In this document: one piece after another, positions 1 to 64,000 of the stretch
Layout of the letters: every line of letters starts with the position of its first letter
Numbering within the stretch: the stretch's first letter is position 1
NCBI GenBank assembly: GCA_963709345.1
Contig: CAVPVX010000002.1
Location: 160,001 to 224,000 of the forward strand
Direction of reading: 5' to 3'
DNA from: an uncultured Actinomycetes bacterium
GTDB taxonomy: Bacteria; Actinomycetota; Thermoleophilia; UBA2241
DNA length: 64,000 nt
Notes under the pieces: model-generated
What the model saw: only the letters and a program-made list of their open reading frames with translations
What the model was told of the DNA's origin: nothing
Databases searched by the model: none
Program-made: the position numbers and the translations under genes

Positions 1-104
1 GTCCCGAGGAAGACCACGCGCTCGTTCAGGAGCCGGGAGAAGATGTCGAAGGAACGCTCGCCGCGGCTGGTCTGCTCGATCACGAACGGTACAAGTGGAG
101 TCAC
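1..104 (-). CDS. clpP: ATP-dependent Clp protease proteolytic subunit (5' part, runs off window)
   Basis: Manual translation from GTG at 104 gives [34 protein letters not shown], the ClpP N-terminus; lies downstream of tig. Confidence 0.93.
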
Positions 105-160
105 GTACTCACCCTCTTCGCGTTGACGTATGTCTCTCAGTGGTTCCCGGGCCGAAACGC

Positions 161-1522
161 TCAGTCGCCGTCCGGATCCACGGCGTCGGCCGTATCTTCG
201 GCGGCGGCCTCTTCGGCCTCCGTCATGGCGATGGCCACGGCGCTCTCGACGACGAAGTCGGCGGCTTTCGCCACTAGCATTTCGTCGCGCAGCGCCTCAC
301 GCCTGCCCGACTTCTCGAGATCCGACAGCAACTGCAGGTGGTCGCGCCCCAGGGCCTCGGCGTCGTGCTTGACCATCTCGGCGATGTCGTCGTCGGTCAC
401 TTCGAGACCCTCGGCCTCGGCGATCGCCTCCAGCACCAACTGGCGCTTGATGACGAACTCGGCCTGCGGCCGCATCTCCTCCTCGATGTCTTCAGGGGTC
501 TTCTCGAGCACGCCGAGATAGACATCCATCGTGAGACCCTGCTCGCCGACGCGCTCTTCGAGCTGGTGGAAGAGGCGGTGCGCCTCGCGGTCGACCATCG
601 TCGACGGGACCGCCATGGTCGCGTGCTCGACCGCCTTCTCGACGGCGGCGGCGCGGAAGTCGCGCTGCGTGCCGGCCTCGGCGGCGGCCTCCAGTCGCTG
701 CCGCACGTCGCCGCGCAGCTCGTCTATGGTCTCGAACTCGCTCACATCGGCGGCGAAGGCGTCGTCGAGCTCAGGCACGACCTTCGTCTTGACCTCCTTG
801 ACGGCCACCTTGAAGACAGCCGGCTGCCCGGCGAGGTGCTCCGCGTGGTAGTCGGCCGGGAAGGTGACGTCGAATGACTTCTCGTCGCCCGGCTTGAGGC
901 CCACCAAGTGCTCCTCGAAGCCGGGGATGAGGTTGCCGCGGCCGACCTCGAACATCTGGTCCTTGCCCTCGGCGCCCTCGATCGGCTCGCCGTCCTGCAG
1001 GCCCTCGAGATCCATCAGTACGAAGTCGTCCATCTCCACGGGACGGTCCTCGACGGGCTGCAGGCTCGCAAGCCGCTCCTGCAGCATGGCCAGCTGCGCC
1101 GAGACCTGCGCGTCGGTGACTTCGACCTCGCGCTTCGGTACCTCGAGCCCCTTGTACTCGCCGAGCGTCGGCGTGGGCATCATCTGCACCTTGATCGAGA
1201 ATGCATAGTCGGCCGCCTCGTCCAGGGGGCCGACCTGCAGGTCAGAGGTCCCGACCGCGTCGTCATAGAGACCGGAGTCACGCAGCGCCTCGTCGCCCCA
1301 CTCGGGGATCGCGTCTTCAAGCGCCTCGGTGCGGATGAAGTCGGCGCCGACGTTCTGGATCACCAGGTCGACCGGCACCCGCCCCTTGCGAAAACCGGGG
1401 AGCTGCATCTCGCCGCGCACCTTGGCGACGGCGCGGTCGTAGGCCTTCTTGACGGCTTCAGCCGGGATCTCGACGCTGAGCTCGACCTCGTTCTCGCCTG
1501 TGGGATTGACCTTCGTCTTCAC
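161..1522 (-). CDS. tig: Trigger factor
   Basis: GFRKGRVP ribosome-binding signature, FKBP domain ([21 protein letters not shown]). GTG start at 1522 with GGAG RBS; the longer ORF start overlaps a tRNA. Confidence 0.96.
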
Positions 1523-1616
1523 TGTGGATTCTCCGTCTGTCGCTGGAGCGGCGCGAGCGCCGGCGAGGGCGCTGCGGACCGCCATGTGGTCCGTGCGGGG
1601 GTCAGGCATGGGCTTG

Positions 1617-1702
1617 TGGTGCGGGTGAGAGGACTTGAACCTCCACGAGCAGAGCTCACCAGATCCTAAGTCTAGCGCGTCTACCAGTTCCGCCACACCC
1701 GC
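1617..1702 (-). tRNA. tRNA-Leu(TAG)
   Basis: GCGGGTGTGGCGGAACTGGTAGACGCGCTAGAC-T-TAG...long variable arm...GTTCAAGTCC...CCA. Confidence 0.95.
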
Positions 1703-1755
1703 ACGGCGTTAACGTCGACGGCCGGCGCTCGCGCCGGCCGGTGCACCCAAGTGGT

Positions 1756-1832
1756 TGGGGTGAAGGACGGGATTCGAACCCGCGACCGCCGGGACCACAA
1801 CCCGGAGCTCTGCCAACTGAGCTACCTTCACC
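1756..1832 (-). tRNA. tRNA-His(GTG)
   Basis: G-1 plus GTGAAGGTAGCTCAGTTGG...TT-GTG-GT...GTTCGAATCC...CCCA. Confidence 0.95.
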
Positions 1833-1969
1833 ACCGGTCGCCGCCCCGGAGAGCGCCGGGTGGACCCCGGCGCCGCCGACGCGGTCGGCGTAGAAGGATA
1901 CCACGAGCACGGGCGGGCGTCACACGCGGTCAGGGAGCCGGGAGACGACGTCGCCGTGCGCTGATAGCC

Positions 1970-2666
<697 letters not shown>

Positions 2667-2674
<8 letters not shown>

Positions 2675-3818
2675 CCTGGATCACCTCGATGGGGTCGAGC
2701 TTGGAGGTGCGTCGCGACGGGATCAGCGACGACCCGACCGCCACCAGCACGCCGACGACGAAGGAGATGACGACGAAGCCGACCTGCGGCGTGATCGGGA
2801 ACAGCGACGCGGAGTCGCGCCCCAGGAACGAGAAGACAGCGATGAGGCCGAGTCCCGCGCCCACGCCGACGGCGGCGCCCCCTATCCCGAGGATGAGGGC
2901 CTGCCAGAGGAAGATGCGCCCCGACTGGCGGTCGCCCATGCCCATCGCCTTGAGGATGCCGATCTGCCGAGTCTTCTGGACGGCCGAGATGGCCAGTGTC
3001 GAGGCGATTCCGAGGGCGACCGCCACGAGCACGAAGAACTGGATCATGTAACTCGACGAGCTCTGGCTCTGGAGCGCCGAGAGCAGATCGGCGTTGGCCT
3101 CCTGCCACTCGGTCACCTCAAGGCCACGCAACGCGGGTTCGCCGCGCAGGCTCTCGGCGACGTCCTTGGACGCGAAGACGTCCCGCACCTGGGCGTCGAC
3201 CGCCGAGTACTGGTCCGGCGCGAAGCCCAGAACGGTGGCGGCGTAGTCGCCCTGGATGAAGGCGGTCGCGCTGTTGGCGGCGGCAGAACCGAAGTCATAG
3301 ACCCCGCTCACGGTGAGCTCCGCCGGCTTGCCGTCGGGCAGCACGAACGACGCGGCGGTCCCGGGGGTGAGGGTGTACGCGTCGGCGAAGTCCTTGCCGA
3401 CGAGCACCTCGCCGGCGCCCAGCGACGCCTCACCGGCGACGAGCCTGCCGGAGATGTCGAAGATGGTATCGAGTTCGGCGAACTCGCCGCCGGTGAACTG
3501 CAGCGGCGCGCTCTCCGCCTCCTGGCGGAAGATCGCCGAGAACGACCGCGTGGGCACGACCGTGGTGATCTCGGGCTGCCCCTCCATCGCCCGTTTCAGC
3601 GCGGCGTCGAAGACCACCGGGTCACCGTCCGTCTCGGCGCGCACGATCAGCTGGGGGCTGCTGCCGATGGTCTGGTCGACGAGGCTGGCCTGGAGACTCG
3701 TGATGAGAGAGCCGAGGAACACCTGCACGCCGATGCCGACGGCGATGCCCGCGGCGATGAGGATCGACTGTACGGGACTCTTGCGCAGGAAGCGCGTGGC
3801 GATGCTCAGGCTGAGCAC
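2667..3818 (-). CDS. ABC transporter permease (FtsX/MacB type)
   Basis: TM1, periplasmic domain, then three TMs; QIGILKAMG and LDPIEVI motifs; overlaps the ATPase start. Confidence 0.9.
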
Positions 3819-3821
3819 GCT

Positions 3822-4514
3822 TCAGCTCTCCCTGCCGGGCGCTGCCGGGGCGTCCCCGAGGAGCTCGTCCAGGTCGACGACCTCCTGCGGGAGCCAGTCG
3901 GTGGCGGCGCCCACAAAGGCGGGGCCGCCGACCCAGACATCGACGTCCGGCAAGGCCGACTTCAGGGCGTCGACGGCGTGCCGCACTGCAAGCCTGTGGA
4001 AGTGCGTCGACGAGCTCATGACGACCGCGTCCGCGCCGAGCCGCCTGGCGGCGTCGGCAATCTCCTCGACCGGCGTGTCGGGGCCGAGGAAGTACGTCGT
4101 CCAGCCGGCCATGTCGAACCGATCGGCGACCATGCGCAGACCCAGGTCGTGGCCTTCTTCGGGCGGGCAGGCGAGCAGCACCGTCCTGCCGACGGGCGGC
4201 GCGGCGGCCTTCACCTTGAGGACTCCGGGGTAGAGGATCTCAACGACGGTGCGCACCATCGCGCTCGCGAGGTGCTCCTCCCAGATCGCCAGCTTGCCGG
4301 ATTGCCACGATGCGCCGGCGTGAGAAAGGAGCGGGGTCAGCACTTCGCTGTAGAGTGCCGCGATGCTCAGAGAGCCCGAGGTGACAGCCTCGACGGCCGT
4401 GCGCACCGCCTTCGGCTTGTCGTGAGCAGCGAGTGCGGCGGCGAGCTTCTCGATCAGGCTCCGCTCCTCAGCCGTCGCTGCCGCGCCACTCTGGATGTCG
4501 TTGTGTTCCGGCAT
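3822..4514 (-). CDS. Stand-alone cobalamin-binding domain protein (CarH/AerR-like, no HTH)
   Basis: W-x9-EH (WQSGKLAIWEEH), E-x-H-x2-G (EGHDLG), FLGPDTP and WVGG motifs. Confidence 0.85.
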   Translation of the reverse strand: MPEHNDIQSGAAATAEERSLIEKLAAALAAHDKPKAVRTAVEAVTSGSLSIAALYSEVLTPLLSHAGASWQSGKLAIWEEHLASAMVRTVVEILYPGVLKVKAAAPPVGRTVLLACPPEEGHDLGLRMVADRFDMAGWTTYFLGPDTPVEEIADAARRLGADAVVMSSSTHFHRLAVRHAVDALKSALPDVDVWVGGPAFVGAATDWLPQEVVDLDELLGDAPAAPGRES

Positions 4515-4801
4515 CGCGAGGCTTCTACCCGGCGATCCGCCATGGGTAACCCTCGATGAGTCACGCCACTCATCGCCAGCACAAGCCTGCGCCTGCACGG
4601 CAGGTGCCCCCCCGCAGGCGCGACCGGCGAGTCGATTTCCCCGGGCACCGAGACGCATGCCGAAGAGGCGGCAATCCCCGCCTGCTGCTCCGCAGCGCCC
4701 TCCGGCCCCAGTCGAGAATAGCCGCTCACGCCCGTCGCGCGAGATATATGATTCCTAGGTCCGACGTAGTACACCTAGCATCCTTCGGATTAGGAGGTTC
4801 C

Positions 4802-5824
4802 ATGCGCGGCATGTCACGACACCTGAATCTGCTCCTGCTCATGCTTCTGGCCTTGGCCACGTCGTTCGCCTTCCTGGCTCCCGTCGCCGTCGCGGTCAAG
4901 CGCGGCGCCCCGGCGGCGCCCGTGGGGACGCAGGCGTACACCTACATCGACAATCTCACACGCATCACCAACCCGGATGGAACGTACACGACGATCCTGC
5001 GGCAGCAGGGAACGGACGGCGAGGTAGCTGCGGCCGCCAAGATACAGGCGTGGTTCACCGACGCAGGCTACCGGGCTCAGTTGCGACCATTCTCGTACGA
5101 GGTGAAAGGCACCACCTACAGTTCGCAGAACGTGGTCGCATACCGCCCGGCCGCTGCGAAGTCGAAACAGAAGCCCAGGCCCCTCGTCATCATCGGCGCG
5201 CACTACGACGCGCGCATCGAAGGCGCCGGCGCCGACGACAACGCCTCTGGCGTAGCCGTGATGCTCGAAGTCGCCCAGCGCATCGCGAAGTACAAGACTC
5301 CCTACGACCTGGCGTTCGTCGCCTTCGGCGCCGAGGAGAGTCCTGCGGGCGAAGAAGGCTCCGGCCATTACGTCGCCCAGTTGAGCAAGCGAAACATCAA
5401 GCGCGCCATTGTGATGATCAACTTCGACTCGCTGATCGTCGGCGACAAGCTCTACATTCACGCCGGCGCCAACAAGAAGACCTGGGCGCGCGACCGCATG
5501 CTGCGACTCATCAAGCGGTACCGGCTGCCCATCGGGACGCAGCCCGGCTGGAACCCCGACTACCCGGCAGGGTTGACGCCCGACGGTTTCAGCGACTACT
5601 CGTCGTTCAACCAGGCCGGTATTCCGATCGTTGCGTTCGAGTCGACGAACTGGGAGATCGCCGATCTCGACGGGTACACTCAGACCGAGCTCCACGACTC
5701 GTTCTGGCACACCCCCAAGGACACTCTGGATACCATCGAGTCTCTCTACCCTTACCGGCCGATGGTCCGCCTGTACGCGTACACGAAGCTCACCTACGAA
5801 TTTCTCCAGTACCTGCGGCGCTGA
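4802..5824 (+). CDS. Secreted M28 family metallopeptidase
   Basis: Signal peptide; GAHYD, GADDNASG, FGAEE, NFD, FSDY, WHT motifs; GGAGG RBS before ATG 4802. Confidence 0.9.
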   Translation: MRGMSRHLNLLLLMLLALATSFAFLAPVAVAVKRGAPAAPVGTQAYTYIDNLTRITNPDGTYTTILRQQGTDGEVAAAAKIQAWFTDAGYRAQLRPFSYEVKGTTYSSQNVVAYRPAAAKSKQKPRPLVIIGAHYDARIEGAGADDNASGVAVMLEVAQRIAKYKTPYDLAFVAFGAEESPAGEEGSGHYVAQLSKRNIKRAIVMINFDSLIVGDKLYIHAGANKKTWARDRMLRLIKRYRLPIGTQPGWNPDYPAGLTPDGFSDYSSFNQAGIPIVAFESTNWEIADLDGYTQTELHDSFWHTPKDTLDTIESLYPYRPMVRLYAYTKLTYEFLQYLRR

Positions 5825-5909
5825 ACGAAACGTCGCTCGTCTCAGGACCGGAGCGCAGCAGGAATCCAGCCGCGTCCGGGCGGGTAGCCATCTGGCGCGA
5901 GCGCAGAAG

Positions 5910-5947
5910 CGAGCGGGCGGGGCGCTCCGAAGCGCCCCGCCCGCTCG
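5910..5947. terminator. GC-rich hairpin downstream of the M28 peptidase
   Basis: CGAGCGGGCGGGGCGCT-ccga-AGCGCCCCGCCCGCTCG, 17-bp perfect stem, no U-tract. Confidence 0.5.
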
Positions 5948-6380
5948 TGTGGGTCCAGGTGCGGGTCTTGATGGGGTGGCGGCCACCCCACCCTGAGCGT
6001 GGCCGCCCCTCTCCTCGATTGCACGTTCCCGGCCTCGTCGCCGGGTCCGGCGGCGGCGGCCCGGCGGGCTGCTCGACCACGAGCACTCCGCACCCTGTCT
6101 CTCCGCGATCAGTCGACCAGCTCGGCACGTTCGTGGAGCCGAGCGCCACACCAGCGAGCTCCACGCACGCCACCAGAGTCAGTGCGACCATCGTTCTTCC
6201 GCAAGCAGGCCCGCCCGGACTCCATGCCGTGCTCCGATCGCAGTGTCCCGCAAGCGGCGACTCACTGGCTTGATGGTACACATCTGAAACGCCGGAGCGA
6301 CGCGCACACCTCGTGGAGCGTGTACACACAGCCGCGCGCACCGAAATGGCAGACGGCTGCAGCCGCATCACGGAAGGGAC

Positions 6381-6457
6381 TGGCGCGCCCGGCAGGATTC
6401 GAACCTGCGGCCTGAAGATTAGAAGTCTCCTGCTCTGTCCAGCTGAGCTACGGGCGC
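6381..6457 (-). tRNA. tRNA-Arg(TCT)
   Basis: GCGCCCGTAGCTCAGCTGGACAGAGCA...CT-TCT-AA...GTTCGAATCC...CCA. Confidence 0.95.
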
Positions 6458-6488
6458 GCGAGAAGCAGAGTATACGGCTGGGTAAGGA

Positions 6489-6564
6489 TGGAGCGGGAGA
6501 CGGGTCTCGAACCCGCGACCCTCAGCTTGGAAGGCTGATGCTCTACCAACTGAGCTACTCCCGC
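6489..6564 (-). tRNA. tRNA-Gly(TCC)
   Basis: GCGGGAGTAGCTCAGTTGGTAGAGC...CT-TCC-AA...GTTCGAGACC...CCA. Confidence 0.95.
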
Positions 6565-6573
6565 TCGCTAGTC

Positions 6574-6650
6574 TGGTCGGGACGGCGAGATTTGAACTCG
6601 CGACCCCCTGCTCCCAAAGCAGGTGCGCTACCAGGCTGCGCCACGTCCCG
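6574..6650 (-). tRNA. tRNA-Pro(TGG)
   Basis: CGGGACGTGGCGCAGCCTGGTAGCGC...TT-TGG-GA...GTTCAAATC...CCA; first of a Pro-Gly-Arg cluster. Confidence 0.95.
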
Positions 6651-6770
6651 AACGCCGCGCAAGTATACCGCACGCGAGAAGGGGTGAAGGATCGCGGGAA
6701 GGCCCGGGCGAGGCGCCGAACCAGTCTTGCTGATCGACGGGCGCGTCGAGCTGCGCGCTCCCGCCTCCGC

Positions 6771-7163
6771 CTACTCTCCCAGGTACGGGAGTGTGAGCTC
6801 CTGACCAGGTCGCACCGACGAGTCCGCCAGTCGGTTCGCCTCGCGGATCGCGTACACGGCCGCCCGCACATCGACGGTCCCGTCGTACTCCTCGTCGGCG
6901 ATACACCAGAGCGTGTCGCCGCTCTGCACGACGTAGACGTGCCCGGTGAAGACCGCGGCGTCAGCGCCGGCATGCGCCACACGGACGCCGGCCCACACCG
7001 CGATGAAGATGAGCAGGAGGAACACCGCGAATCGCAGAAGGCCGGTGATGCGGCGGCGGCGCTCACGACGCCCGACGCGACCGAGCGAGCGCGAGACGGG
7101 GATCTGGACGCGCGCTCCGGCCGTTCCCGTGGTGGTGTGCGACTCCGGACCCCGCGGCCTCAC
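6771..7163 (-). CDS. Membrane-anchored LysM protein, YneA/ChiZ/DivS-like SOS cell-division inhibitor
   Basis: Basic N-terminus, one TM, LysM (YVVQSGDTLW...IREAN...VRPGQELTLP); in the lexA operon. Confidence 0.8.
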   Translation of the reverse strand: MRPRGPESHTTTGTAGARVQIPVSRSLGRVGRRERRRRITGLLRFAVFLLLIFIAVWAGVRVAHAGADAAVFTGHVYVVQSGDTLWCIADEEYDGTVDVRAAVYAIREANRLADSSVRPGQELTLPYLGE

Positions 7164-7393
7164 GACGGGACCTCCCGGAGATGTCGCGGCACGATGCCGC
7201 TCAACTCGCTACCGCAGCGGTCACAGCACGCCATGGCGGCCCCGGACCAGATGTCGGCACCCGTCACCGTGACGGTCGAGGCCCCACACCACAGACACGG
7301 CTCGGGGCGCCCCGCAAGGGCGGCCGCTAGCGACTCCTCGACGACTTCGGCGAGCGAGACCTGGACCACTGTGGCAAGAGGCATGGTGCTCAT
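7160..7393 (-). CDS. Small zinc-ribbon-like hypothetical protein
   Basis: CLWC...CDRCG; 4-bp overlaps with both lexA and the LysM gene. Confidence 0.65.
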   Translation of the reverse strand: MSTMPLATVVQVSLAEVVEESLAAALAGRPEPCLWCGASTVTVTGADIWSGAAMACCDRCGSELSGIVPRHLREVPS

Positions 7394-7995
7394 AGCTGGC
7401 GCAGCACCCCCACGACCTTGCCGACGAGTTGGACCTTGTCGGCGCTGACGACGATAGGCTCGTAGAGCTCGTTCTCGGGCTCCAGGCGGATGTTCCGCCC
7501 CTCGTTGTAGAACCGCTTGGTCGTCGCCTCCTCCTCGCGCACCCTGGCGACGACGATGGCGCCGTTCTCGGCGTGCTGCTGCGGGTGCACGACGATGAGG
7601 TCACCGCTGAAGATGCCGGCTCCAGTCATGGAGTCGCCGCTCACGCGAAGGACGAAGTCACCGTCGTCCCGGCGAAGGAAGCCCGGGACCTCGACGTGAT
7701 CCTCGATGTTCTCCTCCGCGAGAATGGGCGCTCCCGCGGCGACCTGCCCGACCAGCGGGAGCGGACGAGGGGGACGCAGGTCGCGCGCGACCTCGAGCGC
7801 CCGCGGCTTGCTGGAATCGCGCTTGATGAATCCGCGTGCCTCGAGATTCTCCAGGTGGACGTGCACCGTGGACGGCGACGAAAGGCCGAGTCCCGAACAG
7901 ATCTCGCGGACGGTCGGCGGATAGCCGTTGACGCGAAGGCTCTCGCGAACGAAGTCCAGGACCTGCTCCTGTCGCGCTGTGAGACCTTCCACCAT
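7390..7995 (-). CDS. lexA: SOS repressor LexA
   Basis: GYPPTVREI wHTH, VAAG cleavage site, GDSM Ser and TTKR Lys; AGGAGG RBS before ATG 7995. Confidence 0.96.
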   Translation of the reverse strand: MVEGLTARQEQVLDFVRESLRVNGYPPTVREICSGLGLSSPSTVHVHLENLEARGFIKRDSSKPRALEVARDLRPPRPLPLVGQVAAGAPILAEENIEDHVEVPGFLRRDDGDFVLRVSGDSMTGAGIFSGDLIVVHPQQHAENGAIVVARVREEEATTKRFYNEGRNIRLEPENELYEPIVVSADKVQLVGKVVGVLRQL

Positions 7996-8009
7996 TCCTC
8001 CTCGTGTGA

Positions 8010-8057
8010 CGAACACATGTTCGTCTCTACCTTAGAGTGAACACCTGTTCGTGTCAA
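8010..8057 (-). promoter_or_regulatory. lexA promoter with two LexA (Cheo-type) boxes
   Basis: CGAAC-ACAT-GTTCG at 8010-8023 and TGAAC-ACCT-GTTCG at 8038-8051; TTGACA (8057-8052)-17 bp-TAAGGT (8034-8029). Confidence 0.9.
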
Positions 8058-8248
8058 GGACATGGTAGGGAAGCGCCCGGACGGAAAAGAGTGCCGAGTC
8101 GCGGCGCACAGTTCGGTCGTGGCTGCGGAGGCGCCCGCGGGCAGACAAGGCGTTTCAAGAGAGCCGCCGCGCCCGTCGATACTCAGGACCAGGCCAAACT
8201 GCCTCGGATGGAGGGCGCCACATTGCCCGCCTCGGGTAAGGAGCGGAC

Positions 8249-9415
8249 ATGGACGAACAGGCGACACCCTCGGCACCCGGAGCACGGCCGAGAGGATCGT
8301 CCCCGCTCACCGGCGCCGGCCGTGCAACGGCCCTCGCCGTGCCGGCTCTTCTGGCGCTGCTCGTCCTGCTCACACTGACGACGCCTTCGACGGCGACTGT
8401 CCGGACGCCGTCCGGCGCCAGGCCGGCCGACCGGATCGCGGCGCGGGCGGCCACCCCCGCCCAGCGGGTGGTCCTCTCTCAGGACGAGGGCCTGACGCTG
8501 GTCGGCCGGGTCTCCGCTCTGCGAGGCAGACGCGCACCCGAACTGGACGACCTCTCGCGCACCACCGCCGGGAAGCTGGCGCCGCTGCCCGCACGCAATG
8601 TCTACTTCCGGGGAGCGGCCTGCCGCTGGTCATGGCGCTTCCGGTCCCCCGTGCTCCTCACCTTCTCCCTGCCAAAGGCCGTGTTCGCGCGCACAGCTCT
8701 GCCTCTCTACCGGCTCGAGGACGGCAGGTGGCGGCTCCAGAGACGGCGTGCCGTCGTCGGCGAGGTGAACACGACGGCGACGGCGACCATCGTGCGTCCC
8801 GGGCGCTACGCCGTCTGCCTCACGCGCGCCTGGCGCGTCGTCGACCAGGACGGGTGCCGGCTGGTGGTCTACGTGCGGCCCTACGCGCCCACCGAGGTGC
8901 GGCAGCCGGTCGTCCTCGCCAGCGGCACGACCGACGACCCGTCGGTGATCCGGGCGGTCATGGACGCGACCGGCCAGAGCGAGGAGAGCGCGATGGAGAC
9001 CCTCGTCAGCTACGACTCGTCTCGCGAGCCGGTCACCGTGCTCCGCCTCACGCGAGGCGCCGTGATGGTCCGCGATTGGAGCGGCACGTCGACGGTGGGG
9101 CGCTGGTTCGCGCCTTCGAGCGGAGGCACGCTGCCGTCACCAGAGACGTCGCGCGCCATCTACGCCCTTCCCGGGGGCAATCTGGCGATCGACGCGACGC
9201 TGCACCTCGTGAAGCCCGGCACCGACCTCGTCACCGGCGTGTGCGCGGACATGACGGCCCAGCCCGGGTACGGACCGTGGGCGACCGGCGGAGGGCGGCA
9301 GCTCTTCGGCCCTCGCGTCTCCACCTACCCGCCGCCGGCCTACGACCCGCGGCGCACGGCGATCCTCTCCGAGCTCCGCTGGGAAGAGAGCGAGCCCGAA
9401 GCGATCGACTGGTGA
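8249..9415 (+). CDS. Secreted/membrane-anchored hypothetical protein
   Basis: AAGGAG RBS, N-terminal hydrophobic segment, GC3-rich codon usage; no recognised family. Confidence 0.65.
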   Translation: MDEQATPSAPGARPRGSSPLTGAGRATALAVPALLALLVLLTLTTPSTATVRTPSGARPADRIAARAATPAQRVVLSQDEGLTLVGRVSALRGRRAPELDDLSRTTAGKLAPLPARNVYFRGAACRWSWRFRSPVLLTFSLPKAVFARTALPLYRLEDGRWRLQRRRAVVGEVNTTATATIVRPGRYAVCLTRAWRVVDQDGCRLVVYVRPYAPTEVRQPVVLASGTTDDPSVIRAVMDATGQSEESAMETLVSYDSSREPVTVLRLTRGAVMVRDWSGTSTVGRWFAPSSGGTLPSPETSRAIYALPGGNLAIDATLHLVKPGTDLVTGVCADMTAQPGYGPWATGGGRQLFGPRVSTYPPPAYDPRRTAILSELRWEESEPEAIDW

Positions 9416-9434
9416 GAACGAGCGAGGGCAGCCC

Positions 9435-12400
9435 TCAGAGACCCTGGACACCGCCCAGGAAGTCGTAGCTCATCTTCCGGCGCAGATCGCTGACGGTCGA
9501 GAAGAGACGCTTCATCTGCGCCTCCTCCTCAGGAGTCCAGTCCTGCGGCAGAAGCAGGTTGCTCGGCGCGCGGCCCTCCTGCAGCGCGACGGCTTGCCGG
9601 CGCAGGCGCACGCGCATGACCGACTCATAGTCCGGCACCAGTTCTTCGAACGACTCGCGCGACAGCACCCCTCGCTCATGCAACTCGGTGAGACGATCCA
9701 GCGTGTTCGTCGGGTCGATGTGATGCTTCAGGGCATACAGTCGCGCGAAGTTCACCACCGGGAGCAAAGCCTCCTTCGTGCTCACTGCCTTCGGGGTATC
9801 GCCGGACGAACCCGTCTGGATACCTCCCAGAAGCCCGACCGGCGGCTTGTACAGCAATGCGTTCTGGGCGAAGTGGATGAAGAACAGCGGGTAGGCCTGC
9901 ATCTCGTCGAAGACCCAGGTGCGCAGATTGCGCGCGAGAGCCGGCTCGCCGCCGACGCAGCGGAAGTCGAACAGCATGTTCAGCTCCAGAAGCGCCTGTG
10001 GATCGGCATTGTGGATCCAGTCGGTGAACTGATCGCGCCACGTGGACATGGGCAGGTTCCAGCGGGGGTTCTTGGCCATGACGCCGCCTTCGCAGAAGAC
10101 GTAGCCCACCCGGTCGAGCCAATCACACACCAGGGTCCCGAGAGCAAGGAAGTACTCCTCGGCCGCCTTCGCCGCCTCGGGCGACGGGTCCTCGTACAGG
10201 ATGGCGTTGTCCTGGTCGGTCACGAGCGTCTGTTCCTCGCGACCCTCACTGCCGAGAGCAAGGAAGGCGAAGGGGACGGGCGCAGGGCCGAGTTGGTCCA
10301 TCGCCATGGCGAGCAGCCTCTGGACGGTCGCGTCGGAGACGCTGGAGACGATGCGGTTGACATAGCGGACCTGAGCGCCCGAGTCGACGACCGCCCGAAC
10401 GGAACCGGGCAGCCGCTCGTGGGCTTCCACGATGTCGTCGACCGAGCCGGCCCGGCGGATGGAGTTCGTGACGACCACCACCGACGACTGCTCGTACCCG
10501 ACCAGATCGAGCAGCTGGACGATGCCCATGAGCTCGCCGTCCTCGTCCGTGACCGCGAGGTGGTCGACCTGCCCCTCCTGCATGCGCAGGAGAGCCTCGT
10601 AGACAGGCGCCTGAGCGGAAACGGACGCCACCGGCGCGGTCATGATCGAGCGGACCGGAGCCGCAGGATCAAGGCCCGCGGCCACGACCCGATCGCGGAA
10701 GTCGTGATCCGTCACGATCCCCATGAGCGCGCCGTCGGAGTCGGTCACGAAGACCGCGCCCACTCGCTTCTTGGTCATGAGCGCGGCCGCACGCGAGACC
10801 GGCTGGCTCCTGTCCAGCGTCAGGGCCGGAGCAACGGCATCCTTGATCGGCTCCTGCAGGTAGAAGAGCGACGTCCGCAGTTGCGCGATCACGGCCTCTC
10901 GCTCCTTCTCGCCGCGTCGCCGTGCCGTGACGTCTTCCAGGATGCCGTCACAGAAGGGCGTGCTGCCGCCCGGATCCTCCACGAGCACGGCGAAGAGTGA
11001 AACGTCCGCCCGCCCCCCGTCTTCGCGACCGCAGACCCAGATGGTAGCCTTCGACCACCTTGTCCTCGTTCAGCCGGGCGACGAGCTCGCTGCGCTCGTC
11101 GGCATCGATGATGCGCTCCAGCCAGTCGGCGCCGAGCAGGTCGACGGGGGGCGCCGACCGAAGGATGCGCCGCATCGCCGGATTCGCCTCGACCAGCGTG
11201 GCCTTGCGACCCCAGGTGCTGCGGAACACGCCCAGGCTGATGGTGTCGGACATGACCCTGAAGCGGCGACGGGTCTCGTCGAGCGCCGCCTCCATCGCCT
11301 TCTGACCGCTGAGGCTGCGGGCGATGAGGATGAAGCCGTCCTCGCCCGCAAGCGAGATGGGAGTCGCCGCCAGGAGGACGTCGACCGGGTTGCCGTCCTT
11401 GCCCCGTAGGCGAGCCTCGAACGGCGGTGGTGGCGAGCTCTTCTTCGCCCAGGCTCTCGAGGACGGCCAGCACCTGGCGGTCGTCGTCGCCCTCGCGGAT
11501 GAAGAGGCTCGACGATCTCGCACTCGGCAAGATCCTCGTGCGTGTAGCCCAGCATGTCGAGCAGCGGCTGGTTCGAGTAGGCGCAGCGCCCCTCGAGCGC
11601 CATCAGGATGCCCTCGGTGGCCGCCTCTACCAGCGTGAGGTACTTCTCGTGGGATTCTCTGAGCTCCCGTTCGGCCAGGGCCCGCGCGCTTCGTCGATCT
11701 TGAGGCTCTGCCGGGTACCGAAGAGGAGCAGAAGCGCGATGACGACCACGACGATCGTGGACGTCTGGATGAGCCTGCGCTCGACCATCGCGATGCCCTC
11801 CTTGACGTCCTCGACGTAGATGCCGGTGCCGACCACCCACTCCCAGGGACGAAAAGCCTCCACGTAGGAGAGCTTGGGGACGATCCGGGCGGGATCGTCC
11901 TTCCACTGCCAGTAGTAGTCGACGAAGCCGCCCTCCTGAGCCCGCACCGCATCGACGAACGCGACGAAGATGCTCTTGCCGCGCAGGTCCTCGTAGTCGG
12001 ACAGGTCCTGGCCGTTCAGCTCCGGCAGGTACGGGTGCATGATCATCGTGGGATGCATGTCCGTGATCCAGAAGTAGTCCTTCCCGTCGTCCCCGTACCT
12101 GAGGATTCTCGATCCGGGCGGCGGCCTCTTCTCTGGGCCTCTTCCCGGGTCATGCTGCCCGGCCAGCTTCCTCGGCGTGGTACTCGTCGAGGATGCTGAC
12201 CGCGACTCGCGTCAGCTCTTGGGCGGTCTTCTTCTTGCCCTCGAGCAGTTGGTCCTCGACGAAGGGATGAGGATCACGAAAGTGACGATGACGAAAAGGA
12301 CGACGGCGAGAACCGCCGGCAGGACGATCCGGAGGAGAAAGCCGGTCCAGCCGCGCGGATCGGATCCGGGCAGCGTGGTCAGTCTCCTGCGAGCCTTCGT

Positions 12401-13200
12401 GAAGCAAGCCGCCTCCCGAAGACGGGAGTTCGGCAGGGGCAGGCCCTGGTCCTCCGTCAGTCCGATCGCCGCCAGGAACCGGTCCCATTGCTCCAGCGGC
12501 ATGTCGACGCCGGGACTTGTTCCGTCAGAATGATGCAGACCGTGGAAATCACTCCCGCCGACCGTCAGCAGGCCGCGGCGTTCGGGCGACCGCCAGCAGA
12601 TCCTGCTGCGTGCTGCGGAAGTACAACTTGTAGAAGGCCTCGATGCCGTCCAATCCTTGTGGCTGCAGCCAGTCCAGGTACTCCTCGAGCCGCTCGATCG
12701 TCGTCAGCCCCGCGAGCGGATGGGCGAGGAGGACTCGTCCTCCGGCCTCGTGGATGAGGCAGATGGCCTCCGCGTGTCCGGCTGCTGCGGCGGGAGCGGT
12801 CACTCGGAGTCGACCGAGGCGCGAGGCCGAAGGCGCCCCGTCAGCGACGTGCCCGCCCGAGCGAGAAGACGCGCCTGCGACCGGCAGACGGGCGCCCCAG
12901 GGTCGCGCAGGACGTCTGCAGGCGCCAGCAAGGCCTCGTTCTCGGGGTCGAACCCGTAGCCCAGCAGGTGAAGCGGATCCCCTCGGCGACCGGGCGTGGA
13001 TCTCTACGCCCGGGACGACAGCGCATCCCTCGCTCTCTCGACCGCCGACCGGAAATCGCTCCAGTCCGCGCACAGGAGTTGTGGTCGGTCAGCGCCGCCC
13101 AGGCGACCCCGGCGCCGGCCAATGGTGGGCCACGTGCTCGGGCGAGATGGTCGCCGTCGCTCACCGAAGAGTGGCAGTGCAGGTCAACTCGAATGATGTC
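9435..13200 (-). CDS. PHP-TM-sCache-TM-PAS-PAS-CBS-DUF294 nucleotidyltransferase fusion (multiple frameshifts; 5' end approximate)
   Basis: PHP motifs DLHCHS..SDG, LTDHN, PGVEI, LAHP, GGSDFHG; Cache YFWITD..MIMHP..YYWQW..KLSYV; PAS segments; CBS pair; [17 protein letters not shown] NTase motif; DUF294_C-like tail. Confidence 0.78.
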
Positions 13201-13431
13201 GCGGCAGTCTCTCGTGGACGTCCTTCAACGGGACACCTCGTTCCTGGCAGACGCGTGCACGCAAGGCCCCCAGACATACTACATGAGATGCCAGGCCACG
13301 GTGGACGGGTGGACAACTCGCCGCCGAGCGACACGTATCCTGTCCGGCCGGTCCGGGACTCCCGGCACAGCGGCCGGCGGCCGGTCACCACGCACGGTCG
13401 CACTGAGCACAGAAAGAGAGGAGTCGCAGGA

Positions 13432-14500
13432 CATGGCCAACGGGGTAGCTTCGACCGAGACGGTCACCAAATTACTCGACACCAACGCTAATCCTGCTCC
13501 GTTGGGGCTGATGGGATTCGGCCTCACCACCATCTTGCTCAACATCCACAACGCGGGCTTCTACGACCTCAACGCCATGATCCTGGCGATGGGCATCTTC
13601 TACGGCGGTGTGGCCCAGATCATCGCCGGCATCATGGAGTGGCGGAAGAACAATACGTTCGGGACCTCGGCCTTCACTTCGTACGGGCTCTTCTGGCTGA
13701 CGCTGGCGGGCATCTGGCTGCTGCCGTCGATCTTTCCCGACACGCCGCTGCGCCGCCGGCTCCGAGCGAGACCGCTCATGGCCTGGTTCTTCGTGTTCTG
13801 GGGCCTTTTCACCGGCTACATGTTCGTCGGTACCCTCAAGCTGAATCGCGCCCTGCAGGTAGTCTTCGTCCTCCTCGACCATCCTCTTCTTCCTTCTCGC
13901 CATCCGCGATTTCGGAGGGGCGGCGATCTGGGGCACGATCGCCGGCTAGGAAGGCATCATCACCGGGCTTGCCGCCGTCTACGCGGCCTGCGCCCAGATC
14001 CTCAACGAGGTCTACAAGCGGGTGCTTCTGCCGCTCGGCCCGATCAGCCATCTATCGAAGGCGTTTCGTGCAGGATTACGGGGAAGAGATCGCCACCCTG
14101 TGGATCGCCGATCTGCGCCGCAATCCGCAGACGCCCTCGTACGGAGTGGTATCCGACGCGGAACTGATCGACGCAGGTGAGTTCGCCCTCACCCAGGTGG
14201 ACGAGTACTTCACCGGCAAGCGCAGCGGAGGCCGACATCGGCGAGTTCTTCCACGAGCTGGGAGCGACGAGGGCCGCAGACGGGCCTACCCCTTCCGGAA
14301 CTGATCAGCGCCATCCTGCTTCTGAAGCGCGAAGATCTGGATCTCGGCGCGCAGTCACGGGGTGTGGGAATCGGCCATGGACCTGCAGAAGGCGGTGGAT
14401 CTCAACCGCGAGCTGGGCCGGTTCTTCGACCGGGCGGTCTACTACGCCACCGCTCGGCTACACCGGCATGCCCGATCAGCCGACCAAGGACGTCTTCTAG
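13432..14500 (+). CDS. satP: SatP/GPR1-FUN34-YaaH acetate uptake channel with probable C-terminal cytoplasmic domain (frameshifts, one in-frame TAG)
   Basis: [33 protein letters not shown]; ends [12 protein letters not shown] and continues without a stop into a helical domain. Confidence 0.8.
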
Positions 14501-14658
14501 ACGGTCCGTCGCGTCGAGACGGCGCTAGGGCCGAGCAAGACGAGCAGCCGCCGGATGCGGGTCTCGCATGACCGGCGGGCGTCTTCGTATTTCGGCACGG
14601 GTGAGTTCCGAGGACCGGGAGAGCGGCGCTGGGCCGCTCTCCCCGGACGCAGTGCGGT

Positions 14659-16681
14659 CTACTCCGCGCCAGCGGCCTCCGCGACCGCCTTGGGCTGCGT
14701 GCTCGGCTTCGCCGGGGCGTCTCCGGCGTGCTCGTCCAGCATGTCGGGCTTGGTGAGCTTCGACACGAGGTAGATCGCGAGGAAGCTGAGCGGGATCGAG
14801 ATGATGCCCGGGTTCTTGAGGGGGATCGGCGCGTCGGCGGGAGCGAGCCCGTAGAGCTCCCACGCGGTCGGCGAGAACACGATGATGCCCGACCGAGGCC
14901 ACGATACCGACGATGATCGACGCCACCATGCCCTTGGACGTGGTCCGCTTCCAGAACAGCATCATGATGATGCACGGCAGGTTCGCCGACGCGGCCACCG
15001 CGAAGGCCAGACCGACCAGGAACGAGACGTTGACGCCCTTGAAGACGATGCCGAGGAGGATGGCGATGGCGCCCACGGCGAAGGCCGCGATCTTGCCGGC
15101 CATGACCTTCTGCCTCTCGTTCTTGACCAGCCCGCCGAAGCGGTCCAGAGGTCGTGGGCGACGGCGCCGGAGGCGGCGATGATGAGGCCGCTGACGGTAC
15201 CGAGGACCGTCGCGAACGCGATGGCCGAGATCATGGCGAACAAGAAGGTGCCGAACGATCGGGCCAGAAGCGGGGCCGACATGTTGTTGTCCAGCAGGTT
15301 GACCGTCGCCGCTGGTCATCGCGCCGAGCCCCATGAACAGCGTCAGGATGTAGAAGAAGCCGATGGCGGCGATGGCGACGACCGTCGACTTGCGCGCCGC
15401 CCTCTGACTGGGCACGGTGTAGTAGCGGATCAGGATGTGCGGCAGCGCGGCCGTCCCCAGGAAGAGCGCGAGCATCAGGGAGATGAAGTCGATCCGCTGC
15501 GGTGAAGGAGCCCTCGAGCTTGAAGGACTGCCCAGGCCGGCTTGACCGATGCTCTCCCGAGCGTCGCGACCGAGTAGAAGACGGACACCTGGTCCGCTCC
15601 GTCCTGGAAGGACGCCGTCTTCCACAGGTTGACGACCGTGTCTCGGGTCACCGATAAGGGCGAGGAAGCTGAAGGGATTCGACGGGCACCGGTCCGTCGG
15701 CTCACGGTCTCGCCGGCGATCGCGCTCATGTTGCCGACCAGCCGCAAGCTGGTTGTCCTCGGACTCGGGGAGCGCCGTTGATCCAGTTTGGTGCCGTCTT
15801 CCTGGATCGACCATGCTGCTGCGTCTCGTGGAGCGCCACTCCCGAATCCGTGCGTCGTCGGCCTTCCACCAACGTCGCGACGCCGTCGTTCTCCAGCTTC
15901 GACGAACGTCAGGTGGTCTCGGCCTTGCCCGTCACCTCCTGCGTGCTCCAGCGCCTGGTAGGCCGGAGTCATCCGGGACGATGGTGCCGCTCGGTCTCCG
16001 TCGCGGTGATCGTCTTGTAGTCGATAGAAGGGGACCCTGCCTCCCTGATCGGGCTCGGTCGAGAGACCGCGGTACGCACAGCGCCACCACGATGACGAGC
16101 GACGAAGATGATCAGCAGCGCCGCCCTTGATGAACTGCACGTAGGTCGTGGAGGTCATGCCCGGCCGTGGCCACGATGGTGATGACGATGGCGCCGACCG
16201 AGCACGACGCCGACCCAGTGCGGGAAGCCGAGCAGCGGCGTGATGAGCACGCCGGCGCCGACCATCTGGGGGATCAGGTAGAAGATGGAGACGACCAGCG
16301 TGGCGATGGCGGCGAAGAGCTTGAGGCTGCGCTTGTTGAACTTGGCGTCGAGCGCGTCGGTGAACGTGTACCGGCCGAGGCGCCTCAGCGGCTCCGCCAC
16401 GACGAACAGGGCGACCACCCAGCCGGCCAGATAGCCGATGGAGTAGAGGAAGCCGTCGTAGCCGGAGACCGCGATCAGGCCGCAGATGCCCAGGAAGGAG
16501 GCGGCGGACAGGTAGTCGCCGGCGAAGGCGATGCCGTTGACGCCCCAGTGGATGCTGTCCTCCGGCGGCGTAGTAGCCTGGACGCGGAACGCGCCCGGCG
16601 GGCGGTGTAGAAGGAGACGCCGAGGACGAGGCCGACGATGACGAAGAAGATGACGACGGCCAGGGAATTGACCTCATCCAT
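14659..16681 (-). CDS. actP: Cation/acetate symporter, SSS family (frameshifted, with large extracellular insertion)
   Basis: Across frames: YYAAGG, NGIAFAGDYLSAASFLG, AEPLRRLG.YTF.D, YLIPQMVGAG, GTAALPHILIRYYTVP, AFATVLGTV.GL, FAVAASAN.P. Confidence 0.85.
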
Positions 16682-16683
16682 CG

Positions 16684-16965
16684 TCAGACCTTCTCTTCAC
16701 GCTCGAACGACTTCTCGTGCTTGGTGCAGGCCAGTTGTAGACGATCGCCAGGAGAAGGGCGAGACGATCAGGCGAAGCCGTAGACGATCGCGAGTTGAGA
16801 CCTGCGACCACGATCGTGCCCATGGCCCTGGGCCAGGCGACGTTGACGATGATGAAGATGAGGTAGACGGACGCCGTAGACGGCGAGCATCCACAGCCCA
16901 AGGCGCTTCTTGTAGGCCGCCGCCTCGTCTACGCCGTGGACTGCTGGTGCGGGCTCATGGAGCAT
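16684..16965 (-). CDS. DUF485 small membrane partner of ActP (frameshifted)
   Basis: MLHEPA...KKRLGLWM..VY..FI.VN...GLNLAIVYGF..I..ALLLAIVYNW; directly upstream of actP. Confidence 0.75.
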
Positions 16966-17229
16966 GCCTCTCCCCCATTTCACGTCGAGGTTGATCAATC
17001 CCTACTTCCGTGCGTGGTCGAGGGAGACCGTTGCCCCCAGCAGAAGAGTGACTCCCCTCGACCCACGCAGGGATGCGAGGAACCGTACCATGAAGGCGGC
17101 TTGAGGACGAGGGCTACGCTGCTGGATAAGGCGGATTGTGCCCCGGCGCGATCTCACCGCAGCGGCTTGAGACATGAGTCGAGAAGCCGCGTGTCCCGGT
17201 GCTGACCCTCGAGAAGGCGGCTGCACGTC

Positions 17230-18070
17230 CGGCGTCAGCGCCCCCGCACCGCGGCACACGCGCTTGGTCGCGCTCGCGAGCCGCAGGTTCTGTGGGATCA
17301 GGAGCGTCGCCTCGTAGCCCACCGTGTGCAGCCCCGTCGCCGGCGCCGCCGGCGCGCCCGGCGCCACGGCGTACGACAGCAACGAGGCCAGCCAGAGGAC
17401 GGGCACGTTGTGATACGTGGGTCGCGGCTTCCAGGGGCCTGCCGCCTGCGTCGTGAAGGCGCCCCGCAGGCCGTACCAGTCGGCCCCGACAAGCGGGGTC
17501 GCCGCGTGCCGGTTCAGCCCGCAGAGATCCCAGTGCGAGTACGTGACGGGCTGACTGCCGGCAGCTCCCCGGATTCGTCCTCCCAGCGCATCGGATACAC
17601 GTACTGCTCGAACGCCGCCGACAGAGAGCCCGTCGCCGGAGCCACCGTGCGCGTGCCGGGATCCGCGGGGTACGCCAGGCGCGGACCTTGGCCGGCGTCC
17701 GCCGGGCCACGCGCGTGAACGACTCGTCACCGGTCGTATCGAGGCTGCCCGGACCGGCGCGCGGCGTGTAACCCGAGAGCCGGAACCGTGAGGTCGCGTT
17801 CGCCGCCTGCACGACCACTTGGTACGTGTCGCCGCGCACCCCCTCGTCGACCAGCTCGTCGTTCAGCACCTCGGGCACCGCGTAGTCGATGGCCTCGCGG
17901 CCCGGCCAGAGCGAGGGAAATCCCTGCCTGTGCGTTCCCGGGCAGGTCCGCCACTCGCTCGCTCCCTTGGCGACGGGGCCGAGCAGGTCGATGAAGCAGT
18001 CGTTGTCCGGCGGCGTGCAGGTGAGCTCGACGTGGGCGCCGCCGTGTGCGTCACGGTCTGGGGAAGCCGG
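17230..18070 (-). pseudogene. Degraded hypothetical protein fragment(s)
   Basis: Protein-like stretches in alternating frames (FIDLLGP...YQVVVQAANATSRFRLSGY; YSHWDL...GYEATLLIPQNL); no clear start or family. Confidence 0.35.
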
Positions 18071-18164
18071 TACACGAAGACCTGGTTTTGACTCCTCCTG
18101 CCGGCCCGCAGATTCACTATACTGTCGGCGCACCGACGAGTCTCCTGAAGAGGTCCGCACGCCG

Positions 18165-19787
18165 ATGTTCGCCCGTCCTCGTCCTATAGCAGACCCGGCC
18201 CGCCGGCATCGCGTCGCGCTCGCCGTCGCGCTCATCCTTCTGGTGTCGACGGGGCTGCGCCTGTGGCAACTCGGCACGCCTTCCGACTACATGTTCGACG
18301 AGGTGTACTACGCCAAAGACGCCAAGGCCATCGTCGACGGCCGCGTGGGCCCGCAGCCGCCGCTGCGCTGGGAGGCCGGGGACGAGGTCTCGTGGCCCCA
18401 CCCCGAGATGGGCAAGTTCGCGATCGCCGCCGGCGTCAGGCTGTTCGGCGATCGCGCGTTTGGCTGGAGACTGCCGGCGGTGGTCGCCGGCATAGCGCTC
18501 CTCGCCTGCGTGTACCCGCTCGCGCGTCGACTCGGTCTGACGCCCCCTTGGGCGCTCATCGCGCTCCTTCTCGCGGCGGCGGACCCGCTCGGCATCGCGC
18601 AGTCGCGCATCGCCACGCTCGACATCTTCATCGCCGCCTGGACGGGCCTCTGCGTCCTCTTCGCCCTGCGCTACGCCCAGGAGGGGTGGCGGACCCCCTG
18701 GCTCTTCGCCTGCGGGGCCGCCGGCGGCATGGCACTCGCGACCAAGTGGTCGGGAGCCCTCGCTCTGGTCGCGGCGACGCTTATCATCCTCGCCGCATGG
18801 ATCGCGGAGCGACGTGAGACGCGGACAGCCGGCGGAGCCGCCTTGGCGACGCTTCCCGGCAACGGACTCGCCGGCGACGACTCCGTCTCGTCCGGCGACG
18901 TCCCGGCCGCCCACGACGATCCGGGTGAACGCCGCGGCGCCGGGCCGGCCCCGATGGCCGCGGGGCGCCGCCTGGTCATGCTGGTGGCCGCCCTCGTCGC
19001 GCTCCCGACGGCCCTCTACCTCCTGAGCTACGTGCAGTACTTCGCGAGCGGCCACACCACGGCCGACTGGTGGGAACTGCATCGCCAGATGGTGCAGTTC
19101 AACCTCAACCTCGACGCCGAGCACTCGTACGCGTCGCTCGCTCCCACCTGGATCGTCGACTACAGGCCGGTGTGGTACTACTTCGACGGGCAGGAGGTAT
19201 ACCGGGGCGTCGTCGCGATCGGCAATCCGTTCCTCTGGTGGCTGGGGGCGCTCTCGCTCGTCGCCGCGCCGATCCTCGCGATCGCGCGGCGGTCCACGGC
19301 GCTCCTCCCCGCCGCGGCCCTCGTGGTCATCCTCTACTTCCCGTGGTTCGCGACCACGCGCACCTCCTTCCTCTACTACATGACGCCGGTGGCGCCGTTC
19401 CTCGCGATCCTGGTGGCCGCGGCGCTCTGCCTCTTCGCCGGCGGCGTCGTGCCGCGCCGCGGCTGGCTCGCGCTCGCCGGCGCGGCGCTCGCCACCGCGC
19501 TCCTGTGGCAGCCCGTGGGGCAGCTCGCCGGCTGGCTGTTCTGGACGCTGCCACGCCGGGCGGGCGACGCCATGGGCTGGATCGGCGTGACCGTGGGGAT
19601 CCTCATCGCGCTCGTCGTCCTCGTCGCCCTCACCTCACGTCGGCTGAAGCCCCACCGGCCGTGGATCGCCCTGGCCGTCGCCGGCGTCGTCGTCGGCATC
19701 GTGGTCGCGTTCATTCCAGTCGTACTCGCCCTGCCGATCACGCCGGAGTACTTCTCGCGCATCACCTGGTTCCCAAGCTGGATCTGA
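18165..19787 (+). CDS. PMT-family (GT39) protein O-mannosyltransferase
   Basis: FDEVYYAKDA, HPEMGK, FGWRL, SRIATLD, ATKWSG, HSYAS..W....RPVWYY, GNPFLWW motifs; multi-TM. Confidence 0.9.
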   Translation: MFARPRPIADPARRHRVALAVALILLVSTGLRLWQLGTPSDYMFDEVYYAKDAKAIVDGRVGPQPPLRWEAGDEVSWPHPEMGKFAIAAGVRLFGDRAFGWRLPAVVAGIALLACVYPLARRLGLTPPWALIALLLAAADPLGIAQSRIATLDIFIAAWTGLCVLFALRYAQEGWRTPWLFACGAAGGMALATKWSGALALVAATLIILAAWIAERRETRTAGGAALATLPGNGLAGDDSVSSGDVPAAHDDPGERRGAGPAPMAAGRRLVMLVAALVALPTALYLLSYVQYFASGHTTADWWELHRQMVQFNLNLDAEHSYASLAPTWIVDYRPVWYYFDGQEVYRGVVAIGNPFLWWLGALSLVAAPILAIARRSTALLPAAALVVILYFPWFATTRTSFLYYMTPVAPFLAILVAAALCLFAGGVVPRRGWLALAGAALATALLWQPVGQLAGWLFWTLPRRAGDAMGWIGVTVGILIALVVLVALTSRRLKPHRPWIALAVAGVVVGIVVAFIPVVLALPITPEYFSRITWFPSWI

Positions 19788-20001
19788 CCGGCCGGTGCTC
19801 GTCAAGGGCGCTCTCGCGAACCAGCGAGATCGGACGTACTATCACGCCGCAGCGACGTGGCTGTGCCAAGCTTTGGCTTCGCCTCACATCGATGCGTCGC
19901 CTGGCGGATGTCCGCAGCGCATGGCCGCAGTCGTCACGGCAGTGACGTCTCAGTAGTCGGGGGGGATGTATGGCCCCGTATCCGAACCATCTATCCCCCG
20001 C

Positions 20002-20272
20002 GGTCAGCGTCCCAGGAAGAGGTGTACGAACGACTCTGCAGTGGTCGCCTTGAAGAAGAGGCGACCACTGCTCCATCCTCGAGGGTGGCGAAACCCAAGA
20101 GATCGAGGAGGAGACAGTGGCCAAGGACAACTTGGACCTTCTGGCGTGGTTGCGCAAGCAGCTCGCCGAGGCAGAGCCCGACCTGCTGCGTGAGATGGTG
20201 AAGAGCTTCGCCGAGGCGCTGATGGGCGCCGAGGCCGATGCGCTCTGCGGAGCGCCGTTCCGGGAGCGCGCA
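20002..20272 (+). mobile_element. IS256-family remnant (left end plus 5' transposase fragment)
   Basis: GGTCAGCGTCCCAGGAAGAGGTGTACG end-like sequence; ORF from 20117 MAKDNLDLLAWLRKQLAEAEPDLLREMVKSFAEALMGAEADALCGAP is an IS256 transposase N-terminus, truncated. Confidence 0.8.
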
Positions 20273-20351
20273 AGCGCCCCCTCGTCTCAAGCCATGAACC
20301 GCTGCCCTGCCTACGAGTGGGCGGCTCAGATGGCGCAGACGGTCAGCTCGA

Positions 20352-21413
20352 TCACGCGAATACCTTCTCGATGAAGCTCGATGTGCACAGCTGCAATACC
20401 CCGACGTAGTCGGGGCGAAAGCGGATGACATCACCCGGAAGAGGCGCCGGCATCATTCTGTCGACATCGATCAGAAGGTGGTCGCTTGAGGCGCCGAGCA
20501 CGAAGACTCTGGGGTCGAGCGGGGTGAGTCCCTCCACCCGACAGTCCTGGCGACCCACAGCACAGATCGCCCTTCTCCTCACTCCCTGATCCTCGAACAC
20601 GGGGGTGTCGCCCCAGGCGTTCTGCGCCTTGTGGCCGCGAGGGGCACTGGGCTTCAGCTTGGATTCCACCACCGGGGCCTCCAGTATGAAGGCGTCGTTG
20701 TGAAGACCGGCGATGGGCCACCGCGTCAGTGCGTCCACGCCTTGGAGGATGCTCTCTCCGATGCGCAGCGAGCTGACGCCTTGGGGCATGCGTCCGGAGA
20801 CGACCATCGAGATGCTCCCGGAGCTCCCGGCGCTGACACGGAGTCGGTGCCCCACTTGTCTCTGCGCAGCCTCCGCCAACTCGATGAGATGCGTCATGTT
20901 GCTCTCGTCGGGGACCACTGCGCCATAGCACGTCAGGTTCGTGCCGATGCCCATGAGCTTCACGTGCGAAAGCTGATCGACCGCGCTCACGAACGCGGGC
21001 AATTCGCTCGGCATCATGCCTTCTCGCAAGTCGCCGAGCTCAATCATCGCCAAGACCTGGTGCACCCTTCCCTGCTCGGATGCGGCTCTGTCGAGAGATC
21101 GACACGTTGCCACTTCGCTGGCCAGGGAGACATCAAAGAGCCGGACGGTCTCGTCGGCTCTCGAGGGGGGAGGCGCACGAAGCAGCCACAGTGGCGTCAT
21201 GATCCCGGCGTCGCGCAGCCGCTGAGCGCTCTCATGTCGAGACTCACCCAAGGCGGTCGCCCCGCCGGCCAGCATCGATCTCGCGACCTCAGGCGCGCCG
21301 CACACGCACTTGGTGACGCCCACGACGTCGATGCCCCCGACCATGCCCACGATAGAGCGGGTGTTGTCGGCGATCTTGCCAAGGTCGACGAGCAGTCTTG
21401 CCTTCTCGAGCAC
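20352..21413 (-). CDS. orr: PLP-dependent ornithine racemase (alanine/ornithine racemase family)
   Basis: GVTK PLP lysine, ESR, MIELGDLREG, GTNLTCYG, LRIGESI, GASSDH; ornithine pathway nearby; GGAGG RBS before GTG 21413. Confidence 0.8.
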   Translation of the reverse strand: MLEKARLLVDLGKIADNTRSIVGMVGGIDVVGVTKCVCGAPEVARSMLAGGATALGESRHESAQRLRDAGIMTPLWLLRAPPPSRADETVRLFDVSLASEVATCRSLDRAASEQGRVHQVLAMIELGDLREGMMPSELPAFVSAVDQLSHVKLMGIGTNLTCYGAVVPDESNMTHLIELAEAAQRQVGHRLRVSAGSSGSISMVVSGRMPQGVSSLRIGESILQGVDALTRWPIAGLHNDAFILEAPVVESKLKPSAPRGHKAQNAWGDTPVFEDQGVRRRAICAVGRQDCRVEGLTPLDPRVFVLGASSDHLLIDVDRMMPAPLPGDVIRFRPDYVGVLQLCTSSFIEKVFA

Positions 21414-21730
21414 GAGCCGACCTCCCTTGGGCGCCGTCGGCATCCGAGGATATCAGGTCATCGGCTCGCTGGCAGAGGCACGCGCCCGGGCCGAGCCAAG
21501 CGTAGAGATCCGCCATGCCGCGGACCACGAGGTCGACGGTGCGATCATGGAGCGGCCATCCTGCTCCCCCGCTAGATGCCACCCCTCCTGCGTGTCCATA
21601 CTGGGTGCAGAGGAGGTGGTGTGCATGACCAGAGTCCCCGATGAGGTGCAGCGCTCAGGCGGCGGTCGGGGTAAGCGTCGGGGGTTGGCGTTGCCGCAGG
21701 TACGCGACCCACTCGGGAGCTCCGGTGCTG

Positions 21731-22909
21731 TCAGCCCCCCGGCCGCATCCGCAGATATTCGCGCAGGTCGGCGCCCAAGACCGCGTGTAGCTCAGACAGA
21801 TCGCTGGACGGCACGTCGACGAACGTGAACGCGAACACCGGGTAACGGTTGAAATCGGTCGGGCGGAGCTCCAAGACGGCGCTGAAGCGCGCGGCGAAGC
21901 GCTCGTAGTCGACCGAATCGATCGCAGCGAGGTCCACGGAGCTCGGCAGATCGGATACGACCATGGCGGTACTGCGCCCGGCAGTCTCGACCGCGATGCG
22001 AGCCCAGTCCGGGCGCTCGCCGAGAAGATAGCATCGGTACGGGTTAACGCCGAACGCGAAGTACGCGATATCTGTCGCGCACCATCCGCCGAAGCGCATC
22101 GGGTTGACCTCGATCGGCGCAACGCGGCCGGCTGCGTCGATGCGAAGCTCAGCGTGGACGGGGAAATCGGCCAGGCCGGCGCGGCGACCGACTTCAGCGA
22201 GGAACGCCGTCGCGGGCGGACTCAGGCGCTCGACCGTCTGGGCGCTCGTGAGGTAGACACGGTCGCTCACGTCATCAGTCGAGACGAACAGGTGCGCGTA
22301 GATGTCGACCACGACTGGAGTCCCATCCGCATCGAAGTAGGCGTCGACCGCGAACTCCTCGCCTTCGACGACCTCCTCGACCACGAACCGATCGAGTCCC
22401 AGCACCTCATCGGGATAGATGGAGCCGAATGCTTGTACCTCGCGCTCGACGTCAGCCACCGCCGCCGGCCAGGCTTCAGCAGACGCGACAACGTGGACTC
22501 CCATGCTGAAGAACCCGACGGCCGGCTTGAGGATGAAGGGTGCACGAAGGCTCGTCGGGTCGAACGCGCGCAGTCCGGACAGTGACAGCTCAAAGTAGCG
22601 GTAGTCCGGATACAGATCAGCCACAAGATCGCGGAACGCGAGCTTGTCTTTGAACAGTCTGACCATCCCCGGCACGTCCGACTCCACGAGATGCTCGGAG
22701 ATCCAACCGATCGCGTTCTCGGAGTTCGAGTACAGCCTGGCGCCCGGTCGGGCGGCCGCAGCGGCGAACGTATCGTCGGCGAGCAGCAGAGCGGCGTAGT
22801 CCCCTGGCAGTCGACGCCTGGCCATCGTCGTGTCAAGGACGGGAAGCCCCAGATCCACGACAGTGGCAGCAAGAAGGTCGGAGACGTAGGGCTCCTCGAG
22901 TATGAACAC
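21731..22909 (-). CDS. ATP-grasp domain protein
   Basis: FKDKLAFR, ILKPAVGFFSMGV, VEEVVEGEEFAVD, HAELR, IEVNPMRFGG. Confidence 0.85.
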   Translation of the reverse strand: MFILEEPYVSDLLAATVVDLGLPVLDTTMARRRLPGDYAALLLADDTFAAAAARPGARLYSNSENAIGWISEHLVESDVPGMVRLFKDKLAFRDLVADLYPDYRYFELSLSGLRAFDPTSLRAPFILKPAVGFFSMGVHVVASAEAWPAAVADVEREVQAFGSIYPDEVLGLDRFVVEEVVEGEEFAVDAYFDADGTPVVVDIYAHLFVSTDDVSDRVYLTSAQTVERLSPPATAFLAEVGRRAGLADFPVHAELRIDAAGRVAPIEVNPMRFGGWCATDIAYFAFGVNPYRCYLLGERPDWARIAVETAGRSTAMVVSDLPSSVDLAAIDSVDYERFAARFSAVLELRPTDFNRYPVFAFTFVDVPSSDLSELHAVLGADLREYLRMRPGG

Positions 22910-23530
22910 AGCAGACTCCGCGATCGACTAGGGGCGAGTGGCTCCGAACAGGATAGCGGCAGCCTCAGGCATTAGCCATCGCATCGGCTCGCTCGACTCA
23001 CGCGTGGCGGGCCACCTCGTGCTTCGCTCAGACTTCGTGAACGGCGACCTGCCGCCCCAGACGATCCCGTGTTCTCAGTCGCTCGTTCGCTTGGATTGAA
23101 GGTCACCGCCTGTGCGCTCAACGGCGCGCCCGCGATGATGGCCAAGGACAGCGCCCGAGCCACCTCTCGGCGGAACCGCCTGAAGCCGCACCGGCCCGAC
23201 TGGCCGAGTGTCGAGAAATGGGTGTGCGGGCTTGAGCCGACCGAGGGCCTACCGGGAAACCGGGGCGCATGGACGACGCTCGAGGCCCCAGGGGACACCG
23301 TGACGCCCCATGAGCGACGGCAGGCGGACGCCGCAAGCCCGACGGCTCGCCGACGCCCTGACGCGGACGCCAGGAGGATGTGGTCCTTCGGGCAGAGGAT
23401 CCCGCGTGATCACCCCGACTGCGCAGCGGGCGCCTGACCAAGAAGAGCCAGACGCCCGCTGGACTGCTCACGCGCTCGCCATGCCTTCGGCAAGAGCGAG
23501 TGCGCCGCAACGCCTCAAGAGAGGAACGCC

Positions 23531-24532
23531 TCAGGCTCCGAGCGTCGCCACCATGACGGCTTTGATCGTATGCATGCGGTTCTCGGCCTGATCGAAGACG
23601 ACGGAGGCGGGCGACTCGAACACGTCTTCGCTGACTTCCATGCAGTCGACGCCGAACTCCTGGTAGATCTGCTCGCCGACGGTCGTGTCGCGATTATGGA
23701 ACGCCGGGAGACAGTGCATGAACTTGACGCCCGGATTGCCGGTCTTCTTCATGGCATCCGCGGTGACCCGGTAGGGCGTGAGAAGCTCGATACGGTCCTT
23801 CCAGACCTCGGTGGCCTCGCCCATCGACACCCAGACGTCGGTGTGCAGGAAGTCCGCGCCGGCCACGCCCTCATCGATGTCCTCGGTCAGCGTCAAACGT
23901 GCACCGGTCTCCTCGGCGACCGCGCGGCACTGAGCTACCAGGTCCGGGTTCGGCCAGAGCGACTTGGGGGTGCAGAGCCGCACGTCCATCCCCATCTTGC
24001 TCCCGGCGACCATGAGCGAGTTGCCCATGTTGTTGCGTGCGTCTCCGAGGAAGCAGAAGGTCATCTCGCTCAGCGGCTTGTCGCTGTGCTCGGACATGGT
24101 GAGCAGGTCGCACAGCACCTGCGTCGGGTGGAACTCATTGGTGAGACCGTTCCACACGGGCACTCCGGCGTGCGCGGCGAGATCCTCCACGACCGCCTGG
24201 CCGAACCCGCGGTATTCGATGGCATCGTACATGCGCCCCAGCACGCGCGCCGTGTCTTTCATCGTCTCCTTGTTGCCGATCTGCGACCCGGACGGACCGA
24301 GATAGGTGACGTGCGCACCCTGGTCGAACGCTGCCACCTCGAAGGCACAGCGCGTCCGCGTGGACGCCTTCTCGAAGATGAGGGCGATGTTCTTCCCGGA
24401 GAGACGCGGGACCTCGTAGCCTCCGTACTTCGCCGCCTTCAGGTCCGCAGACAGCTTCAGAAGGAAACGGATCTCAGTTGGAGTGAAGTCGAGCAGCTTG
24501 ACGAAACTCCTGTTACGCAGATTGAAGGCCAT
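23531..24532 (-). CDS. argF: Ornithine carbamoyltransferase (catabolic ArcB-like)
   Basis: [28 protein letters not shown] motifs. Confidence 0.95.
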
Positions 24533-24629
24533 CTATGCATCCTCCTCGGTTGATTCCGGCCAGAGCCATTCGCTCATGGCTGGCCATTATCCGACACCAA
24601 CCCTGCAACGCAAACCCAAGCCGTGGAGG

Positions 24630-25022
24630 ATGCGGAGCGACGACGCATCGGTGGACCATCTGACGCGCCACAAAGAGAGTTGGACGGCTGACCTCGCAGA
24701 CAGTCACGGCGAAGGCGCCGGTGTCGGGCACCAGCCCAACGGTGCCACGCCGCCGACGCAAGACAACACCGTACTGGCCGGGCATCTACTCAAGGGCGCC
24801 TTTCTTCTGCTCGACCGTCTCGCGCCAGGCGATCTCATCGTCATCTTCCGGCATCGGGCTCTCCACCAGTACCGAGTCATGAAGGTCTTCACCAGAGATC
24901 CGGAAGACGAGAGCATCCTCAGATGCGGCTCCCGTGCGATGCTCACGCTCTACACCTGCGCGCCTCGCCACCAGGGCAACAGCCGGACCGTGGTGGTGGC
25001 TGAGACTGTTCCGGCGTTATGA
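24630..25022 (+). pseudogene. Sortase C-terminal fragment
   Basis: GVGH, NTVLAGH, F..LDRL.PGD, LTLYTC, R.VVVAE; N-terminal anchor missing. Confidence 0.7.
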
Positions 25023-25166
25023 TTGCCGCTACACTCGTAACCCACAGACCGCACTCAGGCCGCCCTCAGCGTATCCTCAGAGTCGCTCGCTAGCCTCTCT
25101 CTCAAGCGGCAGGCCGGTCTGGGACACAAAGAAACCGGTAGCCATGCACCACGTCGATGGAGCGGC

Positions 25167-26063
25167 ATGAAGAGAGCAGTACTCAACTACTGGGTCGACA
25201 TGATCACCGGCGTGGCATTTCTCTTCTGCGCCGCTACCGGTATCGTGCGCCTCTTTCCCGAAGCCACCACGCTGACGGCCTCCGGTAGCCCCGTGATCTT
25301 CGGCATCAGCACGGCGCTGTGGGCGACGATCCACGATTGGAGCGGCGCGATCATGGCCGCCGGCGTCGGCGTCCACACAGCTCTCCACCTGCGCTGGCTG
25401 GCACACATGACGCGCAAGATGGCCGGCGGGAGCCGGCGGGAGCGCGTCACGCCGAAGCGGCCGGCGCCTGCGAGAGTCGTCGCGGCCGAGGCGCAGCGGC
25501 CGGCCCCTGCGGCCGGCGTCGCGCCCGCCGTGGGCGCAGCCGCGCCGCCGCAGGTGGTCGCGGCCACCTCTCTCGAGCGGCTTGAGCACATGGGTGAGGA
25601 CAGGCTTCCAAGCCAGCCCTCCCGCATGAGCCGCAAGGCGTTTCTTGCCGGTACCGCCGTCCTCGGCGGAGTGGCGCTGCTGGGCGGCCTCAGCATCGCC
25701 GGCCGCACGTCGGGCACTGCGGCGGCCGGAGACTCCACCGGCTCCTCGTCCGGGACCGGCAACGGCTACGGCCACGGGACTCAGAGCGACTCCTCAGCCT
25801 CCGCCTCCGGATCCACTGCAGAATCCGGATCGTCCACCGGCAGTACTGCGGACACCGGGTCTTCCCCCGCGACGACACCGTCTGCTCGCGTCGTCGTCGA
25901 CTCAGGCAGTTGCACCGGTTGCGGCGCCTGCCCGCAGGTGTGCCCTCACGGCGTGTTCTCGTTCGACGGCTCGAAGGCGGTGGCCCACGACCCCGACGCC
26001 TGCACGCTCTGCGGCAGATGCGTCCAGGTGTGCCAGACCTCCGCGATCAAGCTGAACGGCTGA
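25167..26063 (+). CDS. DUF4405 membrane domain plus 2x[4Fe-4S] ferredoxin fusion
   Basis: W..IHDWSG...VH..LH.W; internal SRKAFL plus hydrophobic helix; Ser/Gly linker; CTGCGACPQVCP and CTLCGRCVQVC. Confidence 0.82.
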   Translation: MKRAVLNYWVDMITGVAFLFCAATGIVRLFPEATTLTASGSPVIFGISTALWATIHDWSGAIMAAGVGVHTALHLRWLAHMTRKMAGGSRRERVTPKRPAPARVVAAEAQRPAPAAGVAPAVGAAAPPQVVAATSLERLEHMGEDRLPSQPSRMSRKAFLAGTAVLGGVALLGGLSIAGRTSGTAAAGDSTGSSSGTGNGYGHGTQSDSSASASGSTAESGSSTGSTADTGSSPATTPSARVVVDSGSCTGCGACPQVCPHGVFSFDGSKAVAHDPDACTLCGRCVQVCQTSAIKLNG

Positions 26064-26889
26064 CCCTCTACTCGGCTCCCGTCATCAACGCTGCGCCCGT
26101 GTCGACCGGCGCGGTACTCTGCTGTGCCCAGCGGACGACCAGGTAGCGCCCCACGAAGAGGGCGAGCAGCAGCACCGGCACGGATTCGTAGTGAGATCGA
26201 CGTGCCGTGTCACTGCATACTCCCGCGGCACTCAAGAGCCCCGTATGCAGCGACGGCACCACACCTCAGCGGGAAGACGCACTGATGAACGCCGCCTTGG
26301 AGACCGAACCTGGTAGCGCACTCCGGCGCTGCGACACCGGAGGCGGTCAAGCCCGGCAAGATGGAGTGGCACCCCGCCGACACACGCGTCGCCGAGTGTC
26401 TCGTGATTTCGCGCCACGTCCTTGCGAGTGTCGACACCCTTCTCGGCTTCCGGTTCCTGTTCGCCGGCGGAGCGACCGATGCGGTCAACCGGGCTCACCT
26501 CCTTTCCCTGGGTGGGGTCGGTGTGGCCGCTTTCATCAGTCACGCCGCGTTCACGCTCGCCGACGCCCAGCATCTCGGCCTCGGCGACAAGCCGAGCGAC
26601 TATCGGCGCGCGGTGGGATTCCTCGATCCGGGGGTGGCTGTGACCGCGATCCTCGCCCATGTTCTCAGTTGAGGCGCCGCGCGAAGGCGTCACCTGCAGC
26701 GTGTGCTCCGCCTGCTTCATGCGATGCATGGGGCTCTTCGTGCATCGCGAGCCTACTGATGAGAGCGGCGCGCACTTCATCAAGAACGTCGTCATCTGCC
26801 TGATCCTTGGCGGCCTGCTGATGTTCTTCGGTGTCGCCGCCCCCGTCTGAGACCGCCCTCGCCGGCCGAGACAGCGCGACGCCAGCGCC

Positions 26890-28239
26890 CTAGAGACCGG
26901 CGCTGCTCCGCATGAGCGCGGTCACGATCTCCGGCGCGAAGTGCGCCAGCAGGGCGCCGCAGCAGGCGAAGACGTAGTCGCGATCGAGTGCGACGCGCGC
27001 GTCCGGCGGCGGCAGCAGGCGCTCCCCGCCGCCGCTCTTCGCGCGCACGTCAGACAGGACGGCCGCGCCGCCGGACAGACGCGTGAGCGCCCCGCCCGTA
27101 CCGATCACCAGCCGGCAGGCGGTGAGGTCGCGCCCGCGTGCGACCGTCTGACGGCCGGTCGGCGTGTACAGGTGAGCGAGTTGACCGGCGTGCCGCTGCA
27201 CGCCGGTCACGGCGGCGAAGTGCGTGAGCGTGAGTGCCGCCGCGATCTCCTCCTGCGTCGTCGGTAGCGGCGGCGGCAGCTGCACCGGCCGCTCCTGCTC
27301 GGCCAGCATCTCGACCACGTGCGCCGCACTGACATAGGTGCCGAGGTCGCCCTCGACGGTGCGCTTGCTGTGCGGCTGTGGCTCGATCATGAGCGCCGCG
27401 ACCTCGGGACTGCCGTCGGTGATCGAGTGCACGTCGGTCGTGGCGCCGCCGACGTCGACGACGACGAGATCGCCGATGTCCTCTGCGAGGCGTTCCGCCG
27501 CGATCAGAACCGCCCCCGGCGTCGGCAGGATGCGCCCGTTCACGACCTCGCCGATGCGCTCCATGCCGGGCGCATGAGTGATGTGTTCCTCGAAGGCATC
27601 GTGGATGACCGCCCGAGCCGGCACGATGTCGAGCTCGTCGATACCCGGGTAGACGTTGTTTGTGACCTTGACCTTGAAGCCGGCGCCTTCCAGCACTTCC
27701 TGCGCGTCGCTGCAGACGACGGAGTTGCCGGCGTACACCACTATCGGTCGCGCCTCCAACTCGGCCAGCCGACCGGCGTTGAAAAGCACCGTATCGAAGT
27801 CGCCACCCTCCACCCCGCCGGCCAGCAGGATCAGATTGGGCTTGACCGCGTCTATCTCGCGCAGATCGTGGTCGCGCAGACGGCCGGCGGTCTGGAACTT
27901 GACGACCGCGCCGGCCCCGAGCGCGGCCTCCCGCGCCGCCATGGCCGTCATGCGCTGCGTGAGACCGTGGACGGTCATGCGGAGGCCCCCGGCGGCCGAG
28001 CTGGTCGCCAGTGTCAGGCTCGGCTCGAGCGGCCCGGAAGCCGCCTCCAGCCGCGCCCGGGCGGCGTTCACGCCGATGGTGACGTCGCCGTCGGCGACAC
28101 TCGTCGCGGCGACGCCCTGCCCGACGAGGTGGGGCGTCGTCGCCGGGTACTCGCGCAGGCCCGCGAACGCCGAGACGACGGTGGTCGTAGAACCGATCTC
28201 GGCGACGAGGACGTCCACGGGGCGGGGGCCGGCCGTCAC
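26890..28239 (-). CDS. GlmL/MutL-like reactivating factor of ornithine aminomutase
   Basis: AEIGSTTT, SSAAGGLRM, VDVGGATTDVHS, KRTVEGDLG; follows oraE. Confidence 0.9.
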   Translation of the reverse strand: MTAGPRPVDVLVAEIGSTTTVVSAFAGLREYPATTPHLVGQGVAATSVADGDVTIGVNAARARLEAASGPLEPSLTLATSSAAGGLRMTVHGLTQRMTAMAAREAALGAGAVVKFQTAGRLRDHDLREIDAVKPNLILLAGGVEGGDFDTVLFNAGRLAELEARPIVVYAGNSVVCSDAQEVLEGAGFKVKVTNNVYPGIDELDIVPARAVIHDAFEEHITHAPGMERIGEVVNGRILPTPGAVLIAAERLAEDIGDLVVVDVGGATTDVHSITDGSPEVAALMIEPQPHSKRTVEGDLGTYVSAAHVVEMLAEQERPVQLPPPLPTTQEEIAAALTLTHFAAVTGVQRHAGQLAHLYTPTGRQTVARGRDLTACRLVIGTGGALTRLSGGAAVLSDVRAKSGGGERLLPPPDARVALDRDYVFACCGALLAHFAPEIVTALMRSSAGL

Positions 28240-28299
28240 CGACTCTCCCCCGCCCCGCCGCGCGCGGGCCTCGTGCGCAGGTGGCGCGAGCGTGTCACG

Positions 28300-30522
28300 T
28301 CACATCCCGCGCTCGCGCATCGTCTTGACGACGAACGAGGCGACGCCGATGCCCTTGGCGCCGCGCCCGAAGCCGGCGTCCATGCCCCAACTGCGGGCCA
28401 GCTCGTCCGTGACCTGGGTGCCGCCGCTGATGAGGATCAGCTTGTCGCGCACGCCCTTCTCGACGGCCAGGTCGGCGAGCTTCTCCATGTTGTTCCGGTG
28501 CATGTCGCCGTGCGTGATGATCGTGCTGATGAGAACGATCTGCGCGGCGTGCTCGATCGCCGCGTCCAGTACCTTCTCGACCGGCACCGAGGTGCCCAGG
28601 TACTCGCACCCGAAGCCCCACTTCTCGAGGCCGCCGTGCTTGATGTCGATGATCTCGCGCATGCCCACCGAGTGCTCGTCCTGCCCCACCGTGGCGGCCA
28701 CGCACTTGATGTCCTTCTCCGTGACGAAGGCCTTGATCTCCTCGTCGCTCATCACCTCGGGCTCGGGCGGAATCACGAGCCGGGCAGGGTCGACGACCGC
28801 GTCCAGCCGGCCCTTGAGCTCGATCAGCGTGCCCTCCGCCGGGTGCATGACCTGCTTGTTGATGACCTCGCACTCCTGCAGGTTCATGGCCTTGCCGAAC
28901 TCGAGTGCCGCAAACTCCGCGACGCGCGGCGCCGCGGGAAGGAACAGGGTCACGACCACCCAGCCGTCCGCGGCCCACTGAACCTCCGGCTTGAGTAGAC
29001 CTCTGTCGCGCAACTCCGCCGTCTGCGCGAGCCGCGCGTTGACGTTGTCCTCCGGGTCGAGCTCGTCGATGAACGGCACCTTCTCGGCGTCGCACAGGGT
29101 GCAGCCATCGATGAGGTCGCAGGGCCTGTGGACGACGCCCGCGCCGCCCGCTTCACCATACCCTTCGGGCAGGTGGTTCTCGCCGAAGTGGTGGCACACC
29201 GGCGCAAGGTAGTCCTCGGCGCGCGGCACGATCGTCCCCGCCGCCACGCCGCCGTCGCTCTTGCGGGCGATGCCGTCGTCGTGCGTCTCGGGGTAGATGC
29301 CGGAGTCGACGAAGTAGGCCTCCTCGACGGCACCGAAGTACCCGCCGTCCTTGAGCATCCCTTCGAGAAAGAGGATGGCGCGCTCCTTGATCTCGCGCAC
29401 CTTGGCCTTGAGCTCCGGCGCCTCGCGGTCGAGTTTGACCATCTCGCGCAGGCCGTCCATGCCCACGAGGCTCTGCTTGGCCGTGTTCACGGCGGCGACG
29501 TTGTTGTAGTGCCAGGGCACGTTGCGGCCCTCGTCGGGCGTGATCGTGCTCTGGATGTCGGCGCTCGTGAGCCGGCTGATCACGAGGTTCATCACGTGGC
29601 TGACGGTGGCGTCGCGGCCGTCGGCCTCCATGTAGCGCGTGTTCTCCTGGGCGCGCATCTTGTAGTCGCCGAAGAAGTCGCGCAGCGCCACCGCGTACGG
29701 CAGGTCCATGCGCATGCACGGCGCCGGCGCCGCGTCGGGCGGCACGGTGCTCAGGCAGATGTCTTCCTTGGGCATCCCGACCGCGACCGAGTACGCCGAG
29801 TTGATGGCGTGCTGCACCAGCAGCTCGGGCATCACGTTCCAGGCCTCCACCGCCGTGGCGTTGGCGTTGTGGGCACCGTCGATCTGCGCCATGCTCACGC
29901 TGGCCATGACGTGCTTGGCCACCGCCGCGTCCACGAAGCTGCGGTACATGTTGATGTTGCGGTAGAGCACGTTGTACTGCGGGTCCTGGTGGGCGCCGTT
30001 GACGCCCTCTTCGGCGAACATGACGGCCATCTCGGGGCCGGCAACGCCACTCACGTAGGAGTGGAAGTTGATGGGCCGGCCCACCTCGTCTTCGATGAAG
30101 TCCAGCGCCTTGCGGGTGGCGCGCACCTGCTTACGCGTGACGGCGATGCCGCCCACGCCCTCCGGCGTACCCTCGAGGAGGCCGTCCATGTGGCTCTGCC
30201 CGGCGGTGCGGATGACCATCATGTGGTCGGCGCCGTGCCAGGCCGCCATGCGCATGCGGCGGATATCGTCCTCGAAGCGTCCGGAGGCGATCTCGGTGGT
30301 CACGACGCAGTCGGGCTGCGGGTCGATATCGCCGAAGTAGTGCGCGGCCGGCAGTGGGATGCTCCGCACAAGACCCTTCGAAGTCTCCTTGTAGACGAAC
30401 TTGTGCAGCGTCTGGTCGGACACCAGTTCGCGCCAGTGCCAGCCCTTGCGCCGCGGGCGGTAGTGCTCGAGGTCGTCGAGCAGGGCGGCGACATCGAGCT
30501 TCTCGTTGGGGTCGAGCTTCAT
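28300..30522 (-). CDS. oraE: D-ornithine 4,5-aminomutase E (beta) subunit, AdoCbl/PLP
   Basis: TEIASGRFEDDIRRMRMAAWHGADH, RTAGQSH, C-terminal DEHSVG..IDIKHGG B12/PLP domain. Confidence 0.96.
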   Translation of the reverse strand: MKLDPNEKLDVAALLDDLEHYRPRRKGWHWRELVSDQTLHKFVYKETSKGLVRSIPLPAAHYFGDIDPQPDCVVTTEIASGRFEDDIRRMRMAAWHGADHMMVIRTAGQSHMDGLLEGTPEGVGGIAVTRKQVRATRKALDFIEDEVGRPINFHSYVSGVAGPEMAVMFAEEGVNGAHQDPQYNVLYRNINMYRSFVDAAVAKHVMASVSMAQIDGAHNANATAVEAWNVMPELLVQHAINSAYSVAVGMPKEDICLSTVPPDAAPAPCMRMDLPYAVALRDFFGDYKMRAQENTRYMEADGRDATVSHVMNLVISRLTSADIQSTITPDEGRNVPWHYNNVAAVNTAKQSLVGMDGLREMVKLDREAPELKAKVREIKERAILFLEGMLKDGGYFGAVEEAYFVDSGIYPETHDDGIARKSDGGVAAGTIVPRAEDYLAPVCHHFGENHLPEGYGEAGGAGVVHRPCDLIDGCTLCDAEKVPFIDELDPEDNVNARLAQTAELRDRGLLKPEVQWAADGWVVVTLFLPAAPRVAEFAALEFGKAMNLQECEVINKQVMHPAEGTLIELKGRLDAVVDPARLVIPPEPEVMSDEEIKAFVTEKDIKCVAATVGQDEHSVGMREIIDIKHGGLEKWGFGCEYLGTSVPVEKVLDAAIEHAAQIVLISTIITHGDMHRNNMEKLADLAVEKGVRDKLILISGGTQVTDELARSWGMDAGFGRGAKGIGVASFVVKTMRERGM

Positions 30523-30881
30523 CGCCCTCCTCCCCACTTCTGCTCCACTGCGTCCCAACCCTCACCGGCGGCAAGGCGCCGCGCGGCTTCGGGCGCGGTG
30601 CAGCCCCAGGCGGTGCTGCAGTGCAGCACCACGTGACCTGCGCCGTGCCCCAGCAAGCCGCGCTTCTCGCACTCGCCGACCACGGCCATGCAGGTCGGCG
30701 AGTCGGCGCCCATGCGCATCAGCACCGAGCGCTCGATACTCGGCGAGGTGTGCACGCGGGCGAGCTCGACCAGCGGATCGACCACCTGCTGGGCGAGCTC
30801 CCAGAAGCGCGCCTCGAGCTCCTCGTCGGCCAGGCCGGCGAGATGCCCGCGGATCTGCAGATACGTGTCTTCGCGGGCCAT
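30519..30881 (-). CDS. oraS: D-ornithine 4,5-aminomutase S (alpha) subunit
   Basis: EL..RFW.L...VV.PL...A..HTSPSIERSVL.RMG, GLLG.GAG. Confidence 0.93.
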   Translation of the reverse strand: MAREDTYLQIRGHLAGLADEELEARFWELAQQVVDPLVELARVHTSPSIERSVLMRMGADSPTCMAVVGECEKRGLLGHGAGHVVLHCSTAWGCTAPEAARRLAAGEGWDAVEQKWGGGR

Positions 30882-30882
30882 C

Positions 30883-32295
30883 TCAGGCCTCCTTGAGCGC
30901 GGCGATGCTCGCCTCGACGGCGGCCGCGTCCGAGTTCGTGTCGGCCGCCAGGAAGGCGATGTCGTCGGCGGTCGGCGCGTAGCCGTCGGGCGTCTGCTTC
31001 AACGCGTTGCGCACGTAGCTCTTACGCATTCGGGCAACGTCGAAGTCCTTGGCCTGGATCTGCTCCGGACGCTCGGGGATGACGATGACCTTGCCCGGCA
31101 CGTTCTCCGTCGGATCGCCGCTGCGCACCTCCACGCCCATCTCCCTGGCGAAGTTGAGCTGCGCCCAGTGGTGCTTGCCGGCGCCGGTGTACTCGGTCTC
31201 CTGAACGACCACCGTGTCGTCACGCGGCAGGTCGCGGGCCAGGCTCACCGCCGCGGTCATGGCGGTGTTGCCCGCAGGGCCGCGTTCCAGTCCCTCGATC
31301 TTGCTCATCGCCTCGGTGATGTAGAAGACCTCGCCCTGCGTCACCGTCAGGTAGCGGTCGATGTAGCGCAGCGAGCGGGCCGCGTTGCGCGGCACGTCGG
31401 CACGGTCGGGCCAGGTGGCGAACGGCACGCCGAAGCCGGTGTGGCCGGTGGTGAAGCTCTTGCGGTTGAAGTCGTCGTCGCTGGCCATGTGCAGGCCGCT
31501 GAGGTCGACGGAGGCGCTGATGATCTGCGTGTCGGTGGCGCCGGCGCGCTTGAGACCGCGAGCCGTGCCGGTGGTGTTGCCGCCGCCGGCGTGGGTGATC
31601 ACGCAGTGAGTCGGCGGCGCCCCGGTGAGCGCCGTCATCTCCTCGGCGATCTCGAGACCCAGGGTCTCGATGCCGCTCACCCCGAACGAGCTGTAGAGCG
31701 AGGCGGCGAAGTAGCCCGTGACGTCGAGCAGTTCGACCATGTGGAAGAAGAGCTCGGGGCCGACCGTCAGCTGAAGCACTTCCGCACCGAACGCCTCGCA
31801 GATCCGGCTCTTCTCGACGATCTCCGGCTGGCCGATGTGGCGGCTGTCGAAGGTCTCCTGGACGATGATGCACTTGAGACCGTAGCGCGCCGCCTGACTG
31901 CTCACGGCAGCGCCGTAGTTGCCCGACGTGGCGGCGATGACGCCCTCGTAGCCCTTCTCCTTGGCGACGTGGATGCTCACGCTGGCGCGGCGGTCCTTGA
32001 AGGCGCCGGCCATATTGGCGGCCTCGTCCTTGACGAAGATGCGGGCGCCCTTGCCGGGCGCGCTCATGGAGCGCACCACGTCGGTGAGGTTCTTGAGCTC
32101 AAGCAGCGGCGTGTTGCCCACGCCGGCCTTGGTCTGGATGGCGACGATGTCCTGCAGGCTGTAGCCGTGCGCCTCCATCATGCCCTCGTAGTCGAAGGCG
32201 ATGGGGCTCTGCTCGAACACGCTGTAGTCCATGCCGAGCGCCTTGCCCATGATCTCGCCGCGGCGCGCCATGATGGCGTCGAACCTGGTGGCCAT
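30883..32295 (-). CDS. ortB: 2-amino-4-ketopentanoate thiolase beta subunit
   Basis: GVGNTPL, KDEAAN..G.FKDRRAS, ATSGNYG, FNRKSFTTGHTGFG, LERGPAGN. Confidence 0.94.
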   Translation of the reverse strand: MATRFDAIMARRGEIMGKALGMDYSVFEQSPIAFDYEGMMEAHGYSLQDIVAIQTKAGVGNTPLLELKNLTDVVRSMSAPGKGARIFVKDEAANMAGAFKDRRASVSIHVAKEKGYEGVIAATSGNYGAAVSSQAARYGLKCIIVQETFDSRHIGQPEIVEKSRICEAFGAEVLQLTVGPELFFHMVELLDVTGYFAASLYSSFGVSGIETLGLEIAEEMTALTGAPPTHCVITHAGGGNTTGTARGLKRAGATDTQIISASVDLSGLHMASDDDFNRKSFTTGHTGFGVPFATWPDRADVPRNAARSLRYIDRYLTVTQGEVFYITEAMSKIEGLERGPAGNTAMTAAVSLARDLPRDDTVVVQETEYTGAGKHHWAQLNFAREMGVEVRSGDPTENVPGKVIVIPERPEQIQAKDFDVARMRKSYVRNALKQTPDGYAPTADDIAFLAADTNSDAAAVEASIAALKEA

Positions 32296-32636
32296 CAGCG
32301 CTCACCGCCTTCAGACGCCTGGTACTCCACCAGCCGCGCGCGCAGGTCGATGCCCACACGAGCGAGCTCGGGGATCGGCTTGCCGAACGTATGGAAGTAG
32401 CCCGGGTTGATGGCCGAGAGCGAGCCCTCGACCAGGCGCCCCGTCATGGTCTCGATGGTCATGGGATCGCCCAACGCGCCTGCGGCCTGGGCGAACCCCT
32501 TGATCCACATGCGCAGCGGCTTCTCCGCCGTCTCCGGCGGGAGGTTCTTGGACCGGTCGGCCGGCTCGAGGAGCACGCGCTCCACCTCGACCCAGTCGCC
32601 GGCCTCGCAGCAAGTGGCGTCTGTCAAAGCGGTCAC
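32295..32636 (-). CDS. ortA: 2-amino-4-ketopentanoate thiolase alpha subunit
   Basis: GDWV.V..V.LEP..R..NLP.ET...PL.MW.KGF; NP.Y.H.FG.PIPEL. Confidence 0.93.
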   Translation of the reverse strand: MTALTDATCCEAGDWVEVERVLLEPADRSKNLPPETAEKPLRMWIKGFAQAAGALGDPMTIETMTGRLVEGSLSAINPGYFHTFGKPIPELARVGIDLRARLVEYQASEGGER

Positions 32637-32641
32637 CCCTC

Positions 32642-33652
32642 TCAGACGGTGGGAGCCCAGTAGCGCGGGATCGGCAGGTCGACGACGGTCTGCATGCCGG
32701 CCGGCGCGCCGGGGAGCAGCGGGATGTAGTTGCCGGCGCTCGCATAGGTGCCCTTGCCCCCGGGTATCTCGGGAGTGTTGGCCATGTTCACGTTGGGGTC
32801 GCCGACGAGCTTGATGTAGTCGCCGGTGCCCTGATCGGCCATCTGCGGGTGGATCTGCTGCGGGTGGATCAGGTGGATCTTGAGCTCGCCCTTGCTGTAG
32901 CCCTTGCCGACCTGCTTGCAGCCGGCTACGTCACCGGCGGCCACGTGCACGCAGTCGGTGGAGCGCTCGACCTTGGTCACGATGGGCTCGCGCGTCTCGA
33001 CGATCTCGTCGATGTCCCAGCCCAGGGCCCTGGCTATGAGCATGATGCTCTCGGGGAAACCGATGTGACCGACGATCGTGCCGTCGGCGACGCCCTTCTC
33101 GAACTGCTCGACGGTGGTGCCCACGCCCTGGCCGGTCATGACCGTGGGGCCGAAGGGCGAGAGGTCGTTGACGCGCGACGCCTCGATGGAGTCGACACGC
33201 AGGCAGATGCTGCTCCACATGACGATGAGCGCGTCGAGGACGAAGCCGGGGTTGATGCCGGTGCCCAGGATGGTGACGTCGTTCTCCTTGGCGAGCTTGT
33301 CGAACATCTCGGCGCGCTCGGGGTCGCTGGCCCACGGGTAGGCGAGCTTCTCGGCGATGCAGACCACATTGCAGCCGGCCTTCACCGCGGGCACGATCTG
33401 CGGCTCGATCTCGTCCATGTTGCTCTGCGTGTTGATGCAGACCACGTCGGGCTTCTGCGCAAGGACCGCCTCGAAATCGGTGGTCATCTTGACGTCGCAC
33501 GGGCGACCGAGAAGCTCGCCGACCGTCTTGCCCTCTTTGGCGGGATTGGTGACGATGACGCCGCAGAGGTCGATGTCCTTCGGGCGGTCGAGGATGTACC
33601 CCAGGAGACCCTGGCCCATCATGCCCGTGCCCCACTCAGCTACTCTGATCAT
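32642..33652 (-). CDS. ord: 2,4-diaminopentanoate dehydrogenase
   Basis: WGTGMMG Rossmann, LGTGINPGFVLD, RVNDLSPFG.TVM..QGVG, GHIGF.ES, HPQQ, PEIPGG.GT. Confidence 0.94.
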   Translation of the reverse strand: MIRVAEWGTGMMGQGLLGYILDRPKDIDLCGVIVTNPAKEGKTVGELLGRPCDVKMTTDFEAVLAQKPDVVCINTQSNMDEIEPQIVPAVKAGCNVVCIAEKLAYPWASDPERAEMFDKLAKENDVTILGTGINPGFVLDALIVMWSSICLRVDSIEASRVNDLSPFGPTVMTGQGVGTTVEQFEKGVADGTIVGHIGFPESIMLIARALGWDIDEIVETREPIVTKVERSTDCVHVAAGDVAGCKQVGKGYSKGELKIHLIHPQQIHPQMADQGTGDYIKLVGDPNVNMANTPEIPGGKGTYASAGNYIPLLPGAPAGMQTVVDLPIPRYWAPTV

Positions 33653-34175
33653 GTATCGCTCCTTGTTTCGCGGCTGCAGTCATGCAGATGATCCATGCAA
33701 GGAGAGACGGAGCTCTCCTGTCCAGCAAACAGTGATGATGGCCGGAGCGCCGAGGTGGGCGCTGTGATGCAGGCAGCATCGCGGCCGGCGGCGGGTGAGG
33801 GCGACGGCGCCGGCCGCAAGGCGGGCGACCGCGCGATCAGGAGTGGGGAGCTGGAGGAGGCTGGTCGACCGTGTCGTGCGAGAGGATGGAAAGCTCTTTG
33901 CCCATCGTCGCTCCTTGGTCGAGAGTGGCGCCGGTCGGCAAGCGCCGAGCGGCGTCCCGCATGCTATGCGGGCGTCACGGGGCAGTCAACCGTGACGATT
34001 TAGTGACTATCGTGACGACCACTGTATATAGTGTGCGAACAGGCTGGCCGTGAGGCGACAGATGCCTCGCTGCCGATGCCCAAAGGGCCGACCATCCCGG
34101 GAGCGCCCCACGCACACTGCACCAGGGCATCCAGAATCGGGGGACGGGGCAACACGACGCGTGAAGGGGGACCAA

Positions 34176-35210
34176 ATGGCATGCAACTCACCTACCCACG
34201 GGGCGCAGAACAAGCGGAGGGGACATCGGCTCGTGCCGCCGGCCGTTCTCCTGATCCTGAGTGCGGTAGCGCTCCTTGCTGCCCTCGTCCTCGGCGCGTG
34301 CGGCAGCACGACCGAAGAAGGCGACACCGGCGGCGGAGCGACGGCCACGGAGCAGACGTTCGAAATCGGGGCGCCCGACACAGAGAAGGCCAGCATCACG
34401 ATCAAGCTAGACCCCGCGCTCCAGGACATGTTGCCCGACAGCGTGAAGTCAGCCGGCAAGATGAAGGCCGCCACCAACGCACCGTACCCGCCGTGGGAGT
34501 ACTACGAGTCGCCCGGTAGCCCCGTGTTCGTCGGTATCGAACCCGACCTCGCCAAGGCGCTTGGCGCCAAGCTCGGCATCGAGATCGTCCTTCAGCAGAC
34601 CCCGTTCGACAGCATCATTCCCTCGATGCTGTCCGGCAAGGCCGACCTTGGCATATCGACTTTCTACGACACTCCTGATCGCCAGAAGGTCGTGGACATC
34701 GTCGACTACGCCAAGGACGGCTCGGGCATCCTGGTCTTGAAGGGCAATCCGGACGGGATCGTCGGACTGGACAGCCTCGCCGGCAAGGTCGTGTCGGTGC
34801 AGAAGGGGACGACTCAGTACGATTTCCTCGTCAACACCAACAAGGAGTTTGCCGCTGCCGGCAAGGCGGAGATAAAGATCCTCGCGCTGCCCTCCGACAC
34901 CGACGCACAGCTCGCGGTCAAGAGCGGCAAGGCCGAGGCGCAAATGACCGACGGACCGGGTGGCGCCTATGTCGCGAAGACCAGCGGCGGCGGCGACGTC
35001 TTCGAGGCGATCGTCGACCCGGCCTTCCCCGGAGGCTACGACCCAGCGACCATCGCCATCCTGATCACGAAGGGCATTCCCAATCTCCCCGAGGCGTTCC
35101 AGCAGGCGTTTCAGCAACTCGTCGACGAGGGCGTGATGAAGCAGATCCTCGATCTCTACGGCGCAGGCGAAAGCATGCTCGACCCCATCACCATCAACCT
35201 GGGTTCGTGA
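34176..35210 (+). CDS. Polar amino acid ABC transporter substrate-binding lipoprotein (start uncertain)
   Basis: Lipobox LGAC; YPPWEY, G.EPDL, FDSIIP....GK.D, T.DR...VD. Confidence 0.88.
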   Translation: MACNSPTHGAQNKRRGHRLVPPAVLLILSAVALLAALVLGACGSTTEEGDTGGGATATEQTFEIGAPDTEKASITIKLDPALQDMLPDSVKSAGKMKAATNAPYPPWEYYESPGSPVFVGIEPDLAKALGAKLGIEIVLQQTPFDSIIPSMLSGKADLGISTFYDTPDRQKVVDIVDYAKDGSGILVLKGNPDGIVGLDSLAGKVVSVQKGTTQYDFLVNTNKEFAAAGKAEIKILALPSDTDAQLAVKSGKAEAQMTDGPGGAYVAKTSGGGDVFEAIVDPAFPGGYDPATIAILITKGIPNLPEAFQQAFQQLVDEGVMKQILDLYGAGESMLDPITINLGS

Positions 35211-35214
35211 TCCC

Positions 35215-36189
35215 ATGGCAACGACCGCCGATTCCGGCAAGTCCCCGGTAGCACCGCGCGGCCAACGTCCGCCGGACATTAAGGCGATCCCGGTCCGTCA
35301 CTACGGCACCTGGGCGTTCGCGGCGGTCGTCATCTTCCTCGCTGCCGCGGTAGTCGTCTCGCTGGCCAAGAACCCCAACATGGAGTGGAAGGTCGTCGGG
35401 GAGTACCTGTTCAAGCCCCTGACTCTGCGCGGCGTGGTGGTGACCATCGAGTTGACGATCATCGCGATGGTCATCGGCGGCGTCGGCGGCGTCATACTCG
35501 CCGTCATGAGGTTGTCGAAGAACCCGGTCCTCGGCACCATCGCTTCGTTCTACATCTGGTTCTTCCGTGGCACCCCGGTGCTGGTGCAGATCCTCATCTG
35601 GGGCTTCCTTGGAGCTCTCTATCCGACCATCTTCATGGGCATCCCCTTCGTGGGCATCGTCTTCGGCAGTTGGGAGACGTCCGCCGTGATCGGCGCCTTC
35701 ACCGCCGCCATCCTCGGCCTCGGCCTCAACGAGGCCGCCTACGATGCGGAGCTCGTCCGGGCCGGCATCATATCGGTCAGTCCGGGGCAGTCCGAGGCAG
35801 CCTTCTCGCTCGGGATGCCGTGGGGCATGACCATGACTCGAGTCGTGCTTCCGCAGGCGATGCGCATCATCATCCCGCCCTTCGGCAACAACACCATCTC
35901 GATGCTCAAGACCACGTCGCTGGTCTCGGTGATCGGCGGCAACGAGCTCCTCACGAGGTTGCAGACGGTCTGGGGGCAGACGTTCCAGATCATCCCCCTG
36001 CTCATCGTGGCCTGCATCTGGTACCTCGCCCTCACCACGGTCTTCAGCATCGGGCAGTACTACCTCGAGAAGCACTACGGAAAGGGCCACTCCCGCAAGT
36101 CGGCGGCGCCCAAGAAGCAGAAGGAGCCCGTTGGCCTAGCAACCAAGCTCGAGAACGGGGCGGCGGCAATCCCGGAGGAGCACCGATGA
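35215..36189 (+). CDS. Polar amino acid ABC transporter permease
   Basis: FRGTP.LVQ, LNEAAY.AE..RAG, GQ.EAA..LG, LKTTSL. Confidence 0.93.
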
Positions 36190-36950
36190 GTGAACCCATG
36201 GTTCTCGCCGAGAACGTCTGGAAGTCGTTCGGCAGCAACGTCGTCCTGAAGGGCGTTGACATGCGCGTCGAGAAGGGTCAGGTCGTCGTACTCCTGGGGC
36301 CCAGCGGCGGCGGCAAGTCCACGATCCTTCGCTGCATCAACCACCTCGAGAAGATCCAGGGCGGACGCCTTTCCGTCGAAGGCACGCTTGTCGGCTACAA
36401 CGAGCGGAACGGCAAGCTGTACGAGATGACGACCAAGAAGGTCGCGAAGCAACGCGCAACCATCGGCATGGTGTTCCAGGCGTTCAACCTCTTCCCGCAC
36501 ATGACGACGCTCGAGAACGTCACCGTGGCGCCGATCCGTGTGCAGAAGAAGTCACGCGAAGAGGCGCGCGAGCTGGGGCAGAAGATGCTGGACCGTGTCG
36601 GTCTTGCTAATCGAGCCGACTACTACCCCAGTCAGCTCTCGGGCGGACAGCAACAGCGCGTCGCGATCGCTCGTGCTCTGTGCATGAAGCCGAAGCTGAT
36701 GCTCTTCGACGAGCCGACGTCGGCACTCGACCCGGAACTCGTCGGTGAGGTCCTCGACGTGATGAAGGAACTTGCGGAGAGTGGCATGACGATGGTCGTC
36801 GTCACGCACGAGATCGGGTTCGCGCGCGAGGTCGCCGACCTCGTCGCGGTCCTGGACGGCGGGGTGGTCATCGAGTTCGGACCACCATCGCAGGTCTTCG
36901 ACAACCCGCACGACCCCCGCACCGCCGAGTTCCTGTCTGCAGTCCTCTAG
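36186..36950 (+). CDS. Polar amino acid ABC transporter ATPase (GlnQ-like)
   Basis: [37 protein letters not shown]. Confidence 0.94.
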
Positions 36951-36972
36951 CAGGCGGCGGAGAAGGCCACAA

Positions 36973-37016
36973 GAAAAGGCCGCCGGCGTGTCTGTCGACA
37001 CGCCGGCGGCCTTTTC
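36973..37016. terminator. Bidirectional intrinsic terminator
   Basis: GAAAAGGCCGCCGGCGTGTC-tgtc-GACACGCCGGCGGCCTTTTC between convergent genes. Confidence 0.88.
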
Positions 37017-37065
37017 GCTGCTCTTCTGCTTCAGCCGCGACAGTGCGGGAGGAACAGTTGCTATC

Positions 37066-37188
37066 CTAGCGGCGAGGACGCGTGACGCGCTGCCGCTCAA
37101 GTTCTCCTGACACCTCTGAGACACCCAGCACGACGCTCGAGACTCCTGAGAACACCGTGCCGATGGCGGTAATGGTCCTATCGAACAT
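37066..37188 (-). CDS. Putative 40-aa small protein MFDRTITAIGTVFSGVSSVVLGVSEVSGELERQRVTRPRR
   Basis: AAGGAGG RBS, near-consensus promoter upstream and terminator downstream; below the ORF-track size cut-off. Confidence 0.55.
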   Translation of the reverse strand: MFDRTITAIGTVFSGVSSVVLGVSEVSGELERQRVTRPRR

Positions 37189-37220
37189 GACGTCCCTCCT
37201 TCGATTGAAAAACAAACCGT

Positions 37221-37267
37221 TTGTGTCTTCCGTCACAAAATATATACCCAGTGACGCCTCTTGTCAA
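37221..37267 (-). promoter_or_regulatory. Sigma-A promoter with CRP/Rex-like operator
   Basis: TTGACA (37267-37262)-17 bp-TATATT (37244-37239), followed by TTGTGA-CGGAAG-ACACAA (37238-37221). Confidence 0.65.
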
Positions 37268-37289
37268 CCAGTCCCGGCTCCTGCGTGAG

Positions 37290-37790
37290 CACCGGGGCTC
37301 ACGCGAGACGCGCTGGGCGACCACCTGCGTCCCGGCGGTGCCGGCGACGATCTCCCGGATGTCCTTCAAGGCCTGATCGCCGCCTGCTTGCCCGTGTCTA
37401 GGACGAAGTGGCTGGCCGCATCGACCTTGGAGCCCATCGAGACAGCGGGGAGTGCGCGCTGTGCCAGCTCCGCCGGAGTCGCACGGTCGATCAGTCGCTG
37501 GCTTGGCGTACCCCAGTCCAGGTACACGCCATCGGTGTCGGTCGCCATCACGTGGACGCCGGCGACCAGGTCGCGCACCAGAAGCTCGCTGGCTCAATCC
37601 TTGTCGATGACCGCCTCGACGCCTTGAAGGGCATCCCGGCCGCCGGCGGCGACGGCGGCCGGGATGCCGGCCCCACCGGCGCACACCACCACAGTGTTCT
37701 TCTCGACCAGTCTCTTCACCAGTTGGATCTCGAAGATGCGCTTCGGCGCCGGCGAGGCGACCACTCGGCGTCACCTGTCGCCCCTCGTGG
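37290..37790 (-). pseudogene. arcC: Carbamate kinase C-terminal remnant
   Basis: [55 protein letters not shown]; TGA at 37771-37773 and 37594-37596; 5' half missing. Confidence 0.85.
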
Positions 37791-37839
37791 ACCGCGACGG
37801 CCAGCACGGCGACGCGTACCGGCTTCATCCGCGCAGCAT

Positions 37840-38334
37840 GGTTCGGAAAGCATTCGAGATGCTCGCGAATGAAACGGACGCGGCCTGCACGGCTGCCTGC
37901 CGCTCCCGATCGTCGCGAGACGGATAGCTGAACCTTCAGCGCCGCACCTGCCCGGAAATGGCGTCCCTGTCGGGGGCGACGCCCGTGGCTGCGCGGATCC
38001 TGCAATCGTAGGTGCGGCAGGCCAGCGGCCGGTCCTCGTAGACGGTACAGCGGGCCTCGACCAGAATGGGGCTACGCCCAGCCTGGTCGTACCCGAGCAC
38101 GAGCGTACTGGGCGGCAGACCCGGAGCCGGGAACAGGAGCTCGCGGGGCAGCCGGGTCCGGGTCCGCTTCTCCTCAGGCGGCACGTGGATGGAATGTGAG
38201 GCACGGCAGCACGCGTTGCACTCCCCGCAGGGCATGTCCGCCGACTCCCCTTCTGCAAGTGCGGCATGTGCGGAACGCAGCCAGGCGGAGAAGTCGCCGG
38301 CGGGCAGCGTCCCTCTGCCACGGTTCTCAGTCAC
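37840..38334 (-). pseudogene. YkgJ/CxxCxxCC family protein, disrupted
   Basis: PCGECNACC, CTVYEDRP.ACR.YDCR; TGA at 37936-37938 followed by continued protein-like sequence. Confidence 0.7.
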
Positions 38335-38465
38335 GGCGAAGACGATGCAGTCTGGACCGGCTGTCCGTCGAGTTGAGCCGGCTTGGGCCGCCTTGAGCCC
38401 GACGACATCCAGGTCTTTCAACTGCAGCATCGTCGGCATCGTGCGTCCCGCCTTCTCGGAGCCGC

Positions 38466-41400
38466 TCAGCCGGGTGCGAGCTCATCCGGACAGACGGCGC
38501 GACCGGCGTCGACCACCCTGCCGATCTCTCGGCAGGCGAGCGCCCGCAGCTCGGCGTCGACAGGGATGTGGACAGCGAAGCCGCCGCCAGCCGCGGCGAT
38601 GAAGATGACCTCGCGCACGACGCCGCCGGTGGCGGCCTCGACCGCGACCGCATAGGCGGCTCCCTGCGGACGATACCGATCGAGCAGCGCCTCCGGGTCG
38701 GCGGCGCGGTCGGTCTTGTAATCGACGACGACCCATTCCTCGCCGTCGCGGTACAGCAGGTCGACCGCACCACTCACGATCACGTCATCGACGAGCACGC
38801 CGACCGAGAGCTCGCGGTGCACGCCGTCAAGATCGTCGGCGGCCGCGGCGGCGCGGCGAACCGGGTCGGCTCGCCAGCAAACGCGCGCCAGTTCCGCGGC
38901 GCGCTCGGCCAGATCCGGGTGTTCAAGCTCCTGCGCGACCCCCGGAGCATGGCGAGCGATGGACGACTCGTCGTCGAGATCGCAGAGTTCCATGAGGCGG
39001 TGCACGGCCGAGCCCAGGGCCAGCGCCCTGGCTCGGCCGGGCGGCGCCCCGGGGCCACCGCCGCGAACCGTCTCATCCACGTGCTCGAGGCCGCTCGGGC
39101 TGGTGGCGGACACGGGCGTGCGAGCCTCGGCGAGCAGCGCCTCCCGCGCCTCCAGCCAAGCGCCGCGGGCCGCGACCAGGGTCGCGGCGTCTGGCGCCTC
39201 GTCACTGTCCGGGCGCGCAGGCGGATCCCTTGGCGGCAGCACCAGCACACCGCCGTCCTCGTACTCCTCGGCAATTTCGGTGGGCAAGGGGAGAAGGTCG
39301 GCGACCGGCCCGAGCATGACGCCTTTGGCCGTGCCGTCCTTGTTCGTCAGCGTGCCGAACAGGCTCACCACCAGCCGGTCGCGCGCCCGAGTGGCGGCCA
39401 CGTACAGCAGCCGCCGCGTCTCGCTTGCCGCCATGAGCTTCTCGCGCTCCTTGAGTGCCAGATACGCCCGCGGTTCGAGGTCGCGATCCGCGGCCCCGGG
39501 CAGCGCAGCCTTGAGCTTGATCGCCATGCGACGCTCGACACGGTCGACGATGTGCTCGCCCCCTCCCCCGCCGCCAGCAAGCGCCCCACCCACCAGCACG
39601 ACGATCGGGTACTCCAGGCCTTTGGCCTTGTGGATGGTGAGCAGGTGGATCACGTCGCCCTCATCGTCGACCCGTGACTCCTGCTCGTCGGCCGCATCGC
39701 CGGCCTCGGCGGCCCACGTGAGAAACGCGCCGAGACCGCCGCCGCCGGCGCGGGTGAACGCCCGCGCGCGATCCACCAGCTTCTCCAGATTGGCGATCGC
39801 CTGAGCGGCTCCAGCCCCGGTCGCAGCGAGGCACTCCGACGCGCGCGCCAGACGCACCAGCTCCGCGGCCATCTCGTGCGGCTCAGCCTCGACCCGACGC
39901 ACATGCAGCGCGCGCAGCATCGTCAAAGCATCGATGATTCCCGCGTGCTCTTCCGGCTGCGCGGCCGCGAAGAGGTCGAACCGGCCGCCTGCCGCCCAGA
40001 ACAGGAAGAGGTCGTCGTCGCTGAATCCGAAGAACGTCGAGTGCAGGGCGCCGTACAGCGCCGGGCCGTCACTCGGGTCGTCGATGGCCCGCAGGCAGAG
40101 AAGAGCATCATCCACTTCGCGCCGGGCGAAGTAGGCCTTGCCGCCGTCGACGCGATACGGCACGCCGGCCGCGCGCAGCGCCTGTTCGTACGTCTCGAGG
40201 CCGGTGGTCGCGCGAAACAGCAGTGCGACGTCGCCCCAACGCGGCGGGCGCCGGATCTCGGGGCCTCCCGCCGCGTCACGGTCCTGGACCGTCCAGCGCT
40301 CCGCGTCCGGCCCGTGCATAGCAAGGAGCAGCGCCGCGACGGCGGCGGCCTCATCGCGGCGTGCGGCATCCGCCGCCCCGGCCGCACTCCCGTACGGCTG
40401 CCCGAGCACTACCGACACCATGGGGCCATCCGTGAGGGGCCGGTGCGGCTCCACCCACTGGTACCCCGGCTGGCGGCCCTCCTCCTCGTCGGCGTCGAAC
40501 ACGGTGGCGAACACGTTGTTGACCCACCCGACCACAGCAGGCGTCGTACGGAAGTTCTGGCTGATGGCGGTGACGACTCCCGTTCCGCCAGGCTGACCAC
40601 CCACGTGGCGCTTGACCTCGTCGTAGAGCGCGATGTCGGCGCGCCGGAAGCGGTAGATGGACTGTTTTGGATCGCCGACCACGAACAGCTTGCCGGGCTC
40701 GAGCACCACCTCACGCCAGCCGGAGGCGAGTGGCTCGCGCTCGCACAGGAAGAAGACGATCTCGGCCTGCAGAGGGTCGGTGTCCTGGAACTCGTCCACA
40801 AGCAGATAGCGGAACCGGCCCTGCAGGGCGCCGCGCGCAGCACGATTGCCCACCAGCAGATCGCGAAGGCACCCCAGGAGGTCGGTGAAGTCGAGACGAC
40901 CAAGCGCGAGCTGCGTGCGGCCGGCCCAGCGCGAGAACGCATCCGCGACAGCGACCGCCAGGCCGGTGAGGAACTCGGCGTAGAGGTCGACCAGGTCGAT
41001 GACGACGCCGACCGCGGCCTGATACCGCGCCTGAAGCTCTTCCTTGCCGCCCCTGCCCGGATCCCAGTTGCCTTTGGCGCCCCCGGGCGCCGACTTGGTC
41101 GTCTTCGCCGGCAGGTCGAGCAGCGCCGCCGCCAGCAGATCGAGATCGACCGGCGAACCCGCAGGCAGCCGCTCGCCGGCTTCGACCAGCTCCATGGCAG
41201 CGCCGAATCCTCTGTCGCTCTGGTCGCCGCATGCCGAGATGCAGTACTCGCGCAGTTGCGCGAGCTGTGCGGCGAGATTCGACAGACCGGAGGTCAGATC
41301 AGGCTCGCCCGGCGGATCCGGCACGGGGTCGATGTCGTAGCGCTCGCCGAACACGCCCCTCGGGCCCACGGCGAGTTCCCGCACCAGGCCCAACCCGACG

Positions 41401-41930
41401 CCTGCGCGCAGCAGTCGCGAGAGCCACCCCCGCACCTGCGACTCGGGAGCGTCGCCGGCGGCCAGCCCGGTCAGCCACTCCTCCCACAGACGAGCGCGCT
41501 CGATCTCCGAACCAAGTCCGTCGAGCTGCTCGAAGGCGGGGTCGATGCCGGCTTCCACCGGGAACTCGCGCAGCAGCCGCCCGGCAAAGCCGTGGATGGT
41601 GTGGATCGGCGCGTCGTCCAGAGCGCCGAGCGCCTCCGCGATAGCCAAGGCCTCCGGCGAACCATCTGCCGCACGCACGGCTCGCGACTCGAACTCCTCG
41701 CGAATGCGCTGGCGCAGCTCTCCCGCGGCCTTCTCGGTGAACGTGATCGCGGCCACCGTGCGGACGTCGCCGGTGCCTCGCTCCTGATCGAGAACGCAGC
41801 GCACGTAGCGGTCGACCAGCACCCGGGTCTTGCCGGTGCCGGCGCCGGCCTCGAGAAGGAACGTCGTCGCCAGATCGCCCGTGACGCGATCGCGTACGTC
41901 CTGATCGCAGACGATGCGTTCAGGAGCCAT
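38466..41930 (-). CDS. addA: AddA/RecB-like UvrD helicase with C-terminal PD-(D/E)xK nuclease
   Basis: AGAGTGKT, ITFTEKAA, TIHGF, VDEFQDTD, VGDPKQSIYRFR, NFR, TIHKAKGLEY, YVAATRARD, G.VDLL..VDYKT. Confidence 0.88.
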   Translation of the reverse strand: MAPERIVCDQDVRDRVTGDLATTFLLEAGAGTGKTRVLVDRYVRCVLDQERGTGDVRTVAAITFTEKAAGELRQRIREEFESRAVRAADGSPEALAIAEALGALDDAPIHTIHGFAGRLLREFPVEAGIDPAFEQLDGLGSEIERARLWEEWLTGLAAGDAPESQVRGWLSRLLRAGVGLGLVRELAVGPRGVFGERYDIDPVPDPPGEPDLTSGLSNLAAQLAQLREYCISACGDQSDRGFGAAMELVEAGERLPAGSPVDLDLLAAALLDLPAKTTKSAPGGAKGNWDPGRGGKEELQARYQAAVGVVIDLVDLYAEFLTGLAVAVADAFSRWAGRTQLALGRLDFTDLLGCLRDLLVGNRAARGALQGRFRYLLVDEFQDTDPLQAEIVFFLCEREPLASGWREVVLEPGKLFVVGDPKQSIYRFRRADIALYDEVKRHVGGQPGGTGVVTAISQNFRTTPAVVGWVNNVFATVFDADEEEGRQPGYQWVEPHRPLTDGPMVSVVLGQPYGSAAGAADAARRDEAAAVAALLLAMHGPDAERWTVQDRDAAGGPEIRRPPRWGDVALLFRATTGLETYEQALRAAGVPYRVDGGKAYFARREVDDALLCLRAIDDPSDGPALYGALHSTFFGFSDDDLFLFWAAGGRFDLFAAAQPEEHAGIIDALTMLRALHVRRVEAEPHEMAAELVRLARASECLAATGAGAAQAIANLEKLVDRARAFTRAGGGGLGAFLTWAAEAGDAADEQESRVDDEGDVIHLLTIHKAKGLEYPIVVLVGGALAGGGGGGEHIVDRVERRMAIKLKAALPGAADRDLEPRAYLALKEREKLMAASETRRLLYVAATRARDRLVVSLFGTLTNKDGTAKGVMLGPVADLLPLPTEIAEEYEDGGVLVLPPRDPPARPDSDEAPDAATLVAARGAWLEAREALLAEARTPVSATSPSGLEHVDETVRGGGPGAPPGRARALALGSAVHRLMELCDLDDESSIARHAPGVAQELEHPDLAERAAELARVCWRADPVRRAAAAADDLDGVHRELSVGVLVDDVIVSGAVDLLYRDGEEWVVVDYKTDRAADPEALLDRYRPQGAAYAVAVEAATGGVVREVIFIAAAGGGFAVHIPVDAELRALACREIGRVVDAGRAVCPDELAPG

Positions 41931-44900
41931 CGACGGCCCCCTTCTTAGGCGATCCCTGAAGGGCGACGACCGGCTCGAGCAACGGGTGCTCACGCTGGCG
42001 ATCGCGCGTCCAGGCGGAGACCCCACACGCGTAGCGGACGTCGCAGTAGTCACAACGGCCGCGCGTCGTGCGCGGGAACATGCCCTGGTCGACCAGGGAG
42101 ACCGCGCTGGCCACCAAGTCGCGAAGACGCTCGGCGACGGCGGCCTCCCCGTCGCGCAAAGCGAGGTCCTCAAATCCGCCACGACGTGTGACGAGCCGGT
42201 ACGCGCACTCGACAGCCGCCGGCTCCGTGGCGGCACCCGGCCACACACCCTGCCCGGCATCGGACCACAAGCGCTCTCCGGCCTGGCGAACAGCCAGCTG
42301 ATACACCGGTAGCTGCACGCTGAGCCCGTCCTTGATGCGGCTCTTCTCCGCGCCGCCGCGACCTGTCTTGTAGTCGATGACGCGGGCGCCGCCGCAAGTG
42401 ACGTCGATGCGGTCGAGGCGGCCGGCAAAGCGGACGACCCGCGTCTCGGAAAGCTCCAGGACGGTTGGCCTGTCGACAGACTCACCGAAGCTCCACTCCG
42501 CACCTACGGGACGACCGTCGCCGCGAGCGAAGACCGGATCGCGACGGACCGTCTCGAGCAGGTCTTCGCGCAGCATGTCGCGGCGGACCTCCCAGGAGAG
42601 GGTCGCCCCGGTGACTCCGCGGTGCTCGGCCTCGGCGCAACACGTCTCCCACGCGGCGGCGAGCGCGGCGAGCGCATCCGCAAGCTGCAGACCCTCTCCG
42701 ATGACGGTCTGGTAGGCACGCTGCAAGATGGCGTGCGCCAGGTTGCCGAACTCGCGCGGGTCCATCTCGAGGGCATCGTCGGGCTCGATGGGAGCATCGA
42801 GCCCCAGCACATCGCGCAGGAAGAAGGCGAACGGGCAGCTTATGTAGCGCTCGAGGCGCGTGGAATGCATCTCGGCATCGAAGGGATGGCGCGCGGCGAG
42901 CGCAGACCGGGCGTCGCGGCCGAGCAGGCCGTGCCAGGCGCCCGGCTCCAGGCTGCGCGAGGCGCGCCAGGCGCCGAGGCGACGTGCGGCCGCGGCAGGA
43001 TCGCCCAGCACGGCCGTGAGATACGCCTGGGCAGCGGTGCGGCGGCCGCGCTCCGAGAGCGCGAGCAGCGCGGCCGTGTCGCGCTCGCGTTGGTCCACCC
43101 AGACCACGTCGGCACCATGGATCGGTGCGCCACCGGCGTGGCGCCAGACCGGAAACAAGGGCACGCCACTCGAGAACTCGCTCAGCCCGACCGGACGGCC
43201 GAAGCTGAGAGAGGCCAGGCGCAGGAGCAGTCGAGACGGCAGGCGAGGTCGCCCCGTCGCCGAGTCGGTACGCGGCGCAAGCAGCACCAGCCTCTCTCGC
43301 GTCGCCTCACACGCGAACGCGAACAACAGCAAGGACTCGGCGTCCCGTTGTTCGGCGAGCGGAACCCGCATGCCCGTCGTCTCGGCCAGCCGGCGCCTCT
43401 CGCCGTCGCCGAGAATCGGATCGGGCCGGCCACGTGCAGGGAAGCCCCCCTCGGCGAGGCCCGTGAACACCACCGTGTGAAAGCTGAGCCCGCGCATCTG
43501 CAGAGGCGTGAGCACCGCGACCCCGTCGCGCCCCACACGCCCCATGGGGACGCTCTCCCCGGACATGAGCTCGCGGAGCACGACCACCACATCGAGAGCG
43601 TCCACCTCCTCCTCGAGGACGTCCAGTGCGCGCAGCCGCCCGACGGCGTCACGAGCCGCCGCGCCCGCCACGGGCTCGAACAGTTGCTCGAAGAGCCGGG
43701 CAAGAGCCTCGGCCCATGCGCTCCAGGAGTCGCGGACCGGGAGGCCGTCGCAGGCGCGCGCGAGCGCGCCCACCCCGGCCTCCAGGCCGCGCGCCGCGCG
43801 CAGCCGCAGGCGCCTGGTCTCGACCCTCTCAGCTGCCTCCGGATCATCTGACTCCACCTCGGAGGAGCGAGCCTCGAGCTCCATGATCCGGCGCTCCAGC
43901 CCTCGCCGCCGCCGGCCCAGACGATCCGTCCACTGGTCGAGCCCGGCTACGACTCCCGCCTGCCGGGCCTCGTGCACCCAGAGCGCCGCGTCGCACGACT
44001 CCGCCGCCACCTTCCTCAACGGCGCCGCCACCAGCATGTTGACCACGGCACGCCGCGCGAACGACGGGCCCGCGAGAGGCGCCAGGCACTCCGCCAGCGC
44101 GAGCAGAAGGCGCGGACCCGCGGACCGATCCGCAACGCCGGCGGCGACGGGTAGCCCAGCCGCTAGAAGTGCCGAGGCCACACGCTCCACATCGTCGCCA
44201 TGGGGCACCACCACAGCGCACTCCCACAGCGACGCTCCTCCGACCGCCGCAGCAAGGACCTCCCGCACGGCCTCGCGGGTCTCGGCGCGTTCGTCCGATG
44301 CAGACACCACCTGCAGCGTGCCGTCGCCTCCCAGATCCAGGATGGGATCCGTGCCCTGCACAAGAGGGTCGCGCCAGAGGGCCGACACCCGATCGCGATC
44401 GTGTTGCCCCGGCGGTTCACCCAACCGGCGCTCCGAGAGGCCCGCCGAGACCGCTGCGGCGAGCATGGTCGCACTGCTTCTCGCCGCGCCCTGCGGCACC
44501 GGAACGTACACGTGCGCTCCATCAGCCAGAAGCGCCGAGACCAGCGCCTGCTGCGCCTGATTGAGGTCGTAAACACCAAACAGGATCGTCGTCTCGGGGG
44601 CGCGACCGCCCGCGACGGCGCGCGCGGCCACGAGGTGCGCCCCAGCCCCGTCAAGAAGTCCGCGCTCGTCCAGCGTGCGGCAGTAGCCACGGTACAGCCG
44701 ATCGAGATCCGTCGCCTTGGCGCAGACGCCGACCGCGGGACTACCGACGCCGCGTGCCTTTGCGCCGGCCGTGCCGGCCACGGCCTCCGCCCACGCTGAG
44801 CCCGGCTCGATGCAGGCCTCCCGCAGATCGGCGATCGTCGCCGCCACGGCCTGCGCGAAGTGCGGTCGCTCCAGAACTGGGGCGAAGTACTCCAGATGAC

Positions 44901-45225
44901 GGCCCTCGTCCGCGACGAGGCGCCGCACGAACCGCTCGCGGGCGATGCCCGTGAGCACGGCCGGCGGCGCCCCACGCTCGGCGGCCACCAGATCGGCGGC
45001 CAGCCCCGCCAGCGTGACCACGGTGACGTTGGCCACGGCGCCGAGCCGCCGCACCAGGAGGTCGCCGACCCGCGTGCGTGCCGCGCCCGAGCCGACGACG
45101 ATGGTGAGCGGCGCGAGAGGACGGCCGCGCCGGAGCTCGTGCACGTGCTCGCAGAGCGCGTCCTCGAGCTCCCTGAAGCGGCCGCTGATCAGCAGCCCGT
45201 GATGTGCGTCGCCCCCGCCGGTCAT
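41920..45225 (-). CDS. addB: AddB-like PD-(D/E)xK nuclease subunit with Fe-S staple
   Basis: Inactive helicase-like N-terminus; LERY..CPF, GRLDRID, IDYKTG, QLPVY, C..C.....C; coupled to addA. Confidence 0.85.
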   Translation of the reverse strand: MTGGGDAHHGLLISGRFRELEDALCEHVHELRRGRPLAPLTIVVGSGAARTRVGDLLVRRLGAVANVTVVTLAGLAADLVAAERGAPPAVLTGIARERFVRRLVADEGRHLEYFAPVLERPHFAQAVAATIADLREACIEPGSAWAEAVAGTAGAKARGVGSPAVGVCAKATDLDRLYRGYCRTLDERGLLDGAGAHLVAARAVAGGRAPETTILFGVYDLNQAQQALVSALLADGAHVYVPVPQGAARSSATMLAAAVSAGLSERRLGEPPGQHDRDRVSALWRDPLVQGTDPILDLGGDGTLQVVSASDERAETREAVREVLAAAVGGASLWECAVVVPHGDDVERVASALLAAGLPVAAGVADRSAGPRLLLALAECLAPLAGPSFARRAVVNMLVAAPLRKVAAESCDAALWVHEARQAGVVAGLDQWTDRLGRRRRGLERRIMELEARSSEVESDDPEAAERVETRRLRLRAARGLEAGVGALARACDGLPVRDSWSAWAEALARLFEQLFEPVAGAAARDAVGRLRALDVLEEEVDALDVVVVLRELMSGESVPMGRVGRDGVAVLTPLQMRGLSFHTVVFTGLAEGGFPARGRPDPILGDGERRRLAETTGMRVPLAEQRDAESLLLFAFACEATRERLVLLAPRTDSATGRPRLPSRLLLRLASLSFGRPVGLSEFSSGVPLFPVWRHAGGAPIHGADVVWVDQRERDTAALLALSERGRRTAAQAYLTAVLGDPAAAARRLGAWRASRSLEPGAWHGLLGRDARSALAARHPFDAEMHSTRLERYISCPFAFFLRDVLGLDAPIEPDDALEMDPREFGNLAHAILQRAYQTVIGEGLQLADALAALAAAWETCCAEAEHRGVTGATLSWEVRRDMLREDLLETVRRDPVFARGDGRPVGAEWSFGESVDRPTVLELSETRVVRFAGRLDRIDVTCGGARVIDYKTGRGGAEKSRIKDGLSVQLPVYQLAVRQAGERLWSDAGQGVWPGAATEPAAVECAYRLVTRRGGFEDLALRDGEAAVAERLRDLVASAVSLVDQGMFPRTTRGRCDYCDVRYACGVSAWTRDRQREHPLLEPVVALQGSPKKGAVDGS

Positions 45226-45321
45226 GGTCGTGGCGAGAGTATCACGCGGCTCAGACGGAGCGCCCGGCCGCTCGGCGGCCCTGCGGCGTCGGCTCGCTGC
45301 CGCCGCCTCCGGCACTCTCGC

Positions 45322-45837
45322 TCAGGTGAGATCAACCACGAGATCCGCGTGCTCGGGGTACGTCGCCAGGAGCGCTTCGCGCTCGCCCAACTCGAAGTCG
45401 TCGTAGAGGAAGCCCGGGCTCACGATGCACGTAACGAGTGCCCAGGCGCGAGAGGCCGGCAGGTGCGGGCCGCCCGCAAGGCGGGCGCCCTGCCAACTGC
45501 CGGCCGGCACCAGCACCTGCGGGGACCATGCCTCGTCGCCCAGTCCCGGCTCTTCCACCCCGCCGAGGACGTGTCGCTTCGCCGCGCCGGCCTGATCCAG
45601 GGTGACCAACTCCAGAGGCAGACCGGCCTGGAACACCCACAGCTCGTCGCTGCACAGCCTGTGCAGCCGGCTCACTGCCGAGCCCGTGACCATGAACAGG
45701 ATCGCGGTACTCGCGGGTCGCTCGCCGCGCGCCGCGTCGACCTTGTGCCCGGCGCGATAGGTCTCGCGGAAGAAGCCGCCCTCCGGGTGCGGAGCGAGGC
45801 GCAGAGCTGCGGCGATCTCGGTGGCGGACGGTCTCAC
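45322..45837 (-). CDS. Cupin_5/DUF985 protein
   Basis: L.L.PHPEGGFFRETY, STAI.F, S.LHRL.SDE.W.F..G.PL, LVTC.VSPGF...DFE. Confidence 0.88.
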   Translation of the reverse strand: MRPSATEIAAALRLAPHPEGGFFRETYRAGHKVDAARGERPASTAILFMVTGSAVSRLHRLCSDELWVFQAGLPLELVTLDQAGAAKRHVLGGVEEPGLGDEAWSPQVLVPAGSWQGARLAGGPHLPASRAWALVTCIVSPGFLYDDFELGEREALLATYPEHADLVVDLT

Positions 45838-45961
45838 GAGGTGAGCATACCCGCCCGAGCCGGCCCCGCCGAGGCCGAAGACCATCGGCGGGGCCGGCGC
45901 ACCCGTGCGTGACAGCATGGATCGTGCGCCGCACCGCTCACCGGGCGGCCCATCTTCTCCC

Positions 45962-46981
45962 ATGACGACTCCCGCCTCGACTCCCCACACACCCGCTCCC
46001 GCCCGCACCGCGAGACGCCGCGGGACGGTCGCCCTCGGCCTGCTCTGTCTCGTACTGGTCGGCGTCGTCGCGGTGGTGCTGGTCAATCGCGGCAGCGACT
46101 CACCCGCCGCGGCCAAGCCGCCCTTCGTGCGCACCGACCGCGCCGTCAAGGCGGAGATGCTCGAGAACCTCGAGAAGCCGCCTCGTCTGCTCCTCTTCGG
46201 CGGCTCCCGCGCCACGCGGTTCGAACCCTCCTACCTCGAGCGGCTCACCGGCCTCCGCGGCTTCAATCTTGCCCTGCAGAACGGCCGCCCCGAGGACGCC
46301 TGGGCCTTCACCAACTTCATCCGCACGCTCGACCCCGACGCCAGATTGCGGGTCGTGTGGTTCGAGCACGTCGAGGCGTTCCGCGAGCAGGGCCTCTCCG
46401 CCGGGCTGGTGCAAGACCCCGATCTGGCACGCTGGTTCCCGCCCGACCTCGTCGCCCGAGAGCGCCGCAAGTTGCCCAGGACGGCCGCGGAGGCTCCCAA
46501 GGGCCGTGACCTGGCTCTCACGGAGTACAGCCCCGACGGCGCCGTCACGCGCAACCGGTACGACCTTGCCATGGAACGGGGTCGCACACTCAAGCGTGGA
46601 GTCGATCTTTCCATCGCCCAGGCGCTGGAGCGCTACGGCACGACGACTCCGGCGCTCTTCCCCCGGTCGCAGCGCTACTTCGAGAAGACGGTCCGGCTGT
46701 TCAACGACATGGGAGCGACTCCCGTCATCGTGTTCATGCCGCTCCACCCTCGCCTGCTGGCCGCGGTGCACCCCGCAGGTTTCGACGAGCGCCGCCGCAC
46801 GGTGATGGCCTACCTGCGTCGCCTGCAGAAGTCCCTCGACTTCACGGTACTGGACCTCACCGAGCTCTCGACCTTCGGCGGCGACCCCAGAGGCTTCTAC
46901 GACGGCTTTCACATCCGGCGGGCCAACGCGAGGCTGATGCTGGACGAGATCGTGAAGCGGGCGCCCGGCGCCTTCAAGTAG
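45962..46981 (+). CDS. Membrane-anchored SGNH-like hypothetical protein
   Basis: N-terminal TM; FGGSRA, FNLAL, C-terminal FYDGFH (DxxH). Confidence 0.65.
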   Translation: MTTPASTPHTPAPARTARRRGTVALGLLCLVLVGVVAVVLVNRGSDSPAAAKPPFVRTDRAVKAEMLENLEKPPRLLLFGGSRATRFEPSYLERLTGLRGFNLALQNGRPEDAWAFTNFIRTLDPDARLRVVWFEHVEAFREQGLSAGLVQDPDLARWFPPDLVARERRKLPRTAAEAPKGRDLALTEYSPDGAVTRNRYDLAMERGRTLKRGVDLSIAQALERYGTTTPALFPRSQRYFEKTVRLFNDMGATPVIVFMPLHPRLLAAVHPAGFDERRRTVMAYLRRLQKSLDFTVLDLTELSTFGGDPRGFYDGFHIRRANARLMLDEIVKRAPGAFK

Positions 46982-47011
46982 AGGCGGGGCGCAGCGCGGA
47001 CGCCAGGCAAT

Positions 47012-47049
47012 GGAAAGGCCCCTCCTCCAGCTGGAAAGAGGGGCCTTTC
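47012..47049. terminator. Bidirectional terminator at the rnpB 3' end
   Basis: GAAAGGCCCCTC...GAGGGGCCTTTC. Confidence 0.8.
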
Positions 47050-47438
47050 GGTAGCAAGCCGTAAGCCGGATCCTGTCGTGGGTGACCATCCATCTGGGAC
47101 TGCCCGTTGCCGGCGCCTCGTGCGACCGAAACCCGGGAGCCTCGGGCGAGCAACCCTCAAGCGCTCCCCTATTTGGTCTTGCACCGGGCGGGGCTTGCCG
47201 AGCCGGCCTGTCACCAGGACCGCTGGTGAGCTCTTACCTCACCGTTTCACCCTTACCCGCACCCCTCGAAAGGGGCCGCTGGCGGTCTGCTCTCTGTTGC
47301 GCTTTCCCTCGGGTTTCCCCGGCTGGCCGTTGAGCCAGCGCCCTGCTCTGCGGTGTCCGGACTTTCCTCGACGGGGAGCCTCACGCGCTGCGAACAGACA
47401 CGCGACGCGACCCCACCGCGGCCACCTGGCTTGCCTCC
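47050..47438 (-). ncRNA. rnpB: RNase P RNA (type A)
   Basis: GAGGAAAGTCCGG, GGGTGAAACGGTGAGGTAAGAGC, ACAGGATCCGGCTTAC conserved regions; P1 GGCAAGCC/GGCTTGC; TACACT -10 just upstream. Confidence 0.95.
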
Positions 47439-47469
47439 TGAGTGTACCATCCGGGCGCGTGTGCCAGAC

Positions 47470-47600
47470 GTCAGCCTCGAAGAGCACGACACCCGACAGA
47501 CCGCGGAGGTCCGCGTCCGCAGTGACGGGCTCGCACGGCCGCAGGCGAGCCGTTGCGTAGATCATCGCGTGCGCCATGAGGGGACCTCCTGTTCGATCTC
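47470..47600 (-). pseudogene. PIN/VapC toxin C-terminal remnant
   Basis: LMAHAMIYATARLRPCEPVTADADLRGLSGV resembles the PIN tail L.MAD..IYATA....LVT.D.DF.GL.GV. Confidence 0.55.
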
Positions 47601-47680
47601 CTCGATCACACGAGACCGCTATCGATGCTTCAACGGCATGACGCCAGTGAGTTCGATTGATGGTCTCGGGCCGCTGCGAG

Positions 47681-48430
47681 CTACCCCCGCACGTCCGCGC
47701 TGAGCTCCGACGCCGCGGCCTCGTCGAGCAGCCATGTGAGCGCGCCGTGCACCGGCGAGACGCCCTGGGCCGGCACGGCCGTCGGCACACGCAGGCCCTC
47801 CAGCACTTCGGCCACCATGCCGGACTTCTCGGGGCCGGTCACCAGGAACCAGACCCGGCGCGCCGCGTTGATGACCGGCGCAGTCACGGTGAGCCGCGGC
47901 GAGCCGTCCGGAGCTTCCGTGGCGACACAGAACCGCTCCTCTTCAGCCAGCGCGTCGCTGTGCGGGAAGAGCGAGGCAGTGTGTCCCTCTCTCCCCAAGC
48001 CGAGCACCACGAGGTCGAACACCGGCACCTCGGCGCGCGGCCGCTCCTGGGCGGCGAGGCCGCGCAGCTCGGCGTCGTACGCCTCCGCGGCCACATCGGG
48101 CGCGTCCTCACCGCGCATCCGATGCACGTTGGCCTCGGCGATAGGAACGTGCTTGATGAAGGCGTCGCGCGCCATCGCATAGTTGCTCGCAGGGTCATCC
48201 GACGGCACGCAGCGCTCGTCACCCCAGTAGAGCTGCACGCGCCGCCACGGGATCTTCTGGCTGAACTGCTGGCGCGCCAGCAGGCGGTAGAGGGCGCGCG
48301 GCGTCTCACCCCCGCTGAGCGCGACGGCGAAGCGGCCGCGTGCCGCCGCAGCCTCCTGCGCCGCTGAGGCGAGCAGGTCGGCGGCCCGCAGCGCCACCGC
48401 TTCGGCGTCGGGAAGGATCTCAAGGCTCAT
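47681..48430 (-). CDS. pgl: 6-phosphogluconolactonase
   Basis: ALSGGETP, WGDERCV, SNY, LGLG..GHTASLFP, RLT.T. Confidence 0.94.
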   Translation of the reverse strand: MSLEILPDAEAVALRAADLLASAAQEAAAARGRFAVALSGGETPRALYRLLARQQFSQKIPWRRVQLYWGDERCVPSDDPASNYAMARDAFIKHVPIAEANVHRMRGEDAPDVAAEAYDAELRGLAAQERPRAEVPVFDLVVLGLGREGHTASLFPHSDALAEEERFCVATEAPDGSPRLTVTAPVINAARRVWFLVTGPEKSGMVAEVLEGLRVPTAVPAQGVSPVHGALTWLLDEAAASELSADVRG

Positions 48431-48494
48431 GTCGACCTCCTGGTCGTGTCGTCAGCTGATGGCAGGGACCGCCGGCGCCGGCGCTCACCGGCCG

Positions 48495-50150
48495 TCACGG
48501 CCGCCGCCAGGTGTGACCGTCGGCGGCGATCAACGCGTCCGCGGCCTCCGGTCCCCACGTGCCGGCGTCGTAGATGGGCAGCGGGCGGGACGGCGTCGGC
48601 CCCCAGGCATCGAGTACGGGCTGCATGATGCCCCAAGCCTGCTCGACCTGGTCGCCGCGCGTGAACAGCGTCATGTCGCCTTCCATCGCGTCGACCAGTA
48701 CCGTCTCGTACGCGCTGAAGGGCAGTTCGTTCAAGGCGCTCCCGTACGAGAAGTCCATGGCCACAGGCTGCAACGCAACCGCGTGGCCGGGGACCTTCGA
48801 CTCGATGCGGAGGCTGAAGCCCTCGCGCGGCTGCACGCGCAGCACGAGGGCGTTCGGCACCAGCCCGACGCCGGCACCGCCGCTGTCGCGGAACATCGTG
48901 ACCGGCGGTCGCTTGAACTGGATCGCGATCTCGCTGACCTTGCGCGCCATCCGCTTGCCGGTGCGCAAGTAGAACGGCACGCCGTGCCAGCGCCAGTTCT
49001 CCACCAGCAGCTTGATCGCGGCGTAGGTCTCCGTGTGAGAGCCGGGCGAGACACGTTCCTCTGAGCGAAAGGCCGGAACCGCTTCACCGTCGACGAGACC
49101 CTGGACGTACTGGCCGCGGACGGCGAAAGCCTCGACCTGATCGGAAGGGATCGGTCGCACGGAGCGCAGCAGCTTCATCTTCTCGTCGCGCACCGAGTCG
49201 GCCGCGAACGTCACCGGCGGCTCCATCGCCACCATCGTGAACAGCTGGATGAGGTGCGGCGTGATCATGTCGCGCAGCGCGCCGGCCTCCTCGTAGTAAG
49301 GACCTCGGTGCTCCACGCCGAGCGTCTCCGCCGCAGTGATCTGGACGTGGTCGACGAACTCGCGGTTCCAGATCGGCTCGAAGATGGCGTTGGCGAAGCG
49401 CAGCACGAGGAGGTTCTGCACGGTCTCCTTAGCCAGATAGTGGTCGATGCGGCACACCTGGCTCTCGTCGAACACCCCGGCGATGATGCGGTTGAGCTCG
49501 CCCGCCGTCGCGAGGTCGTGGCCGAACGGCTTCTCCACGACGAGGCGGGTCCACCCGGCGACGGGTTCGCCGCCGGCGTGGTCCGCGTCGGCGGCGCCGC
49601 GCCGCGCGAGACCCGCCGCGCCCAGCTGCCGGACGATCACCGGGAACTGGCTCGGCGGCGTCGCGAGGTAGAACATGCGATTGCCCTCGGTGCCCTGCTC
49701 CAGATCGAGACCGTCGAGCGTCTCGCCGAGACGGCGGAAGCCATCCGCATCGTCGAACCCGCCCTGGATGTAGCGCGGGGCGCGGAGCACCATGCTGCAG
49801 GCGGCGTCGGCGGCCTCCCGCTCCCCGTAGAACGCGTCGATGGAGTCGGTGACGAGCTGCGTGAATCCCTCGTCGCCCAGCGGCTTGCGCCCGTAGCCCA
49901 CCAGCGCCAGACGGCGCGGCAGCACGCCGTGACACGCGAGATCGTAGAGCGCGGGGATCAGCTTGCGATGCGCGAGATCCCCCGTCGCGCCGAAGATCAC
50001 GAGGCTGCAGGGCGGCAGCTCTCCGACGCCGCAGAAGGGCGACGCGGGCTCGGCGTCCGGCTGTCTGCCCGTCACGAGCAGGCCGTCGTCGTCGCCCCAG
50101 CCGCCGGCATCCTCGTAGCTCAGGTGGCCGGTGTCGCGGCTCACGCTCAC
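48495..50150 (-). CDS. zwf: Glucose-6-phosphate dehydrogenase
   Basis: GATGDLA, EKPFG, RIDHYLAKE, GALRDM...H, W.GVPFYLRTGK. Confidence 0.96.
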   Translation of the reverse strand: MSVSRDTGHLSYEDAGGWGDDDGLLVTGRQPDAEPASPFCGVGELPPCSLVIFGATGDLAHRKLIPALYDLACHGVLPRRLALVGYGRKPLGDEGFTQLVTDSIDAFYGEREAADAACSMVLRAPRYIQGGFDDADGFRRLGETLDGLDLEQGTEGNRMFYLATPPSQFPVIVRQLGAAGLARRGAADADHAGGEPVAGWTRLVVEKPFGHDLATAGELNRIIAGVFDESQVCRIDHYLAKETVQNLLVLRFANAIFEPIWNREFVDHVQITAAETLGVEHRGPYYEEAGALRDMITPHLIQLFTMVAMEPPVTFAADSVRDEKMKLLRSVRPIPSDQVEAFAVRGQYVQGLVDGEAVPAFRSEERVSPGSHTETYAAIKLLVENWRWHGVPFYLRTGKRMARKVSEIAIQFKRPPVTMFRDSGGAGVGLVPNALVLRVQPREGFSLRIESKVPGHAVALQPVAMDFSYGSALNELPFSAYETVLVDAMEGDMTLFTRGDQVEQAWGIMQPVLDAWGPTPSRPLPIYDAGTWGPEAADALIAADGHTWRRP

Positions 50151-51052
50151 TCCTTCTCCTGCACAGCGTGCCCTCCGAACTCGTTGCGCAGGGCCGCGAG
50201 CACCTTGCCGCTGAACGTGTCGGGCTGGCGGGAGCGGAAGCGCGCGAAAAGGGCCGCGCTGATGGCAGGCATGGGCACGGAGTGAGCGATCGCCTGCTCG
50301 ACGGTCCAGCGTCCCTCTCCGGTATCCTCCACGTACCCCGTGATGTGCTCGAGGCCCGGGTCCTTCTTCAGAGCGCCCGCGGCGAGTTCGAGGAGCCAGC
50401 TGCGGACGACGCTGCCCTGGTTCCAGAGGTCGGCGATGGAGGCGAGGTCCAGATCCCAGTCGGTCGCCTCGAGCAGCTCGAAGCCTTCGGCGTACACCTG
50501 CATCATGCCGTACTCGATACCGTTGTGGACCATCTTGACGAAGTGGCCGGATCCGTGGCCGCCAGTGTACTCGTAGCCGTGACCGGGCGGGGCCAGGGTC
50601 TTCAGGACGGGCTCGACATGATCGAAGGCTGAGCGCTCGCCCCCGACCATGAGGCAGTACCCTACCTCAAGCCCCCACACTCCGCCGCTCGTTCCCGCGT
50701 CGAGGTAGCGGATACCTTGCACGCTCAGGGCGGCGCCGCGCTCGATGTCGTGCTGGAAGGGGGAGTTGCCCCCGTCCACGAGGATGTCTCCCTCGGCGAG
50801 CAGCGGCGCCAGCTGGTCGATCGCCGCCTGGGTCGCGTCGCCGTAAGGGAGCATCAGCCAGATCACGCGCGGCGCGGGCAGCGCCGCGACGACGCCGACG
50901 AGATCGCGGATCGGCTCGGCGCCCTCCGCCCCCAGCTCTTCGGCTTTCGCGAACGTGCGGTTCCAAACGACCACCCGATGGCCGCCGCGCAGCAGGCGCC
51001 GCGCCATGTTGCCGCCCATGCGACCCAGCCCGACCATGGCAACGTCCATCAC
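50147..51052 (-). CDS. gnd: 6-phosphogluconate dehydrogenase (short, decarboxylating)
   Basis: GLGRMG, DGGNS, DAGTSGG.WG, GHFVKMVHNGIEYG, LRNEFGGH. Confidence 0.95.
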   Translation of the reverse strand: MMDVAMVGLGRMGGNMARRLLRGGHRVVVWNRTFAKAEELGAEGAEPIRDLVGVVAALPAPRVIWLMLPYGDATQAAIDQLAPLLAEGDILVDGGNSPFQHDIERGAALSVQGIRYLDAGTSGGVWGLEVGYCLMVGGERSAFDHVEPVLKTLAPPGHGYEYTGGHGSGHFVKMVHNGIEYGMMQVYAEGFELLEATDWDLDLASIADLWNQGSVVRSWLLELAAGALKKDPGLEHITGYVEDTGEGRWTVEQAIAHSVPMPAISAALFARFRSRQPDTFSGKVLAALRNEFGGHAVQEKE

Positions 51053-51091
51053 GACCTCCTCGTCCGGCCGGGCCCACCCGGCGCCGCGGAC

Positions 51092-52783
51092 CTACCGCGT
51101 GAGCGCGACGGCGACGAGCTCCGTGAGGCGCTTGACCCCCGCGGGAACGTCGTCCCCCAGGCAGACGCGCAACGCGCGGCAGCCGTGCGCCCGCAGGGCG
51201 CCGAGGTCGCCGCGCGCCTGGGCGCGCTTGAGCACGCTGAAGCCGAACGGCTGGCCCGGGATGCTGACATCGTCCGGGTCGTGCCCCACGAGCTGGAGGA
51301 ACAAACCCCTGGTGGGGCCTCCCTTGTGGAACTGCCCCGTGGAATGCAGGTAGCGTGGACCGTAGCCGAGCGTGGTAGCGAGCCGCAGCCGCTCCCGGAG
51401 CTCGAGGCGAAGGGTCTGCAGGCAGCCCCAGGTCTCGTCGCCCGGGGCCACGTAGGCCTGCAGGGCGACGTACTCCCCCGGGCTCGCCTGCGCGAAGAAG
51501 CCGGCGAGCGCCGCAGGCAGCTCGCCGTCGGCAACCGGGAAGGCGAGCCGCCCGTCGCCCGCCGGCAGATCCTCGAGCAACTCGCCGGCGGCGATGTACC
51601 CGGCAAGCAGCCGCTTGGTGTTGTCCTTGCTCTCCTGCACGTTCGGCTGGTCGAAGGGATCGATGCCGAGCACGTGACCGGCGGTGGCGACGGCGATCTC
51701 CCAGCGCAGGAACTCGCCGCCCAGGTCGTAGACGTCGGCCAGTTCGTGCATGAGCACGGGGTGCCCGGCGGCCGCGAGGTCGAGCAGCCGTTGCGCAGCC
51801 GCCGCGGCGGCGACGCTCGCGAGGCCTACCGCGACGAACAGCCGGTCGTCCCCGTTCAGTTCCGGCTCGCCCAGCGCCTCCTGGTCGATCGGGAGAATGC
51901 CCGTCCCCTCCTTGCCGGTGCTCTCGGCGACGAGCTGCTCGACCCAGGCCCCGAGAGCGCGAAGCGGCGGCTCGAAGACGAGCGTGAGCTTGTCTCTGCC
52001 GGCCAGAGCAGCCTCGCCGAGGGCGGCGCCGAGAAACAGCGCCGGGTTCTCGGCCGCCGGCACATCGGGACCGCAGGCCACCGCCATCGCCCGCGCGCCG
52101 TCGAGGAGTCGCGTCAGGTCGACGCCGATCAGCGCCGCGGGGACCATACCGAAGAAGCTGAGCGCCGAGTACCGGCCGCCGATGTCGGCAGGGTTCATGA
52201 AGACGGCGCGAAAGCCCTGCTCCACGGCCTGTCGCTGCAGGGACGTGCCCTCGTCGGTGATCGCCACGAAGTGCCGCCCCGCGAGGTCGCCGCCCAGCTC
52301 CCGAAGGCGTTCGTAGAAGTAGGCGTGGAAGCACGCCGTCTCGGTCGTGCCGCCGGACTTGCTGGCGACGACGAAGAGCGTCGACTCGAGGTCCACGGCC
52401 GCCTCGACGGCGAGCACGGCGGCCGGGTCGGTCGAGTCGAGCACGTGCAGGTCGAGATAGCCGGCGCGCCGCCCCAGGACCGCGTGCAGCACCTCAGGTG
52501 CAAGGCTTGAGCCGCCCATGCCGAGCAGCACCGCGGAGCGGTACCCCTCGGCGAGCAGCTCGTCGACGAACTCGGTGAGCGCGTCGACCTCGCCGCGCAC
52601 GCCCTCGAAGACGCTCAGCCAGCCGAGGGCGTTCGCGATGACCGTCTGGTGCGACACGTCGTCGGCCTTCCACAGCGTGGGGTCGGCCTCCCAGAGGCGC
52701 TCCGCGACACGCTCGGCCGTCAGCTTCTCGAGCCGCCGGGAGACGGCCTCGCCGAGCCCCGCCGGAAGTGTGGAGCCGGCCAC
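51092..52783 (-). CDS. pgi: Glucose-6-phosphate isomerase (type found in Tal-Pgi fusions)
   Basis: GMGGSSL, SKSGGT.E, IGGRYS, QLVAESTGKEG, FDQPNVQESK, GPRYLHSTGQ. Confidence 0.9.
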   Translation of the reverse strand: MAGSTLPAGLGEAVSRRLEKLTAERVAERLWEADPTLWKADDVSHQTVIANALGWLSVFEGVRGEVDALTEFVDELLAEGYRSAVLLGMGGSSLAPEVLHAVLGRRAGYLDLHVLDSTDPAAVLAVEAAVDLESTLFVVASKSGGTTETACFHAYFYERLRELGGDLAGRHFVAITDEGTSLQRQAVEQGFRAVFMNPADIGGRYSALSFFGMVPAALIGVDLTRLLDGARAMAVACGPDVPAAENPALFLGAALGEAALAGRDKLTLVFEPPLRALGAWVEQLVAESTGKEGTGILPIDQEALGEPELNGDDRLFVAVGLASVAAAAAAQRLLDLAAAGHPVLMHELADVYDLGGEFLRWEIAVATAGHVLGIDPFDQPNVQESKDNTKRLLAGYIAAGELLEDLPAGDGRLAFPVADGELPAALAGFFAQASPGEYVALQAYVAPGDETWGCLQTLRLELRERLRLATTLGYGPRYLHSTGQFHKGGPTRGLFLQLVGHDPDDVSIPGQPFGFSVLKRAQARGDLGALRAHGCRALRVCLGDDVPAGVKRLTELVAVALTR

Positions 52784-52784
52784 G

Positions 52785-53945
52785 TCAGCTCCCCTCTCCC
52801 TCGAGCAGCGCCCGGCGCTTCTCCTCGACGATGGCGACGTCGGCGTCGAACGCCGCGACGAAGAGGTCGACGCCTTCCCGCCGCAGCCGCGCGCCCACGT
52901 CCTCCATGTCGATGCCCAGGTGGCTCAGCTCGCGCAGCACGCGATGCGCCTCGTCCAGGTGACGATCGACGGTGGGCGCGACTGTCCCGTGGTCCTTGAA
53001 CGCCTTCCACGTGGCCTCGGGCAGCGTGTTCACGGTGTACTCGCCGATCAGCTCGTCCACGTACAGGGTGTCGGGGTACGACGGATCCTTGACGCCGGTG
53101 CTCGCCCACAGCACGCGCTGGATCTTGGCGCCCGACGCCGCGATCAGCTGCCATTCGCGGCCGTTGAGGTAGCTGCGAAAGCGCTCGTAGACGACCTTGG
53201 CGTTGGCGACGCCCGCTCGGCGCTTGAGCCCCTGGATGCGCCGCCGCTCCGCCACGTCGGCGGCGGCCTCCGCCCGCTCGTCGAGCAGCTTGTCGACGAG
53301 CACGTCCACACGCGAGACGAACAGGCTCGCGACAGACGACGTGGCGCGGATCGTGAGGTCGTGCGAGAGCCGATACTCAAGCGCCTCCAGATAGACGTCG
53401 GCGACGGCCTCGTACTGGGTCAGCGAGAAAAGCAGGGTGATGTTGATGTTCAGCCCGTCCTGCAGGCAACGGAGCACGGCGGGCACGCCTTCGCGCGTCC
53501 CGGGGATCTTGATCAGGACGTTGGGCCTGTCGACGGCGGCGAACAGGCGCTGCGCCTCGGCGACGGTCTTCGCCGTGTCGTACGCGAGATGGGGGGAGAC
53601 TTCGATGCTCACGAACCCATCCGCGCCCCCGCTCCCCAGATAGACCGGTGCCAACACGTCGCAGGCGGCGCGGACGTCGTCAATGGCGAGCCTGTCGAGG
53701 ATATCCGCGGCGTCCAGGCCCTGATGAGCCAGACTCAGGATCTCCTCGTCGTACGCGTTCCCGCCGCCGATGGCCCGCTCGAAGATCGCGGGGTTCGTGG
53801 TGACACCGCCAAGGCCGTCGCGCTCCACCATCTTCCGGAGCCCGCCGCGGGCGATGAGCGCCCGGCTGATGTAGTCGAACCAGGGGCTTTGACCCAGACG
53901 GTTCAGTTCGGCGAGCCGGCTCTCGGCAGGCGGCACGGCGATCAC
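52785..53945 (-). CDS. tal: Transaldolase
   Basis: GQSPW.D, GVTTNP.IF, SIEVSP, LIKIP.T, NITLLF, S.FVSR.D, QRVLWAST. Confidence 0.94.
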   Translation of the reverse strand: MIAVPPAESRLAELNRLGQSPWFDYISRALIARGGLRKMVERDGLGGVTTNPAIFERAIGGGNAYDEEILSLAHQGLDAADILDRLAIDDVRAACDVLAPVYLGSGGADGFVSIEVSPHLAYDTAKTVAEAQRLFAAVDRPNVLIKIPGTREGVPAVLRCLQDGLNINITLLFSLTQYEAVADVYLEALEYRLSHDLTIRATSSVASLFVSRVDVLVDKLLDERAEAAADVAERRRIQGLKRRAGVANAKVVYERFRSYLNGREWQLIAASGAKIQRVLWASTGVKDPSYPDTLYVDELIGEYTVNTLPEATWKAFKDHGTVAPTVDRHLDEAHRVLRELSHLGIDMEDVGARLRREGVDLFVAAFDADVAIVEEKRRALLEGEGS

Positions 53946-54194
53946 GCTCCTTTCGCCGGCGCGGTACCGGCGCCGGCGTCATCGTTGTCCTGAGCGTCAC
54001 GAGGGTCGCGCGGCGCCACGGGCGCGCGGCGCCGAACCTCGACACAGCATCGGACTAGTCAATTCCCATCGGGCCGGGTTTTCAAGGCCCGGAGGCGGAT
54101 GGGCCGGCGGGCGCGACCCTCCGGGGTCCGGCCCGCCCCTCCCGGGACTGTGGGTCGGGAGATCATCCGGCCCCGACCTCGCCCGCTCGCCGCC

Positions 54195-54554
54195 TCAGTA
54201 GTCACCGGCCTCCGGCACGATGCAGATGAAGGAGAGTGACTCATCGTCCGCGGCGCGGAACTGGTGCTCGTGGCCGGCCGGCACGTAAGCGTACGCGCCC
54301 GCCTCGAGCGGCTTGTCCTCGCCGTCGAGAAAGAGGACCCCACGTCCGGCGGCGACGAAGTTGATGTGCGGCCAGTCGTGGGTGTGCTTGGGCGTGTGCC
54401 CGCCTGGCTCGACGTCGAACAGCCGCATCACCCAGCCGTCCCAGCCCTCCTCGGGCGAGACCAGCACTCGCTTCACAACGCCCTCGATGCCCTCTCCGGC
54501 CATCGGCGTCGCCGTCACGTCGCCCTTCGTGCCCACCACCATGCGGTCGCTCAT
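54195..54554 (-). CDS. Cupin domain protein
   Basis: PGGHTPKHTHDWPH..F...G.G; YVPAG.EHQF. Confidence 0.88.
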   Translation of the reverse strand: MSDRMVVGTKGDVTATPMAGEGIEGVVKRVLVSPEEGWDGWVMRLFDVEPGGHTPKHTHDWPHINFVAAGRGVLFLDGEDKPLEAGAYAYVPAGHEHQFRAADDESLSFICIVPEAGDY

Positions 54555-54663
54555 GCGCGCTCCTCGTCGTCGTCGCCGCCGCCTCGTGCTCGCAGGGACT
54601 CTACCCGTTCCGGGACCGCCCGCAAGCGCGCCGGCCTCGCCGCGGCGCAGGCGCTCGCGCCGC

Positions 54664-55323
54664 TCACGGCGCCCCGGCCCGCCTCCCGGCGCCTTCGTCC
54701 CTGCTCGCCAGATACACCCTGGCGGGGAGGACGCGCGTCCGGCCGCGGTCCATCGGTACGCTGAAGGCGAGGTCTCGGGCCGCCGTGAAGCCGTTGTCTT
54801 CGAGCCACCCACGCACCTGCCCGGCGCTGTGGCGGTACATCGTCACCGGCCCGTCCTCTCCCGTGTGCTCGGCCCCCACGACGACCTCCGCTGCTTCATC
54901 CTCCCGCCGGTCACCGACCACGAAGACGAACCGGCCGCCCCCGCGAAGGATGCGGGCGGCCTCCGAGAACACCGGCGACAGGTCGCCGATGAAGTCGAGC
55001 ACCCCGACGCACACGATGTGGTCGAAGGTCCCCGTCCCGAACGGATACGGCGGGCTGGTCAGGTCGTGCCGCTCGAGATGCGTGAACTCCTTGGCGCGGC
55101 ACACGTCGAGCATCTCCTGCGCGGCGTCCATCCCTGCCGCTCTCAGCCCGGCCCTGCGGAAGAGGGCGGCCGCCCGTCCGGTGCCTATCCCCAGATCGAG
55201 GATCGATTCGTCCGGCCGGATGGAATCGAAGGCCAGGCCGAACGCGACCTCCGGACCGAAACAGCCGGTCGCCTACGCCTCCTCGTCGTAGGTGTCGGCG
55301 ACGGCGCGCTGCTGATCGTCCAT
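54664..55323 (-). pseudogene. Class I SAM methyltransferase with in-frame TAG at codon 17
   Basis: MDDQQRAVADTYDEEA*ATGCFGPE...ILDLGIGTG...GMD...FDHIVCVGV; TAG at 55273-55275. Confidence 0.75.
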
Positions 55324-55371
55324 CGTTCTCCCTCCGTCGCTGTCAGGCGAGGGAATCGTCGAGGCGCCGCT

Positions 55372-55590
55372 TCAGCGGGGTGCGGCGGCGCTCTCCCGGA
55401 CCCTGAACTCGACCATCCGCCGGATCAGATCCTCGGGCATCGGCCTGTCGAGATGGAACCGCACCGAGCCTTCTGCGCTCTTGTACGGTTTGAGTTCCTC
55501 CTGGAAGGCCGCGATCCCGCTCGGCCCGGGATAGAACCCGACGTGCCGATCGTGCCCGGCGAAGTGCACGAGGTGCCTGCCGATGATGGC
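55372..55590 (-). pseudogene. DUF1801/YdhG-like C-terminal fragment
   Basis: LVHFAG..RHVGFYP...GI.AF.EEL.PY....GSVRF..D.P.P..LI.R.V.FRV; N-terminus replaced by unrelated sequence. Confidence 0.7.
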
Positions 55591-55712
55591 AGCCGAGAAC
55601 TCCTCGCGAGCGGAACGCTCGAAGGCAGCATCGTAGCCGCCGAAGTAGTACGGCAGAACACTCCACCGAGCGTCCACTTCAGCCCCCCCGCACAGGGATA
55701 GAGTCGGGCGCC

Positions 55713-55799
55713 CCCTAACGCCTCGCGCATGACCTGCGCGCTGAGAGCTCGGAGTATACCGCAAGGCTCGGGCGCCTCAGGTTGATGCGCTGTTTCGCT
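55713..55799 (-). repeat. attC site (slightly degenerate)
   Basis: Minus strand AGCGAAACAGCGCATCAACCTGA...CGCAGGTCATGCGCGAGGCGTTAGGG. Confidence 0.75.
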
Positions 55800-55854
55800 G
55801 AGCGACCGCCAATTCGGTCTGTCGTGAGACTCCCGCTGCATCCGGCAGGCAGAC

Positions 55855-56322
55855 CTAGATCCCACAGGCCAGCCCCTCCAGAGCTTGCCTCAGGGTGGCC
55901 GTCTGTTCTGCATCGGCGGCGCCCGTACCTCGCCAGACGATCGTCCCGTCGGGATCGAGCAGCATCAGGTGGATGGTCTCCCGCGACGGCAGTCCCAGCT
56001 GGCGCGCTAGTGACCCGAGGTCCGTGTATGCGGTCAGAGTGTGCCTACGGGCGTCCGGATCGCCGATACCGGCGCGCATACCGCCGTCGATGAACCCGCG
56101 TACGGGCAGGTACAGTCGCGACAGAGCCGGGACCTCCCAGACCGAGAGCTCGTGGCAGCGCGCCTCGAGCGCCTTGAGTTCCGGCTCCCACGTCTCGATG
56201 AGATCCTGGTGCCACCGTTGGAAGGCGAGCATGACGATGCGGGGCCCTGGCGGCAGATCCCCCGGGAGCCGGACTTCGCGGCCCTCAAGGTCGTGAGCGG
56301 TGATGGACGGAAACTGGGACAC
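55855..56322 (-). CDS. Thioredoxin-fold/ATP10-like hypothetical protein (gene cassette)
   Basis: FP.I...DLEG....LP.DL, AFQRWHQ, IDGGMR.GI, LLD..G.I.W...G; bounded by attC sites. Confidence 0.75.
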   Translation of the reverse strand: MSQFPSITAHDLEGREVRLPGDLPPGPRIVMLAFQRWHQDLIETWEPELKALEARCHELSVWEVPALSRLYLPVRGFIDGGMRAGIGDPDARRHTLTAYTDLGSLARQLGLPSRETIHLMLLDPDGTIVWRGTGAADAEQTATLRQALEGLACGI

Positions 56323-56375
56323 CGGATCTCCTTCGCTAGCGCTGCATACCCAGTTCGAACAGTTCCGACTGTCTC

Positions 56376-56461
56376 ACCGAACGCACCGCGGAAAGCTGCG
56401 AGCGCCGCGGCCCCATCTTGCCGCGACGCATCGGCGAGCCAGCTTGATCCGCTTGTTCGCC
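56376..56461 (-). repeat. attC site
   Basis: GGCGAAC AAGCGGATCAAGCTGG...CGCAGCTTTCCGCGGTGC GTTCGGT, 86 bp, begins right after the yoeB stop. Confidence 0.88.
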
Positions 56462-56725
56462 TCACCCGTAATGGGTCCACATCCTGAGCACTTTGACGAT
56501 GCGCTCGTCGGCGAGCACCTGATACACGAGGCGGTGCTGGATGTTGATGCGGCGCGAGTAGGCGCCGCTGAGGTCGCCGACGAGCTTCTCGAACGGCGGC
56601 GGCGACTGGAACGGGTCGGCCTCGAGGACCACGAGCAGTTCCTGCGCCTTCGGCTTGAGGCCGGCCGCGGCGAGCTTCTTCGCGTCCTTGCGCGCCTGCT
56701 TCGTGAAGAGCAGCCGCCAGCTCAC
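56462..56725 (-). CDS. yoeB: Txe/YoeB toxin
   Basis: W.L.FTKQA.KD, PP.EKL.GDL.G.YSRRIN.QHRLVY, RMWTHY. Confidence 0.92.
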   Translation of the reverse strand: MSWRLLFTKQARKDAKKLAAAGLKPKAQELLVVLEADPFQSPPPFEKLVGDLSGAYSRRINIQHRLVYQVLADERIVKVLRMWTHYG

Positions 56726-56964
56726 CAGTCGATCTCGCCCTCGAGCTCATCGACGGGAACCGCCATGCCCTCCAGGATGGACTCGCGCATGCCGGGGATC
56801 GAGACGAGGTAGAGCGTCTCCTGCACGGCGCGCCAGTCGTCCTCCGAGACGAGCACGGCGTTGCTGCGCTTGCCGGTGATCTGCACCGGCTCGTGCGAAC
56901 GTGCGACGTCGTCGAGGAGCTGGTAGAGCTGCTTGCGCGCTTCAGTGGCGCTCATGGTCGTCAT
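56722..56964 (-). CDS. yefM: Phd/YefM antitoxin
   Basis: SATEAR..LY.L.D.V..SHEPV.ITGKR.NAVLVSE.DW..VQETLYL. Confidence 0.92.
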   Translation of the reverse strand: MTTMSATEARKQLYQLLDDVARSHEPVQITGKRSNAVLVSEDDWRAVQETLYLVSIPGMRESILEGMAVPVDELEGEIDW

Positions 56965-56974
56965 CGCGGACCTC

Positions 56975-57019
56975 CCGTTACGTACGGGAAAGCGTACGGT
57001 AAAGGACGCTGGATGTCAA
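56975..57019 (-). promoter_or_regulatory. yefM-yoeB promoter/operator
   Basis: TTGACA-17 bp-TACGCT with two CGTACG palindromes before the GGAGG RBS. Confidence 0.7.
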
Positions 57020-57033
57020 GTGCACAGGGTTGT

Positions 57034-57119
57034 GGCGAACGTGTTTGCGCTTCACTCGCGATCTTGCGCTCCCATTATGCGTCAACCATGCACGAGTCGA
57101 GTGGAAGCGCGGGTTGGGC
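57034..57119 (-). repeat. attC site
   Basis: GCCCAAC CCGCGCTTCCACTCGAC...CGCGAGTGAAGCGCAAACAC GTTCGCC, 86 bp. Confidence 0.88.
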
Positions 57120-57168
57120 AGTGGGATCCGACAAACTCGAGTTGGCGCAGATGCAACAATTCGGAGTC

Positions 57169-57540
57169 CTAGACGTGCTGGTCAATCAGAATCGGGTTTC
57201 CGTCTGGATCCAGGATCATCAAGCTGGTAGGCCCTTCACTAGACTCGTCAGCCTCGCTTGCGAGTTCGAGCCCCCGTGCTCTCAGCTGTGACTGGATCTC
57301 ACGGACATCCGTGAACGAGTCGAGAGGTTTCGCGTCAGTGCTCCATCCCGGATTGAAGGTCAGGGTGTTGCGCTCGAACATGCCCTCGAACAGACCGATC
57401 ACCGTGCTTCCGTTCCTCATGATCAGCCACTTGTCTGCGGCATCGCCGCCGAAGGCGGTGAATCCTAGCTTCTCGTAGAACTCCCGAGAAGTGTCGATAT
57501 CGCTCACAGACAGACTGACGGAGAACGCACCGAGCTCCAT
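57169..57540 (-). CDS. VOC/glyoxalase family protein (gene cassette)
   Basis: MELGAFSVSLSV.D...S..FYEKLGF, IGLF.GMFE.N.LTFNPGW, DPDGNPILIDQH. Confidence 0.9.
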   Translation of the reverse strand: MELGAFSVSLSVSDIDTSREFYEKLGFTAFGGDAADKWLIMRNGSTVIGLFEGMFERNTLTFNPGWSTDAKPLDSFTDVREIQSQLRARGLELASEADESSEGPTSLMILDPDGNPILIDQHV

Positions 57541-57636
57541 GTGCTGCTCCTCTCGTTCCGACGACCGGCAGGGGCGCGACCTGGGGCATGATACTGCCCG
57601 CTCATGGTCTGCGTGTCTCAGAGAATCTTCCCATCT

Positions 57637-57722
57637 GCCCAACGCACCGCGGATAGGCTGCGAGCGCCGCGGCTTCGTCTTGCCGCGACGCTTTGGCGAG
57701 CCAGCTGATCCGCTTGTTGGAC
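57637..57722 (-). repeat. attC site
   Basis: GTCCAAC AAGCGGATCAGCTGG...CGCAGCCTATCCGCGGTGC GTTGGGC, 86 bp; close sequence relative of the 56376 site. Confidence 0.9.
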
Positions 57723-57735
57723 AGACCCACCACCC

Positions 57736-58039
57736 TCAGGCAGCGGTCCCTGACCACGGCTTGATGCGTGCGAGCTGATCGGTCAGCGCCTCCTCGGCGA
57801 CCTCGGTGTCGTGGGCCGCCTGGGCGCGCAGCCAGTAGCCGTTGGAGAGGCCGAAGAAGCGGCACAGGCGCAGGTCGGTATCGGCCGTGATCGCGCGCCG
57901 GCCGGCGACGATCTCACCGATGCGCTGCGCCGGCACGCCGATCTCCTTGGCGAGCCGGTACTGGGTGATGCCCATGGGCAGCGAGGAACTCCTCGAGCAG
58001 CAGCTCGCCGGGTGTCACGGGCTTGAGCTTCTCGTCCAT
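57736..58039 (-). CDS. higA: HigA antitoxin (one frameshift near 57980)
   Basis: PVTPGELLLEEFL / PMGITQYRLAKEIGVP..RI.EIV.G.RAITADT.LRL.R.FG. Confidence 0.85.
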
Positions 58040-58050
58040 CGCTCGCGCTC

Positions 58051-58329
58051 CTAGTGGTAGTCCACGATCTCGACGTCTTCGGCGCCGCCGGCGGTCCAGC
58101 GGAAGCAGACGCGGTACTGGTCGTTGATGCGGATGCTGTGCTGGCCGGCGCGGTCGCCTCTGAGCGCCTCGAGCCGGTTGCCCGGCGGCACCCGCAAGTC
58201 GTCCAGCCGCCCGGCGATCTCGAGCTGGCGCAGCTTGCGCCGCGCGACCGTCTCGATGCTCGCGAACCGCTTCACGCGCCGGCCGCCGGCCAGCTTCTCG
58301 GTGTCGCCGTCCTTGAACGAGACGATCAT
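58051..58329 (-). CDS. higB: HigB toxin
   Basis: MI.SF.D..TE.L, RKL..L, DLR.PPGNRLE.L.GDR.GQHSIRINDQYR.CF.W, VEIVDYH. Confidence 0.93.
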   Translation of the reverse strand: MIVSFKDGDTEKLAGGRRVKRFASIETVARRKLRQLEIAGRLDDLRVPPGNRLEALRGDRAGQHSIRINDQYRVCFRWTAGGAEDVEIVDYH

Positions 58330-58334
58330 GCCGA

Positions 58335-58363
58335 ATAGTAACGTTACGCGTTAGTAACGTCAA
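58335..58363 (-). promoter_or_regulatory. higBA promoter with palindromic operator, probably leaderless mRNA
   Basis: TTGACG-17 bp-TACTAT-5 bp-ATG; spacer contains GTAACGTTAC-type palindromes. Confidence 0.7.
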
Positions 58364-58401
58364 GCATGATTACCGGTGATCGACCGCCACGCCTTGGTTC
58401 T

Positions 58402-58491
58402 GTCCAACGCACGCACCGCGCATGAGCAGACGCGGACGACCTGCCGCCGTGCGGCAGGCCTGCTGGCGTTCTGCTCTTGCGCTTGTCAGAT
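58402..58491 (-). repeat. attC site (degenerate)
   Basis: ATCTGAC AAGCGCAAGAGCAGA...TCTGCTCATGCGCGGTGCGTGC GTTGGAC. Confidence 0.75.
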
Positions 58492-58496
58492 CCCAC

Positions 58497-58793
58497 CTAC
58501 GGTGCGATCTCGCCTTCGTCGAAGTCCCTTGCAGCGTGCCGAACAGCGGCGATCTCGGCCACATCGACGCTGCGACGATACATCACGCGGTAGGGCTCCA
58601 CGATGATCTCGCGAATCTCCTCACGCTGCAGCTCCGGCACGATGCGGCCCGAGTCCGGATAGTCGGCCAGGGACTTGACCCGCTCGAGCAGGCGCTCAAG
58701 CCAACGATGCGCGGCGGCGGGATCGTCGGCGGCGATGTAGGCCAGCGCGTCGTCGACCTGTCCATCGGCCAGCGGAGACCAAGTGAGCCTCAC
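58497..58793 (-). CDS. RelE/ParE toxin
   Basis: L.WSPLA......YIA.D.P.AA, L..YP.SGR.VPE, REII..PYRV.YR. Confidence 0.88.
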   Translation of the reverse strand: MRLTWSPLADGQVDDALAYIAADDPAAAHRWLERLLERVKSLADYPDSGRIVPELQREEIREIIVEPYRVMYRRSVDVAEIAAVRHAARDFDEGEIAP

Positions 58794-59074
58794 TTCAGGT
58801 GGCGCTCACGCAGGCGCCGCTCGACGGCCTCGTGGGGGATGCCCATGCCGGCGTCGAGTTGGGCCTCGGCAGTGCGGATGTCACGGATCACCGCGACCTC
58901 GTCGACCAAGGCCTCGTAGGCCTCGACGTCGAGCAGCACCGCTGCGCTGCGGCCGTGCTGGGTGAGGATCACGGGACGCTTGGTCTTGTGGACCTGCTCG
59001 AGTACGGCCGAGGTGTGGGAGCGGAATTCGGTCACGGCACGCACATCGACTGAGGGGCGCAATACTGCCATCAT
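58790..59074 (-). CDS. Phd/YefM antitoxin
   Basis: DVR.VTEFR......L.QV..TKRPVILTQHGRSAAVLLDVE.YE. Confidence 0.9.
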   Translation of the reverse strand: MMAVLRPSVDVRAVTEFRSHTSAVLEQVHKTKRPVILTQHGRSAAVLLDVEAYEALVDEVAVIRDIRTAEAQLDAGMGIPHEAVERRLRERHLK

Positions 59075-59141
59075 GGCCTCCGGTTAGGTACGCAATGACG
59101 TGCAGTATAGCGTATCGAACCCCTCGGCGCTACGGGGTTGG

Positions 59142-59228
59142 GTCCAACGTATCAGGCATAAGTCGCACCGCACGCGCTTCTCTTCCGCAGTCTACCTGCG
59201 GGGAGTCAGGTTGATGCCTTTGTTGGAC
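59142..59228 (-). repeat. attC site
   Basis: GTCCAAC AAAGGCATCAACCTGAC...GACTTATGCCTGATAC GTTGGAC, 87 bp. Confidence 0.88.
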
Positions 59229-59261
59229 GGACCCGACGAGCTGCGGATTCGTGCTCGCGCC

Positions 59262-59474
59262 CTAACCCGGCGCGATGTCGAGTGCAAGACATCCTCACGG
59301 ACGCCGCGTTTCGAGTAGAGCGCGATAGCAGGCTCGTCGCCGAGATCGGCCGGAACGAATACGACCCAGCGCCGCGCTCCGCTGCGATGTGCCGAAGCTG
59401 CTCGATCAGCGACGTCGCTATGCCGCGCCGCCGGTGTGACGCGATGTACGCCAGGTCGTCGATGTAGATCTCGC
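59262..59474 (-). pseudogene. AAC(3)-I family aminoglycoside N-acetyltransferase, 3' remnant
   Basis: REIYIDDLA....HRRRGIATSLI..L..IAAERGA / VVFVPADLGDEPAIALYSKRGVREDVLH / DI matches the AAC(3)-I C-terminal half. Confidence 0.75.
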
Positions 59475-59778
59475 GCGCGGAGCGCGTGAAGAGGACCCTG
59501 CGGCTCACGGCCTGCCGAGCAGCTCGTCGGCCTCGGCGAGCACGTCGGCGAGCGCGTGACCCGTGCCGGCTCGATCTCGGCCTCGCCGCGGGCGAGCAGG
59601 CGCAGGATCTCAAGTTCATGCTGCGTGCGCTCGTAGGCCCTCGCGCTGACGACGACGGCGGCCGCGCGCCGCGCTGCGTGATGAAGACCGGCTGCTGCGA
59701 GTCGGATGCGCGCCTGATGATGCCCGAGGCGTCCTGACGCAAATCAGTGATGGGGACGATGTCTGGTACTGATGCCAT
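59473..59778 (-). pseudogene. Phd antitoxin (frameshifted) plus first codons of a RelE/ParE toxin
   Basis: IVPITDLRQDA..I......QPVFITQRG; then VSRRVLFTRSAR, truncated by a deletion into the aac remnant. Confidence 0.75.
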
Positions 59779-59846
59779 TTACGATACCTCCTCTGCTACT
59801 GGCAACGGTACCACCAACGCACCCTCGCGAACAGTGAGACGGCTGT

Positions 59847-59943
59847 GACTAACGCGATTGCGCATCAGCTGCGAGGCGCGGCGATCCGCTTCGGCCCGAG
59901 TCTTCCGCTCGAGCGCCGAGTCTGCTGGATGCGCTGGTCAGGC
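59847..59943 (-). repeat. attC site
   Basis: GCCTGAC CAGCGCATCCAGCAGAC...CGCAGCTGATGCGCAATCGC GTTAGTC, 97 bp. Confidence 0.85.
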
Positions 59944-60000
59944 GTGCGCCTATTGTGTGGTAGCATTCATGTGCTACTGCGATTCTAGGGAAGGAGAGCG

Positions 60001-60228
60001 ATGACTCGCGGACTGAAGCTCCGCCAGGCCGGCGGTTCGATCAGCGCCACGCTCCCGAAGGATATGGCCGAGCGCCTGCACCTCGAGGCTGGCGACACGG
60101 TGCTTGCCGTGGAGACCGAGCGCGGCATCCTGCTCACGCCCTACGACCCTGAGGTCGAGGAGACAATCGCCATCGCCGGCAAGGTGGCCAGGCGCTACCG
60201 CAACGCACTCCGCGAGCTGGCCAAGTAG
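60001..60228 (+). CDS. AbrB/MazE-type antitoxin
   Basis: KLRQAGGS...TLPKD...RLHL..GD.V..VET..GILLTPYDP, Y.NAL.ELAK. Confidence 0.88.
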   Translation: MTRGLKLRQAGGSISATLPKDMAERLHLEAGDTVLAVETERGILLTPYDPEVEETIAIAGKVARRYRNALRELAK

Positions 60229-60231
60229 CCG

Positions 60232-60648
60232 GTGGCAAGGCGCACGGGGGAGCCACGCTGGGTCGACCGCCTGGTCGTCGAGGCCGTGCAGTTCGACCTC
60301 ATCCGCGAGCACGGCGGCATGCCCGGCCTGCGCGACGAGCACGGGCTCGAGGCGGCTCTCGCCCGACCGCAGCAGTGGCGCGCCTATCGCCCCGACGCAG
60401 ACCTCGCCGAGCTGGCGGCGGCCTACGGACACGGCCTCGCGACCGGGCACCCGTTCCACGACGGCAACAAGCGCATCGCCTTCGTCACCACGGCAGTCTT
60501 CCTCGAGCTCAACGGAGTCACGCTCGAGGCGGACGAAGCAGAGGTCGTCACGGTGATACTCAGCCTGGCTGCCGGTGAGACGACGGAAGACCAGCTTGCC
60601 TCCTGGGTGAGGACGAGGACCGCAACGGCTGGGCAAGCGTCCGGCTAA
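60232..60648 (+). CDS. doc: Doc/Fic toxin
   Basis: HGG.PGLRD...LE.ALARP, HPF.DGNKR; stop TAA lies inside the attC core GGCTAAC. Confidence 0.9.
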   Translation: MARRTGEPRWVDRLVVEAVQFDLIREHGGMPGLRDEHGLEAALARPQQWRAYRPDADLAELAAAYGHGLATGHPFHDGNKRIAFVTTAVFLELNGVTLEADEAEVVTVILSLAAGETTEDQLASWVRTRTATAGQASG

Positions 60649-60740
60649 CGTTGAGCGGGGGAGCTGCCGGGCGCAGCGCTCCGCCTGCAATCTACTCTAC
60701 CGTTGCGAGCGCCCGGGTCTGCTCAATCCGCTGGCTAGCC
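60643..60740 (-). repeat. attC site
   Basis: GGCTAGC CAGCGGATTGAGCAGAC...GGCAGCTCCCCCGCTCAAC GTTAGCC, 98 bp. Confidence 0.8.
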
Positions 60741-60749
60741 AGGCGGCCT

Positions 60750-61208
60750 CTAGGGCTTCGAAGCCCTTTCCTCAAGACTGGCCTTGTGCGACTGCAGGAA
60801 CGCTCGCCCGATGTTCGAACTGCCGAAGGTCCTGTAGAAGAAGCCCAGCAAGCCTGGGGCTTCGACATCGCTGATGGTGACGCGGTGATCGACTCCGCCG
60901 GCGCTCGCCGTGAACTCGTCGAGGAAGTGCGACCGTGCCTTGACCTTCGATCCGGCCTGGTAATCCTCATCGAGCTCGACCGTCACGCTCTCGGGCTCGA
61001 CACGTACGGTGATCCCCGAGCGCCGCATCAGCCCCTCGTTGGTCCGTATGACCACGAAGTCAGAGCCCTGCTCCACTAGCTCTACACTCGTCATGCCCGG
61101 CATGCGGCTGACGACGTCGACGTAGAACTCGCCGAGGTTCTCGAACGCCTGCTTCACTTGCTGGATGCTGCACTCGATCTGGTTGGAGTCCTCAAACCAA
61201 GCTGACAT
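60750..61208 (-). CDS. SRPBCC-like hypothetical protein (gene cassette)
   Basis: GGAGG RBS; alpha/beta START-like pattern; bounded by attC sites. Confidence 0.65.
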   Translation of the reverse strand: MSAWFEDSNQIECSIQQVKQAFENLGEFYVDVVSRMPGMTSVELVEQGSDFVVIRTNEGLMRRSGITVRVEPESVTVELDEDYQAGSKVKARSHFLDEFTASAGGVDHRVTISDVEAPGLLGFFYRTFGSSNIGRAFLQSHKASLEERASKP

Positions 61209-61264
61209 GACTCGTCCTCCCACACTGTAGGAAGTGCCGTTTCAAGACCGCCGTGCCTCGCCCT

Positions 61265-61340
61265 GGCTAACGTTCTTGCGCATCAGCTGGGAGGCGCAGC
61301 GATGCTTCCCTGCCTGATTCTACCTGTCGAGCGCCGAGGA
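61265..61340 (-). repeat. attC half site (right arm only)
   Basis: ...CTGCGCCTCCCAGCTGATGCGCAAGAAC GTTAGCC, similar to the 59847 site; left arm deleted. Confidence 0.75.
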
Positions 61341-61378
61341 CTCACGCTCCGCGGCGGCGTCGAAGCGCAGGACGCGGC

Positions 61379-61600
61379 TCATCCGCGGCGGGCACGCGCC
61401 CTGGCGAGGACCTCGTCGGCGGGAGAGGTGGCAGCGCCGGCGTCGATCTCGGCGTCGCGGCGCGCCGCCTCAGCGAGCCAGAGCTGTTCGACCTCGGCCT
61501 CGGAGAGTTCGTCGAGGCTGTCGAGCAGCCGGTGGGCGAGATGGGCCCGGCCTTGGGGGTCGAGGGTGAGCGCCTCGCGCATGAGTTCGTCGATGGTCAC
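61379..61600 (-). CDS. Addiction-module antitoxin (TIGR02574-like), followed by a truncated ParE start (61341-61382)
   Basis: EAL.L....RA.LA..LL.SLD......E..W..EA.RR..EI..G; overlapping MSRVLRFDAAAERE is cut off. Confidence 0.8.
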   Translation of the reverse strand: MTIDELMREALTLDPQGRAHLAHRLLDSLDELSEAEVEQLWLAEAARRDAEIDAGAATSPADEVLARARARRG

Positions 61601-61686
61601 GCCTGCCACCTCGCTTCCGCACTGCGCCGACACCTGCATTGTACCGCCGCGCCCAGACGGCTGACAGATGACGATGGGGGTGTTGC

Positions 61687-61770
61687 GGCTAACGTTCGGA
61701 GCATGACCCGCGAACCGCGGCCCGCACGCGCCTTCATTTTCATGGTACTACGTGCCCGCTGCCGGTCGTG
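61687..61770 (-). repeat. Degenerate attC/half site at the array 5' end
   Basis: ...TTCGCGGGTCATGCTCCGAAC GTTAGCC right arm; no clear RYYYAAC left arm. Confidence 0.55.
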
Positions 61771-61906
61771 ACCTGCACGCCCCCGGGCGGGCCGTGCGGT
61801 CCTGCGCCGCGAATCACCCGTTCCGGGTGAGGCGACGGCGGCAGGGCCGCGCTACGTTCAGTGGGACGCATCACCGCGCCGGGAAGGCACGCGAAAGGAG
61901 AGACCC

Positions 61907-62275
61907 ATGCAACGCAGGTCCGTCATCGCGACCGTTGCCCTCATCCTGCTACTGGCGGGACTCGCGGCGGCCGGGTCGTCCATCGGGTCGGCGCCCTCCC
62001 CCTCGGAGGCGACCGGCCTCCCGCGGCCGGCGTCGGCCCTCATGCCCGAGCAGCTGCAGACGAGTTCAGCGCTCCCGGGCAGCGAGGCCGTTGCGTTCGC
62101 CCCCGGCGGCATGAGCGGCGACTTCGCCGCGCGTCGGCTCGCCGACGCCGGCGCGCTCCGGGCGCCGTCGATCTACATCCCGTCGGACAGATGGCGGTTC
62201 CGGCTGCCCGGCGCCCGCGCGCACCGTCTTCTGACACCCGCCACCAGGATGGCCGCGGCAAGGTACGCCGCGTGA
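61907..62275 (+). CDS. Secreted hypothetical protein
   Basis: AAAGGAG RBS, signal-peptide-like N-terminus. Confidence 0.45.
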   Translation: MQRRSVIATVALILLLAGLAAAGSSIGSAPSPSEATGLPRPASALMPEQLQTSSALPGSEAVAFAPGGMSGDFAARRLADAGALRAPSIYIPSDRWRFRLPGARAHRLLTPATRMAAARYAA

Positions 62276-62285
62276 GCAGGAGTCG

Positions 62286-63671
62286 CTAGACCTTCTTCAC
62301 GCCGGCGATCAGCTTGCCGACCACGTCCTGGGCGTCGCCGTAGACCATGCGCGTGTTGTCCGCGTAGAACAGCTTGTTCTCGATGCCGGCGAACCCGGCG
62401 CCGCGGCCGCGCTTGATCACGAACGCTTGTTGGGCCTTGTCGACGTCGAGGATCGGCATGCCGTAGATGGGGCTGCCGGGATCGTCGCGGGCGGCGGGGT
62501 TGACGACGTCGTTGGCGCCGATGACGATGGCCGCGTCGGCCGTGGGGAACTCGCCGTTGATCTCGTCCAGGTCGTAGATCATGTCGTAGGGCACGCCGGC
62601 CTCGGCGAGCAGGACGTTCATGTGCCCGGGCATGCGGCCGGCGACCGGGTGAATGGCGAACTTCACCTGGATGCCGCGCTCTCCGAGCAGCTTGGCCAGC
62701 TCCCAGACCTTGTGCTGCGCCTGGGCGACGGCCATGCCGTAGCCGGGCACGATGATCACCTTCTGCGCGAACGCGAGAGTGACGGCGGCGTCGTCCGGGC
62801 TCGACTCCTTCATCGCGCCCTCGATGGCCTCCAGTTCCTGCCCACCCTTGGCGCCGAAGCCTGCGAAGAGGACGTTGCCGATGGAGCGGTTCATGGCCTT
62901 GGCCATCATCTGCGTGAGCAGGGTGCCGGCGGCGCCGACTACGATACCGGCGATGATCAACGCGCCGTTGCCGAGCACGTAGCCCTCGAGGCCGACGGCC
63001 AGACCCGTGAGGGCGTTGTAGAGGCTGATGACCACCGGCATGTCGGCGCCGCCGATGGGCAGCGTCATGAGCACGCCGTAGAGCAGCGCGAGCGCGAAGA
63101 AGAGCGCCAGCACGAGGCCCTCGTTGCCGCCCATGTTGCCGGTGTGTTGCAGGGCCGCGATGACGGCCAGCGCGACCGCGGCCGCCAGGACCAGCAGGTT
63201 GAGGACGTTCTGGCCCGGGAAGAGGAACGACTTCTTGATGATCCCCTGCAGCTTGGCGAAGGCGATCATGCTGCCGCTGAAGCTGACGGAGCCGATGAGG
63301 GCGCCGATGATGCCGAGCACGGCGAAGCTCGCCGGCATGGTCTCCGGCTTCATGAACTCGACGGCGGCGATCAGCGCTGCCGCGCCGCCGCCCATGCCGT
63401 TGTAGATCGCGACCATCTGCGGCATGTCGGTCATCGCGACCTTGCGCGCCGCGACGTAGGCGATCGCGGCGCCGATGGCAATCGCTATCGTCATCAGCAG
63501 GTAGTTGCTCATCTCCGGCGTCGCGAAGGTGATCGCCGTGGCGACCAGCATGCCGACGCCGGCCCAGATGATGCCGCGCCGCGCCGTGCGCGGCGAGCTC
63601 ATGCTCTTGAGGCCGAGGATGAAGAGAACGGCGGCGGCGATGTAGGCGATCTGGATCAGGTCAGCGCGCAT
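62286..63671 (-). CDS. pntB: NAD(P) transhydrogenase subunit beta
   Basis: MTDMPQMVA..NG.GG, PIGGADMPVVIS..N, PGYGMAVAQAQH, HPVAGRMPGHMNVLLAEA. Confidence 0.97.
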   Translation of the reverse strand: MRADLIQIAYIAAAVLFILGLKSMSSPRTARRGIIWAGVGMLVATAITFATPEMSNYLLMTIAIAIGAAIAYVAARKVAMTDMPQMVAIYNGMGGGAAALIAAVEFMKPETMPASFAVLGIIGALIGSVSFSGSMIAFAKLQGIIKKSFLFPGQNVLNLLVLAAAVALAVIAALQHTGNMGGNEGLVLALFFALALLYGVLMTLPIGGADMPVVISLYNALTGLAVGLEGYVLGNGALIIAGIVVGAAGTLLTQMMAKAMNRSIGNVLFAGFGAKGGQELEAIEGAMKESSPDDAAVTLAFAQKVIIVPGYGMAVAQAQHKVWELAKLLGERGIQVKFAIHPVAGRMPGHMNVLLAEAGVPYDMIYDLDEINGEFPTADAAIVIGANDVVNPAARDDPGSPIYGMPILDVDKAQQAFVIKRGRGAGFAGIENKLFYADNTRMVYGDAQDVVGKLIAGVKKV

Positions 63672-63972
63672 CGCCGCCCGCTTCTCCGCGGTCGCCGCTG
63701 CTCTTGAACATGTCGAGCATGCGTTCCGTCACGACGTAGCCGCCGACGGCGTTGGCAGTGCCGAGCAGCACGGCGAGGAAGCCGATGATGCGGGTGGCCG
63801 TGGTGTCGGCGCCGCCGAGTACGACCATCGCGCCGACGACGACGATGCCGTGGACGAAGTTCGAGCCGCTCATCAGCGGCGTGTGCAGGATCACCGGCAC
63901 GCGAGAGATGACCTCGTAGCCGACGAACGCGGCGAGGATGAAGATGTAGACCGCAGCGAGGCCGGTGATCAT
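63661..63972 (-). CDS. pntA: NAD(P) transhydrogenase subunit alpha part 2
   Basis: F.LA.FVG.EVISRVP.ILHTPLMSG.N..HGI, N..GGY.VT.RML.MF. Confidence 0.94.
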   Translation of the reverse strand: MITGLAAVYIFILAAFVGYEVISRVPVILHTPLMSGSNFVHGIVVVGAMVVLGGADTTATRIIGFLAVLLGTANAVGGYVVTERMLDMFKSSGDRGEAGGDAR

Positions 63973-64000
63973 GACGCGCCTCCTGCCTCGTCCGCCCCGT

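What the first reader, a model, noticed from the sequence alone, without database searches (positions are those of the whole stretch)
55713..61770. Integron-type attC cassette array (CALIN) in a probable actinobacterial chromosome
Seen in sequence: about 10 imperfect palindromes, with the 8 complete ones 86-98 bp long. They start at 55713, 56376, 57034, 57637, 58402, 59142, 59847 and 60643, with half sites at 61265 and 61687. All are oriented the same way and read on the minus strand RYYYAAC-AAGCGxATC(A)xCxGAC...GCxGxTxATxCGC...GTTRRRY, with the extra base in the left L box. Each separates one gene or one TA pair. The cargo (TA modules, VOC, AAC(3)-I, SRPBCC-like) is typical of integron cassettes. 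Established knowledge: native integrons are mainly known from Gram-negative phyla and are considered rare in Actinobacteria apart from acquired class 1 elements. Inference: this is a native, GC-adapted cassette array in a lineage not known for integrons. It is the best candidate for an undescribed system here.
Basis: partly seen in the sequence, partly recalled or inferred. Interest (0 to 1): 0.92.

Follow-up and report, generated by a model that had tools for sequence, protein, structure and literature searches.

The report
Integron cassette array without its integrase
A row of nine small mobile gene cassettes, each ending in an integron recombination site, sits in the chromosome of an uncultured Thermoleophilia actinobacterium, a group long said to lack integrons.

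Summary
Eight complete imperfect palindromes of 86-98 nt, plus two decayed ones, lie at the stated coordinates. All read on the minus strand, and each closes one gene or one toxin-antitoxin pair.

They are integron attC sites:
- A covariance model built from them finds only about 11 more sites in the 3.1 Mb genome. Three of these lie directly behind a full-length integron integrase (IntI) on another contig.
- In 80 IntI loci of other genomes, 137 of 137 hits lie downstream of intI.
- In 106 neighbouring site pairs, the outer box of a site matches the inner box of the upstream site perfectly in 76. It matches its own inner box in 10. This is the footprint of crossover at G|TT.
- The model ranks the two canonical attC sites of an E. 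coli class 1 integron first and second.

The host's RpoB is 89-90% identical to that of MAGs titled Thermoleophilia. In congeners intI sits just behind pntB. Here pntB is followed by the array without intI, so this array is the old integron locus that lost its integrase. The genome's only intI lies in a block inserted next to a tRNA gene.

This is a known kind of system in an unexpected lineage. Activity was not tested.

The parts
62286..63671 (-). pntB (NAD(P) transhydrogenase beta subunit). It is the conserved chromosomal anchor; in congeners intI follows it on the same strand.
   Evidence: PF02233, 587 bits. pntB lies 94-2182 nt from intact or broken intI in 10 same-genus genomes (coordinates). 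tblastn finds pntB upstream of IntI in 8 named loci.
61775..62285 (+). Spacer with a small ORF (61907-62275, 122 aa, no family). It is homologous to the stretch between pntB and intI in L055 and L069. Colinearity with those loci ends near 61775, where intI and attI would begin.
   Evidence: blastn: window 62400-61775 matches L055 4505-5131 at 70.5%. tblastn of the small ORF hits L069 and L055. No Pfam or NCBIfam hit.
61687..61723 (-). Truncated attC. Only the 3' arm (L' and R', GTTAGCC) is left. It marks the upstream end of the array.
   Evidence: nhmmer profile positions 51-86 only, E 2. Sequence read. No attI-like motif here, unlike behind intI on C7, L030, L031, L038 and L039.
61271..61692 (-). 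Cassette A. It holds a lone antitoxin gene (61379-61639, Unstab_antitox) and a decayed attC (61265-61338) whose 5' arm carries deletions.
   Evidence: PF09720, E 1.7e-9. nhmmer positions 44-86, E 0.22. 77% nt homologue inside the IntI-linked array of L056, and 73% on own C5.
60649..61270 (-). Cassette B. It holds a 157-aa ORF (60750-61223), possibly SRPBCC/Polyketide_cyc2-like, with attC 60643-60740.
   Evidence: R1 62.2 bits. No Pfam, NCBIfam or PDB sequence match. Atlas look-alikes are Polyketide_cyc2 clusters at 0.96.
59853..60648 (-). Cassette C. It holds MazE/AbrB antitoxin (60001-60228, +) and Fic/Doc toxin (60232-60648, +), transcribed against the array, with attC 59847-59943.
   Evidence: PF04014 and PF02661. 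90.5% nt homologue in L034 behind IntI. A second copy at 86.7% lies on own C7 at 431988-432638, starting exactly at the R' box.
59148..59852 (-). Cassette D, decayed. It carries the N-terminus of a Phd antitoxin and a GNAT fragment nearest AAC(3)-I, joined in one broken frame (59206-59778), with attC 59142-59228.
   Evidence: PF02604 and PF00583 partial hits. NF033083, 42.4 bits against cut-off 200. Stops in the direct translation. 87% nt homologues of the Phd part in L069 and L056.
58408..59147 (-). Cassette E. It holds Phd/YefM antitoxin (58790-59074) and ParE toxin (58497-58793), with attC 58402-58491.
   Evidence: PF02604, E 1.6e-16, and PF05016, E 1.1e-17. 77% homologue in L043.
57643..58407 (-). 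Cassette F. It holds HigB toxin (58051-58329) and HigA antitoxin (57736-58040, apparently frameshifted near 57981), with attC 57637-57722.
   Evidence: PF05015 and PF01381. 88-90% homologues in L061 and L054 that end at the attC sites. Metagenome contigs lack one base at 57981/57982 (table 4).
57040..57642 (-). Cassette G. It holds a glyoxalase/VOC-family protein (57169 to about 57541), with attC 57034-57119.
   Evidence: PF00903, E 6e-6. A 651-nt metagenome contig covers 57045-57646 with 12 differences (table 8).
56382..57039 (-). Cassette H. It holds Phd/YefM antitoxin (56722-56964) and a YoeB/ParE-like toxin (56462-56725), with attC 56376-56461.
   Evidence: PF02604, E 9e-19, and PF06769, E 4e-10. 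91.7% homologue in L038 and 86.5% in L036, ending at the cassette start.
55719..56381 (-). Cassette I. It holds a 155-aa ORF of unknown family (55855-56322), with attC 55713-55798, the last site of the array.
   Evidence: R1 66.6 bits. No credible Pfam, NCBIfam or PDB match.

Best explanation
The stretch 55713-61723 is an integron cassette array that lacks an integrase gene (a CALIN). It lies on the chromosome of an uncultured Thermoleophilia (Actinomycetota) bacterium.

It holds nine cassettes read on the minus strand. Each starts with TT plus four bases and ends with an attC site. Five or six of the cassettes are toxin-antitoxin modules.

Inferred mechanism, by analogy with studied integrons:
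- The bottom strand of each attC (here the + strand) folds into a hairpin. The hairpin has an R box, a short asymmetric spacer, an L stem with one flipped-out G, and a variable tip.
- The integron integrase cuts it between the C and the AA of the conserved AAC (G|TT on the top strand).
- Cassettes leave as circles by attC x attC recombination and re-enter at attI.

The only IntI of this genome is on contig C7. It could act on this array in trans.

The array marks the ancestral integron site of the genus, immediately behind pntB. Here intI and attI have been lost, leaving a truncated attC at the junction. An intI-attI block with four and a half cassettes now sits next to a tRNA gene. The TA cassettes probably hold the array in place.

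Shown: site anatomy, crossover footprint, link to IntI, shared cassettes, synteny.
Inferred: folding in vivo, current activity, the order of the rearrangements.
For: 1. Anatomy. There are 8 complete sites, with a 16-pair consensus and 9 covarying pairs.

2. Covariation in independent sites. In 119 further sites from other loci, 94.8% of cells pair against 80.4% in shuffles. There are 240 double-sided changes against 65, with 0 of 500 shuffles reaching this. Slid controls pair at 17-36%.

3. Rarity and clustering. The covariance model R1 gives 8 training sites plus 11 others at E<=0.01 in 3.1 Mb. An unfiltered nhmmer scan gives the same 19 at E<0.1.

4. Link to IntI.
- The genome has one IntI: TIGR02249, 464 bits against a cut-off of 265, covering profile positions 1-315.
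- It is 52.5% identical to IntI1. All six catalytic residues and the IntI-specific insert align.
- Three R1 sites follow it.
- In 80 IntI loci, 137 of 137 R1 hits lie downstream of intI and 136 are on its strand. 348 kb upstream and 243 kb downstream were scanned.

5. Crossover footprint. In 106 neighbour pairs, the four variable bases of R'' equal the complement of the upstream R' in 76 and of the site's own R' in 10. Means are 3.5 against 2.2; random gives 2.18 +/- 0.08. Three of the window's 7 pairs are perfect.

6. Canonical sites. R1 ranks the two attC sites of a class 1 integron (L111) first and second of 26 matches, on the cassette strand and directly behind the aadA and aadB genes. The 'UC' bulge aligns with theirs.

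7. Shared cassettes. Six window cassettes (A, C, D, E, F, H) have 74-92% nt homologues inside IntI-linked arrays of other MAG loci. Homology ends at attC sites and the order differs.

8. Specificity. 0 of 5 IntI-less genomes of other families of the class have an R1 hit at E<=0.01.

9. Ancestral locus. pntB is next to intI in congeners. Window colinearity with L055 stops at 61775. No IntI remnant is in the window.
Against: - Folding energies are only modestly better than shuffles, and two of eight are not better at all (z -0.14 and +0.24).
- Three of eight R'' boxes lack AAC, two sites are truncated, and cassettes D and F look broken. The array may therefore be a fossil.
- No integrase lies within the window. 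Action in trans is inferred.
- No read-level evidence of excision was obtained. Only contigs were available, and the joints seen have short sides of 21-33 nt at near-identical attC sites.
- The alignment A2 was fitted to the model and the genomes are kin, so the statistics overstate independence.
- The genome search scored only 150 of about 6000 prefilter candidates per genome.
- The genome is an 11-contig assembly of an uncultured organism. Taxon names come from record titles of relatives.
- IntegronFinder's own attC model could not be run.
Confidence: 0.85

Rival explanations
1. The array was built afresh at a secondary genomic site. On this reading IntI, acting from elsewhere, inserted cassettes one after another behind pntB, and the locus never held an integrase.
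For: Secondary-site (attG) insertion is a described route. I saw the Loot et al. 2024 title only in the reference list of PMC13323075. The genome has several other small attC clusters far from intI, on C5, C6, C11 and at C7 765-772 kb. IntI-less congeners also carry arrays away from pntB, for example G007 contig C15.
Against: The place is exactly where 10 same-genus genomes carry intact or broken intI, in the same orientation. The pntB-side spacer is colinear with the pre-intI spacer of L055 and L069. The array begins with the 3' arm of an attC, not with a simple hybrid core.
Confidence: 0.08
2. Assembly artefact. On this reading the organism really has intI next to pntB and the array, and the assembler moved the intI block to contig C7.
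For: The genome is a metagenome-style assembly of 11 contigs. The intI block on C7 has sharp borders, and it ends inside a MazE-Doc cassette of the kind also present in the window.
Against: Both junctions lie deep inside long contigs (437 kb and 777 kb), with synteny to relatives on both sides. The two MazE-Doc copies are only 86.7% identical, so they are not one repeat collapsed or swapped. The window junction shows a truncated attC, not a clean join.
Confidence: 0.05
3. The palindromes are REP-like intergenic repeats or shared transcription terminators, unrelated to integrons.
For: They are GC-rich hairpins placed just after stop codons. Their folding energy is not far from that of shuffled sequence.
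Against: There are only about 19 copies in six clusters. They associate strictly with IntI, in one orientation. They carry the crossover footprint. The model recognises canonical attC sites. No hits occur in 5 IntI-less genomes of the same class.
Confidence: 0.02

Closest known systems
CALIN (cluster of attC sites lacking an integron integrase), as defined by IntegronFinder (Cury 2016; Neron 2022, PMC9024848, passages read)
   Same: It is a run of same-strand attC sites, each closing a short cassette, with no intI nearby. The cargo is rich in TA modules and small proteins of unknown function. It shows signs of decay.
   Different: Its origin can be traced here. It lies at the genus's own integron site behind pntB, and the genome still has an intact intI elsewhere. 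The host phylum is one in which that paper reports no complete integrons, one In0 and only 'a few CALIN'.
[quoted passage not shown]
   Same: In this lineage intI is followed on the same strand by an attI-like site and the cassette array. 137 of 137 hits are downstream of intI and 136 are on the same strand. The arrays hold more than 10 sites and many TA cassettes.
   Different: The host is a GC-rich actinobacterial class. The anchor is pntB. In this genome the platform and the main array are separated.
attC sites of class 1 integron cassettes (aadA and aadB cassettes on E. coli plasmid locus L111)
   Same: The R''/R' cores are the same, as are the 'AA' after R'' and the flipped-out base at the 16th position from the outer end of R''. 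The L-box pairing is shared, and the position directly after the gene is the same. The model aligns over its full length.
   Different: The sites here are 86-98 nt against 60 nt. Three of the five spacer bases next to the L box are paired (GCG/CGC), leaving an unpaired spacer of 2 nt against 5-6 nt. Scores of the canonical sites are low (23.7 and 12.7 bits), so sequence similarity is slight.
IntI1 and other integron integrases (NCBIfam TIGR02249)
   Same: The genome's IntI matches the whole profile at 464 bits. It is 52.5% identical to IntI1 and keeps the six catalytic residues and the family-specific insert.
   Different: It is encoded in Thermoleophilia. It is not in the window, and its activity is untested.

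Membership tests
integron attC site | Inverted core sites: R'' (RYYYAAC) at the 5' end and R' (GTTRRRY) at the 3' end of the top strand | tested here: met
   In the window, GTT is present in 8 of 8 sites and AAC in 5 of 8 (the others have GAC, GAC and AGC). Across all 154 sites, GTT is present in 137 and AAC in 134.
integron attC site | Imperfect palindrome whose arms pair (L''/L'), kept by structure rather than by sequence | tested here: met
   9 of 16 pairs covary among the 8 sites. In 119 independent sites, 12 of 16 pairs have double-sided changes and 94.8% of cells pair, against 80.4% in shuffles and 17-36% in slid controls.
integron attC site | Extrahelical base(s) on the '' arm of the bottom strand, which set the recombining strand | tested here: met
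   The consensus has 2 nt on the '' arm against 1 nt on the ' arm, with 'TC' in 114 of 119 sites. This alignment was fitted to the model. The bulge aligns with the 'UC' of the aadA and aadB attC sites. By my reading of the folds, 6 of the 8 window sites have a net extra base on that arm; 57637 and 58402 have a 1x1 mismatch instead.
integron attC site | Unpaired central spacer between the R and L boxes | tested here: inconclusive
   An unpaired, asymmetric spacer exists: 2 nt against 5 nt in 92 of 119 sites and 6 nt in 24 of 119. However, three positions that are unpaired in the class 1 sites are GC-paired here. Whether this matters for IntI was not tested.
integron attC site | Crossover at G|TT of R', so that R'' of a cassette complements the TT-plus-four bases at that cassette's own start (the R' of the upstream site) | tested here: met
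   76 of 106 neighbour pairs are perfect with the upstream R', against 10 of 106 with the site's own R'. Random gives a mean of 2.18 of 4 against 3.5 observed. Three of 7 pairs in the window are perfect.
integron attC site | One site at the 3' end of each short, mostly promoterless cassette | tested here: met
   There are nine cassettes of 422-796 nt, each holding one gene or one TA pair. Promoters were not examined.
integron attC site | Genomic association with an integron integrase | tested here: met
   Sites of the same family lie directly behind intI on own contig C7. In 36 of 80 IntI loci they are always downstream. 0 of 5 IntI-less genomes of other families have hits.
integron attC site | Detection by the curated attC covariance model of IntegronFinder, or by HattCI | not testable with these tools
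   Neither program nor its model is available here. The reverse test, my model on canonical sites, was positive but weak.
integron attC site | Recombination by IntI as folded single strands | not testable with these tools
   This needs an experiment.
CALIN | Two or more attC sites with no integron integrase gene close by (the 4 kb rule is recalled from the IntegronFinder papers) | tested here: met
   tblastn of the genome's IntI against the 64-kb window gives a best E of 0.56. The only intI is on contig C7.
integron integrase (IntI), for the genome's enzyme | Tyrosine recombinase with the IntI-specific insert and the catalytic R-K-H-R-H-Y residues, scoring above the family cut-off | tested here: met
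   TIGR02249 at 463.9 bits against a cut-off of 265, covering profile positions 1-315 in one stretch. All six residues align with those of IntI1 and the insert aligns without a gap. The residue numbers of IntI1 are recalled.
REP / intergenic palindromic repeats | Many copies scattered genome-wide, independent of any recombinase | tested here: not met
   There are about 19 sites in six clusters in 3.1 Mb.

The most novel reading that the evidence does not exclude
Integrons may be native, vertically kept and still working in several uncultured lineages of Actinomycetota. They are found in about half of the species sampled in this Thermoleophilia genus and in roughly 6% of a phylum-wide species sample.

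These integrons have their own GC-rich attC type with a partly paired spacer, an attI with direct repeats, and a fixed chromosomal anchor behind pntB.

On this reading, the repeated statement that Actinobacteria lack integrons would be an artefact of cultured-genome sampling, and perhaps of attC models trained on Proteobacteria. In this genome one IntI, moved to a tRNA-side block, would serve several integrase-less arrays in trans.
Probability: 0.5. Interest if true: 0.75.

Novelty: new member of a known kind. Interest (0 to 1): 0.6.

Why it matters
The IntegronFinder papers and a 2026 permafrost survey describe Actinobacteria/Actinomycetota as lacking complete integrons or virtually lacking integrons. 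They treat the reason as an open question (passages read in PMC9024848 and PMC13323075).

This case gives a Gram-positive, 68% GC lineage with three things together:
- a full-length IntI;
- arrays of more than ten cassettes in relatives;
- a clear crossover footprint.

That makes two questions testable. One is whether integron recombination, which depends on single-strand folding and host factors, works in Actinobacteria. The other is whether current attC models miss such sites.

It also gives a traceable example of how a CALIN arises from an integron. The cargo itself (TA modules and small enzymes) is ordinary, and no intact resistance gene is present.

Tried and rejected
- Folding energy as proof. 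z-scores were too modest to carry the case, so I relied on covariation and position.
- PDB sequence searches for cassette proteins B and I gave only noise. NCBIfam gave nothing for B, I, the DUF1801-like ORF or the small ORF.
- An IntI remnant between pntB and the array was sought and none was found.
- An attI-like motif at the array start was sought and is absent.
- A simple cut-and-paste link was considered, in which the window would begin with the missing tail of the MazE-Doc cassette truncated on C7. By eye there is only a faint resemblance, so I did not pursue it.
- Sequencing runs. No RNA holder is listed. No run holds half of the words; the best share is 0.18.
- Laid contigs of four runs from four studies cover single cassettes only. 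The joints between attC sites have sides of 21-33 nt, and I do not count them as excision.
- Literature. Searches found no paper describing native integrons in Thermoleophilia, Coriobacteriia or other Actinomycetota. Supplementary tables were closed, so a listing in a large survey's supplement cannot be excluded.

Full report
**Observation**

- I set the ends of the eight complete ones at the conserved AAC on the + strand and the matching GTT-type box. This gives lengths of 86, 86, 86, 86, 90, 87, 97 and 98 nt.
- On the minus strand each site follows one gene or one toxin-antitoxin pair.
- The MAFFT alignment and RNAalifold give one common hairpin. It has a 5-7 bp outer (R) helix, an asymmetric unpaired spacer, a 5-6 bp helix, a bulge with one more base on the 5' arm, a second helix and a variable tip.
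- 9 of the 16 pairs show compensatory changes.
- Free energy alone is not convincing in this 68% GC DNA. Bottom-strand z-scores run from -3.00 to +0.24, and two of eight are no better than shuffles.

**Not a genome-wide repeat**

- A covariance model of the eight sites (R1) found 11 further sites at E<=0.01 in the 3.1 Mb genome, plus two weaker ones. Only 150 of 6025 prefilter candidates were scored.
It also returned the two decayed window sites as partial matches.
- The sites form six clusters: the window array; three sites on C7 at 429.8-431.0 kb; four on C7 at 765-772.5 kb; two on C5; two on C11; one on C6.

**Link to an integron integrase**

- The genome encodes one integron integrase, at C7:428003-429064. 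It scores 464 bits on TIGR02249 against a cut-off of 265 and covers the whole profile.
- It is 53% identical to IntI1 of more than 5000 plasmid records. In a pairwise alignment it keeps all six catalytic residues and the family's insert without a gap.
- Three R1 sites follow it on the same strand. A fourth, short site and a second MazE-Doc cassette lie beyond them.
- In 80 loci around IntI relatives from other genomes, R1 found 137 sites at E<=0.01 in 36 loci. 136 are on the IntI strand and all 137 lie downstream of it. 348 kb upstream and 243 kb downstream were searched.
- This is the 'inverted integrase' layout described in the methods passage of PMC13323075.
- Weak hits in the same position occur in loci labelled Cyanobacteria, Neomarinimicrobiota, Acidobacteriota and Desulfobacteraceae.
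- On 119 sites that exclude the training set, 94.8% of cells pair against 80.4% in shuffles and 17-36% in slid controls. There are 240 double-sided changes against 65. That alignment is fitted to the model and the genomes are kin.

**Crossover footprint**

If cassettes move by a cut between G and TT of R', the outer box R'' of a cassette should complement the six bases at that cassette's own start. In an array those bases belong to the upstream site.
- 154 sites in 41 arrays give 113 neighbour pairs. I left out 7 pairs more than 1600 nt apart and the one minus-strand hit in L053, leaving 106 pairs.
- The four variable bases of R'' match the upstream R' perfectly in 76 pairs and the site's own R' in 10.
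- Mean matches are 3.5 against 2.2. Random partners give 2.18 +/- 0.08.
- In the window, three of seven pairs are perfect (57637, 57034, 56376). The others score 3, 2, 2 and 1, which fits some decay.

**Comparison with canonical sites**

- On a 13-kb E. coli plasmid stretch with intI1 and the aadB and aadA cassettes, R1 with filters off ranked the two known attC positions first and second of 26 matches (E 2.4e-4 and 0.13).
- Both matches are full length, on the cassette strand and directly behind the genes.
- The alignment puts the 'UC' bulge on theirs, so the flipped-out base is the 16th from the outer end of R'' in both.
- The difference is that three spacer positions next to the L box are GC-paired here. 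This leaves an unpaired spacer of 2 nt against 5-6 nt.

**Shared cassettes**

- blastn of the array against the 80 loci shows 74-92% nucleotide homologues inside IntI-linked arrays of other MAGs. These cover cassettes A, C, D, E, F and H, in another order.
- Homology ends at attC sites. Examples are 56444-57042 in L038, 57635-58489 in L061 and 59915-60649 in L034.
- On own C7, the second MazE-Doc copy begins exactly at the R' box.
- Contigs of four metagenome runs from four studies hold single cassettes only. One 1014-nt contig matches just 61342-61670. I treat this as weak support.

**Host**

- RpoB of the genome is 90, 90 and 89% identical to that of three MAGs whose record titles read 'uncultured Thermoleophilia bacterium'. 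It is 65% identical to that of a Coriobacteriia-labelled MAG.
- pntB and its surroundings on the window's contig are 91-95% identical at protein level to Thermoleophilia- or Actinomycetes-labelled loci.

**Distribution**

- IntI above the cut-off is found in 12 of 24 sampled congeners. Two of those are split over two frames and two carry an in-frame TAG. It is found in 0 of 16 genomes of other families of the class.
- In an even sample of the phylum it is found in 23 of 400 species genomes, or 21 of 398 without two unpublished ones. The hits are concentrated in a few families, f16 6/10 and f18 7/21.
- Five IntI-less genomes of other families have no R1 hit. Five IntI-less congeners have 2-20 hits.

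**Origin of this array**

- In ten congeners pntB lies 94-2182 nt upstream of an intact or broken intI on the same strand (coordinates). tblastn shows the same in eight named loci.
- In the window, pntB and a small ORF are colinear with L055 down to 61775. Then come a truncated attC and the array, with no IntI remnant and no attI-like motif.
- An attI-like motif (direct repeats followed by a GTTAG core) is conserved behind intI on C7, L030, L031, L038 and L039.
- The genome's intI block (C7, about 427790-432640) is an insertion next to a tRNA gene when compared with a congener. It ends inside a MazE-Doc cassette at the mazE start codon.
- I therefore read the window array as the ancestral integron locus after loss or removal of intI-attI. 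The exact rearrangement is not resolved.

**Literature**

[quoted passage not shown] It also notes that most integron-type recombinase contigs were not called complete, possibly because of attC detection.
- I saw single passages of PMC9668308, PMC11089894 and 10.1101/2024.07.02.601686. Other papers I saw only as search listings.
- Seven searches found no description of native actinobacterial integrons. Supplements were closed.

**Verdict**

This is a genuine integron cassette array without integrase. It is a known kind of system in a lineage where it is unexpected. It is partly decayed, and its activity is untested.

Noticed in passing
G000 contig C7:427790-432640 (L001, L017, L022, L025): This is the genome's only intI, with an attI-like site (direct repeats, then a GTTAGCC core), four cassettes and a MazE-Doc cassette cut at the mazE start codon. 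The block sits as an insertion between a tRNA gene and the next conserved gene when compared with a congener (L114).
   Followed up: partly
G000 C7:764924-772521; C5:11720-13150; C11:246074-246789; C6:78440-78537: Four further small clusters or single attC sites of the same family lie far from intI. One is near a weak tyrosine-recombinase match at C7:767140-767307.
   Followed up: no
window 57975-57985 (higA) and about 55273 (methyltransferase 5' end): higA reads through only with a frame change. Metagenome contigs lack one base at 57981/57982. The methyltransferase left of the array has an in-frame TAG 17 codons after its start. These may be real decay or assembly indels.
   Followed up: partly
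L043 7008-7699, L042 2076-2795, L080 1686-1905: In three relatives a MazE-Doc operon homologous to cassette C lies directly behind intI in the forward direction, opposite to its orientation in the window and in L034. It may be a fixed stabiliser of the platform rather than a cassette.
   Followed up: no
L054, L057, L062, L071, L076: Loci labelled Deltaproteobacteria, Pelobacter, Desulfuromonadales or Desulfobacteraceae carry IntI that is 65-72% identical to this one. L054 has the best-scoring attC of all (91 bits). This could be gene transfer or mislabelled bins.
   Followed up: no
G000 contig C2, whole: GC skew of the + strand is negative along nearly all of the 437 kb (one 20-kb window reads +0.001). 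The attC bottom strands (+ strand) are therefore probably on the leading-strand template. As I recall, that is the arrangement reported for sedentary chromosomal integrons. The array is 65.8% GC against 69-71% in the flanks.
   Followed up: partly
window 55372-55764 (-): A DUF1801-like ORF follows the last attC without a site of its own. It may be a former cassette or the first native gene.
   Followed up: no
G007:C15:152584-165712: A congener without an IntI match above the cut-off carries an array of at least 18 attC sites on one strand. It is not on the contig that holds its pntB.
   Followed up: no
window 48495-53945 (-): A pentose-phosphate gene row lies left of the array: glucose-6-phosphate dehydrogenase, a 6-phosphogluconate dehydrogenase-like protein, a PGI-domain protein and transaldolase. 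This is ordinary housekeeping context.
   Followed up: no
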